Assembly: GCA_040954595.2 (NCBI GenBank)
Contig: CM082581.2
Location: forward strand, 5,820,699 to 5,884,698
Reading direction: 5' to 3'
Source: Balanoglossus misakiensis
Taxonomy: Eukaryota; Animalia; Hemichordata
Length of the DNA stretch: 64,000 nt
The position numbers were made by a program, and so were the translations under genes. Positions 1 to 64,000 of this stretch are shown piece after piece (the first letter of the stretch is position 1; each line of letters starts with the position of its first letter). The notes under the pieces are model-generated. The model saw nothing but the letters and a program-made list of their open reading frames with translations, did no database searches and was not told the origin of the DNA.

Positions 1-173
1 CGCTTATTTTACTATAATGAGGTTGCGCATTTGCATGTTCTTTGACTCCTGTCCATGTTTTATGCTGTTTGCTGAGATTAGTCATTATGGATTTTTGCAT
101 AAACTGAAGAGTTGCCATTTACACAGCAAAACTGCCCCTTGTATGAGTAAATTGACTTTTCGCTTTTTTCAGG

Positions 174-360
174 ATGACTAACATCACTGTTGTGCTGCTG
201 CTGTTCGTGTTTGTTAGAACCTCCACCACGCAAGACACCCGGGCCGGTGCAGACCAGTGCCTCAGTATTTGTCCGGAGTCATGGCCGGATACAAGGCGAC
301 CAGTTGGACCACCAGGCCCCCCAGGGACACCCGGCATTTCCGGTCCAGTTGGAAGACAGG
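174..360 (+). CDS. Collagen-C1q domain protein copy 1, coding exon 1 (signal peptide, CLSIC cysteine pair, start of Gly-X-Y); spliced product about 279 aa
   Basis: ATG follows acceptor ttttttcag|G. Hydrophobic N-terminus MTNITVVLLLFVFVRTSTTQ, then GPPGPPGTPGISGPVGRQ. Donor G|gtaaga at 361, phase 1. Confidence 0.9.
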
Positions 361-665
361 GTAAGACTGATCCCCGAAAAAATGAGTTTCATGTTACAGT
401 GAGTTCAGGAAAAAAACATTTGGTGCCGAAAACAGCCATGAACTGCTTTCTTATTAGAATTGGGTGTGTTCCTAAATTTACCATTTTTTTTTTCAAAACA
501 CCTTTATTTAGTCAAATGGGTGTCCACACGTAAAAATTCGCCATGGTCATTCGATGGCTTGGACACACTTTGACCATATATAGGCATATATGTTGTACTT
601 CCCTTAAAACGTGTACCAATGGGAGTTGGTGGTATAATTGTTGAAGCCTCTCTCCCACTTTGTAG

Positions 666-755
666 GTCAGCCTGGTGTGATTGGTCCCGTTGGTACTCAA
701 GGGGTCAAAGGTGAACCTGGTGAGAAAGGCGATGTTGCTGTCAATGGAGATAAAG
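666..755 (+). CDS. Collagen-C1q copy 1, exon 2 (90 bp, collagen with Gly->Ala interruption)
   Basis: ttgtag|GT CAG CCT GGT ... GAT AAA G|gtatt. Encodes [30 protein letters not shown], phase 1-1. Confidence 0.88.
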
Positions 756-1040
756 GTATTGTCTTTAACACTTTTGTATTAAGCAGCCGTTAATTGCAAT
801 ACGACCAAATTCTGCTGTTGGATAAGATTACAATTTTAGTCTGAAAAGCATGGTGAGAAATAGGCTGACATCTTTATATATCCTTTTTGTGTAATGGAAT
901 ATATATTTTTCATTTATTATTAATTATTATGCACTACATGCATTTAGTTAGTTACTGCTTGTTTTTAATACACCATTTTATCAGAATCCAGGATTCAAAA
1001 AGTTTGATGAAGTGTTCTCCCGTCTCTTCACAATGTTTAG

Positions 1041-1603
1041 GTGAATCTGGGGTTAGAGGTCAAACTGGGCATCCTGGGAAAATTGGTCCACAAGGTCCAA
1101 AGGGTGAGAGCGGTGAAAATGGAACTGATGGTGCTTCAGGTGGACCTGGAGTACCAGGGGTCAAGGGTCAGAAAGGTGAAACTGGCGAAGTGCAACAAGC
1201 AAAGGTGGCATTCACTGTGGGAAGGCATGATGGTTTAGAAGGGACCAGTTCTGAGCAAACTGTCACGTATCGTAATGCCATATTAAACGCAGGTGCAAAT
1301 ATCAATCTCGACACAGGTGTGTTTATCTGTGAGGTTCCTGGCATCTATTACTTCTCTTTCACATTCCGTTCATATTCCGGTACAGCAATTGATGTACACC
1401 TTAAACAGAATGGTTTCGGCATGTTTAAAATTTATTCCGGTAGCGATTCAGACTTCACTTTGCAATCTCAGAGTGGTATGTTACACCTGAACCGAGGTGA
1501 TGAAGTCAAACTAGTGCTACCTGGTAGTACCAATTACAGATTTTTCTATTGTGGTGGTATTCCTTGTAACATCTTCAGTGGGTTCCTAATCTACGCCGAC
1601 TAA
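1041..1603 (+). CDS. Collagen-C1q copy 1, exon 3 (collagen + gC1q domain)
   Basis: tttag|GT GAA TCT. Gly-X-Y run followed by gC1q motifs [34 protein letters not shown] and FSGFLIY. TAA at 1601-1603. Confidence 0.93.
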
Positions 1604-1805
1604 ACACCACAGTAAATTCATGTTATCCGCATATTAGAAAGTTGGGATCGTGTCCAGGTTGGTTATAATAATCGGTAAATTATAATTAAGAAAAAATAAT
1701 TAAGTAGTGATTTGTGTGAAAAGAGATGGCGAACACCCTATTTTTATAGGTTTTCGAATAGACTTCGTACGTTGTTTTACTATAGCACACAAGTGAAAGG
1801 TTTGA

Positions 1806-2372
1806 GGTAGATGACTGCTCGAAAGTTAGAACTCATTACCTGATGACATTCGTCTAGCTACCAGTCTAGACTCTTTTAAGGGGAAACTGAAGACTTACTT
1901 GTTTAAAACAGCCTACAGTGTGTGAACAACCATCGGGCGCCACTGAACAGTTCTCTGGATATTGGCGCCATATAAATGTTTTTGATTGATTGATTGAATA
2001 TTGTCATTTTCCTGAAGTGACGTATATTGCTTACCAATGAATGATAAAAATAAATAAAGAAAGAAAACAGGGTGTTCCCGTGCTACTTTTTCAGTTAGAG
2101 GTTCTCAAATATTGCGTTAAATGCTGTGTCAGCACTTTTCTCGCACTCCTGATGCTATGGTTTACCTATGGTGAAAATATCTGAAGAGCCTCATCACAAA
2201 GTCAAGCGCAGTGACATAGTGTTTTCTTTATATAATTTAAAAGTACTCCTCTTTTGGAACCTTTTGTGAAAGTTTAAAAAAATGGAAATATTGTAACACT
2301 GTTTTCTCAACATTCTACATGTAAGGCTGTGGAATGTGATAACCATGCACTGCATCTGGGTAGTCATCTACC
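1806..2372. mobile_element. TTAA-flanked MITE (Kolobok-like) downstream of copy 1, containing a LINE fragment
   Basis: Ends GGTAGATGACT...AGTCATCTACC with ttga/ttaa flanks. Shorter homologues at 19058-19314 and 31629-31884. Confidence 0.6.
1830..1996 (+). mobile_element. 5'-truncated L2/CR1-clade LINE 3' end
   Basis: Reads NSLPDDIRLATSLDSFKGKLKTYLFKTAYSV*, typical of the CR1/L2 ORF2 C-terminus, followed by a short UTR and a (GATT)n tail. Absent from the homologous site near 19080 (gttagaatattgtc). Confidence 0.75.
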
Positions 2373-2842
2373 TTAATTGACTGTCATTTGTTTTCTTCTG
2401 AAACTCTGTCTCCGAGGCACGTACCACCTTAACAAGTGCATGATCTTTCTTTCTGAATATTGCTTCAGCTGTTACAGTTCTGATGCAAAGATTGATGTGG
2501 TCTACTACCGAAAACGAGGCAGTCTTAAGACTATTGCATCGGAAAGGTTATTGTGTTTCAGTTTACCAATGGATGTAGCTTGTATTAATCTGTAAGTTGC
2601 TAATCATGCAAATAAAAACACGGAATGAAATTTCAACCGACTTGGCGTTTACTTCACTAGTGTCATGGAGACATCAACCATGTCTCCACTTGCAAATTTT
2701 TATGATCTAAAAATATTGTACCAGTTCGAACTCGTATCAAATCAAGTCAATATTAATTCCGAAAGATATATCCTCAATGTTGAGGATAAGGTGTGATTTG
2801 TACTGTTATTTCTATGCTTCAACAGTATTCAAATGATAATTA

Positions 2843-5800
2843 AAGCTGCAAGCAGCGTTGGCGGGGCACAAGCGGTTCCCATGGTAACCAGCGAATCCCA
2901 AAGCTGTATCTGCTGTGGATACCAAGATATGGGAAAGAAGGTCAAAGGTCACCTGAGCACACCCAAATTTGGGCAAAACATTTTGACACCATACTTGTCC
3001 ATGACCAACAAAAACCAAACCTCTAGCCCTATTGGTTAGCCTGGAATTAGATATGTGCATAATAAATGAGGTAACATATAAGACTCCAAAAGGTGTTCAA
3101 TCCCTCCAAATGCCAAGGCTCTATCCTGTCTGGATGCCGAGATATAGGAAAGAAGGTCAAAGGTCACCTGAGGTCACCCAAATTTGAGCAAAACATTTTG
3201 ACACCATACTTGACCAACCATGACCAACAAAAACCAAACCTCTAGCCCTGTTGGTTAGCTTGGAATTAGATATGCGCATAATTAATGAGGTATTGTGTAA
3301 GACTCTATTATGTGGCTGTAACTGTTCTGGATGCTGAGATATGGGGAAAGTAGGTCAAAGGTCACTCAAAATTTGGGCATAAAATTTTGACCCCATAGTG
3401 GGCCATGTCCAACAAAAACCAGACCTGTAGCCCTATTGGTTAGCCTGGAATTAGATATGCAGAAAAATGATGTATCAGTAATAGGTCAAAGGTCATTGCC
3501 AAAATATTTGTGTCAGGTCCTGGCAGCATAATTAATTGGTACCCATGTCCACAAAATTCATGACTGTGGTGCTTTTACAAGAGGAGGTATGGGGAATATG
3601 CATATATAATTAGTTGGTTTAAAACTGGGTCAAAGGTCATGTGAAATTTGCCCCCCAAAATTGTGACAAGTTCCGGTCATATGATGACTCCACTAAAATA
3701 ATTTCCGTGCTGTCAACATTTTGGCTACAAAACGGAATTTTCACTTTTCAAACCTTTCACTTGTGTGCTATAGTGGCCGCCATAATGATCAACTAATCAC
3801 AATGCGCTTCGCAAACTTGATAGACATGTGTTAGGTGACCACATACCTCAAATCCCGAGACTCAGCAGTTGCCGGTTCTGGAGAAGTAGATTTTTAAAGT
3901 TTTCATGAGTTTTTTTCGAAAATTCAATATGGCGGCCAAAGTCACGTGACCCGCTCGAGATTTTATTGTCAAACTTTGAAGGGCAGAGGACATGTATACT
4001 ACACACCAAATTTGAACTTGATTGGCCCTGTAGTTTTTGAGAAGAAGTCGTTTAAAGGTTTTCAGGAAATCCAATATGGCCGCCAGGTCACGTGACTAAT
4101 TAAACGAGCCGCTGCATGTCTACTCATTGGCCCCTATCACCCTACCAAGTTTTAGCCCCTTAGGTGCTGCGGTTTTCCAGATCTGCCTGATTCCAGGTGA
4201 TCATAGCTTAACTATGGAAAGTATAGACCTATAGCTTGGTCCAAAGGCCATAAAAATATGGGAAAAATATTAGAAAAATCTTCTTCTCAAAATCGACATG
4301 GTCTAGGACCTTCACATTTGGCATAAAGTATCTTGGCCATATGGTGTACAAAGTTTGCGAAAATAATTCAAGTGCTGCCATTCATATTCAAATAAGGGTC
4401 ATTTAAACCCTGCACGTCTACTCATTGGCCCCTATCACCCTACCAAGTTTCAGCCCCCTAGGTGCTGTGGTTTTCCAGATCTACCTGGCCCGAATTTCTC
4501 GGGAGAATAATAATAAAGAAATATAGCTGTGAACAGCAATAAGTGGGTTTCGAGACACTGCTAGTCCTATTGGTTCGCCTGGAGATAGATATGTGCATAT
4601 TTAATCAGTCAAGGTGTAGGATGTGGGAAAGTAGGTCATACGGCATGTGAGGTCACCCTAAATATGAGCAGAAAATTTTGACACTATACTGGTCCATGTC
4701 CAACAAAAACCACACATCTAGCCCTATTGGTTCGCCTGTAATTAGTTATGCACATAGTTAAATAGGTGTCACAGGTGACCCCAATATATTGCTTTTCATT
4801 ATGGTCCAAACCCTCCAAACGCTAACGCTCTACCTGCTCTGGATGCCGAGATATGCGAAAGTAGGTCAAAGGTCACCAAAGGTCACCCTAAATTTGGGCA
4901 AAAAGTTTTGACCCCCATACTAGTCCAGGTCCAACAGAAACAAGACCTCTAGCCCTATTGGTTTGTCTGAAATTAGATATGCGCATAATAAATTATGTAA
5001 AGTGTAAGACTCCATTAATAGTTCGATCCATCCAAACACAAATGCTGTACCTGTTCTGGATGCCGAGATATAGGAAAGTAGGTCAAAGGTCACCTGAGGC
5101 CACCCGAAAGTTGGGCAAACATTTTTGACCCCATACTAGTCCAGGTCCAACAAAAACCAGACCTCTAGCCCTATTGGTTCGCCTAGAATTAGATATGCAA
5201 ATAATTAATGAGGTAAAGTATAAGGCTCCATTAGGAGTTCCATGCCTCCAAATGCCAAGGCAGTATCTGCGCTGGTTGCCGAGATATGGTAAAGTAGGTC
5301 AAAGGTCACCTGAGGTCACCCAAAATTGGGCAAGACATTTTAATCCAATACTGGTCCATGTTCAACAAAAATCAAACCTCTAGCCCTATTGGCTAGCCTG
5401 GAATTAGGTAAGCACATAATTAATGAGATAAGCAGGTGTCACAGGTGACCCCCAATTTTGTCTTTTCAATTTTAGTCACAACCCTCCAAACGCCAAGTCT
5501 GTACCTGCTGAGGACGCCGAGTTATAGGAAAGTAGGTCAAAGGTCACCTGAGGTCACCCAAAATTTGGGAAAAAATTTTTGATCCCATACTGGTCCATGT
5601 CCCACAAGAACAAAACCTCTAGCCCTATTAGTTAGCCTGGAATTAGGTATGCACATAATTAATGAGTTAAGCAGGTGTTACAGGTGAGGCCAAAATTTTG
5701 CCTTTTATTGTGGTCCCATTCTGCTCACGGGCCAATAGAGAGTCACTGTACAGGACCATTGCACAGTCGACGTGGACATAGCGTCAAAGCTTAACTTTAG

Positions 5801-6425
5801 AAAGTATAGGCCCATGGCTGGGTCCAAAAATATGAAAAATAAAAACGTCTTCTTCTCAAAATAGACTTGGCCCACGGCCTTGACATTTGGCATGTAGGAC
5901 ACTGACCACATGGTCTGCAAAAATCGCTAAAAGAATTTTGATATCTCCATTCAAATTAGGCCCATTTGAAAACTTTGCCCATATATGGTCATCAGGTCAC
6001 ATGACTTATTAAACATTCACAAAGGTACTGCACCAGCTCCCATAGGCTTGCACCACTGAGATCTACCTGAGCAAAAAAACTACGCAAGAAAAAAAAAAAG
6101 ATGAAAAACCCCAGTAATACCAATAGGGCACAAGCCTGCTTGGCTTGTGCCCTAAAAACCCCAGTAATACCAATAGGGCACAAACCAGCTTGGCTTGTGC
6201 CCTAAAAAACTCCAGTAAAACCAATAGGGCACAAGCGCCTGAGGGCGCTTGTGCCCTAAAAAGAAGTAGAAGAAAAACCAGGATAATAATAGGGCACAAG
6301 CCTGTGGGGCTTGTGCCCTAAAAACAACACGATTTCAAGAGGGTTTTGAGACCCCTCTGGTCTCGAAACCCTAAAAATTCCAACAATACCAATAGGGGCA
6401 CAAGCCCGATAGGCTTGTGCCCCTA
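2843..6425 (-). mobile_element. Nest A of non-autonomous Helentron-like elements with internal ~200-240 bp satellite repeats
   Basis: Insertion relative to the empty site gataattactgattgggg at ~20130 and ~32351. 3' end has stem-loop GCTGC-AA-GCAGC (2845-2856) and subTIR GGGGCACAAGC (2863-2873) matching hairpin head 6393-6425. A second 3' end at ~4520-4556 (GGGTTTCGAGAC) matches head 6340-6373. Confidence 0.75.
6124..6425 (-). repeat. Stack of six ~31-34 bp hairpins (5' heads of nested elements) at ~50-60 bp spacing
   Basis: TAGGGCACAAGC-loop-GCTTGTGCCCTA at 6124, 6174, 6225, 6290 and 6393, plus a variant hairpin AGGGTTTTGAGACC...GGTCTCGAAACCCT at 6340. Confidence 0.9.
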
Positions 6426-6602
6426 ATTACTGATTGGGGCCCTATTCCAATTTAGGGCAACTGTCTGCCCTTGTGTTTCGTGCGAATAGCGCCACCCTCG
6501 ACGAATTTGTCTGTTCCCGCGTAAGTGAAATTGCAAATCGTTATCTGAAAAAGCGCCACCATTATGACACTGTCACCAAAGTACATGCAGTCTGGTCGCA
6601 GG

Positions 6603-6982
6603 TAGTCTAGAATCTATCCGTTCGTAGTCGCATTCACCCTACTACCGTCTAGGAACGCAGAACCAAAATCTAGTAAGGCCATAAAAATGGTAATTTGAAT
6701 GTGAATAGTCTCCAACTGAGCAGTCTGAAGTCAGAGAAGTCAATCACTTACGTTGACCGACTGGCAATGAGGTGATGACGTTGAATGTTAATTATGTTTA
6801 CAATGTAGCTCCGCCCCGAATGATACATAATCATGATCATGTGGTGACGCTTGACGTCAGATTGCTCAGTTGGAGACTATTCACATTCAAATTACCATTT
6901 TTATGGCCTTACTAGATTTTGGTTCTGCGTTCCTAGACGGTAGTAGGGTGAATGCGACTACGAACGGATAGATTCTAGACTA
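6603..6982. mobile_element. MITE with ~120-130 bp TIRs, TAG..CTA termini and 9-bp TSD (AcademH-like; MULE not excluded)
   Basis: TAGTCTAGAATCTATCCG... and ...CGGATAGATTCTAGACTA. TSD GGTCGCAGG at 6594-6602 and 6983-6991. Confidence 0.85.
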
Positions 6983-7773
6983 GGTCGCAGGGAGGGTAAT
7001 TAAGGCGGCGAGATCAAAGAGATCTATTTGAATGTGAACGTCACTGAGTGGCAGTTACCGCCGGTTCGAAAAATTTTCAAACGGAGATTTTCGGTACTAC
7101 AAGTGATCGTAGTGCATCCATTTTTCCAAGACGTGTATGAAACACCATAGTCAATGATAGGATGATTTTTCGTGAAGTTTTAACGACGCGTTCCCGAGAA
7201 AGACAGTTTCGGCATGTTGGTTGAAATTGTGGTCCCTGACTCTCGGAAAAGATTTCTTGTCTTGAAAAAAATTGGGTAGGTTAGGAAGATATTGAACTAA
7301 GTTACCGTAAAATTATAATGTTGTGAGCCGCTCCGTTGTGCAGTAATGGCGGTGTAAAAATTGCCTTCGCCATCGACGAGTACAGCCGTGTTATACCATA
7401 TGTGTATGCATTGAATTAGGTCAACGCATGTTGACCCATGACGTAATGGCTTCCTTTTCAACACTAAGTTAACTCTCATTAGCATATTACATACGGAGTC
7501 TATTCACTATCCAAGCTGACTAACTACTACAGGACTGACTATGGCACTGTAAATTGTGGTCCTTGACCCTCGGCATGGATATATTCAAAATTATGAATAG
7601 AGGAGTTTAATAATGTTTCTAAAACCTGAGGGGGTTAATTTTTGTGTGGGTATTGCTGATATTTTTTTTTTGATTTTTTAACTTCAAGGTCACTTTGAAT
7701 TTCGTGATCACAATTTTGTCAGTGGAAGTAAAGAAATTCTTCTTGATAAAACTTCATGAAAAATCACATGTAG

Positions 7774-8692
7774 TACACTCATAGTACCAGTAATGTGCCT
7801 GGGGTGAAATAATTGTCAGAAATGGGTTGCAAGTTGCCAAACTTCCGTTCTGAAAAAAGTTGAAAAACTGTATGCAAATGAGGAATTCAAACGTTACTGG
7901 CCAATTCAAGTGTTTGCATTGCATAATCCCCTGCTGTGTAATTACCCCAGTTGCGACCTGACTGTCGCCTCACACTGTATAAAAAAAACACGTCGCCGTT
8001 CCCTACATCTGATTTTAATCAAATTGTCTCGGCCCATGCACGATCTCAAACACATTGTACCAGTTTGATCTCATGTCAAGCTGTGTGGACACTAGAGAAT
8101 AATTATGGAACTGCAATGACAACGGTACAACCACGAATAAAGGCGGGTTCTGCATGAAAGGAAACGAAAGGTTGGGGAACTGGGCATCTGTTTACTGAAC
8201 CCAATACTTATTTTGTAAAAAAGATCAATGTGAAAATGGCGATTGGCGTGTGCTTTCACAGCATGCAGTGGTTTTACCGAGAGTTTCACATGTAAACTGA
8301 AACGTACCCAGATGAAATACACGGCTGGGGGTGGGGGGTGGGCAAACGTTTGGCTCGTGGTGATCTAAATTATTGCAAATGTGACAACATAAATATTTCA
8401 AGCTGTTACATTTCTGTTCAGTATGTTTACACTCTTTGTCAGAATACCAGCTGGTTACAATAAACGCGTCTTCAGTGAAATCAGAAAACAACTGGTTGAA
8501 CTTTCGGACCTCTTGAACTTGTCCAATGTGTTTCTTATTAGGGCCCAAGCCCAGCAGGCTTGGGCCCTATTGGTTTTACTGGGGTTTTTTAGGGCACAAG
8601 CCAAGCAGGCTTGTGCCCTATTGGTATTACTGGGGTTTTTAGGGTACAAGCCAAGCAGGCTTGTGCCCTATTGGTATTACTGGGGTTTTTCA

Positions 8693-8723
<31 letters not shown>

Positions 8724-11700
8724 CTTGTGTAGTTTTTTTGGCACAGGTAGATCTTGAAAACGGCTGAACCTACAAATCTCAAATTTGGCACAGTGGTGCA
8801 GGCCTATGGGAGCTGGTGCAGTACATTTGTGAATTTTTAATAAGTCATGTGACCTGATGACCATATATGGGGAAAGTTTTCAAATGGGCCTAATTTGCAT
8901 ATGAATGGAGATATCAAAATTCTTTTAGCAATTTTTGCGGACCATGTGGTCAGTGTCCTACATGCCAAATGTCAAGGCCTCGGGCCAAGTCTATTTTGAG
9001 AAGAAGACGTTTTTATTTTTCATATTTTTGGACCCAGCCATAGGCCTTTACTTTCTATTGTTAAGCTTTGACGCTATGTCCACGTCGACTGTGCAATGGT
9101 CCTGTACAGTGACTCTCTATTGGCCCGTGAGCAGAATGGGACCACAATAAAAGGCAAAATTTTGGGCTCACCTGTAACACCTGCTTAACTCATTAATTAT
9201 GTGCATACCTAATTCCAGGCTAACCAATATGGCTAGAGGTTTTGTTCTTGTGGGACATGGACCAGTATGGGATCAAAAAAATTTGCCCAAATTTTGGGTG
9301 ACCTCAGGTGACCTTTGACCTACTTTCCTATATCTCGGCATCCACAGCAGGTACAGACTTGGCGTTTGGAGGGTTGTGACAAAAATTGAAAAGCCAAAAT
9401 TGGGGGTCACCTGTGACACCTGCTGATCTCATTAATTATGTGCATACCTAATTCCAGGCTAGCCAATAGGGCCAGAGGTTTGATTTTTGTTGAACATGGA
9501 CCAGTATGGGTTTAAAATTTCTTGCCCAATTTTGGGTGACCTCCGGTGACCTTTGACCTACTTTACCATATCTCGGCAACCAGCGCAGATACAGCCTTGG
9601 CATTTGGAGGCATGGAACTCCTAATGGAGCCTTATACTTTACCTCATTAATTATGTGCATATCTAATTCTAGGCGAACCAATAGGGCTAGAGGTCTGGTT
9701 TTTCTTGGACCTGGACTAGTATGGGGTCATTTTTTTTGCCCAACTTTTGGGTGGCCTCAGGTGACCTTTGACCTACTTTCCTATATCTCGACATCCAGAA
9801 CAGGTACAGCATTTGTGTTTGGATGGATCGAACTATTAATGCAGTCTTACACTTTACATCATTAATTATGTGCATATCTAATTTCAGACAAAGCAATAGG
9901 GCTAGAGGTCTGGTTTCTGTTGGACCTGGACTAGTATGGGGGTCAAAACTTTTTGCCCAAATTTTTGGTGACCACATATGACCTTTGACCTTCGGCTTAA
10001 GCTTGTGCCCGTCATCGCTGCTTGCAGCTATATTTCATCTTTTTTTTTTTCTTGTGTAGTTTTTTTGCTCAGGTAGATCTTGAAAACGGCTGAACCTACA
10101 AATCTCAAACTTGGCACAATGGTGCAGGTCTATGAGAGCTCGTGCAGTACCCTCGTGAATGTGTAATTAGTCACATGACCTGATGACCATATATGGGCAA
10201 AGTTTTCAAATGGGCCTAATTTGCATATGAATGACGATATCAAAATTCTGTGCAATCATTTTGCGGACCATATGGTCAGTGTCCTACATGCTAAATTTCA
10301 AGGCTCTGGGCCAAGTCAATTTTGAGAAGAAGATTTTTAAATATTATATTTCATATTTTTTGGACCCAGCCATAGGCCTATACTTTCTATAGTTAAGCTA
10401 TGATGCTATGTCCACATCTGTGCAATGGTCCTGTACTGTGACTCTCTATTGGCCCGTGAGCAAAATGGGACCAAAATAAAAGGCAAAATTTTGGGCTCAC
10501 CTGTAACACCTGCTTAACTCATTAATTATGTGCATACCTAATTCTGGGCTAACTAATAGGGCTAGAGGTTTTGTGCTTGTGGGACATGGACCAGTATAGG
10601 GTAAAAAAAAATTGCCCAAATTTTGGGTGACCTCAGGTGACCTTTGACCTACTTTCCTATATCTCGGCATCCAGAGCAGGTACAGACTTGGCGTTTGGAG
10701 AGTTGGGACTAAAATTTAAAAGCCAAAATTGAGGGTCACCTGTGACATCTGCTTATCTCATTAATTATGTGCATACCTAATTCCAGGCCAACCAATAGGA
10801 CTAGAGGTTCGATTTTTGCTGAACATGAACCAGTATGGGGTCAACATTTCTTGCCCAAATTTTGGGTGACCTCAGGTGACCTTTGACCTACTTTCCTATA
10901 TCTCGGCATCCAGAGCAGGTACAGACTTGGCGTTTGGAGGGTTGGGACTAAAATTTAAAAGCCAAAATTGAGGGTCACCTGTGACATCTGCTTATCTCAT
11001 TAATTATGTGCATACCTAATTCCAGGCCAACCAATAGGACTAGAGGTTTGATTTTTGCTGAACATGAACCAGTATGGGGTCAAAATTTCTTGCCCAAATT
11101 TTGGGTGACCTCAGGTGACCTTTGACCTACTTTACCATATCTCGGCATGCACAGCAGCTACAGCCTTGGCATTTGGAGGGATGGAACTCCTGATGGAGCC
11201 TTACACTTTACCTCATTAATTATGCACATACATAATTGTAGGTGAACCAATAGGGCTAGAGGTTTTGCTCTTGTGGGACATGGATCAGTATGGGGTCAAA
11301 AATTTTGCCCAAATTTTGGGTGACCTCAGGCGACCTTTGACCTACTTTGCTATATCTTGACATCCAGAACAGGTACAGCATTTGTGTTTGGATGGATCGA
11401 ACTATTAATGGAGTCTTACACTTTACATCATTAATTATGTGCATATCTAATTTCAGACAAACCAATAGGGCTAGAGGTCAGGTTTCTGTTGGACCTGGAC
11501 TAGTATGGGGGTCAAAACTTTTTGCCCAAATTTTGGGTGACCACATATGACCTTTGACCTTCGGCTTAAGCTTGTGCCCGTCATCGCTGCTTGCAGCTAT
11601 ATTCTTCTACTTCTTTTTCTTGTGTAGTTTTTTTCGTCAAGTACATCTTGAAAACAGCTGAACCTACAAATCTCAAACTTGGCACAATGGTGCAGGCCAA

Positions 11701-14700
11701 TGAGAGCATGAGTTGTACCCTTGTGAATGTTTAATTAGTCACATGACCTGATGACCATATATGGGCAAAGTTTTCAAATGGGCCTAATTTGCATATGAAT
11801 GATGATATCAAAATTCTGTGCAATCATTTTGCGGACCATATGGTCAGTGTCCTACATGCTAAATTTCAAGGCTCTGGGCCAAGTCAATTTTGAGAAGAAG
11901 ATTTTTAAATATTATATTTCATATTTTTTGGACCCAGCCATAGGCCTATACTTTCTATAGTTAAGCTATGATGCTATGTCCACATCTGTGCAATGGTCCT
12001 GTACTGTGATTCTCTATTGGCCCGTGAGCAAAATGGGACCAAAATAAAAGGCAAAATTTTGGGCTCACCTGTAACACCTGCTTAACTCATTAATTATGTG
12101 CATACCTAATTCTGGGCTAACTAATAGGGCTAGAGGTTTTGTGCTTATGGGACATGGACCAGTATAGGGTAAAAAAAAATTGCCCAAATTTTGGGTGACC
12201 TCAGGTGACCTTTGACCTACTTTCCTATATCTCGGCATCCAGAGCAGGTACAGACTTGGCGTTTGGAGGGTTGGGACTAAAATTTAAAAGCCAAAATTGA
12301 GGGTCACCTGTGACACCTGCTTATCTCATTAATTATGTGCATACCTAATTCCAGGCCAACCAATAGGAATAGAGGTTTGGTTTTTGCTTAACATGAACCA
12401 GTATGGGGTCAAAATTTCTTGCCCAAATTTTGGGTGACCTCAGGTGACCTTTGACCTACTTTACCATATCTCGGCATGCACAGCAGCTACAGCCTTGGCA
12501 TTTGGAGGGATGGAACTCCTGATGGAGCCTTACACTTTACCTCATTAATTATGCACATACATAATTGTAGGCGAACCAATAGGGCTAGAGATTTTGTTCT
12601 TGTGGGACACGGACCAGTATGGGGTCAAAATTTCTTCCCCAAATTTTGGGTGACCACTTATGACCTTTGACCTTCGGCTTAAGCTTGGGCCCGTCATCGC
12701 TGCTTGCAGCTATATTTAATGAAGAGATCACTTCGTACTTATTATACCTGGTAAAAATCTAAAAACGGATAATACCGCCCAAGGGGAACCAATTTGTTCT
12801 GAGAAAAACATGTTTTTTTTTTCTCAAACGCATAAGGCCAATATTTTCACACTTTTGTAATGTAAAGGCAAATAATATTCTCACAATTGACTGGCAACAT
12901 TTTTTTTTTCAATCGACTGAAGTCAAATGTTCCACCCTGATGGGTAACCTAGTCTGAATCAGTTCTTTTTATAGTAAAGATTAGATCGTAAATCGTCCTT
13001 TTCGTTCAGTACTTCACATACACGGTGAGATATATTTATTAAATATCAAAAATGCGTTTCTTTTTGCCGTCATTGTCCTGGCCTTCAGCTATTAGGAGCA
13101 ATTTACTTTAAACTCAGTCATTACGGGCAAGATTTGACTTTTGACGCCCGCTGTAGTATTAGCGGTGTATACATGTATATTACCTTTAAAAATTAGTTTA
13201 AAATTTCAGCGGCAAGCCTTATTATTTCTGAGAACAGCGGTTCAAACGAAACAGACTATTAAACGCTTGTCTTCATGCTGTCTTCATCAAAACTCTGAAA
13301 TCGGCGGGGAAAGGTCGACAAACTTGCAAACAAGACACTATGCAGCCATCTCATACACTCATAGTACCAGTAATGTGCCTGGGGTGAAATAATTGTCAGA
13401 AATGGGTTGCAAGGTGCTAAACTTCCGTTCTGAAAAAAGTTGAAAAACTGTATGCAAATGAGGAATTCAAACGTTACTGGCCAATTCAAGTGTTTGCATT
13501 GCATAATCCCCTGCTGTGTAATTACCCCAGTTGCGACCTGACTGTCGCCTCACACTGTATAAAAAAAACACGTCGCCGTTCCCTACATCTGATTTTAATC
13601 AAATTGTCTCGGCCCATGCACGATCTCAAACACATTGTACCAGTTTGATCTCATGTCAAGCTGTGTGGACACTAGAGAATAATTATGGAACTGCAATGAC
13701 AACGGTACAACCACGAATAAAGGCGGGTTCTGCATGAAAGGAAACGAAAGGTTGGGGAACTGGCCATCTGTTTACTGAACCCAATACTTATTTTGTAAAA
13801 AAGATCAATGTGAAAATGGCGATTGGCGTGTGCTTTCACAGCATGCAGTGGTTTTACCGAGAGTTTCACATGTAAACTGAAACGTACCCAGATGAAATAC
13901 ACGGCTGGGGGTGGGGGTGGGCAAACGTTTGGCTCGTGGTGATCTAAATTATTGCAAATGTGACAACATAAATATTTCAAGCTGTTACATTTCTGTTCAG
14001 TATGTTTACACTCTTTGTCAGAATACCAGCTGGTTACAATAAACGCGTCTTCAGTGAAATCAGAAAACAACTGGTTGAACTTTCGGACCTCTTGAAATTG
14101 TCCAATGTGTTTCTTATTAATGAAGAGATCACTTCGTACTTATTATACCTGGTAAAAATCTAAAAACGGATAATACCGCCCAAGGGGAACCAATTTGTTC
14201 TGAGAAAAACATGTTTTTTTTTCTCAAACGCATAAGGCCAATATTTTCACACTTTTGTAATGCAAAGGCAAATACTATTCTCACAATTGACTGGCAACAT
14301 TTTTTTTCAATCGACTGAAGTCAAATGTTCCACCCTGATGGGTAACCTAGTCGGAATCAGTTCTTCTTTTAGTAAAGATTAGATCGTAAATCGTCCTTTT
14401 CGTTCAGTACTTCACATACACGGTGAGATATATTTATTAAATATCGAAAATGCGTTTCTTTTTGCCGTCATTGTCCTGGCCTTCAGCCATTAGGAGCAAT
14501 TTACTTTAAACTCAGTCATTACGGGCAAGATTTGACGTTTGACGCCCGCTGTAGTATTCGCGGTGTATATGTTACCTTTCAAAATTAGTTTAAAATTTCA
14601 GCGGCAAGCCTTATTATTTCTGAGAACAGTGGTTCAAACGAAACAGACTATTAAACGCTTGTCTTCATGCTGTCTTCATCAAAACTCTGAAATCGGCGGG

Positions 14701-14740
14701 GAAAGGTCGACAAACTTGCAAACAAGACACTATGCAGCCA
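7774..14740 (+). repeat. ~1.39 kb tandem duplication (copy a 7774-8538 + 12717-13348, split by nest B; copy b 13354-14740)
   Basis: Both start tacactcatagtaccagtaatg and are near-identical. A third, partial homologue lies at ~21023-22150. Confidence 0.9.
8539..12716 (+). mobile_element. Nest B: three nested Helentron-like elements (outer 8539-12716, middle ~8590-11603, inner ~8640-10034)
   Basis: Inserted at T|T of tttcttat|taatgaag (empty site at ~14111). Three hairpin heads (8539, 8590, 8640) and three tails GCTTG(G/T)GCCC-GTCATC-GCTGCTTGCAGC-TATATT (10001, 11570, 12683). Only the outer pair carries the GGGCCC variant. Confidence 0.85.
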
Positions 14741-15388
14741 GCTCTGCAACCGATTGTTGATTGGTTACGCCCGCACTCACCATAACTTCCATATACGGCA
14801 TAAATTTCACGAAAACGTTTACGCTTCGCGAACAATGGGCAGGTACCAAGCAGATGGGGGAGGGTATTTCTTCATTAATGATACATTCAAATAACTAGTA
14901 GCCCCAGTTACTATTATTTTTGAGGTTAAATTTTAACGTTATAAACAAGTAAAAGTTGAATACTTCTGCTCAATTTGTATGTCGTTAAGTTTGAACAAAA
15001 CTTATCGTGTTGTCAAATCCTTAGAAAACGATTCCCTCCCTTCTCTAGTAATGTGCGGTACTAACATTTCAGTATTTATTGAACATATCTTCACTTACTA
15101 ATCCATTGCCGTGAGAGCTTTGACAGAGGCAACAAGTTCCACAAGGACGCGAACACAAAACTGTCCAACGTTCTGAGAAGAGAAAGCAGTACACGTAGGA
15201 GATTAATTTTGAAGATTTCAAATGAGCTTAAGGTATGTGATGATTTTCTCCGAAATGTAGCACCCATGCATATAAATTCTTCGCTAAATTTCCGTTGAAC
15301 ACGATTGGAAGTTTTTCTTTGGATAATTGCGTTTGTGAGAGAGAACACATTACGTGATAATAGTACACTGGCCAAATGAATGACACTT

Positions 15389-16860
15389 TCTCCCTATATA
15401 CTCACTTTCACATCGCAACATAGGGACCACGTACCATTAAAATATGCAGTAAGGAATTGATTTTTATCCGCCATTACCAAATTAGGGATTGTTCAATTAT
15501 GACTGCCGGAATGGATTGGTAAACTCCGGGGGTGGGGGTTGCGTCTTAAAATATGACATTTAAAGGTTGTACGTTTATACACATACGTGCATGAAACGGA
15601 GATGACTCGCTTAATTTTCGCAGCTAAGTTAAATCTACTGCATATTACTTATGGAGTAAGTATTGCTGGTCAATCAATCTTTATAATTTATCACTGTGAT
15701 ACATAGAGAGTAATAGAATCTCACACTCCCAAGGACCTGGGATCGTATTTCTCACATGAGTTGGGGATTTTTTGTCCCACACGAGCCGCAGGCGAGTGTG
15801 GGACAAAATATCCCCGACGAGTGTGAGAAATACGATCCCAGGTCCTTGGTGTGTGAGATTCTTTTTCTCACACGACCAGAAATTTGCGATATTAACGTTT
15901 ATTTACAATAAAAGCACTAAATCTATAAAATACCAACTGATAACTGCATGTCCAGTCATATGTTGATCCGCCCCGCAAAACATAGTCCCCATTTCATCAC
16001 GAGTTTACAGTACACACATGCTACAAAAATGTGCTCAACACATTAAAATATTGAGACTGTTTCCAGTGGCATAAATTCGCGCGATATCTAGAAAATACAA
16101 CCGTTTTTTTAGTCTGTCGCCAACCACGTACACCACTGTCGTCTGCACATGACCTGATCACATTGTAGTTCGGGTTTGTGTACAACTTGTGTTCTACACA
16201 TCACACAATTGGATAATATTTGCTCATTCTGAGGGGTATGAATATCATATTATCCAATCAGAGCTCGTGTCAGATAACAGTTGTCTGTGTGCGCATTAAC
16301 ACAGAGTGTGGGATCAATTTTATCCCACACTCTCTATCCCACTCTCCCAGCGGCCAGGAGTGTGAGAAAGTGTGATACAATGTAAACTAATAAGTGAAGT
16401 ATTGCACATTTGTTTACCGAGTACCAAGCGGAAGGGAAACAACTGGAACGATTCTCCCTATATACTCACTTTCACATCGCAACATAGGGACCACGTACCA
16501 TTAAAATATGCAGTAAGGAATTGATTTTTATCCGCCATTACCAAATTAGGGATTGTTCAATTATGACTGCCGGAATGGATTGGTAAACTCCGGGGGTGGG
16601 GGTTGCGTCTTAAAATATGACATTTAAAGGTTGTACGTTTATACACATACGTGCATGAAACGGAGATGAGTCGCTTAATTTTCGCAGCTAAGTTAAATCT
16701 ACTGCATATTACTTATGGAGTAAGTATTGCTGGTCAATCAATCTTTATAATTTATCACTGTGATACATAGAGGGAGTGTGATACAATGTAAACTAATAAG
16801 TGAAGCATTGCACATTTGTTTACCGAGTACCAAGCGGAAGGGAAACAACTGGAACGATTC
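15389..16860 (+). repeat. ~405 bp tandem duplication upstream of copy 2 (first copy interrupted by the 15711-16369 insertion)
   Basis: tctccctatatactcactttcacatcg ... ctggaacgattc occurs at 15389-16453 and 16454-16860, but only once upstream of copy 3. Confidence 0.85.
15711..16369. mobile_element. ~660 bp non-autonomous insertion with a ~146 bp terminal palindrome (family uncertain, possibly Crypton-like)
   Basis: Absent from homologues at ~16770 and ~23120. Imperfect palindrome 15716-15861 centred on CACGAGCCGCAGGCGAGTG. Subterminal IR TCTCACACTCC / GGAGTGTGAGA. No clear TSD. Confidence 0.65.
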
Positions 16861-17046
16861 AAATTTGGTACATCGCTTATTTTACTATAACGAGGTTGCG
16901 CATTTGCATGTTCTTTGACTCCTGTCCATGTTTTATGCTGTTTGCTGAGATTAGTCATGATGGGTTTTTGCATAAACTGAAGAGTGGCTATTTACACAGC
17001 AAAACTGCCCCTTGTATGAGTAAATTGACTTTTCGCTTTTTTCAGG

Positions 17047-17233
17047 ATGACTAACATCGCTGTTGTGCTGCTGCTGTTCGTGTTTGTTAGAACCTCCACC
17101 ACGCAAGACACCCGGGCCGGTGCCGACCAGTGCCTCAGTATTTGTACGGAGTCATGGCCGGATACAAGGCGACCAGTTGGACCACCAGGCCCCCCAGGGA
17201 CACCCGGCATTTCCGGTCCAGTTGGAAGACAGG
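17047..17233 (+). CDS. Collagen-C1q copy 2, coding exon 1; product about 283 aa
   Basis: Near-identical to 174-360. Donor G|gtaaga. Confidence 0.9.
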
Positions 17234-17536
17234 GTAAGACTGATCCCCCCAAAAATGATTTTCATGTTACAGTGAGTTCAGGAAAAACTTGACGCCAATA
17301 AACAGCCATGGATTGCTTTCTTACTAGAATTGGGTGTGTTCCTAAATTTACAATTTTTTCAAAACACCTTTATTATTTTAGTCAAATGGGTGTCCACACG
17401 TAAAAATTCGCCATGGTCATTCGAAGGCTTGGACACACTTTTTACCATATATAGGCATATATGTTGTACTTCCCTTAAAACGTGTACCAATGGGAGTGGG
17501 TGGTATAATTGTTGAAGCCTCTCTCCCACTTTGTAG

Positions 17537-17635
17537 GTCAGCCTGGTGTGATTGGTCCCGTTGGTACTCAAGGGGTCAAAGGTGAACCTGGTGAGAAAGG
17601 CGAGAAGGGCGATGTTGCTGTCAATGGAGATAAAG
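17537..17635 (+). CDS. Collagen-C1q copy 2, exon 2 (99 bp, extra GEK triplet)
   Basis: ttgtag|GT CAG ... GAG AAA GGC GAG AAG GGC GAT ... AAA G|gtatt. Confidence 0.88.
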
Positions 17636-17922
17636 GTATTGTCTTTAACACTTTTGTATTAAGCAGCCGTTAATTGCAATACGACCAAATTCTGCTGTTG
17701 GATAAGATTACAATTATAGTCTCAAAAGCATGGTGAGAAATAGGCTGACATCTTTATATATCCTTTTTTGTGTAATGGAATATACATTTTTCATTTATTA
17801 TTAATTATTATGCACTACATGCATTTATATAGTTACTGCTTGTTTTTAATACAACATTTTATCAGAATCCATGATTCAAAAAGTTTGATGAAAGTGTTCT
17901 CCCGTCGCTTCACAATGTTTAG

Positions 17923-18488
17923 GTGAATCTGGGGTTAGAGGTCAAACCGGGCATCCTGGGAAAATTGGTCCACAAGGTCCAAAGGGTGAGAGCGGTGAAA
18001 ACGGGACTGATGGTGCTACAGGTGGACCTGGACTACCAGGGGTCAAGGGTCAGAGAGGTAAAACTGGCAAAGTGCAACAAACTAAGGTGTCATTCACTGT
18101 GGCAAGGCAGAGCGGTTTAGTAGGGAACGGTTCAGAGCAAACTATCACGTATACAAATGCCATATTCAAGGAAGGAGCAAATATCAATCTCGATTCAGGT
18201 GTGTTTACCTGTGAGGTTCCTGGCATCTATTACTTTTCTGTCACATTACGTTCAAATTACGGCAAAAACATTGATGTACAGCTGAAACAGAATGGTGTCG
18301 GCATGTTTAGAATTTATTCCGGTATCTATTCAGACAACACTTTGCTATCTCAGAGTGGTATGTTACACCTGAACCGAGGTGATGAAGTCAAACTAGTGCT
18401 ACCTGGTAGTATCATTTACGGATTTCTCTATTGTGCTGGCGGTATTCCCTGTAACACCTTCAGTGGGTTCCTTATCTATCCCGACTAA
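17923..18488 (+). CDS. Collagen-C1q copy 2, exon 3 (collagen + gC1q)
   Basis: tttag|GT GAA TCT. Open frame continues into ORF 18072-18488, ending FSGFLIYPD*. Confidence 0.93.
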
Positions 18489-19057
18489 ACACCACAGTAA
18501 ATTCATGTTATCCGCATATTAGAAAGTTGGGATCGTGTCCAGGTGGGTTATAATAATCGGTAATTTTAATTTGAAAAAAGACATTCGAGTAGAGCTTCTT
18601 CAGTTTGATTAAAAGCCACTTTGCAACATCGCCTTTGACATTGTACAATTCAAAGATAATAGTTAATTAAAAGAGAATTTTGTCTTATCCAAAAATTCCA
18701 CGACCCACAAAGTTCTTTGATTACTTTGCTTCATTTCGTTAATAGTAAGTGTATACTTTTAACAGATCCAAACGACCATCTTGTTAAGTTAGTGTGTGCC
18801 TCGAATATAAGCTTTGAACTTGTTCTCGTATTTTTTCAAGGTACCTTTAAAATTGGGTTTCACCGCGAAAAACTAAACAGAGAGCGAGCCAAATTGTCTA
18901 ATATTTGAAATCCAAAATGGCCGCCAATCACTGCATTAAGTCTGAGGGGAAACATTAATAAAGTAGTGATTTGTGCGAAAACGAGATGGTGAACACCCAA
19001 TTTAATTTTTTAAAATAGACTTCTTATTTTACTATAGCACACAAGTGAAAGATTTAA

Positions 19058-19314
19058 GGTAGATGACTACTCAAAAGTTAGAATATTGTCTTTTTTTCTG
19101 ACGAATTCCGATGCTATAGTTTTCCCATGGTGAAAATATCGGAATATCTCCTTCACAAAATCAAGCGCAGTGACGTTTAAAAGTACTCCTCTTTTGGCAC
19201 CCTTTTGTGAAAATGTCAAGAAAATGACAATATTGTAACACTGTTTTATCAACATTCTACATGTTAGGCTGTGGAATGTGATAACCATGCACTGCATCTA
19301 CGTAGTCATCTACC
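19058..19314. mobile_element. TTAA-flanked MITE (Kolobok-like)
   Basis: TTAA|GGTAGATGACTAC ... GTAGTCATCTACC|TTAA. Confidence 0.7.
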
Positions 19315-19531
19315 TTAATTGACTGTCATTTGTCTCTTCTGAAACTCTGTCTCCGAGGCGCGTACCACCTTAACAAGTGCATGTTCTTTCTTTCTGAATA
19401 TTGCTTCAACTGTTACAGTTCTGATGCAAAGATTGATGTGGTCTACTACAGATAACGAGGCAGTCTTAAGACTATTGCATCGGAGAGGTTATTGTGTTTC
19501 AGTTTACCAATATCAATGTAGCTTGTATTTA

Positions 19532-19878
19532 AGGGACAAAGTCTCTCTCTCGCTGCCCTTTTTTCCATTAAGTATATTTGATACAAGACAACGTTTGTTA
19601 TTCTACATGTCGATATATAGTGAATGAACATTCAACTACACACAACTTCCATCCCTCTTATAGACAGGAGAGTGAAAAAACTCGCCAAAATGAATAATCG
19701 TTCTTTACCATTTATTCATTTTGGTCGAGTTTTTACTCTCATATCATACAAGTGGGATGGAAGTTTTGTGTGGTTGATCATTGATTCACTATATATCCAC
19801 ATTTACATTAACATACCCAGTGTCTTGTATCAAACATAGTTAATTGAAAAGGGGCAGCTGGAGAGAGACTTTGTCCCT
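19532..19878. mobile_element. Kolobok-like MITE specific to the copy 2 flank
   Basis: TIR AGGGACAAAGTCTCTCTC / GAGAGAGACTTTGTCCCT, flanked by TTTA and TTAA. Empty site gcttgtaTTAAtctg at ~2580 and ~32095. Confidence 0.8.
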
Positions 19879-22800
19879 TTAATCTGTAAGTTGCTAATCA
19901 TGCAAATAAAAACACGGAATGAAACAACAACCGACTTGGCGTTTACTTCACTATTGTCATGGAGACATCAACCATGTCTCCACTTGCAAATTTTCATGAT
20001 CTTAACAATTTTGTACCAGTTCGAACTCGCATCAAATCAAGTCAATATTAATTCCGAAAGATACATCCTCAATGTTGAGGATATGCTGTGATTTGTACTG
20101 TTATTTCTATGCTTCAACAGTCTTCAAATGATAATTACTGATTGGGGCCCTATTCCAATTTAGGGCAACTGTCTGCCCTTGTGTTTCGTGTGAATAGCGC
20201 CACCCTCGACGAATATGTCTGTTCCCGCGTAAGTGAAATTGCAAATCGTTATCTGAAAAAGCGCCACCATTGTGACACTACCACTAAAGTACATGTACAT
20301 GTATACAGATTTTTACAGTTTCGGGCGTTATCTTTTTCACTGCGCCCTCTAGAAAAGTTGAATACTTAGTCGCAACGGCCTGTACATTATCAATCAACCA
20401 GAGGAACGTTTTCACTTGGAGACATTGCACCTATGCAAATTTAAACACTGTTACCATGGAAAATAGCCAATCACAGATATTCAGCAGGTGGCATACGAGA
20501 AAAGAGTGCGCCAACATATCAGCGGTCATTCGAACACTAAATAAGTCACGCCGTATTGACTGTATATAGGCATCATAAGTAAATTAGAGATGACTGTATA
20601 CCTTTAATACAACCAACCTTAGTTTGCACATAATAATAGTTCTTATCAGCGCATTATGCTGAAAGCTTGAACTTTACACACAAAAAAATATATATATAGT
20701 GTAAAATGACAAACAGTTAAAAATCGATGAAAAGGAAGGTTATGAGTTGAGTTTTGAAAGGTCCAATTGAAGTATCGGATTTCCATGATTAGAGACCTGC
20801 AACAGAGAAAGCCCGTTCACCATAAGGCTGCGTGAATTCAAAATTATGTTTGACGTCACCTCAAGACCCCAAAACCTATGAAGGGGGTGGTTTACAAAAC
20901 AAAGCCTTGTAAAATTTAAAAAAACCCGGATAATATCACCCAAGATGAGCTAATTTGTTATGAGAAAATCTTTTTTTTCATACGCATAAGAGCGCTTAAG
21001 GCGAAAATTTAAACACGTTTCTTGGCCCATACACGATCTCAAACACATTGTACCAGTTTGATCTCATGTCAAGGCGTGTGGACACTAGAGAATAATTATG
21101 GAACTGCAATGACAACGGTACAATCACGAATAAAGGCGGGTTCTGCATGAAAGGAAACGAAAGGTTGAGGGACTGGGCATCTGTTTACTGAACCAAATAC
21201 TTATTTTGTAAAAAAGATCAATGTGAAAAAATGGCGATTGGCGTGTGCTTTCACAGCATGCAGTGGTTTTACCGAGAGTTTAACATGTAAACTGAAACGT
21301 ACATACCCAGATGAAATACACGGCTGGGGTGGGGGGTGGGCAAACGTTTGGCTCGTGGTGATCTAAATTATTGCAAATGTGACAACATAAATATTTCAAG
21401 CTGTTACATTTCTGTTCAGTATGTTTACACTCTTTGTCAGAATACCAGCTGGTTACAATAAACGCGTCTTCAGTGAAATCAGAAAACAACTGGTTGAACT
21501 TTCGGACCTCTTGAAATTGTCCAATGTGTTTCTTATTAATGAAGAGATCACCTCGTACTTATTGCAACCTTGTAAAAATCTAAAAACGGATAATACCGCC
21601 CAAGGGGAACCAATTTGTTCTGAGAAAAACATGTTTTTTTTCAAACGCATAAGGCCAATATTTTCACACTTTTGTAATGTAAAGGCAAATACTATTCTCA
21701 CAATTGACTGGCAACATTTTTTTTCAATCGACAGAAGTCAAATGTTCCACCCTGATGGGTAACCTAGTCGGGATCAGTTCTTTTTATAGTAAAGATTAGA
21801 TCGTAAATCGTCCTTTTCGTTCAGTACTTCACGTACGCGGTGAGATGTATTTATTAAATATCGAAAATGCGTTTCTTTTTGCCGTCACTGTCCTGGCCTT
21901 CAGCTATTAGGAGCAATTTACTTCAAACTCAGTCATTACGGGCAAGATTTGATGCTGTAGTATTCGCGGTGTATATGTTACCTTTCAAAATTAGTTTAAA
22001 ATTTCAGCGGCAAGCCTTATTATTTCTGAGAACAGCGGTTCAAACGAAACAGACTATTACTAGTAAACGCTTGTCTTCATGCTGTCTTCATCAAAACTCT
22101 GAAATCGGCGGGGAAAGGTCGACAAACTTGCAAACAAGACACTATGTCGCCAGCTCTGCAGCCGATTGTTGATTGGTTACGCCCGCACTCACCATAACTT
22201 CCATATACGGCATAAATTTCACGAAAACGTTTACGCTTCGCGAACAATGGGCAGGTACCAAGCAGATGGAGAGGGTATTTCTTCATAAATGATACATTCA
22301 AATAACTAGTAGCCCCAGTTACTATTATGTTTGAGAGTTAAATTTTAAAGTTGTAAACAAGTAAACGTTGAATACTTCTGCTCAATTTGTATGTCGTTAA
22401 GTTTGAACAAAACTTATAGTGTTGTCAAATCCTTAGAAATCGATTCCCTCCCTTCTCTAGTAATGTGCGGTACTAACATTTCAGTATTTATTGAACATAT
22501 CTTCACTTACTTATCCATTGCCGCGAGAGCTTTGACAGAGGCAACAAGTTCCACAAGGACGCGAACACAAAACTGCCCAACGTTCTGAGAAGAGAAAGCA
22601 GTACACGTAGAAGATTAATTTTGAAGATTGCAAATGAGCTTAAGGTATGTGATGATGTTCTCCGAAAAGTAGCACCCATGCATATAAATTCTTCGCTAAA
22701 TTTCCGTTGAACACGATTGGAAGTTTTTCTTTGGATAATTGCGTTTGTGAGAGAGAACACATTTCGTGATAATAGTACACTGGCCAAATGAAGGACACTC

Positions 22801-23379
22801 TCTCCCTATATACTCACTTTCACATCGCAACATAGGGACCACGTATCAATCAAAATATGCAGTTAGGAATTGATTTTTATCCGCCATTACCAAATTAGGG
22901 ATTGTTCAATTATGACTGCCGGAATGGATTGGCAAACTCCGGGGGTGGGGGGTTGCGTCTTAAAATATGGCATTTCAAGGTTGTACGTTTATACACATAC
23001 GTGCATGAAACGGAGATGAGTCGCTTAATTTTCGCAGCTAAGTTAAATCTACTGCATATTACTTATGGAGTAAGTATTGCTGGTCAATCAATCATTATAA
23101 ATTATCACTGTGATACATAGAGAGAGAGTGTGATACTGTGTAAACTAATGAGTGAAGTATTGCACATTTGTTTACCGAGTACCAAGCGGAAGGGAAACAA
23201 ATGGAACTTATTTTACTATAATGAGGTTGCGCATTTGCATGTTCTTTGACTCCTGTCCATGTTTTATGCTGTTTGCTGAGATTAGTCATGATGGGTTTTT
23301 GCATAAACTGAAGAGTGGCCATTTACACAGCAAAACTGTCCCTTGTATGAGTAAATTGACTTTTCGCTTTTTTTTCAGC

Positions 23380-23560
23380 ATGACTAACATCGCTGTTGTG
23401 CTGCTGCTGTTCGTGTTTGTGAGAACCTCCACCACGCAAGACACTAGTGCAGACCAGTGCCTCAGTATTTGTACGGAGTCATGGCCGGATACAAGGGGAC
23501 CAGTTGGACCACCAGGCCCCCCAGGGACACCCGGCATTTCCGGTCCAGTTGGAAGACAGG
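23380..23560 (+). CDS. Collagen-C1q copy 3, coding exon 1; product about 280 aa
   Basis: tttttcag|C ATG ACT AAC. 6 nt shorter than copies 1/2 (TQDTSADQ). Donor G|gtaaga. Confidence 0.9.
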
Positions 23561-23869
23561 GTAAGACTGATCCCCGAAAAAATGAGTTTCATGTTACAGT
23601 GAGTTCAGGAAAAACTTGACGCCAATAAACAGCCATGAATTGCTTATTGCTAGAATTGAGTGTGTTCCTAAATTTACCATTTTTTTCGAAACACCTTTAT
23701 TTAGTCAAAAGGTTTTCAATGGGTGTCCACACGTAAAAATGCGCCATGGTCATTCGAAGGCTTGGACACACTTTTGACCATATATAGGCATATATGTTGT
23801 ACTTCCCTTAAAACGTGTACCAATGGGAGTGGGTGTTATAATTGTTGAAGCCTCTCTCCCACTTTGTAG

Positions 23870-23968
23870 GTCAGCCTGGTGTGATTGGTCCCGTTGGTAC
23901 TCAAGGGGTCAAAGGTGAACCTGGTGAGAAAGGCGAGAAGGGCGATGTTGCTGTCAATGGAGATAAAG
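23870..23968 (+). CDS. Collagen-C1q copy 3, exon 2 (99 bp)
   Basis: ttgtag|GT CAG ... AAA G|gtatt. Confidence 0.88.
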
Positions 23969-24257
23969 GTATTAATTGTTATCACTTTTGTATTAAGCAG
24001 CCGTTAATTGCAATACGACCAAATTCTGCTGTTGGATAAGATTACAATTATAGTCTCAAAAGCATGGTGAGAAATAGGCTGACATCTTTATATATCCTTT
24101 TTTGTGTAATGGAATATATTTTTTTCATTTATTATTAATTATCATGCACTACATGCATTTTAGTTAGTTAGTGCTTGTTTTTAATACAACATTTTATCAG
24201 AATCCAGGATTCAAAAAGTTTGATGAAAGTGTTCTCCCGTCGCTTCACAATGTTTAG

Positions 24258-24820
24258 GTGAATCTGGGGTTAGAGGTGAAACCGGGCATCCTGGGAAAAT
24301 TGGTCCACAAGGTCCAAAGGGTGAGAGCGGTGAAAACGGGACTGATGGTGCTTCAGGTGGACCTGGAGTACCAGGGGTCAAGGGTCAGAAAGGTGAAACT
24401 GGCGAAGTGCAACAAGCAAAGGTGGCATTCACTGTGGGAAGGCATGATGGTTTAGAAGGGACCAGTTCTGAGCAAACTATCACGTATACTGATGACATAT
24501 TAAACGAAGGTGCAAATATCAATCTCGGTTCAGGTGTGTTTACCTGTGAGGTTCCTGGCATCTATTACTTCTCATTCACATTTCGTTCAAATTCCGGTAA
24601 ATTCATTGACGTACAACTTAGACAGAATGGTGTCGCCAAGTTTAAAATTTATCGCAGTAGCTATTCAGACTACACTTTGCAATCTCAGAGTGGTATGTTA
24701 CACCTGAACCGAGGTGATGAAGTCAAACTAGTGCTACCTGGTGGTACCAGATACAGATTTCTCTATTGTGGTGGTGCTCCCTGTAACACCTTCAGTGGGT
24801 TCCTTATCTATCCCGACTAA
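24258..24820 (+). CDS. Collagen-C1q copy 3, exon 3 (collagen + gC1q)
   Basis: tttag|GT GAA TCT. Intact frame to FSGFLIYPD*. Confidence 0.93.
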
Positions 24821-26100
24821 ACACCACAGTAAATTCATGTTATCCGCATATTAGAAAGTTGGGATCGTGTCCAGGTGGGTTATAATAATCGGTAATTTTA
24901 ATTTGAAAAAAAAGACATTCGAGTAGAGCTTCTTCAGTTTGATTAAAAGCCACTTTGCAACATCGCCTTTGACATTGTACAAATTAAAGTTAATTCAAAG
25001 AGAACAGTTAATTCAAAGAGAATTTTGCCTTATCCAAAAATTCCACGACCCACAAAGTTCTTTGATTACTTTGCTTCATTTCGTTAATAGTAAGTGTATA
25101 CTTTTAACAGATCCAAACGACCATCTTGTTAAGTTAGTGTGTGCCTCGAATATAAGCTTTGAACTTGTTCTCGTATTTTTTCACTTTACCTTTAAAACAA
25201 CAACCGACTTGGCGTTTACTTCACCATTATCATGGAGACACCAACCATGTCTCCACTTGCAAATTTTCTTATTAACTCTAAGTGAGCTGTAAGCCAAATA
25301 TGCTGGGTGATGAGAAATTGGAAATGTCAGACGAAACTTCGGAACTTTGTTTAAAACGGTGAAGTTGAAAATGTGATATTTGTGTGAAGAAAATTGTCTG
25401 AACACCCAAGCTTTGTCAATAGTATACGGGAGGAGGATGTTTTGGAGGGGAATTTTTAGTTGTGATAAAACGATTTCATATGTGTATCACTTGGTATCAT
25501 ATACCACATTCAATCTGAAGTTTTCAAAAACTGTCCAGTTAGATTACATATGTACCATATATCACTGGTTTTTACGAGATCCCGGCCTGTGTATGATTTA
25601 AAAATATTGTACCAGTTCGATCTCGTATCAAATTATCATTTTTGAGATCAGTCTTGAAGCAACACGCCACAACACAAAACAGTAAAGTACATCACCGTGT
25701 TCAGGGCGGTACGGTAAAAATGTGTCTTTGAAAATGAATTACTAGTAAGAAGCCAATTTCAAGAACAAATGCAATGAATAACGTTTAACTATCCTTATTG
25801 AAAACTCAGTGATTTTGGATTATTTTTGTGCAGAAGTACGTGGATTAAAACATGTGAAACGCTAGAAGTTGAACAGACGGGTCAATGTGTAATTGGAGGA
25901 GATAGATTGCCATTCAGCTGATAAATATTCACATGTTGGTGTGAATATATAGCGCCCTCTTTGACGACATGGGACTATACCCACGTAGCAAGGAATTCAA
26001 CGCGCAGAAGCAACTCTGCCAAATCCCCACTCACTTGAACTTTAACTGGGAATACGCCAGTGCTGTAACAGGGCCAGGCATTACTATCTACTTATACACT

Positions 26101-28460
26101 CCTGTCCGCTCAATATTTCCAGTAGTGTAATCTCTGGGGTTGGGATGTTTATCGTAGTGGATATTATAATTTCACGGCATAGGCCTACATGTATACCACC
26201 AGCATATTTCAGATCTGTGAAAACAAATATTCGGGTCGAGTCGCAAAGCCTGCTGAACCCTGTAGTGAACATACGCAGTTTTAATACCCCGTTTTACTTG
26301 GTGGCCCGCTTTTCTCGTGACGGACGATACTTGAAAAGAAAACCACATGCTGCTCGATCGATTCGGAAGTGTGGGAGTGCAGGGTAATAAATTTCAAACC
26401 CGTCAGTTGTGTACACCGAGAATAACTTATTGAAAAACTCTCCAGGATATATTTACTGGGGTGTACATTACATACATTTTCGATCAAAATTCCCATTTTC
26501 CCCCTAAAATGTACACGAATTTTGTAACAGGTCAAGGCACGAATGTCTATTATGCGGTGAGAATACACCACAGACACGCATACCACCAGGACTCTTTCAG
26601 ATCTTTGAAAACATATTAAATATATGCATACGGGTCCTGTCACAGAGCCTGATGTCCCCTGTAGTGACACCTACGCATTTTACCGATTTTTACTCAGAGT
26701 AACAATTGAGCATATGTTTGGGTTCAAGACATGCAAATTGTTTAGTTTTCTTCTGATAAAACTACATGTTGTATAAATAATGGAGTATAGATCTGACTCA
26801 TACATGTAGTAAATATCAAGCGAGTGATATGATCATTCTCATTCAAAGTAAACAAGTTATCGTGTATGAGAAACATGTACAACTGAAATATAACATACAT
26901 TTGTCCTTATTCACAGAATACATAAGTCAACAACGGTCTTCAGACCCACCAACGTGGCTGTAGGCAATAAAACTCCACACGTTCCATAGTTGCACGGCAT
27001 AAATGCTTACTGTGTCATATTTTATATATTTCGTAGTTTTAGCTTTACAGCGGGAGTTACATTTCCTAATAAATGAGCATACGCACACGGCAAATTTTTG
27101 TCGAACAATTTCCTGCAGACTTAATTTACTCTTTTTGAAATGGACATGTACAATAATTAACATTAGTAGCCAAAGCCTTTGATTTCATGGAAATCAATTC
27201 ACTGAGTGGTAGTTTTGAATCATTAATGACAACACTGTAGTCATTTTCTTCAGTATTTTTGACATAAAAAACAAGTAAATTTGTGAGACCAGCCAAGTAA
27301 TGAGTGTTGAACAGCGTTGTTTCCGGTACTTACACTATACCACTATATATTTTCAATATTTATTATATACACTTTCTTGTGTTGAATTGTAACTACTTAT
27401 ATCCTGTCCGCTCAATATTTCCAGTAGTGTAATCTCTGGGGTTGGGATGTTTATCGTAGTGGATATTATAATTACACGGCATAGGCCTACATGTATACCA
27501 TCAGCATATTTCAGATCTGTGAAAACAAATATTCGGGTCGAGTCGCAAAGCCTGCTGAACCCTGTAGTGAACATACGCAGTTGTAATACCCCGTTTTACT
27601 TGGTGGCCCGCTTTTCTCGTGACGGACGATACTTGAAAAGAAAACCACATGCTGCTCGATCGATTCGGAAGTGTGGGAGTACAGGGTAATAAATTTCAAA
27701 CCCGTCAACTGTGTACACTGAGAATAACTTATTGAAAAACTCTCCAGGATATATTTACTGGGGTGTACATTACATACATTTTCGATCAAAATTCCCATTT
27801 TTCCCTAAAATGTACACGAATCTTGTAACAGGTCAAGGCACGAATGTCTATTATGCGGTGAGAATACACCACAGACACGCATACCACCAGGACTCTTTCA
27901 GATCTTTGAAAACAATATTAAATATATGCATACGGGTCCTGTCACAGAGCCGGATGTCCCCTGTAGTGACACCTACGCATTTTACCGATTTTTACTCAGA
28001 GTAACAATTTAGCATATGTTCGGGTTTAAGACATGCAAGTTGTTTAGTTTTCTTTCGATAAAACTACTTGCTGTATAAATAATGGAGTATAGATCAGACT
28101 CATACATGTAGTAAATATCAAGCGAGTGATATGATCATTCTCATTCAAAGTAAACAAGTTATCGTGTATGAGAAACTTGTTTAATTACAACTGCAATATA
28201 TCATTACATTTGTCCTCATTCACAGAATACATGTGTATGTGCACATATGTCAACAACGGTCGTCAGACCCACCAACAATAAAACTCCACACGTTCCATAG
28301 TTTACACGGCATAAATGCTTATTGTGTCATATTTTATATATTTCGTAGTTTTAGCTTTACAACGGGAGTTACATTTCCTACGCACACGGCAAATATTTGT
28401 CGAACAATTTCCTGTAGACTTAATTACTCTTTTTGAAATGGGCATGTACAATAATTAACA
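26101..28460 (+). repeat. ~1.06 kb direct duplication (26101-27163 and ~27403-28460)
   Basis: cctgtccgctcaatatttcc ... acaataattaacat occurs twice, with small indels. Confidence 0.9.
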
Positions 28461-29941
28461 TAAGTAATGATTTTTAAATAACTTTTTGACTTTATTTCTC
28501 TGTTGGATATAATAAGAATAGTGTATAAAAATAGGTAACTGTTGGCTTCAAACGCATTGTCCTGAACGTCGAGCTACCGTTGCGAAGATATTGGGTGAGT
28601 ACCAAATTATTGATATCTGCAAAAAACGTTTTCGGAATTATTGTGTGCAAGAGTCATGGCTCCGGACATTTTGTTCCTGTCATAGAGTTATCTCGGACCA
28701 TTCACATGATGTTGTAGTACAATTGACATGTATAACAATGATGCGTAGCAATCCCTGGCCTGTGCGTGTCTACGTCTGGGTAATTTGCCTACTGTACATC
28801 CAGTCTTTTGTGTATGTTTGCTGAAATGTACAGTATAGGGTATTTGGCGGGCTCGTCTTAGGGACATCTACAGCTAGAGTCCCATTTGCGAAACATGTTT
28901 TTTTCCAGCGTCAATAACACAGCTGTGTCATCACTACTGCAGTTGAATGTTGTGATACGAGTCACTACAGTATCCATATTGCCGGCACGTGTTTTGTTCG
29001 AACTATGGTTAATACACAGAACAAAACTACTGGAAAATAAGTGCTTTTGAGATTATATACTTTAAAATTATGAAAAAAGAGAACATTATACTTCTGCGCA
29101 ATTAGTATTTCGGTGCATTGGAAAAAACAACCTTTTGAAGTCGATCTCCCTCCTGCAAGTGTATATTACGTACATTTCAATATGTTTTAATCATGTTTTC
29201 CCTTAGTAATCCATTGCTGTGAGAGCTTTATAAAAGGACGTGAATACAAAAACAGTCGAAGTTCTGAGAAGAGACAGCAGTACGCGTAGAAGATTAATTT
29301 TGAAGATTACACTCAGCTTAAGGTATTTAATGCTTTCTTCCGAAAAGTAGAACTCATGTACAACCGCTTTTCACGATGCTTACGTTCAACGCGATTGAAA
29401 GTTATTTAGAGAGGACATTTCGTGATGTAGTACAGTGCCCAATGATATGTTATCCCTATGTACTCAATTCAGTTATCAATAACAGCTGGGGTGGAATGGC
29501 AAACTCCGGGGCGGGAGGGGGTCTGTTTAATACACACAGGGGTTAGATCGACTGGATATTTCAACAACTGGTGGTCTTCTTTGTCAGATACTAAAGAAAA
29601 TATAACAGTGCCACGAATTCTTGCAATTTAGGCGCACATTGTTAGTCCCATATCCAATTTTTACTCTGAGGGACTTTACTGTATGCGACATAAATTTATT
29701 CCGATTCTGGATTAACGTTTGAATCTTTTAAGTTAAACGTTTCGTGGTAGCATTTTGAGGCCTTTTTTATGAATAACATTACGCATTTAATGGAACTGTT
29801 CGCTTATTGTATGTCTTTTTATTTCTGCCCATGTATTCTGCTCTTGGCTGTGATCCGTCATGATACTGCAGGTATTCGCTCAAACTGGAGAACTGCCTTT
29901 GTAATTACATTGTACCTACTGATTTTAAATTTTTTTTCAGC

Positions 29942-30122
29942 ATGGCTAAAATCGCTTTTGTGCTGCTGTTCGTATTCGTGAGAACATGCGTTTCGCAAAA
30001 CACTAGTGTAGAGCATCAGTGCCTCAGTATTTGTACGGAGTCATGGCCGGATACAAGAGGACCAGTTGGACCACCAGGCCTCCCAGGGACACCCGGCATT
30101 TCCGGTCCAGTTGGAAGACAGG
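29942..30122 (+). CDS. Collagen-C1q copy 4, coding exon 1; product about 263 aa
   Basis: tttttttcag|C ATG GCT AAA. Diverged signal peptide MAKIAFVLLFVFVRTCVSQ. Donor G|gtaaga. Confidence 0.9.
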
Positions 30123-30432
30123 GTAAGACTGATCCCCGAACAAATGATTTTTATGTTACAGAGAGTTTAGGAAAAACTTGACGCAAATAAACATCCATGA
30201 ATTGCTTACTTACTAAATTGGGTGTGTTCATAAATTTACCATTTTTTGCCCGAAACACCTTTATTTAGTCAAACGGTTTTCAATGTGTGGCTACACGAAA
30301 AAAATGCGCCATGGTCATTCGTGGGCTCAGACATACCCCTTTGGCCATATATAGGCATATGTAAATAAGAGCTGGTTGTAATCCTTTAAAACGATGGGAG
30401 TGGTAATTGTTGAAGCCTCTCCCACTTTGTAG

Positions 30433-31043
30433 GTCTGCCTGGTGTGATTGGTCCCGTTGGTACTCAAGGGGTGAAAGGTGAACCTGGCGAGAAAGGTGAA
30501 ACTGGGCGTCCTGGGAAAATTGGTCCACAAGGTCCAAAGGGTGAGAGCGGTGAAAATGGGACTGATGGTACTACAGGTGGACCTGGAGTACCAGGGGTCA
30601 AAGGTCAGAAAGGTGAAACTGGCGAAGTGCAACAAGCTACTAAGGTGGCATTCACTGTGGCAAGGAAGACTGGTTTAGAAGGGACCAGTTCTGATCAAAC
30701 TATCACGTATACTAGTGCCATATTAAAAACAGGTGAAAATATCAATCTCGGTTCAGGTGTGTTTACCTGTGAGGTTCCTGGCATCTATTACTTCTCGTTC
30801 ACATTCCGTTCATATTCCGGCAAATACATTGGTGTAGAACTTAAACGGAATGGTGTCGCCATGTTTAGAATTTATCGCGGTAGCTATTCAGACTACACTT
30901 TGCAATCTCAGAGTGGTATGTTACACCTGAACCGAGGTGATCAAGTCAAACTAGTGCTACGTGGTAGTACCAATTACAGATTTTCCTATTGTAGTAGTAC
31001 TCCCTGTAACACCTTCAGTGGGTTCCTAATCAATGCCGACTAA
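30433..31043 (+). CDS. Collagen-C1q copy 4, fused exon 2+3 (no second intron; uninterrupted collagen + gC1q)
   Basis: ttgtag|GT CTG CCT ... GGC GAG AAA GGT GAA ACT GGG CGT CCT GGG AAA ... FSGFLINAD*. Confidence 0.93.
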
Positions 31044-31628
31044 ACACCACAGTAAATTCATGTTATCCGCATATTAGAAAGTTGGGATCGTGTCCAGGTG
31101 GGTTATAATAATCGGTAATTTTAATTTGAAAAAAAAAGACTTTCGAGTAGAGCTTCTTCAGTTTGATTAAAAGCCACTTTGCAACATCGCCTTTGACATT
31201 GTACAAAGAATAAAGTTATTTAAAAGAGAATAGTTAATTAAAAGAGAATTTTGTCTTATCCAAAAATTCCACGACCCACAAAGTTCTTTGATTACTTTGC
31301 TTCATTTCGTTAATAGTAAGTGTATACTTTTAACAGATCCAAACGACCATCTTGTTAAGTTAGTGTGTGCCTCGAATATAAGCTTTGAACTTGTTCTCGT
31401 ATTTTTTCACGGTACCTTTAAAATTGGGTTTCACCGCGAAAAACTAAACAGAGAGCGAGCCAAATTGTCTAAAATTTGAAATCCAAAATGGCCGCCAATC
31501 ACTGCATTAAGTCTAAGGGGAAAACTTAATAAAGTAGTGATTTGTGTGAAAATGAGATGGTGAACACCCAATTTATTTTTTTAAAATAGACTTCGTATTT
31601 TACTATAGCACACAAGTGAAAGATTTAA

Positions 31629-31884
31629 GGTAGATGACTACTCAAAAGTTATAATATTGTCATTTTTCTGACGAATTCCGATGCTATTGTTTTCCCATGG
31701 TGAAAATATTGGAATATCTCCTTCACAAAATCAAGCGCAGAGACGTTTGAAAGTACTCCTCTTTTGGCACCCTTTTGTGAAAATTTCAAGAAAATGACGA
31801 TATTGTAACACTGTTTTATCAACATTCTACATGTTAGGCTGTGGAATGTGATAACCATGCACTGCATCTGGGTAGTCATCTACC
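31629..31884. mobile_element. TTAA-flanked MITE (Kolobok-like), paralog of 19058-19314
   Basis: TTAA|GGTAGATGACTAC ... GTAGTCATCTACC|TTTA. Confidence 0.65.
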
Positions 31885-34395
31885 TTTAAGTTAATTGACT
31901 GTCATTTGTTTTCTTCTGAAACTCTGTCTCCGAGGCGCGTACCACCTTAACAAGTGCATGTTCTTTCTTTCTGAATATTGCTTCAACTGTTACAGTTCTG
32001 ATGCAAAGATTGATGTGGTCTACTACAGAAAACGAGGCAGTCTTAAGACTATTGCATCGGAGAGGTTGTGTTTCAGTTTACCAATGAATGTAGCTTGTAT
32101 TAATCTGTAAGTTGCTAATCATGCAAATAAAAACACGGAATGAAACAACAACCGACTTAGCGTTTACTTCACCATTGTCAAGGAGACATCAACCATGTCT
32201 CCACTTGGAAATTTTCATGATCTTAACAATATTGTACCAGTTCGAACTCGCATCAAATCAAGTCAATATTAATTTCGAAATATACATCCTCAATGTTGAG
32301 GATATGCTGTGATTTGTACTGTTATTTCTATGCTTCAACTGTCTTCAAATGATAATTACTGATTGGGGCCCTATTCCAATTTAGGGCAACTGTCTGCCCT
32401 TGTGTTTCGTGCGAATAGCGCCACCCTCGACGAATTTGTCTGTTCCCGCGTAAGTGAAATTGCAAATCGTTATCTGAAAAAGCGCCACCATTGTGACACA
32501 ACCACCAAAATACATGTGTAACAGATTTTTAAAGTTTCAGGCGTTGTCTTCTTCACTGCGCCCTCTAGAAAAGTTGAATACTTCGTCGCAACGGCCTGTA
32601 CATTATCAATCAACAAGAGGAACGTTTTCACTTGGAGACATTGCACTTTGAATTGTCCCGTGCTCGTAAAAGCAGATGAACATCAAGAAAAGATAATTCG
32701 AGTAAAACAATGTTTCACAATTTTGAATAGGTTACTATAAATCAAATCTGAAAGCCCAGATTTGTTTGAAGTTTTATGACCCTAATGACCTTGACGGCAG
32801 TATCAAGCCGCCTTTATTGAACCACACCCTCTTCTTAAATCAGCGATACATTTGGAATCCGAGCGCATTAATTAATTGATCGGGATTTATTATTGATGAA
32901 ACTCCTTGCAAATTTTCAAATAAGTAACATAGATAAATGTAAATGCAAATGGTTTGCTTAGAGATTTCCGCAACAAACATGTAGAACTTTCGATTGTTAA
33001 ATATTTCGCGCCAAAACTTTTAGCGGACCATCATATTGATCGCAATTAAAAGTTAACGGGCATGGTTGTATTCTAACAAAAGGGCTATACGGCCGAGACG
33101 ATAGTAACAACATTAAAAAAAAGCCCGCTTATGTCTCGAGGAGACAATAACGATTCTCACATTAGAGCTACTTACTTCGGCATATTTCGTGTCGGAACGA
33201 GTTGGCTGAAAAGCCAATAGGTAATTCATTAGCTTAATTTATTGTTTATGATGTTGTTGATTGTGTCATGTTTCGCGGAGTCTGATGACCTCTGACCCGG
33301 CAAAGAAAAGGAACAATGGGCGAAATAAAGTTTTTACGACCAGCACTAACCAAGTCTTCCCTTTTGAAGTAAATCAAAATTATCTCCTCAACGGTACATC
33401 GCCCCATTCTCCATTGTGGTGGCTCCGGTAATGCCAACACGGTCTCCGGGGGGAAAGCATTTCTTGCCGATCTGTTATTTGTAATATTCCGCCTCCTTGT
33501 TTGCTCCTTGACATATTGCTGACGTCGAGGTTTGCGAGGTCCACACAACCGAACAACATCAAAACAATTTGGCGGCGATTTTTACACTTTCTATGGCGGC
33601 TAAGAAAAGAGCCTTGGAAATAGATGGTCCGGGGGAACGGCGTGGAACGGTCTGAGGACATGGCCCGTGACGGAGAACACGTTACTGCTCAAACCGTTAG
33701 CAACCAAGACAAAAAAGCTGGTGTTTATAACAGTGCAAACCGCAAACCACTTGAGAACTGGATCCAACATGATAGGCCATGGTCTCGACAAAAAAAAAAA
33801 CGTCGCATCACTTTGATTAAAAGCTGGCGACGAATCTCCATCTATCATCTTAAAATGGCTTCAGTCCATCCATCATTATTTATCTTTAACTTTCTTTAGC
33901 TGGGAATAACAGCGATAGGGATCGCGCCTTGAACCACTTTCTTTTTCTTTGTAGACAGAAATGCGTGACAATAAGCTACATCTAAAAGGTTTCATGTTGT
34001 CCGTCTCACGGCGAAGTGTCGGTTAATTGTCAATTTCAACACTAAACCACCACTACCAGTTTAAACATGCATTGCTTTTGAATTAAGCGAACTATTCGCA
34101 AGAAACCGAAAACGCCAACCTTCCTATGTATATTACCAATATATTTGATTTTCTGTTTACTTTTTACTGAACACATGCGTGGTACACACAATTTTCTACA
34201 CAGATCCATGCGGCCTGCTGTATCTTGGGAACAAGTCAGGAAATTACATGTACATCAAATTTACCGATAGCTTGTTAGTTTTATTGTAATAGCAGACATT
34301 GGCGGGCCATTCGGAAAGCATATGATGATGTAATGTGAAGTAATAAATTTAGATTAAAAGCCTTAAAGCTTCACAAAGGCAGGCTGGCTGGCTTA

Positions 34396-34823
34396 TACAG
34401 CCGAAATTATGAAAGGTCGCCGATTCAATATGTGATCTAGACGTCCTGTGTGCACTGAACACACGATGTGTTTATCTAACACAAACAACAGAACCTCTCA
34501 TAAAAGAGATGCGGTATCATTAGACTAATTACAGATGGTAGTCTGGAAACACGCTCCCCCTCAGAGAGAGTTGTTTACTTGGGTACACTCTCAACATAAA
34601 GCGTATACACTTTGAGATTAAACTTTGACATCGTACCCAAGTAAACAACTCTCTCTGAGGGGGAGCGTGTTTCCAGACTACCATCTGTAATTAGTCTAAT
34701 GATACCGCATCTCTTTTATGAGAGGTTCTGTTGTTTGTGTTAGATAAACACATCGTGTGTTCAGTGCACACAGGACGTCTAGATCACATATTGAATCGGC
34801 GACCTTTCATAATTTCGGCTGTA
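34396..34823. repeat. Perfect long inverted repeat (191 bp arms, 46 bp spacer)
   Basis: 34396-34586 is the reverse complement of 34633-34823. The core 34539-34680 has TAGTCTGGAAAC...GTTTCCAGACTA ends. Confidence 0.95.
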
Positions 34824-36074
34824 GCTATGCACGTATGCATTGTTTAGTCTGTCTGCCTGCTTCAGAACGTATCTGTCTGTCTGTCTGTCTTTCTGTCTGT
34901 CTGTGTATTATGTGTGTATGTATGTGTATGCATGTCGATAGCTCGCTCATTGTCGTTCCCTAGCCAGAACACAAGTTGGTCACACCACTAGGCAATAGCT
35001 CACGTCACTATCACTGTTCCCCCCATCGGGGGAAATAGTCACTCTATTTTGTCACGTGAGTTTTCTGGCCAAACATGGCCTGAAAATGCTATTTGCTATA
35101 ATATCAACTGTTTGATATGTACATGTATATACTAGTAATTGTGCTAATGGATACTAACCATTGATCAAGCTCGATGTGCTGTGCATGTTAAATGTTACAA
35201 GCGCGCGCAGCGAGAAACAGTTCATCGGTGACTGGATTAATTCTTCTTTGAATGTTGTTTTGTAGACAGAAACTCACACGCAACCTACTGTTATCCAACC
35301 GCCTTCACGGGTCGTTTCAACTAAATATCTGGCATGGCGTAGGGAATAGGACGCGCGATCACCTACTTGCCAGAAAGCCTGACAAGTTTTCAATTGAAGC
35401 ATTTGGAGCCATTACTGGAGTTAACTGCGTGTTTTAATTCATATGTCATTCGGGCAGTCTACTTCTTAAAGTACGAAAAATATGCCGCGCGCGAGGTTCA
35501 ATAAACTGTGCCCACAACGCTACCCCGTGCGAGAAAGACCCCGATAGAATAACGTCAGAATACGTGAAAAGGAATGACCCCCCTCACAAGAGGGAGGGGA
35601 GATCTATCTTCTTAAACTGCCCTTAATACAGTCGATAACAGACATATAAAACGGTGCTATTCACCTGTCCGAAACTAACGGCTTTCGGTGAACTAGGTGT
35701 GGTGCCTGGGGGCGACCTGCGGTTACCTCCCAGGCCCTTTCTCAGGCGTCCATAACATGCACGAGTGCGCCGGCTATTACCCTCGTATTCTTAGCCATCC
35801 AGCTTTATTTTGGATCTTCATGATTAATGCATGAGAAATGGTGGGCAATCCGCACTCCCACGATTTGGCATTGTCACAGGTATTCCAGAGAAACGTGGCG
35901 GCGTGTCAAACCCCTAAGGCTTGGGAACCGTTAACTATTTGTCGTCACCCAAGCGAGCAGACACTTGCACTGGGCGACGAGAACTGAAAAAAATGACGGA
36001 ACTGATAAGATAAGACAAAACAATATTGTTTAAAAAGTAAATGAAGAATGCGGGTACAGATACTGTGACAGAGG

Positions 36075-36188
36075 CAGACAGACAGACAGACATACATACA
36101 GACAGACAGACAGACAGACAGACAGGCAGACAGACAGACAGACAGACGGATAGGCAGGCGGGTGGTGGGGCGGACGGACGGACGGACG

Positions 36189-36242
<54 letters not shown>

Positions 36243-36288
36243 TAGATGGATGGATATATAGATAGACAGACAGATAGATAGATACATG

Positions 36289-36358
<70 letters not shown>
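36075..36358. repeat. Compound microsatellite (GACA)n/(GGAC)n/(GATA)n
   Basis: Visible tetranucleotide runs. Confidence 0.95.
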
Positions 36359-39300
36359 CATTTTGTTCCTAAATAAACTGTGGTACCGCACGAAACCATG
36401 TCTTGAGTGGCTACATGCTGGTACGCCGTTCAGGTATTTACGCTACCATGACAACCGCTAAAGCGTTTTAATGACAGGGAGCGTGTTGACCCAGATTGCC
36501 TGCGGCTAAGATCTCATAAACTTTACAAATAGTCTCGTTTAGGCAGCGTGTCATGGTGTCACCCGTCTTTGAGCGCCGAATTCTGAACAAAAACACCCAT
36601 GCTTGAAGTGACTTTGTGACCTTTTTAATTCCGTTAATATGCAAACACTTCTACACGTCCAATTCAAGGATGAAGGCAGAATTGACTCGTTAAGTCCAGC
36701 CTTTCACTAACGGGTTGGTGTCGCAGAGACCGCCAAGTAAAATAAAGTGCATATTCTACGTTTGGTTAATTCTTGTTTGTGAGATCCAGCAAACCGTGAG
36801 CTGGCAAATCATTTGCTGTGATCAGGAATGCCGTTGTTCAGACCACGGCACCTGCATCCCGTGTTGTGTAGAAGTTTACCGTCGTACCCACAACACAAAC
36901 CGTACATGGTGCTGGCGAAAGGGTCAACCAGCGTACTACCAGTCTTCCAATTTTTAAACAGCATTCCGAGTGTCCTACCGTGTAATATGCCCTCAAACGG
37001 CGATGGTCACTTCTAGGGGCAAATAAAACTTACTTTTTCAAGTTACAAAATCGCCCAAAAGAAAAGAAAGGGGGTTTCTATGAATGACATGCCAAGATGA
37101 CCTTGAGACATGGTCGACGTCGACGCGATGGATGAAAAGGCAAATGTGAAAGCATTTTGAAACTGTGATAAAGTTGGTGGTGAAAAGAGTTGGGGGTATT
37201 TTTTGGAAAAGTTTGTCGCAACCATGCATGTACTGTTTACATATGTGTTCGCCTGTACATCGATTTTATGCTATCAAGTTTATTTATGGAGCCCCATTTT
37301 AACAGCGTAAAACGGGTCAAATAGTACACTATCGTTATGTTGCGGGTATACACTTTCAACGATGAGTGATTTCATATATTGAAACTCGGTCCGCATGTGT
37401 ATGTGTGTGGTGGGAGGAGGGGAGGGGGGGGGGGCAAACATCAAAATTCGAAGCGTAGTAGAGAAGTACTGCAGGTTTTCAATATTTTAGATATAGCGCG
37501 CTATTTTTGTCTGAGACATCCGAGTGACGGTTTATGAACGCTTGACAGGTGACGTTTCCTTCCTTTGACAATTTTGTCGTCCAGGTTGCCTCTTCAAAAT
37601 CATATCAAAAGAGCGGACCTTCTTTTTGCCTACATGTTCTGAGCTGAATTGTCCAAATTTGACAACCTCGAGAATTTTGTGTTTATTTTGATAATCATTA
37701 TGATGTACGTCAGCAGCGCTTGGTCGGAGGGGCTCGAGTTTATAGATAAATCATCAGACGTGTAAAGATACAGTAAAAAGAAATTTTTGCCACCACTTTC
37801 CGGTCGTCGCCATAGTTTTTTTTTGGCCAACTCCGTTAATTGCAAACGTCGACATGTTTAATACGGCAATTTCCTTTTTGAAGCATATTTTGAAAGAGAC
37901 ACACGATCTTTTGTTTGTAGCTCGTTAACCTGTCCTTGGTTTAATATGACGAAGATGTTTTGAAGATGCCATTTTTATGTCCGTCGGGCTCAATGTTCTT
38001 CCCCAGTTGGTCGGTTTTCATCGATTTTACAATCATTTCGTCGCTACTTTCAAAGATGAATGGCGTTAATTGCCCGAGCGCGCCCAACCTTGCAGGAGTA
38101 AAACACGCGACAATAGTCACCGTTATTCGGGGGCCATCACCTCTACCGCACCGTCCACTCCTACCAGTCAATCGTTACCCGGGCGACATTTACAGGCCGT
38201 TAAGTTGACATTTTATCACCGCGTTTTAATAACTCTAAAATCGCTTTTTCAGGCATAAACACACAATAAACGTCGCGCGCTGCTAGCGATCCTCGTAAAT
38301 CCTCGCCGGCGACACAACAGTTTCAAATAATAAACTTCTTGGCAAAGCGATGCAAGCCGAGTCGCGTTGTGTTGCTGATGCAAGTTTGTCACATGTTTTT
38401 GTTCACTTGTGCGTAGTAATGACAGCCTTGTACACATCTGTCTTCTTGTTTCTGTTTTTGTATCCCGGCTAGAGAAGACCTCTTTTATGAATGATTACCG
38501 ACCAATTTATCCGGGTCCTTCAACTCCCAATTTTTCATAATGACACTTATTTATCGACCACCGCATAGCACTGTTATACGGACTTTCTGTTCAAAAGAGC
38601 GAGAGAGAGAGACAGAGAGACAGAGAGACCAAGCCGAGAAGCACCCATCTACAACGTCAACACCAAACAGAACAAACCGAGGGTAGAAATAATTAAAACT
38701 CGTTTCCAAGCTTGTTATACAACTTTTGCTGAGTGATGGCGGTCACTTTGGTGCCATACTCAACAATACTGTTAATTTTTTCGCACACCCAACATTAAAG
38801 CTTTGGTCGCACTTTGTACATGCTCACCATAGGTAAGTCTTCCAATTTATGAAACTAAGTCTGGAATCATCCATACCAAACTTTCAAAATGACCGCCAAA
38901 GCATAGGTAAACTCGACAAGTGAATTTTAAATTGTGCTCCAAGTCGGGACGATGGCTGTCGGTTTAGTTTTGAGGCGACTCTTCTGACAACGCAAGCTTG
39001 AAAATGACAAGAACTGAAATTTTACTGGTATTCATTTTTTATTCCTCAAGATTCTGTATCCGGAGTGGATCGTGCGGTCAAAGACAGTGTGTGAGTAAGC
39101 TGACAGGTTGTAAATTGCACATTGACAGGTTTAAGTCATCGACTGCGATTCTCTGATGTGATGAATGAAAAAAAAAGTTCAAAAACTGCCAGGAAAACTG
39201 CCACCAAGATTCACGTCGATCTGGCGGGTAATGGCCTGATCGAGTCTCCTGCCACGTTTGCCAGTAGGAACTTGACAAGTAGCTGTTGTAAATGCAATGT

Positions 39301-42300
39301 ATCTTGATGTTTTATTTTTTTTCCGTTTACGGGGAAATTTCACACGCTCCGCCGCAAAAGTTCTCCTCAAAAGATGATGTCGGTTTGGTTCCTTTAAACA
39401 CCGTATAGAGTTTCGTCTTAAACATCATAAAATGCCTCCTCCTCTTTCATTACTTTTCGGCATCGTAACCTACAAGGTTTTTTTTCTTTTATAAAAAAAA
39501 AGAGACAAAATAATAGCGGTGAGAGAATCCTTGAACACGTTCCGGACCTGTTTCCTTTTACTATGTATATGAACTGATATTGGTGAAAGGGGAGCTTGTT
39601 GAGACACGCACACACACAGGCAATAAGACGGAGTCACCCATGTGTGACAGAAAGCACCGTTATTCCGCACTTGTGCAACGCCAGGCTGCCAACCATTGTA
39701 GTGACGGCCAACTGCGGGAAAGCTCTCCAACTTGACGACTTTGTCTGGCATTGTTACGGCCAGAATCATCAAAAGATATTTTTTTTTCACCTCGGTCGCC
39801 GACTTGGCGTCGCCTTATTATTGCTTTTGACGGGGTGCGCGTGCTCGCAGTGGGTCAAGGGTCAAGTTGTACGTGCTTGACTTTAAACCTTTCTTCGAAC
39901 AAATATTTGCTTTCTTTGGAAGAAAAAAAATATAAAGGACCTGCGTGCGCGTACACTACGAAAGCAGCAAACTCTCATTTCTCCTCTCATTCGGAGATTG
40001 GCCATTCTCCGTTCGGAAATCGACGCCAATTCAGCCAAATCTCAAAACTTGGAAGCCTTCATTGCATATCTCGAATACTTCGCGCTACTTGGGCGCTATC
40101 GGTCTCCAAGAACGCGCTGACTGACGGCTAGTATGGTCCCACTTTCAAATTTATCGGCTAATTATTGACAATCATAGACGCATAAAGCGATTACGTCGAT
40201 CAATTCGGGAGTTTTATTTTCTGATATCCGCAGTTTGCAGATAATGTCAACGCCTGTTTGGTTTCAAAAGAGAAAACTACAATCGGAAGCAAAACAGGCG
40301 AGGCTTGGGCCAACAACTGTACCAAGGGAGTGGTCAGTATGAAATCGAGAGGGGGGGGGGGTGAGGACTTTGTATATTTGTGGACATACCCTGGGCTTGA
40401 TTCGGCAAGTTTTAATGCTAATGTTACTACATGTAATGTTCATTTTCAACCCGCTCATTGGAATAATAAATGTCACCCATCGTATGAGATCCTTTCTCCA
40501 AGCGCTTAAAATGTTTGATTAATATTTGATGAACTTCACCAGAAACCAGGTACATGGCATGTACATGTGTATATACTAACTTGCAAGGGATGACAGTCCG
40601 TACCATTTAACATAGAGGTAAGTCCACCGTACAGTTGAACGACAAGACGACAGCCTGCACCACTCTGCACAGGGGTAATTCCCCGGTACCGGTAAACGGC
40701 AAAAACACATCTCCGTCTGCTTATAGCATCGAAAATATGGCTTATTGGCCGGGGCAGTCAGTCAGCAACTTCACGCTGTCTAGTACTCGAGGGAAACACG
40801 GCGTGCCCGTAGTACCACGGTCAGCTATCTCTCAAGTGTCATGCGGCTTTCAACGGCGGTGTTTTAATGTTCCTGCGTGCGCGTTAATGAATCATTTAAG
40901 ATGTTTTGTTGAGACCATTTGTCGCCCACCACCGCGGCCTCTGATAACATGGTGGCGGATTCCGATCTACTCTGCCGTGTCCACTGTTTATTAGTGTTTA
41001 GTTTAATCAATGGCCACTTTCCCTGATTTGTGAAGCTAATAAATTACTTTTGTTTGACTAAATGCGGCATACGCGGCATTCGATTCCGACAGCCTAATGT
41101 CACCCATTTATGAGGTGAATCAAAACAAAAGGCTGCTGACTTACCGCCAGAAGCCCCACCCCAGCAAATGACGTTAAAATATGCAAATTGCCATAATATG
41201 CAATGGGAATAAAAAACACAGGTATGTCTGCAGCAAATAAAACAGATGTATCACAATTTCAAATATCATATGTCATAATTGCATTACACAATTGTAAACT
41301 TCACTGAAACGATTTTGATAATTTTTGTTTGTTTGTCAAAATTGTGCCACTCTGCGATAGAATTTCACCGATTTGACTAGAACAGCCGATTCCGATAAGT
41401 TAAACACGTACTACATACTGGGATTCAAACAGGCATTACAAAACGCGGGAAAACATGACTAAATGCGACTTGAAGGTTGATTCGCAACCCCTGACCTTGT
41501 CGCCTTCACTTTACACCGTGATGGGTCAAAGATCGCCCCGGGGATCAAAATACTAACAAATTATTTCTAAATAAATGCAGTTTCTGTGGAGCTTTGCGGG
41601 GATTTTGCGAGATGGGAACGGGCACAGCTGACATTCCTCAATTCGCAGTGTTTAGAGTGTTGCACAGTTTTATGTGGTCCATCTCATGATATATGGTGGT
41701 GAAATTCTCGGATTGCATGTTGCTGACGGATGCTGTTACGGACGTAAATCAACAGAATCTAATATTTTTTTTCTCCCCATTTCAGTTTACACATTAGCTT
41801 CCACGAGGAACTGACCATACAGTTTGTCTGTGACACGTCCTGACGGTATCAGCATTTCTGGAAACTTTGAAGATATGTTTCGCACGGGGAATATGACCGA
41901 ACAGCGTTTTAAATCTTTGATTGGAAACATCTTCAAAAGCGCCCGGGAGAGTTTTTAGGCCACCTCGGCGTTTTAAAGACAGAAACTTAATATTTATGAC
42001 AATTGTTACTCCTTTCTGATAGGTGGAGTTCGATCAACAATATAAAATGACTGAATTGTATGCGTTTCTATGGAAACCTGTGAAAGTGTCCTTACGATTG
42101 CACGACGGGTAATAAGTATACAGAAGTTGCTTAAATGTGTGTACTTATTTTCTCCAAGTCATAGAAAATGACCTTAATCTTACTGGTATTATTGCGGGAA
42201 AAACATGGTCGTCATTTAACACCTACCAATTTCTAGATTTCACCCAATACAATGGTAATATTTCAGCCTGACCGATCATTTTCCCTTTCCAGTCGCAACC

Positions 42301-42985
42301 ATTACAGAAAGGTTACAATCGATTGATGGAAATATTACTTTTTTTCTGCCTCCAAGGCACTTTAAAACAACTTATAACAACTGATCGTCTGAAACTGCAG
42401 GAATTTATTACAGGATTTTTTTTATCTTCATGCACAAAGGAGGTGGTCTAAATTAATCGCTAATTATCGCCAACAATGGTTGTTTTTTCTCACCCGGCGG
42501 TGATTGACCCCGAGTATCGCATCCCAGACAAAACCATTTAGAGACATTTACTAAACATACCGCGTTCTGATAAAAATAGATCAAATTGAAATGACTCATT
42601 GTGAACTAGTCTGAACTATCCACACTTTCTCAACCAAAGCCGGGTGGTTTTAATTAGAGGTGGTGATAATTGCTGAGTATTAGAATTGAACGCTATGATT
42701 TACTAACAAAACAATAAAGTACAATGAGCAATGATAATCGTACTTTGACAAAGCTGTTATCACAATGGCCGCCATGGTTACCCGATAGACGGTATTCTTG
42801 TTCTAACTCGTTTGTTCAATTAAAGAAGTCTACGAGTTATGCAAATTAGAAGAACTTTGTTAATTAACTCTTACACCGGCGTGTCATTGGCACACGATTC
42901 CGATGTACTCTTCCAGAGCCTAAATATAGGCGGTTGTAATTAAATTACATGTATATAAATATTGTTTTCTTCTTTAAACATTGCC

Positions 42986-43190
42986 ATGTATGTATGTATG
43001 TATGTATGTATGTATGTATGTATGTATGTATGTATGTATGTATGTATGTATGTATGTATGTATGTATGTATGTATGTATGTATGTATGTATGTATGTATG
43101 TATGTATGTATGTATGTATGTATGTATGTATGTATGTATGTATGTATGTATGTATGTATGTATGTATGTATGTATGTATGTATGTGTGTA

Positions 43191-43221
<31 letters not shown>

Positions 43222-43458
43222 ATGTATGTATGTATGTATGTATGTATGTATGTATGTATGTATGTATGTATGTATGTATGTATGTATGTATGTGTGTGTG
43301 TATGTATGTATGTATGTATGTATGTATGTATGTATGTATGTATGTATGTATGTATGTATGTATGTATGTATGTATGTATGTATGTATGTATGTATGTATG
43401 TATGTATGTATGTATGTATGTATGTATGTATGTATGTATGTATGTATGTATGTATGTA
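42986..43458. repeat. (ATGT)n microsatellite, ~470 bp, with two short (GT)n interruptions
   Basis: Direct observation. Confidence 0.98.
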
Positions 43459-44962
43459 CGGATTTGTTAGACAACACGACTTTTGTGGGCTGTCGTGCGG
43501 AACGTGAATAGTGAGAAACACGGCCAGGCGCAAACGCGTGTCAATTCTCAATCCAGATGTATCGCTCATCGCATCGATAAAAATTCGTGTCACGGAACGT
43601 AGGAAAATATTTCTTTTTGCCGATCTCTGTACGTGCAGAACGACACCGTCGGACCCAGTTCCGATGAACCAAGTGTTGGTCTGCATCATTGAGTGATTTG
43701 CGTCTGGGACAAAAGTGATAAAATACAGTTGAGATCTCTGAAAAACGATACGGCTTGTTTCAGGTCTGCGCACCAATTAAAAAGGCATAATCGTTACTTC
43801 TGGAGCTGCCAGCCTTGACAAAATAAACACATCAAAGTAAGAAAGCTCGCAGCTCCGTGGCAGCGATGCGGGTTGACAGGATAGTGCGCAGTCGCGGAGC
43901 AATAACTCTCCCACGTGACTGGTAACCCAAGAACGATTGGCCCTGCGGTAGTTTTTCTATTTTCATGATAATTAATCTCTGTTTCGAAACCTCAAATGTT
44001 GCCCATCCACTGATATCCACCACACATGTAGTTGAAAATTGCCCCGGCTTCATAAATTCGTCAAGACCACACAACACCACATCCGTGTTGTTTACAACAT
44101 GTAAGCCCATGTGCGTGTGCTCAGATCCTTTGGATGTAAGGCACACGTCGACTCTCCGCACTCTCCGTGGAAATTATGTCAACAAAGAGGGGAAAAAGAA
44201 ACAAACTTTGCAACAAAATGGCTGAATGAATTGCCCATAAAATTGTTGAAACAGATGGTTAAGGTTGTTACGGTACCAAGAGTTGATGAAATATAGTGCG
44301 CATGGAACCTCTTGAAAAACATTACACGCAACTCTCCGTGTCCCCGGTCATTACAGCGAATTAGACGGCACGCCGCGACTTCTGACCTCGAAACCTCACC
44401 TCCGAGTATAAACAAAAACATACACAATCGTGAAATTGCTGGAACCCGTGACGTAATTCACAAGATAGCACGCACTTACCACAAAACCACCCTTTGGTGA
44501 AAGGAGCAAGGTTACACGCGTTTAATATGTGAGATGTCCCGGTACTCGGAGGAATTAATTGCATGCCGAGTACATCTCCTAAACATTGCCCCAACTGGTA
44601 TATCATTTCCAATATCAGATTTATCGCAGAATAATAAGTGATAGGCTTCAATTAGAAGGGGTGGACGGAAAACAGATAACCACGCATTGGCAAGAGTATC
44701 AAATCAGCCGAAGAAATGTACAGTTCGTCGTTCGTCGGTAACCTTGGGTTACTGTCTGCTATTATTATGCCATTATTTCAATAGCAGGCAATATACAACT
44801 TGGACCGTAACATATTTAGATTATCCGTGTTGCGGCAATTACAAGCCTGGCGACAAAACAAAGTACACGTCGTTAGCTGGTTACTGGTAGTAAGAAGAAA
44901 TAAACCCAGCCTGCTTCTGTTGCTACAGTTGTTGTCGACTATTGTTCCCTGCTTGATCCTAC

Positions 44963-44988
44963 CATAGACCCTTCCTCTAGGGTCTATG
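44963..44988. mobile_element. 26-bp TIR remnant with 7-bp TSD (P-element-like footprint)
   Basis: ATCCTAC|CATAGACCCT-TCCTCT-AGGGTCTATG|ATCCTAC. Confidence 0.6.
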
Positions 44989-45274
44989 ATCCTACACGGG
45001 GTCACCCAATTCCGGCGTTTATTCGCGGATGGCGCTGGGTCCCAGGAGACTGGGCTTGTTTAGCACGAACAGTCACCGTTGGAAATTAGGATTAAACCGA
45101 TCCGTTCTGAATAACTAAATTTGTGTCAAGGCTGATTTTCTTTGTTTGGATACACACGAGAAAAAAATCAACCTGTCATTGTTATCCAGTATTTTGACTA
45201 CAATTTAAAAAATGCTCTGTTGCGTTATTTTAGCCGGGAAAGCATCTCTACAACAGCTAACCAAACTATAAAGA

Positions 45275-45505
45275 AATGAATGAATGAATGAATGAATGAA
45301 TGAATGAATGAATGAATGAATGAATGAATGAATGAATGAATGAATGAATGAATGAATGAATGAACGAACGAACGAACGAATGAATGAATGAATGATTGAA
45401 TGAAGGAAGGAAGGAAGGAAAGAAAGAAAGAAGAAAGGAGAATTAAACAGAAAGGCAAATGTGAAAATGTATGTATGTATGTATGTATGTACAGACGGAC
45501 GGACG
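45275..45505. repeat. Compound microsatellite (GAAT)n/(GAAC)n/(GAAG)n/(TATG)n
   Basis: Direct observation. Confidence 0.95.
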
Positions 45506-48500
45506 GGTGATTGGGCGGGTATTTGGGTACGTGTGTGGGGTCAGTTGATGGATGGAAAGTCGGATGGATCGATCGGCGGATCAACCGATCGATCGATTCA
45601 TTTGATCATGTGTGGTCGGAACCGACTGATGATCCGAGAGATTGATTGATCGATTGATTAATTGATGGGAGATATCTCTAGATTGGTTTGCAGGTAGCTA
45701 GGTTTTTATGTGGATGTGTTAATATGTACTTATGCAATGAGGGGTTGTCGGAATAAACGGGTGCGGCAACTGTTTATTATTTAAATTATTCATTTTTCAT
45801 TGTACAGTCACACTAAGAGATTGATTATATTTTTTGTGTATAACCATCGGTTTAGCTCATTTAAATAATGCACAAAATGGCGGGCTACGGTGCGTGTTGT
45901 GAAGACTCTTGTTCTTTCCGCTTGTTTACAGGCATTTCCACATTTTCAAAGCTCGTCTTGCTCGGCATGTTTGTGCACAATAATGTCGTTGTGTTCGAGA
46001 ATGCGTCGGTCCTGAAGGACGCTGGCACGGAAGCTGACGTCAAGACAGTTTGAAGTGACAATACATCACCACGCGAGATTTCGTCACGAATGGTTGATTT
46101 TTCGAGTTTTTTTTTCTACATGATTGCGTGTCTGTGTTGTTCAGATATGGCGGCCTTCGGGCCAAAATACATTTGCAGATATTACTACACAAATCATACT
46201 GAAGTTGACGTGAAATGGATCGTGGGTCACTAGCCCAATTAAAAGTTTAGCTATAAGCTGTAACTCTGGGCTTTACCCCGCTTGTTAATATAGCCTGTAT
46301 GTGTGTAACGGTCATTCAACGGTTATTGTTGAAAACTTATCTAGTCCGGACTTGAAATACAATTCCGCGCAATAAGAATGCTGACTATAAACATAAATGT
46401 AGTGTTGATAAGCTGAATTCTGGGTATTTCACCATGATTCAGGGATTTTAACAAGAGACTGCAGAAGATATGAAGAAAACAAAAATACTGAAAGCATAGC
46501 GAAAAGTTACAGCTAAGTTAAATAATTGAAGTCCAAACTATGATCGGCCGCACAACTTGTAATCTTACCTAGACAAATTCACCCTGTAACGACAGGAAAT
46601 GTTCAATATGTGTGTAACAAAATAGGTTGTGGGGGTTTTAAAATACGGCACAGGATTATGTCTGTATTCCGACGCTCCGTTCGCATCCACCAACATCTGT
46701 GTTCACAGGAATCCAATAATGCATTTCATTCAAAATGTCGCCGACACGTGCGCGTCTTGCGCGATATTTTTTTGGATCATATCACGCGGTTCTAGATCAG
46801 ATCACGGAGTTTGTCTCACAGTCGGAGAAATGCTATTATTTGCTTATCGCCAGTGTGACAAAACTGAAAGGACACTCTTACCGTGCGCAGTTGCTATTGC
46901 TGGCGTTCTAGTCCATATCATTTCAACAGGGCCTCATTTTCTTTATTCGAGCTAAGTAAAGCCTTTGAATCCCTTAATTGTCGCTGTTATTTTGATAGTG
47001 TTTCTCCTATATCTACCCCTTCACAGCAATTTATGTCGCATTATGGCTCTGAACGCTTTCAATTATAGCTTTATAAAAACGCGATACGTTATCGGGCTGG
47101 GATAGAATAGGCGAATTTGAAGTCAACACAGGCAAGGCGAGCAGTCAGCCAAGCACGATTAACGTGGCCAGGCATGCGTGCAAGCGGGCGCATATATAGT
47201 TACCTGTATGCCGTTAAAAAAAACTCCATGAAAACTTTGCAGTCAAAAACCTGAAGAGAATTGGCATTATTTGATTATATATACACATCTCATCGTTGTT
47301 TTATGTTGTCTCTAAAACTAAAGGGAGTGGTGGAAAGGCACGTACAGTAGGCGGACAGACAGGACAACAAATAGTACCTGGGCGCTCTGATATGAAAAGA
47401 TGGGCAACCTCAGACGCGTGGCGGATTACGAACAGAAGACACAATTTGTTGTAATGCGGCTTGCGCAGAAACGCTAATATACAATTGAGAGTGACGTGGT
47501 GGTTTTAAAAGTAAATAAAATTGTTTCGTTACAGTTTGGATTCATTCTGCATATAGAGGGAACCTTCACTCGCTGTGCCGCCCCGGGAACGGTCACGGTA
47601 CCAACAGGGCCTCTCTTGCCGTCGCACAGGTTGCTGGATACACCGTACGTGGCACGTGGCTTTAAAGCCTCTAGGGCCGCCAATTTTTGCATTATTTTCA
47701 TGATTTTAGTTTCCAATTTAGATTGGTCCGTCAACATAAGCATTCTGATAAGTACACATGAACAACTCATTGACGCCCGATTGTGGCTGTATGTTGCAAT
47801 TTGAACAGATTTGAACCGGTGCCGCACCCGTTTAATCGGCCTCCATAAAAACTGTACAAAACTATCGCGGTATGCTTCGCCAAAAGATGACAAAACAATG
47901 CAAATACGAGTAATATGGCGTAATGGTGAGGATTTTAAATGACAGGGAATAGATTGAAAGTATTTTATTGTTGAAAAAAAATATGTGAAATTTGCCAGCT
48001 CTAGAGGCTTTAATGGGGCGCATACCATCCCAAGCGCCTCGCCCATGATGGTGGGCATAACGGGCAATGAAAGCCCATGGGAGTGGCAGTTCATTGTCGT
48101 CCCTTCAAAGCATTGTATCCCAATGTTCAGACAAATTAACTGCCGCCTTTTTGTAGAAAAACGTCCAAGCTGTTGACAATTTGATTGCTCATTATACGGC
48201 CACAACTGGCGTTGCCGCTATTGACTGTGGGTGAACTTGAAAATGCACCGGCGCAGTGGAGCATTTGACGCCCCTGTCTTATGGTCACCAGCGACACAAA
48301 GTGAAATAGTCGTGGCCGTCGATAGAGTAATATCAGCTTTACATTTTATTCACAATTGACTGCTAAACGGCTATCAAAGGAATTATCGACAGTGAAGGTT
48401 GTGCGCCCCCTGCCACAAGTTGACAAAAATGAATGCTTTATGAAGTTACTGTCTATGGTTAAATTTAAGTTTTTTTTTGTCAAAAGCAGACTGAAGGAAA

Positions 48501-48608
48501 ACATGCAGCCTCATTAGTGATAAAGAAAAAAACCGATTCTCACGCCGATTCCGAAAGCTGCGCTTGATTCGACTTATTTCGGAAAGTTTACTCGATTACC
48601 ATGGCAAC

Positions 48609-48892
48609 ATGGTAGCCCTTATTAACATTGGTAAAATCAGAAGCCAAGCGGTGAAATTTGCTTTCTCGCCATTTCTGAGAGAAAATATGATGACACACTA
48701 TACATGTACATGTATGTGTTGAACTGTGAGACAAAATATGCAAATGGGCTACCACTGGCAAAAAAAAAAAATTGTATTTGCTGACCGATTTCGCGCGAAA
48801 TGGTTCTCTCTAATTATCGGACGATGACGAGAAAACCAAGCACGTCCAATGCGTTACAAAATGGACGGGAAATTCTAGATAAGGGCTACCAT
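48609..48892. mobile_element. Possible decayed MITE (14-bp inverted repeats)
   Basis: ATGGTAGCCCTTAT ... ATAAGGGCTACCAT, 284 bp span. No convincing TSD. Confidence 0.3.
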
Positions 48893-50297
48893 ACTATTTG
48901 GATCATCCCTTCATGACTCGCCGGCCCGCAGTGGCGTGTTGGCATCGCCCAAGGTGTATACCTCACAGTTAAAACCAGCGAGAAACCTGAGCGATAAAAG
49001 CGAACAGGACCACTTAAAAAACACCGGCTAAATGCGCGTATAGATTTTTTAACGATTGCAGCGCCGCTCCACGCTTCTCGATTAGATTAACGTCAGTTCC
49101 ATGAATCGGGGCGTACTGGTCGCTTTAGGGGCCTAAAGCACTGGGAAATGGCTCCGCTCATTCGATAATTAACCGAGTCAATTTAGTGAATTATAAAAAC
49201 AAGCAGCACAATTCATGCTAAAGCGAATTTTATATGGATTTAATTGGGTACATTTAATCACCAAATTTACTGGTAAATCAAATCAGCCAGTACACGATCA
49301 TAAAGACTGCATAAGCAATGTAATTTGATTTGTATCTTTGATTTTGCAGTGTCGCCATCGCAGTCGCCACTTTCGTACGTTTCATGTGAAGGACAAAGGA
49401 GCAAAAATTTAATTTCCTCGCGGTGGGTTGATTACTGCTCTTTTTGTGTTGCGAGTAAATCATTTATATTTAGCAGTCAATGGACCAAAGTGGCCTCTTT
49501 TCTGTGTCAAATTGAAACGAGAGGACGAGAGGCCGGCTTCGGTAATTAAGAAGAGAGAATCGCAGAACGTGGTTTGATTTTTTTGTGCGTGTCAATTTGG
49601 CGTCTGATTCCATCAGTCGGGTCCCCGGCGTTCTGTTGCGGTGATACGGACAACAGCCATCTGTTACAATTGACTAGCCATTGTTCAGACGAGTGGTCTC
49701 GAGTAATAACTGTGCCAACTCCACTTACAAGCAATTTGACATCAATTTTGTGTATCAAGGACCCTCTTACCGTTGATAACTTAGCATTTTGGGGGCACAT
49801 TGTCACGGTGCATGATGAGTTGCGTGATCGGCCGCCAGAGCGCCGTTCCCCGGGAACGGTATCATCTCCGCCACCGCTGTTTTGCTGTCAATCGTCAAAG
49901 GTCCTTCAACTCTCCGTGTCCAACTGCATAGGTATTTATTTCTCTGACACGGTTTCGGCCAATTCTGATGGTTTTTTTTTGTTGAGATTCCCGGTAAATC
50001 CCTCTATTAACTAAAAAAATCTCCCTTTTCGACGTAACTTAAGGTTTACGTGGAAATATGTATAAATCAATACATGTGTATGTCGCCGTACTTCGAGCAT
50101 GGGTGCATTCCAATGTGAGAGGTTCCTGTGATGGGTATCTACGCATGCTCGTTGATGGGCGAACTTCACTGGGTGCCACGCCTATGTGATGGTCAAAGGA
50201 ATTACCTTGCAATCGAAACTGGTTAGAAAATTTGTCGAAAGTCATGTGGGGGCCGGTGTTTGTTGCTGCGATTTTATTAACAGTTACAACAAAGGTT

Positions 50298-50407
50298 GTA
50301 CAGTACAGTACAGTACAGTACAGTACAGTACAGTACAGTACAGTACAGTACAGTACAGTACAGTACAGTACAGTACAGTGCTGTGCTGTGCTGTGCTGTG
50401 CTGTGCT
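50298..50407. repeat. Pentanucleotide microsatellite (GTACA)n grading into (GTGCT)n
   Basis: Direct observation. Confidence 0.95.
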
Positions 50408-53400
50408 TTTAGGTTCGAAATGACGTTTTCGTCGATGACGGCTGTACGCCGACGCTGTACTGCATATGTATGGCGCCACACCTATTCTCAATAATAGCTT
50501 GGTGGCACATCGACACTCGATCGCCGATCGCAGTGGCAACTTGCGCTTTCACGCCCCGTGTTGCTAATACGCAGTTTAAAGTATCGGGTTTGGTGCATTC
50601 CGGTGCTCTATCATTGTCATTTGGTTTCCAGCATGATTTTATGCTCATGCCCAGGCCGTGACGGATCACAGAGCAACGGATGTTACAGTATGTGGCTGAA
50701 CTAGCCATCATATATATATTCGCGATTGCTTTTGTCGGTGCGCCGTTGTTAAGCGCCGCCATCATCGCCGCTATACCTCCGTCGCTATCATTATACTATA
50801 TTACATGTACATCAGCTTATACATGTAGGTAGCGTATTTTAACAAACGAATACCGGTGATTGTAGCCAGAAATACAAAACGGACAAAATAAAACAAACGT
50901 TTACTAACTTGAAGATGGCAATAGTTTTGTTGCATACTCGGAAGAAAGTGACGTGTTTAGGACGGACAAAACAGAGGGGAGTCGCGAAGTGGATGTGATT
51001 CCGTCACGGTGCGCCAGCGATCCCGTGACGCTCTTTGAGTGGGGCCGCGCATGCTCATGTCAGCGTGTCAAGACATCCAAATATGCCAACTTCTTATTCT
51101 GAATTGAAAACCGAAATTGACTTAAAGTGCTCGGTAATCAGCACATATTGGTCAAGCTTGTCAATTACTAGTACCACAGGCGCGTAAAAGAAAAGGCCGT
51201 TTTGTCCCCTGCCTTGTGAGAAACCACGGCACACCTCATTGAAGTTAACCCCGCGGGGGCTAGAGGGCACACCGTACATCATCTGATACGCTCGGTCCCC
51301 CCTCAGCGGTTGCCCTTGTCCCTTTCAGCAGGGTCTACTAGATTGTTCTTCTCGACTCGACTGTCACGACGTCTCCGTTTTGTTTACTTTATTTTTCGGA
51401 ATTTCTTTTCTGTTCTCCGGTTTGGGCCCGGAGCAATGGCTGCCAGACTAGAGATGCTCGAGCGCAGCCTGGGCTTGTCGGTCAGAATATCCATTCAGCC
51501 ATTAAGATCGACAACTGTGAGACATGCCTTCTGATCACAACAACATCTTGACGCGGGCACAGATACGTCCGGTTGCAGATATGGACTATATGTATGACTC
51601 TGTGTGTATAATTTGAGTATAAACCTAAATCACGTTTATATTTTTATGGCGCGGGACTGAAATCTTGGCATTACCATCTGCGTGAGGTGTCGTTTTGAAA
51701 TTATTTGTTGCTGTCGAAGCAATCCTTATTAGTAATCGTCTTGTACCATGCACACATCAAACAGCAGCAAATGGACAGCAAAAGAAAAAGTGAAATTCTT
51801 CGTGGTGATTTATAGGCCATATATACAAGGTATTTTATTTCATACACGAATGACGGTACCAATATATAATCAAATGCACCAAAAAACTGGAAAAAAAATT
51901 GACAAACAAAACGATCAAGAGGGACACGAATTTGCTGATAGTTCTTGCCTCTAAGTTGCGTTGCCGAACCGATGTAATGATAAATATGTATTCATTGTCG
52001 AAATTACCCGGCGACAGTGCTTGTTATTTGCTGATGAAATTATCAGACAAACGTAAAAAAAAAAACATTTCGAAGCTTAGCAAGAGTGCCACGCCAAGAT
52101 TTTTATAGCAGACATAATGCACTACCATCTCTTCTTCGATTACACAGATTTTGTGAATTACGTGAGCCGTGATTTCAGGCCGTAGAAGACTCACCGAAAT
52201 GTTTGCATGAGTGAGAAGGGATTTGATACAGACACTCTACACATCACTTGTAAATTTGTGAGGCTAACTTAATAAAAGTCGATCTTTTGCGGCGCTCTTT
52301 TACTAGTACATGTACTCTGAAAGATGGGTAGGCAATGTTAAAGTTGGTGTTCCTTCGAAAATAATTACAGTGAAGCAAGAAATAGCTGTTTTATTTCGGC
52401 GTTTATTCGTCGCTCATTTTCCTTCAGTACAAAATAAATGTCCTCGTTTGGCTTTGGCTATATACCACGTGTTGTCACTGAAGGAACGGGAAAAATGTGT
52501 GTTCTATTCATGAACTCCCAGGACGCAAAAACGTACAGTTTAACTTTCTTGGCAATTGTGCAGTGAGAGCCTACAGAAACGTCGAAATTATCATCGTGTG
52601 GTGCACGTGACGTAAGGGTACACCGTCAGCCACATTTAAAAGATAACCGATTTCAAACTGATACTTCTACGTCTTTATTTCCCAACATATGACCTTTTGG
52701 GGACTATCTTGTATTGAGTCTACAAGTATAAGAGGGAGTTGCGACTGAAAACTGGCTATCTCTCTCTCTCTCTACCATCACAGTTTCTAAACACCACAGC
52801 ATCACGGCGATATAAAATTTCATGTATTTCATTCGTGCGATAAATAAATTAAAACATTTTACCCGGAATTAATGAAATTAGAGTTCCGGGTCTTGTTCGC
52901 TGGTTCGACTTTAGTACAAAAAAATGGAGGCAAGAAATCGAACGGGAGGCGAGGTTCTCTAGACATAAAATCAGGAGACAACCTGAGCATGCAAGTCTGC
53001 TGGACAACGAGCTTCTAATGTGAATAACACTTGGCAATAATTGGGGTGATTACATTAATGTATAGCTACAGTTAAGCTTTCCATTGAATCGTTTAAAAGC
53101 GGAAGTGAAAACGTTGTCCAGTTTTCGACTTACACGCTGTCTACTTGCACTAGGTCATAATTTGAACTATTGTCGTCCACTGATTCACACATTCTTACAA
53201 CGGTGCCTGATTCTACCGACGTGCAAATCACCGTTCTCTTCTAAGAATATTCACATATTGATTCGTCTCCGCCGGAAGTGACGTGTTCTTAGTTGGATTT
53301 TTGTCTAAGCGGTGCGCTTCTCATAAAGTCTATGGACCGCTTTAAGTATACACTCGGTGTACCAACCGATTTGAGTTCAACTTCTTCGTCTATCGCCACC

Positions 53401-53648
53401 ATTCACACTATTTTAACAAAAAATGTGTTCGCTTTTGTTCTTGTCAGGGTTTCGTAGGCATGTGTTGGGCGGTTTCAAACCGTTCACAAATCAGCCTGGA
53501 AAACGCTTTTCTTTCAAGAATTTCTTAAATTTGATTCGAATATTCTGAATAAAGCATGTCAGTGGGCTTTGTAGACCAAGACGGAATATCTCTTCCTCGC
53601 CCTCAGTCGAGTCAATGGAAGTCCGACATGACTCAACGATATTTGAGG

Positions 53649-53882
53649 CTACGATTCTTGAGCCGCTTCTTCGTTTTCATTCAGGCCGTCCTCCTCGTCC
53701 GATGACTCATCAATCGCCGGCGACATTTGTGATGACGTCATCTCGTCCTCGTCGACTTGATTCGTCTCGAGTCTCCACCGGTCAACGTGATGCGAGCCTT
53801 TCTTGTCGTCGTCCACTTTGATTTCTTCCTCCGCCTTGATCCGCTTGTATTTCGTTCGCCTGTTTTGGAACCAGACTTTGAC
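53649..53882 (-). CDS. Emx: Emx homeobox gene, exon 3 (helix 3 and acidic C-terminus)
   Basis: ttttcag|GTC AAA GTC TGG TTC CAA AAC. Encodes VKVWFQNRRTKYKR...KKGSHHVDRWRLET...AAQES*. Confidence 0.95.
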   Translation of the reverse strand, partial: VKVWFQNRRTKYKRIKAEEEIKVDDDKKGSHHVDRWRLETNQVDEDEMTSSQMSPAIDESSDEEDGLNENEEAAQES

Positions 53883-56800
53883 CTGAAAACGCGTTGAAAC
53901 AGAGGAGGAAACTGTAAGAACACAAACAGACAACGGGCACATCTATCGGTAAAACTCAACCCTAAAAAGAGCGAAGAAACGCACAGAAACGTTTTACTGG
54001 TAGTCTAGCCAGGATTCGAAACAGTCGATTACCTAAAATCTGCAAAAAATGTTTGACACGACACATCGGAAGAAACGCATCGGCAGCTGCAGAGCAGACG
54101 TCCCCACGATGAACAGATTCGCCTAGTATACAAATCGCGGTGGAGCCCAGTGACCCAGCAGGCTCACCTTTGCCGCGGATGACCACAAATTTTAGCGTCC
54201 ATTCACCGTGGTCTGTGTTTATTTGTTTGTTGTCTGTCTGCCTTTATGACTTTGATTGGGTCATTTGAATTATTTCATGTGTACACGTTTGTGGTGGTCT
54301 TCCCGTAACGCGAAGTACCACATAAACGCCCCACTCGACTAATCTCGCATCGCGATTTCCAACACGGTAGCTCCAAAATAGTTCTCGGTATAATTGCAAT
54401 TAATTGGGCAAACAAGAATCAACACTCTGACAAGAAATTAGAATCGTTGATATAAATTAAAGGAAAAAACTGCCCGCGGAAAAATTACTGCCCTTACACG
54501 ACTTTGCCTGTAAATGGTTGCATTTTAATGCAGATACCGCCTTAGAATACTGCTGACTGAATCTGTGTATTTCCCGTTGTTGTGATAACATAAAAGTTGA
54601 TGGGAGAAATTTGTAAAAGTTGACGTTTCTGAAACGTGTTTGCACGTGACCCACACATGAAGGCACATTTGGCTGTAATTCGACAAAGGCTCGGCGTGTT
54701 TAGCTTTTTAATCTGTCCCATAAGTTGCCGAAAATCCCGTTTGTATGTGTAACACCAGATACTAAGTATTAAAAACGGGCTGCCGCACACTATTTTAACG
54801 GCCCCGCGACATAAACTAAACACACCACGGTGTTTTCGTTTTAACGATGTTTGTCCAGTGAACGATTGACAAAGTAAGCGGATCGCGTCACTGCATCGCG
54901 GAGGAGAGGGGAAAGAAATCCCAGTGAGTGATAAATTGATGGGGGTCGAGGTGGGAGACATCCGAGATCTTTCTCATCCCTCGGTAATTTGGGACGTTCG
55001 CTTGGTATTTAACCGTGGCATGAGGACAGCACTGTTTAGATCACGTTGTCGTAAAAGAGTGATTTTATGCGTGTTGAAATTGTCTTTAACACGGTTTGTT
55101 GATACGTGTTTAACTCCTCCACAGACACAGTTCGCCTCCCAATGTTAACATAAACACAATAAACGGGGCACTAACACACTAAAGAATTCGCGAGGAGTGC
55201 TAAGGTCGATTCGGGTGATGTTTTTTTGTCATTTCTACTGACGTTTACGCTGGCAGTGTTTATATCGAGTTTTTGAGTCCCTCGTATCCATGGAAATCCA
55301 AGACGGAACAGACTTCACAACTGGATACTCGGGGGAGAATGTTACCATCGTCTGCTAATGCTCACTAAAATTGGTTTAAATTTGGCGTGTTGTAAATTGG
55401 TTTGAAAAAACAACGGTACTGATGTAGATACATCTTGTATGCGAGGTGTTATGTATGAATGGCGTGCGGCCGTTCAAAAGTGTAACATGTGTAACACGCT
55501 GTGTCGGATGAGCGCCGCGCCGCGCGCCACAATTAATACATCATTTCCCCACCGCATCACATAGAGAGTTTCTGCTGCGATATAGCTTTGAGAGTTTTAG
55601 CATTGGTGAAAACGGGCTGCCGCGCCGCACTTAGCGTCAATTTGCCCACTAAAATGGCCAAATCCACGAGTATTAGAACGGCAACAGTGCATTGTACTAC
55701 AGACCCCTCTACTGTCCATGATTGTACACACACATGTTCGATGGCGAAAGCCCCCCGTCTGAAAGTTAACCATTACACAATATTTCAATGGAGGTCCTTT
55801 GTCATACGTTCGTGTACAGTAAGGCCCGGTGTTCTGTCGCTGTCCCCCCAACAATTCTGTCAATAATAGGCGACAGCCTGTTCGGGAATCGAGTCTATTT
55901 TTGATCTAGAATGCTCCGTTAGCTTCTGGGTGACGGCGTTCCCGCGCGGAAGCTCGGAAGACTGCCTACAATCAGAGGCGGCTGACCCAACAGCCAAACA
56001 AAGGGAGAATCTGACAGTCGGAATTTTGCCGTCATGTAATTCGGCAGATTAATACCCATTAGTTAAAAGCGATCAACAAAATGTCACTGGATTTCGCGCT
56101 GATGTGGCCATGATTAATTGCATCGAATATATCACACTCTGGACCGTGTTACTGTCTTTAAAACATATACTAATATGTGTGGTCGACTTGGTTTGAGCGG
56201 CCAGGCTGTGACTTCATCATGTTGGTGTAAATTAACACAAAATTAGGTCTATAAATCAAGGATTTCCTCATGGGTAGTGTATGCGTCTGTTACTTGTCAT
56301 CTTTGTTAACAAATGATGGCTTTAGAGATTACATGGCAAAGTTGACCATATTCGTTTAGACAAAACCACCCCGTTCTCAATACGTCGCGGTCATTTGGGA
56401 AATATATTATATTGATACGAACATTGACGATACTGATGTCATTCTCTTTTTGAATTTTGACCAGACACCAACGACAGACAAAGTCCTGGAATGTTTTCAT
56501 AGACTAGTACGTGTACAAACAAACGCGCCGGGAAATAATGCGAACGTTTCATATTATTATGAAATTCCGATAGCTTAAGCGAAGCAAAATATTAATACTG
56601 CAAACATGCCACAAGGATCGTAAAATAGCCTTTAGGTCACTTTTGTGCGACTTGTTGTAATTTTCGAAATTTCCCGGTGCGACTAGTCCGTTTTCTATAC
56701 CGATACGGCTAAGTGACAACGAAAACGCGTGAATATATACCGTGGTTCGTATAGTATCTTAAAAGTAATTGGGCAGTATTTCCCCCAAAACAAACGGTTT

Positions 56801-58314
56801 TCACATCCGGGAAATATTTAGTCAAGTATAATTATGGTACTCGTTCTAATTTGTGAATGAGCCTGGGATGCCGAAAGTTGTACATCGATGTGGACGACGG
56901 TTGGAACGTTCTGCGCTTGATGCGGGCAGCGCTCCGTCGCATCGCTCGGCTCTGCGACATTACCGCAAACAAAAAAATCCAGCGTGAGTGAGTTGAACGA
57001 ATTCGAAGACAGGCGAGGACTTTTTCCCTCGGCGCTCACGTCCGTGCTGGCTTGTACATGTCACTTTGATCAAATGTGTTGTTTACGTCACTTAATTTGT
57101 TTTATGGGTTATAATTTTCCTCAGCCGAACATCCGAGCTTTTGTGTGGTCGTTTCCGCGGTCGACGACGTGAGGTTGTCTCCCGCCACCGACGCGAAGAA
57201 CTCCCAAAGAAGGAACGTTCAGAGGTGTGTGCCAAACTCGTATTCTGTGAATTTAGTGTGTGAAAACCCCATAGAATTACTTTCATATTCTATTTAAAAA
57301 GGCAATAAACCCCAGCCCAACTAGCCGAAACGGAATGTATATTATGTCCTCCTTTGAGGGACTATGCATTTGCACACGTATTAAAAACGAATAAAATTCC
57401 CATATCATACAGCCAGTGGAGATAAATGTGCCATTAGTTGGCTGACCTTAATTAATACAAAACAGCCATCGACAAAATGTGTGGAGCTATATATACTTGC
57501 AGCTGACTTGTGTAAATCGCTGAAAACTGAAAAAGTATCCTGTCATCGCAATTTCTTGAAATTCGTTTTGTGAAAACAGTTTTCTGCGAGGGAACGGAAA
57601 TCGAAATTTGTGGGCATTTTTGGCTTGAGAAAGAAACCAATATTTCGACGAGAATTGGTCGGCCGATCACCCGTGTATTTTTTCAAGGACAAATGATTAG
57701 TTACGGCCAGTACATGGCCCAGAAAATATTCACAGTTTAGTTTGGAAGCGCCCATCTGACCCGCGGGACAGGGAGTAACCCTTCACTGGTTTGTACAGAG
57801 AGGTCCTATACGTTTCGTTCCTACCGCCCGTTCTTCAAATGGATGGAAACTTTCGATTGAGAATCTTTCTTTTGCTTTTTCGCTTTCAAAAAGCTCGTTA
57901 CAACCCACTCGTGTTCGGTTTAAATATAATGATCTGTTCATATGCATGAACAGCGGTGGTATGAAAGTTGTCCGTGTATAAGCATCTGTTCGTTGTATTA
58001 TGCAAAGAGTGTCCTGCTGGCTCTGTCATACCTGAGTTTAACCAATGGGGCTTAAGCTACAAGGACAATCACTGTCTTTTCATCAATTCAAACTTCTTGA
58101 TTTTCTATCCACGTAATGTAATTAAGGTTAATTTCCATGTCGATTTCAATCACTGGGAGAGGCAAATTAAGCGGCCGATAAGCTGTTGAATTGTTTGAAA
58201 TAAATACGGGCGCGCACATGGGTTTAGCCCTAAAGAAAGCTAGACATGCCTTCAATTGTCGTGAACAAAAAAATAGCTATGGGTGGTGGGTTTACGAAGA
58301 AGAGTCGAACTTAC

Positions 58315-58496
58315 CTGCGTTTCGGTGAGGTTGAGGCTGGACGCGAGCTGTTTTCTCTCGGCTCCGACGACGTAGTGATTCTTCTCGAACGCGTGCTCGA
58401 GCCTGAGGAGTTGCGAGGGCGAAAACGCCGTTCGTATCCTCTTGGGTTTTCTGAAGGGATTCTGGAGTAAGAGGCTGCCGTTGACGTGGTCGCCGC
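58315..58496 (-). CDS. Emx: Emx homeobox gene, exon 2
   Basis: ctttcag|GC GGC GAC. Encodes [46 protein letters not shown]|gtaag, a diagnostic Emx homeodomain. Confidence 0.97.
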
Positions 58497-60174
58497 CTGA
58501 AAGTCGGTGCGAAGGGGACAAAAAAAAAAGACACGGTTAGGTCTCATGTCGTGTTTACTCGCCTGAAAAGCTGACACGTGAATTCTGCTATGCGTTGGGT
58601 GTTAGGACTTTACGAACAAAAAAATAACAACTGGCCGAACGATTTCAACAGACCATAACTTGAACAAAAGGGCAGGGCCAGCTTTCGCGCGCGGGCTGGA
58701 GGGAGAAACACGATCGTCCGGAAGCTCGAGAGCATCCATTTGTCAACGAGGTATTTGAGATCACATCCGAGTCGACATAAACTTCAAAACAGAGGTTTTT
58801 TTTCTCTCGCCGGATTCCGTGAATCGAAAGCAACCGCGGGGCCCACTTATTTTCGTACCATTCTCTTTCACGGATGACGGTCTGCCCTCAAGTCGTTGGT
58901 TTTGAGCTGTGATCCCCTTCCACAAGTCGGAGTAAAAGTACGGCTTCGACTTCCTAACACATCGCGATCGACAGAAACCTCTACGTCGAGTTATTTGCTT
59001 ACAACAACCCATCCGTAATGCTCGATCAAACAACACGGGTACAGATCACAATAAACTATACCGTAAACGTCAAAATACTCAGATACCGTCGATTATTTGT
59101 AAAACTCTCGCCTCGAAAATGAAGAAAATATTTCGTTTAAATACGTACTTGGAGTCGGGCTGCCAGGCTAATGTAAATAATGGAGACAAATTAAGCTGTC
59201 TTTAGAGTTAGCCCTGCCTGCCAGACATATCATTTGTAAACCCCTGTGCTCCCAATTTACTTTATTACCCTTGGATTATGCCCATTGTTTTAAAAAACAC
59301 CGAGTCGTTGTTGCGACGCGTGGAACACATTTGTCTCCGCTGTGAGATCAACCTAAAAGACGGAAAAGATTGCAGGAATGTGTGCTCGCGGGTTTTTTTG
59401 TTCTGGTGGCCAACGCTGTTACACACCATTGACGGCCAAATACCGTGATGGTGAAAGCGAAGCAGTTCAACGGTGTTGGACTGAGGTTTAACGCGTAGAA
59501 GTCGGACTTAGTACGGGTGAGCGCTCTTTGCGCTGCAGCCGAAAAAAAATAACTTCAAAAGTGGAGCGATGATATGCTCGTGAGTGAAAAAAAAGCCTTC
59601 GGTGGAGTGTGGAACTCGAAGAATCTAAAGTTGACGTATACATTTCGCCGTGTTTTGATTCTTGGGAATTAGCGTGCTTTTCACTGTATACATTGTAATA
59701 CTTGACACAATGTTGGTTCACTGTAAATATATTCAAGTGGCCGTTGAAAGCCTTCTTTTTTCTTTTGTAATCGATGTTGTTCTGTCTGCTAAGATCCGAT
59801 TTGGTTTCCACTGCAAAGGCGAAATTTGCCAAAGACGGACGAGCTCTTAAGTAGCCGTGGTGGGAAAGGCTATAAACGGGAAACTCAACGGTTGAACTAA
59901 TTAACTGTCTAATTTAGAGGCTCTTCATGTGTTTATAGCGTTTTTTTTCTGAAATAAAAAGTACGGAGTGAAAGCACCGGAAAACAGTTTCGCATGTCTG
60001 GGTGAAAAATGCCGTCTCGGTGTTTACATGTACGTTCCCTTCTTTAAGGTCAAACACAGAGAGTGAGAGTGAGGTAGAAGATCAAGACCAGTCATAAACT
60101 TTTTTTTTGGTTTCAAGTTCACCGTGCTGTAGCCAAGCGTGTTAGTTGGCCGAAGTGACCTTGCGACAGCTTAC

Positions 60175-60625
60175 CTGGGAAACGCGGACCGACGAACCTG
60201 GAGCGGGAGAGGAACCACGGGTAGAAGCCGAGCTGTTCCCGGTGGTGATTGAAGAGAGGTGGCAGTGAGTGGTGGTGTGCCGTCGGGTGCGACGCCGAGT
60301 GTCCGAGGCCGAAGGGCGGCGGCAGCGACAGCGGGTGGGCGTCGTGGTGCGGGAAAGCCGCCGGGTCGCTGTACAAACTTTTCATGGTGTGCAGGGTGCT
60401 GAGGTAGGGCGACGCCGTCGGTGTGGCCGACGCCGCGGCCGCCGCGCTCAGGCAGGAGGCGGCGCCGCACGTCCCGTAGGGCCTGATGGAGGCCGCCGTG
60501 GAGGTGGCGGTCGTCGAGTGGGAGTCGCTCGACGAGAAGTCCTTGCCCACCAGCGACTCGATGCTGAAACAACTTGGTTTGGGTTGAAACATCATTGTGT
60601 CTGGTGTGCACGATATAGTGGCCAT
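60175..60625 (-). CDS. Emx: Emx homeobox gene, exon 1 (start at 60625, or 60595/60592); total about 288 aa
   Basis: MFQPKPSCFSIESLVGKD is the Emx N-terminal eh1 motif. Also poly-Ala, a His/Pro-rich region and FYPWFL. Donor CCA G|gtaagc (phase 1) matches the exon 2 acceptor. Confidence 0.93.
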
Positions 60626-60879
60626 TAATGGTCCAACTTGGTCCTGCGGAGTACTGTTCAGAAATAGACAGCGGACTGACTGCAGCAAGAGTTGACAAAC
60701 AAAAAAAGAACACCGCTCGCACACACACCACTTGGGTTAGTTAGGTATCCACGCTTACAACACCGGTAACGTTACAAGTCAGATGCTTTGGGTAGTCCCG
60801 TATCTCGTTATAGCGTTCCCTTCACTTGATCCCACACTAATTAGTTAGACTATTTGGTAAAATACGCGTGTTGGCGCTG

Positions 60880-61035
60880 TTCTAATTGGCTCCTGATTGG
60901 TCGCAATGGTGTGTAACTGTCAACACTGCAATGAGATTAGCCAAACTGGCTGGTAATCAAGTAACCCTCTACCACGACCACTGTCCCGTCTCTGATTGGC
61001 TCTCGACGCAACCAATGGGACATGCATTGGCTGTC
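60880..61035 (-). promoter_or_regulatory. Candidate Emx proximal promoter with clustered CCAAT boxes
   Basis: ATTGG at ~60885, ~60896, ~60995 and ~61026, and CCAAT at ~61012, 260-400 bp upstream of the first ATG. Confidence 0.45.
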
Positions 61036-64000
61036 ACGGTGCTTTTTCCGAGGTCGCATGTGAACCAGTCTCCTTGGTAATTCCAGACACCATTTGGAAA
61101 TTAATCATGTGTTTGTTGGTAAAAATCTCGCACCCGCCCTCATCTTTAAAAAAAGCGACCCACAACACTTCTCTTGGGTTCTCCTACAGGAGTGAAAAGT
61201 TTGAGAAATATCTTCGTCCGTTTCAAAAGTACACATGCATGCGCAACCCTGAAAATGTATGCAAATTGCTATACACAGGAACTCGTTTGCAGCGTTTTTG
61301 TAAGGAGGGTTCGTGTAAATGGATCAAAGGGGGTTTGTTGTGTGTAACATTGTTTTGTTTCATTTTGATACAGCCCTTTAATATGATAATGACCGGGGTA
61401 AATGAGCTCACGTAAACACGCTTGTTTAGAAATGACCCGGCATTAGCGCGGAAAGTGCCAACAGTTCTCTTTTGTCAGCGGCCAACTCCACACATAATCG
61501 CCACTAGCCTGTTGATCAGGCAGGTGTCACGAGGGGTGGGGGATGTTTTATGATGACAACTTTCATCGTCCAGCGTGGCGCGTTTTGGTGGCCCACGTTC
61601 ACCCCGTCGCGGCTCTGTCAGCGGTGCGCGCTCATCACGACGCACCGAGTCCGCGCGGCTGATAGTCGCCTCCCCCTCCTTCCACTCAGCGAGACCGACT
61701 AATTTCCTCGTGTATCGATTTGCCCACACAGGACACTCATGAGCTCAATGACACGCACACAAAAAGGGCTTTCTATAAAACACTTGGTGAAAAAGACAAT
61801 ACAAAGCCCTGAATGGTTAATCATACCGATGGATTGATTTGCATGCTGACGGGAGGAGCAGTGCCATACCGACAGACTATTACAGCCGCCGCTCCATTCA
61901 AGTCCCCTTTTCTAAGTGGGAATAAATTACTATCAGTGATTAACTCGTTACCAGACCAAATGCAAGATAATTAATACCAACGCCCCTCCTCCTAACTTAG
62001 GCACTGTTAGCGTGAAAATGGAAAAGAAAATGCACGAAACAGCAACCAATAAAGGATCTGGTTATTAATTACATACGATGTTTGGAAACCTCAACTTTGA
62101 AAGTGTGAATCGAGGGCACTTTGAAACAATGGTATCTGCATCGCCTGTTTTCGTCATCCATTTTGCTTGTTGTTTACAGCTTGTTTATTAAGGCAACACA
62201 ACAATCGCGATTCGGTGCCAATGACCACTCCAATGTCATAAACTGTTCCAAACTACAACAAGTCCAGCGCCATCATAGCGTCAAATTACCAATGACGTGT
62301 GCGATCGCCAGCGGCACATACCGGTGCCACCAGTCGGGCTACTACGAGTATTGCAATGACTGAGCTGCCCCATCAGTGTCAGAGTACCAGTCTGAAGGCG
62401 CCCCCACAGACCGGTGCCTCGAACGTGAACCAGTTCAGAGTGCCACCGGGGCCAGTGTGTGTGTGTGTGGGGGTGATACAATTGTCCAAAATTCTGGACG
62501 TCGGCGTATACTTTTGGCCAGAGCAGTGTTACCAAACCAGGCCGTTGCCACCAGTCGATCCTCCCGCGACCAACAACTCAGCGTCATCGTGCAAGTCCAG
62601 TGTACACCGAGCTGGATCAGAGCTACTGTATTACACGCGGTCTAATGCCAACTCCAAGAGACCACAGCCCCGCCAACCAGGGCAGTGCCAAAATCGACCA
62701 CCTGCGTGCCACCAGTATCACGCCATGAACAAAACAGCCCAATTAGAGTCCGAAAGAATATCAACGAACTCGCCTGCGTTTATGTACCCTGACGTCACCG
62801 AGGCAGCAAGAAGTTTACGACGACAACAACAATAACAACAACTCCGGTGCTACTTACCAGCATTTTGCCACACTCACCGAATTAATCTTATGCGCTGTCG
62901 TGTAATAAGTTCACAGTATTTTGCCTGCCACTTTCGTTCTCATCATAACAAGATGGGCCCACTAGAAAAATACCAAACAAAAGAATTTTGAAATAGAAAA
63001 GTTAACACTGCTTGAATCATCAAAACCGTTGCACCACCGTGGACACACTATCCACCCCATTTCTTCACAGAACACGACTGATGTTTAAACAGGCGACTTG
63101 TGACGAACGATTTGTTTAAAGCACAAATTGATTATCACACAGAGTTGAAATATTCGGATTTATGTTTCGCCTCCTTTGTGCTTCTTACAGGGAACGTCGA
63201 AGACAGTACATGAAGAGAGTCAACGACCGGTGGACACAGAAACATTTCTTGAACGAATACTCGGAATATTTGAGCATACAATAAACTCTGAAATTTTCAA
63301 TCTATTTGATATCATATTAGATTACATATAAATACATGTATGATCCACCGGGCTACCGGGTACAGCTCGTATACATCCATGCGATAGCCGAGACCGCACA
63401 GTCACATGTAAATACTAGTAAGCTTATGTCTCAAAATATTTGATCAGAGAATTTTATTTGTTGACCGCTTTAAAATAACCCATTATTTTCTGTTTACAAC
63501 AGTCTTGTAAAACTTTGGTCAATACACAAATCTGGGTCTAACAACCTTGGAAATCTCAACCTCTTTATTTATCGCTGTTGCGGGTACGCGCGTGCACTGC
63601 TCGTTCAGTATTTGTTTGCTGTAGTGTGCGCACGGGACGCTCATAAAATTAATAGGAATTGGATTAGCGTTTGTTTTTATATTTTTCTCGAAGCTAAAGA
63701 AACAATAAACTGGCATTGTGTTGAATTAAAAGCCTAATTCGTGTTTATTTGGATTTATATAGCGTGTGACATTCGAAAGTGTGAAGTAGAGGTGACAACG
63801 CTGCAGCGATAGAGACGCGCAAAGTGTCCGCGCAAATGGACGTGTACTTAAAATGTTACGACAATGTTTATACCCGTAACACGGAGCCTCTTTACATTCA
63901 CTTAAATCGGCAGTGCCTGGCCATTTCCGCGCCATAAAGTGATTATTGCTGCATAACCACGCAGTCACTGCGCCAATCCGACCTCCATTCACAGTCACAA

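What the first reader, a model, noticed from the sequence alone, without database searches (positions are those of the whole stretch)
8539..12716. Nest B: complete matryoshka of three Helentron-like elements, each inserted ~50 bp inside the previous one's 5' end
Seen: three heads (8539, 8590, 8640) and three tails (ending ~10034, ~11603, 12716) balance like parentheses. Removing 8640-10034 restores ...ggggttttt|catctttttt..cttgtgtag, the same junction that is intact in the inner element. Removing 8590-11603 restores ...ggggtttttt|cttctacttc.... The GGGCCC subTIR variant occurs only in the outermost head and outermost tail, showing head-tail covariation. The outer target is T|T with no TSD. Inference: each element carries its own preferred landing pad behind its head. 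This gives a self-homing 'safe harbour' system that grows satellite arrays without hitting new host DNA. An independent nest 2 kb away follows the same rule. This is the strongest candidate for an undescribed system in the window.
Basis: partly seen in the sequence, partly recalled or inferred. Interest (0 to 1): 0.82.

Follow-up and report, generated by a model that had tools for sequence, protein, structure and literature searches.

The report
Self-nesting rolling-circle transposons, three deep
Three small non-coding repeat elements sit one inside the next, each about 50 bases behind the front end of its host, likely because they are rolling-circle transposons that favour T-rich landing sites and carry such a site themselves; similar self-insertion was proposed before in fungi, so this is a clear animal example rather than a new system.

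Summary
The nest is real. Three heads and three tails balance. Two empty paralogous copies of the outer site lie in this window, so the ends are exact and no target duplication exists beyond an ambiguous TT. The anatomy is Helitron2/HLE2 non-autonomous; I found no transposase, so 'Helentron' is unproven. Relatives in animal DNA from metagenome contigs behave alike: of 88 distinct tail junctions, 9 lie in another element's pad, 14 abut a head, 65 lie elsewhere (none seen in an element body). Those 65 flanks are T-rich on one strand, and a matrix built from them puts 81-99% of an element's target weight on its pad. So a carried landing pad is supported, largely as plain sequence preference. Beyond that, 11 of 13 stacked heads sit 18-22 nt past the host hairpin, which may mean head-guided targeting, but genome-wide contigs show later sites in use too. 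'Safe harbour' is overstated: most insertions hit host DNA, and nest A (six heads, two tails) has collapsed. Self-insertion near the 5' end was proposed for Fusarium Helitrons in 2016. This scan noted similar nests elsewhere in this genome (seven notes seen, unchecked). New variant; interest 0.45.

The parts
8539..8589 (+). Head of outer element B1: 31-nt hairpin with GGGCCC-type 5' subTIR, then 20-nt spacer ending in a T-run
8590..8639 (+). Head of middle element B2 (GGGCAC type), inserted at +51 of B1
8640..10034 (+). Inner element B3, intact, 1395 bp, inserted at +50 of B2; head with private GGGTAC change, pad with a 29-T run, unique 5' block, four 215-239-bp monomers, tail
8671..8739 (+). 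Intact T-rich pad of B3 (the unused landing site)
10001..10034 (+). Tail T3: 10-nt subTIR, 12-nt palindrome, end
10035..11603 (+). Remainder of B2: right half of pad, body with five monomers, tail T2 (subTIR 11570-11579). Mosaic: ends B3-like, middle B1-like
11604..12716 (+). Remainder of B1: right half of pad, body with three monomers, tail T1
12683..12716 (+). Tail T1: GGGCCC-type subTIR 12683-12692 (24 nt from the end), palindrome 12699-12710
14108..14127 (+). Empty paralogue of the outer site (tandem duplicate of the host segment)
21527..21546 (+). Second empty paralogue of the outer site
2839..6425 (-). Nest A: six heads (6425, 6373, 6320, 6258, 6204, 6154), two tails (ending 4520, 2839); the two tails match heads Hb and Ha; four tails missing
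20124..20144 (-). Empty paralogue of nest A's outer site (another at about 32345-32365)

Best explanation
Three non-coding elements of 1164, 1619 and 1395 bp lie one inside the next at +51 and +50 of the host's 5' end; they are likely non-autonomous Helitron2-type rolling-circle transposons that arrived by successive insertions, likely because the family prefers a one-strand T-rich target and each copy carries such a tract just behind its front hairpin. Shown: nesting, exact ends, no target duplication, head-tail matching, distinct subfamily bodies, the same junction classes in relatives, T-rich one-strand target flanks. Inferred: movement by a RepHel enzyme supplied in trans via a circular intermediate; pad choice mainly by sequence; same orientation as a by-product of the one-strand target; later collapse of nests by recombination between the shared internal monomers (nest A). 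Each insertion leaves the host's head and tail intact and brings a fresh pad, so stacking can repeat, but most insertions still go to host DNA.
For: Empty paralogues for both outer insertions. 5' unique blocks of B1, B2, B3 are 90.8-96.4% identical, and B3 is closer to nest A's inner element (96.3%) than to B2 (92.4%), with 3, 5 and 4 monomers. Hb pairs 11 nt with Tb only, H1 10 nt with T1 only. Reconstructed sites are TTAT|T and TAAT|T in host DNA and TTTT|T or TTTT|C in pads, matching Helitron2 (TTTT|T/C) and FoHeli1/2 (TNAT|T) as printed. Relatives: 96 tails kept of 103; 10 in pads (9 distinct), 19 head-adjacent (14), 66 other (65), 1 too short; none of the 66 matched an element body. 'Other' flanks: 495 T against 180 A of 885 bases at +2..+16, 282 against 258 of 870 at +61..+75 (59 flanks). 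The matrix from them gives the pad 81%, 98% and 99% of the target weight of B1, B2, B3. Full two-level nests in L050 and L054. Contigs of the sample show tail-to-pad joints at three positions in the pad, at depths 270-1968 against 122-184 for the host flank.
Against: No RepHel gene in the window, in the metagenome loci or linked through paper supplements. The matrix comes from other animals, treats positions as independent and sees only 3' flanks that begin with T. It ranks the sites actually used only 3rd to 8th within their pads and scores B1's host site poorly (-3.8), so sequence alone does not predict the exact site. In relatives the pad share ranged from 2% to 99% across six elements. Without the genome the expected share of pad hits could not be computed. 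B2 is a mosaic, so recombination or conversion has also acted.
Confidence: 0.6

Rival explanations
1. Head-guided homing: the transposase binds the resident 5' hairpin or subTIR and inserts at the first suitable T-site about 19-22 nt downstream, so position and not only sequence sets the site. This adds to the best explanation rather than replacing the nesting.
For: 11 of 13 stacked heads lie 18-22 nt past the host hairpin (others 25 and 31) although hairpins are 31-75 nt long and spacers differ (7 window, 6 relatives, of which L050 and L055 are probably one locus). In 5 of 5 nests with both sides known the site is +19..+22, which holds 0.045, 0.205, 0.949, 0.057 and 0.108 of the pad's matrix weight. 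3 of 19 tail-head junctions join unlike subfamilies. Nest A's outer site has a head-like 7-bp stem 27 nt upstream.
Against: The 18-22 window was chosen after seeing the data; tracts may have lengthened after insertion, adding downstream sites. The best-supported tail-to-pad joints in run X2 lie 4 nt further on or in the later T-run (table 5c; 14 rows not shown). Only 1 of 9 host-DNA left flanks folded better than shuffles at p=0.05. The T-rich tract begins near +18 in these families, so its 5' edge is a natural site.
Confidence: 0.27
2. The third level is not an insertion: a two-element nest gained a tandem head duplicate and, separately, a duplicated or recombined pad-body-tail unit.
For: H2 and H3 differ by one base; T2 and T3 are nearly identical; B2's middle matches B1 (40 sites against 2 in columns 201-700) while its last 220 nt match B3 (32 against 3).
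Against: Needs two events that break at the same base. B2's pad and first 100 columns are B3-like, not B1-like (8 against 1), which unequal crossover between sister nests would not give. The B2-type interior is multi-copy (contig 10204-10362, no differences, depth 3739 against 105 for the flank).
Confidence: 0.06
3. The elements are moved by a tyrosine recombinase (Crypton-like, microsatellite-targeting) through short homology at the ends rather than by rolling circle.
For: Some CryptonV families are reported to insert in microsatellites (PMC8869645 passage). Nest A's outer element is flanked by a 5-bp direct repeat present once in the empty site. Relatives' target flanks show (TAT)n-like periodicity (positions chosen post hoc).
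Against: Nest B junctions share only TT. Cryptons are described as lacking inverted repeats and having 4-6-bp direct repeats (PMC3212892 passages), whereas these carry asymmetric inverted repeats and two hairpins as in Helitron2. A 22-bp box in B1 and B2 is also in oyster Cg_HINE central repeats.
Confidence: 0.07

Closest known systems
Helitron2 / HLE2 non-autonomous elements (Bao and Jurka 2013, PMC3627910, passages; Li et al. 2024 HELIANO, PMC11417382, passages)
   Same: 5' inverted repeat at the very end folding into a hairpin, 3' copy 24 nt from the end just before a small palindrome, insertion at TTTT|T/C or T|T, no target duplication.
   Different: No autonomous partner shown here; the passages read do not describe ordered self-nesting or a carried target.
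FoHeli1/2 of Fusarium oxysporum (Chellapan et al. 2016, PMC5148889, passages and section 10; follow-up PMC13342296, passages)
   Same: End in ATATTTT, target TNAT, copies with repeated first 31-85 nt explained by self-insertion; up to five 5' termini.
   Different: There mostly several heads with one tail and the nest is the inferred intermediate; here all three tails survive, and a T-rich pad is tied to the target preference.
HINE / DINE-1 and oyster Cg_HINE (Thomas et al. 2014, PMC4067079; PMC7492417; passages, supplements searched for one motif)
   Same: subTIR + IR + microsatellite + central tandem repeats + subTIR + palindrome; T-rich target; a shared 22-bp box with the Cg170-type repeats.
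   Different: Oyster microsatellites are mostly GTCY-type, not T-rich; mite 3' subTIRs are 12-15 bp and 38-60 bp from the end (here 10 bp and 24 nt); nesting at the microsatellite is not reported in the passages read.
Tandem TE dimers by insertion-site preference (McGurk and Barbash 2018, PMC5932611, passages); microsatellite-targeted SaTar MULE arrays (PMC5907723, abstract)
   Same: Target preference makes repeated insertion at one place and can seed arrays.
   Different: Those are side-by-side arrays at a host target; here the target lies inside the element and gives nests.

Membership tests
Helitron2/HLE2 (non-autonomous) | 5' ATIR 0-2 bp from the 5' end, forming a hairpin | tested here: met
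   definition
Helitron2/HLE2 (non-autonomous) | [quoted passage not shown] | tested here: met
   10 nt, 24 nt from the end
Helitron2/HLE2 (non-autonomous) | 3' palindrome or hairpin | tested here: met
   Present in all three tails, but only a 4-bp stem and no more stable than shuffles (z 0.35-0.78)
Helitron2/HLE2 (non-autonomous) | No target-site duplication; insertion at T|T or TTTT|T/C | tested here: met
   Empty paralogues and reconstructed pads; the split of terminal T's between the ends is ambiguous
Helitron2/HLE2 (non-autonomous) | No coding capacity; microsatellite and central tandem repeats (HINE layout) | tested here: met
   Only one 124-codon stop-to-stop frame of at least 120 touches the nest; repeats
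Helitron2/HLE2 (non-autonomous) | Autonomous RepHel partner sharing the termini | tested here: inconclusive
   None in window, metagenome loci, L103-L104 or supplements; no genome held
Helentron sensu stricto | Endonuclease domain fused to RepHel in the partner | not testable with these tools
   No partner sequence obtained
Helentron sensu stricto | subTIR of at least 11 bp, 3' copy 38-60 bp from the end (mite HINEs) | tested here: not met
   10 nt perfect match, 24 nt from the end in nest B; 11 nt for Ha/Ta and Hb/Tb
Crypton | 4-6-bp terminal direct repeats, no terminal inverted repeats | tested here: not met
   Only TT shared at nest B; inverted repeats present; a 5-bp repeat does flank nest A's outer element
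Crypton | Tyrosine recombinase partner | not testable with these tools
   No partner sequence obtained

The most novel reading that the evidence does not exclude
A widespread animal HLE2 lineage has evolved true self-homing: the enzyme docks on a resident 5' hairpin and inserts about 20 nt downstream into a tract that copies its own target consensus, leaving both host ends intact; subfamily-specific head-tail pairing would even let an outer pair carry a whole nest as one unit.
Probability: 0.27. Interest if true: 0.72.

Novelty: new variant of a known kind. Interest (0 to 1): 0.45.

Why it matters
How HLE2 elements choose targets and which end starts copying are open. Intact nests with exact empty sites turn the 2016 self-insertion proposal into something countable and give a defined substrate (hairpin, about 20-nt spacer, T-tract) for a transposition assay. 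They also warn that head stacks and apparent satellites in animal assemblies can be nested transposons, which affects repeat annotation. If the hairpin guides insertion, this would be a eukaryotic DNA transposon that carries its own programmable landing site.

Tried and rejected
No whole genome is held, so the genome-wide site table was not possible. Tail-motif scans of viral contigs found 0; of prokaryote genomes 0, then 2, one a chance bacterial match and one an animal-type stretch inside a bacterial MAG contig without RepHel. No Rfam family in 2500-15000. A general hairpin upstream of host sites was not found (1 of 9). The reads are Logan contigs of one sample that may be the assembly's source; no listed piece spans the nest, depth is not copy number, and they could not give the nested fraction. 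The joint 8637-10033 (depth 2348) is not independent, since B3 holds the same junction. Same orientation was rejected as evidence of homing because the target is one-stranded. The tail motif was absent from supplements of PMC4067079 and PMC11417382 and PMC7492417, with one chance hit in PMC3627910, whose files 13 and 14 were not searched; figures with terminal sequences are not held, and Repbase could not be consulted. Full-text search for the motif gave 3 unrelated papers. Seven of 103 metagenome tails were dropped before counting (L011, L034, L037, L041, L070, L079, L088: bacterial-looking contigs or no family context).

Full report
Observation. The window is animal DNA with a duplicated C1q/collagen gene cluster. 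Heads begin at 8539, 8590 and 8640 and tails end at 10034, 11603 and 12716. My script used 12714 for the outer end by mistake; one search corrects it. Removing inner elements gives B1 1164 bp, B2 1619 bp and B3 1395 bp. The host segment is duplicated, so two empty copies of the outer site are in the window (14108-14127, 21527-21546) and equal the joined flanks base for base. The element adds three T's whose split between its ends is ambiguous; there is no other duplication. The flanks differ from the nearest empty copy by 4 of 764 and 13 of 627 bases, so the nest likely arrived after that duplication.

Insertion, not duplication. The 5' unique blocks are 90.8-96.4% identical, and B3 is closer to nest A's inner element (96.3%) than to B2 (92.4%). 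Monomer counts are 3, 5 and 4. H1 pairs over 10 nt with T1 and 5 nt with T2 and T3; H2 the reverse; H3 has a private change and pairs over 6 nt. Covariation therefore tests outer against inner only. Against a simple history, B2 is mosaic: B3-like in its first 100 columns (8 sites against 1) and last 220 nt (32 against 3), B1-like in columns 201-700 (40 against 2).

Nest A (2839-6425, minus) has six heads at offsets 52, 53, 62, 54 and 50 and two tails. The tails match Hb (11 nt; 3-4 with others) and Ha, and the outer site has empty copies near 20134 and 32355. Four tails are missing; the inner body runs from B-type monomers into more distant monomers and ends in Hb's tail. I infer a deletion between shared monomers, so nests shrink as well as grow.

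Family. The layout fits Helitron2 as defined by Bao and Jurka (passages) and the HINE layout (passages). Targets are TTAT|T and TAAT|T in host DNA and TTTT|T or TTTT|C in pads. Fusarium FoHeli1/2 end in ATATTTT and target TNAT followed by T in the figure legend or A in the text. A 22-bp box at 10320 and 11888 also occurs in oyster Cg_HINE arrays (5 matches in the window at up to 3 mismatches, 0.01 expected). I found no transposase, so the class rests on anatomy and target; an unchecked scan note reports an intact enzyme gene in another nest of this genome.

Relatives. One scan of metagenome contigs with a 20-base tail motif gave 103 matches; I dropped 7 and classified 96: 19 abut a head, 10 continue into pad remainder plus body, 66 other, 1 too short; 14, 9 and 65 distinct. 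Three pad calls rest on weak library hits, but L050 and L054 show full head-head-body-tail-pad-body nests and L097 matches their flanks. None of the 66 matched an element body (only families in the set are detectable). Of the 19 tail-head junctions, 16 match at 8 or more of 10 subTIR bases, as rolling-circle tandems would; 3 do not. The hosts are not identified, the motif demanded a T after the end, and repeat junctions collapse in such assemblies.

Why the pad. The 'other' flanks are T-rich on the element's strand for about 15-20 nt (495 T, 180 A of 885; 282 and 258 of 870 further out; 59 flanks after removing 6 pure ATT tracts). A matrix from 65 flanks gives the pad 81-99% of the target weight in B1-B3 and 2-99% in six relative elements. 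Counting only the 5-base core, the pad holds 9-33% of sites. So extended sequence preference can explain pad over body and the shared orientation. In the sample's contigs, tails join the pad at the first T-run (depth 414), 4 nt further (554, 440) and in the later T-run (270, 1968, 1212), against 122-184 for the host flank; 14 rows were not shown. Nesting is thus multi-copy and uses several sites.

What sequence does not explain. 11 of 13 stacked heads lie 18-22 nt past the host hairpin across hairpins of 31-75 nt, and in the 5 nests with both sides known the used site ranks 3rd to 8th by the matrix, with a product of window weights of 5e-5 (5e-4 with a flatter matrix). The window was chosen post hoc, the matrix is borrowed, tracts can lengthen later, and the contig joints show later sites are common. 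This leaves head guidance open at about 0.27.

What is known. Chellapan et al. 2016 describe FoHelis whose first 31-85 nt are repeated and propose self-insertion (passages and section 10); a 2026 follow-up counts up to five 5' termini (passages). Preference-driven tandem dimers (passages) and microsatellite-targeted arrays (abstract) are general precedents. My searches (open-access library only) showed no paper on balanced HLE2 nests in animals or on the pad matching the target. The scan's notes list seven similar nests in this genome, unchecked. That such repeats are common in fish is my recollection, not a call result.

Verdict. Real, cleanly bounded nest; likely non-autonomous Helitron2-type elements; carried pad supported; exclusive safe harbour and novelty of self-insertion not supported. 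New variant of a known kind, interest 0.45.

Noticed in passing
window 1-1700, 16874-18579, 23207-24911, 29932-31137: Four tandem paralogues of a collagen + C1q-domain gene; the duplicated intergenic DNA supplies the empty sites.
   Followed up: partly
window 6453-6470 (minus): A 7-bp stem that mimics the head's terminal arm lies 27 nt before nest A's outer insertion; downstream of 12800 it recurs only in the two empty paralogues.
   Followed up: partly
window 6603-6982, 15708-15869, 19527-19883, 34396-34823: Long self-complementary (fold-back) stretches of 160-430 bp, 80-94% identical arms; possibly MITEs.
   Followed up: no
window 3877-3898 and 4035-4056: The Cg170-type 22-bp box occurs in reverse orientation inside the body of nest A's outer element.
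   Followed up: no
window 60119-60736 (minus): Open frame that reads like the first exon of an Emx homeobox gene (name recalled; no Pfam hit).
   Followed up: partly
L104:1-10022: A bacterial MAG contig holds this animal-type tail and retroelement-like frames next to bacterial genes, likely a chimeric or contaminated contig.
   Followed up: partly
L053:1003, L058:1264, L071:1112 (tail-oriented coordinates): Tail-to-head junctions between unlike subfamilies, which rolling-circle concatemers would not give.
   Followed up: partly
window 36075-36358, 42986-43458, 45275-45432: Long tetranucleotide microsatellites.
   Followed up: no
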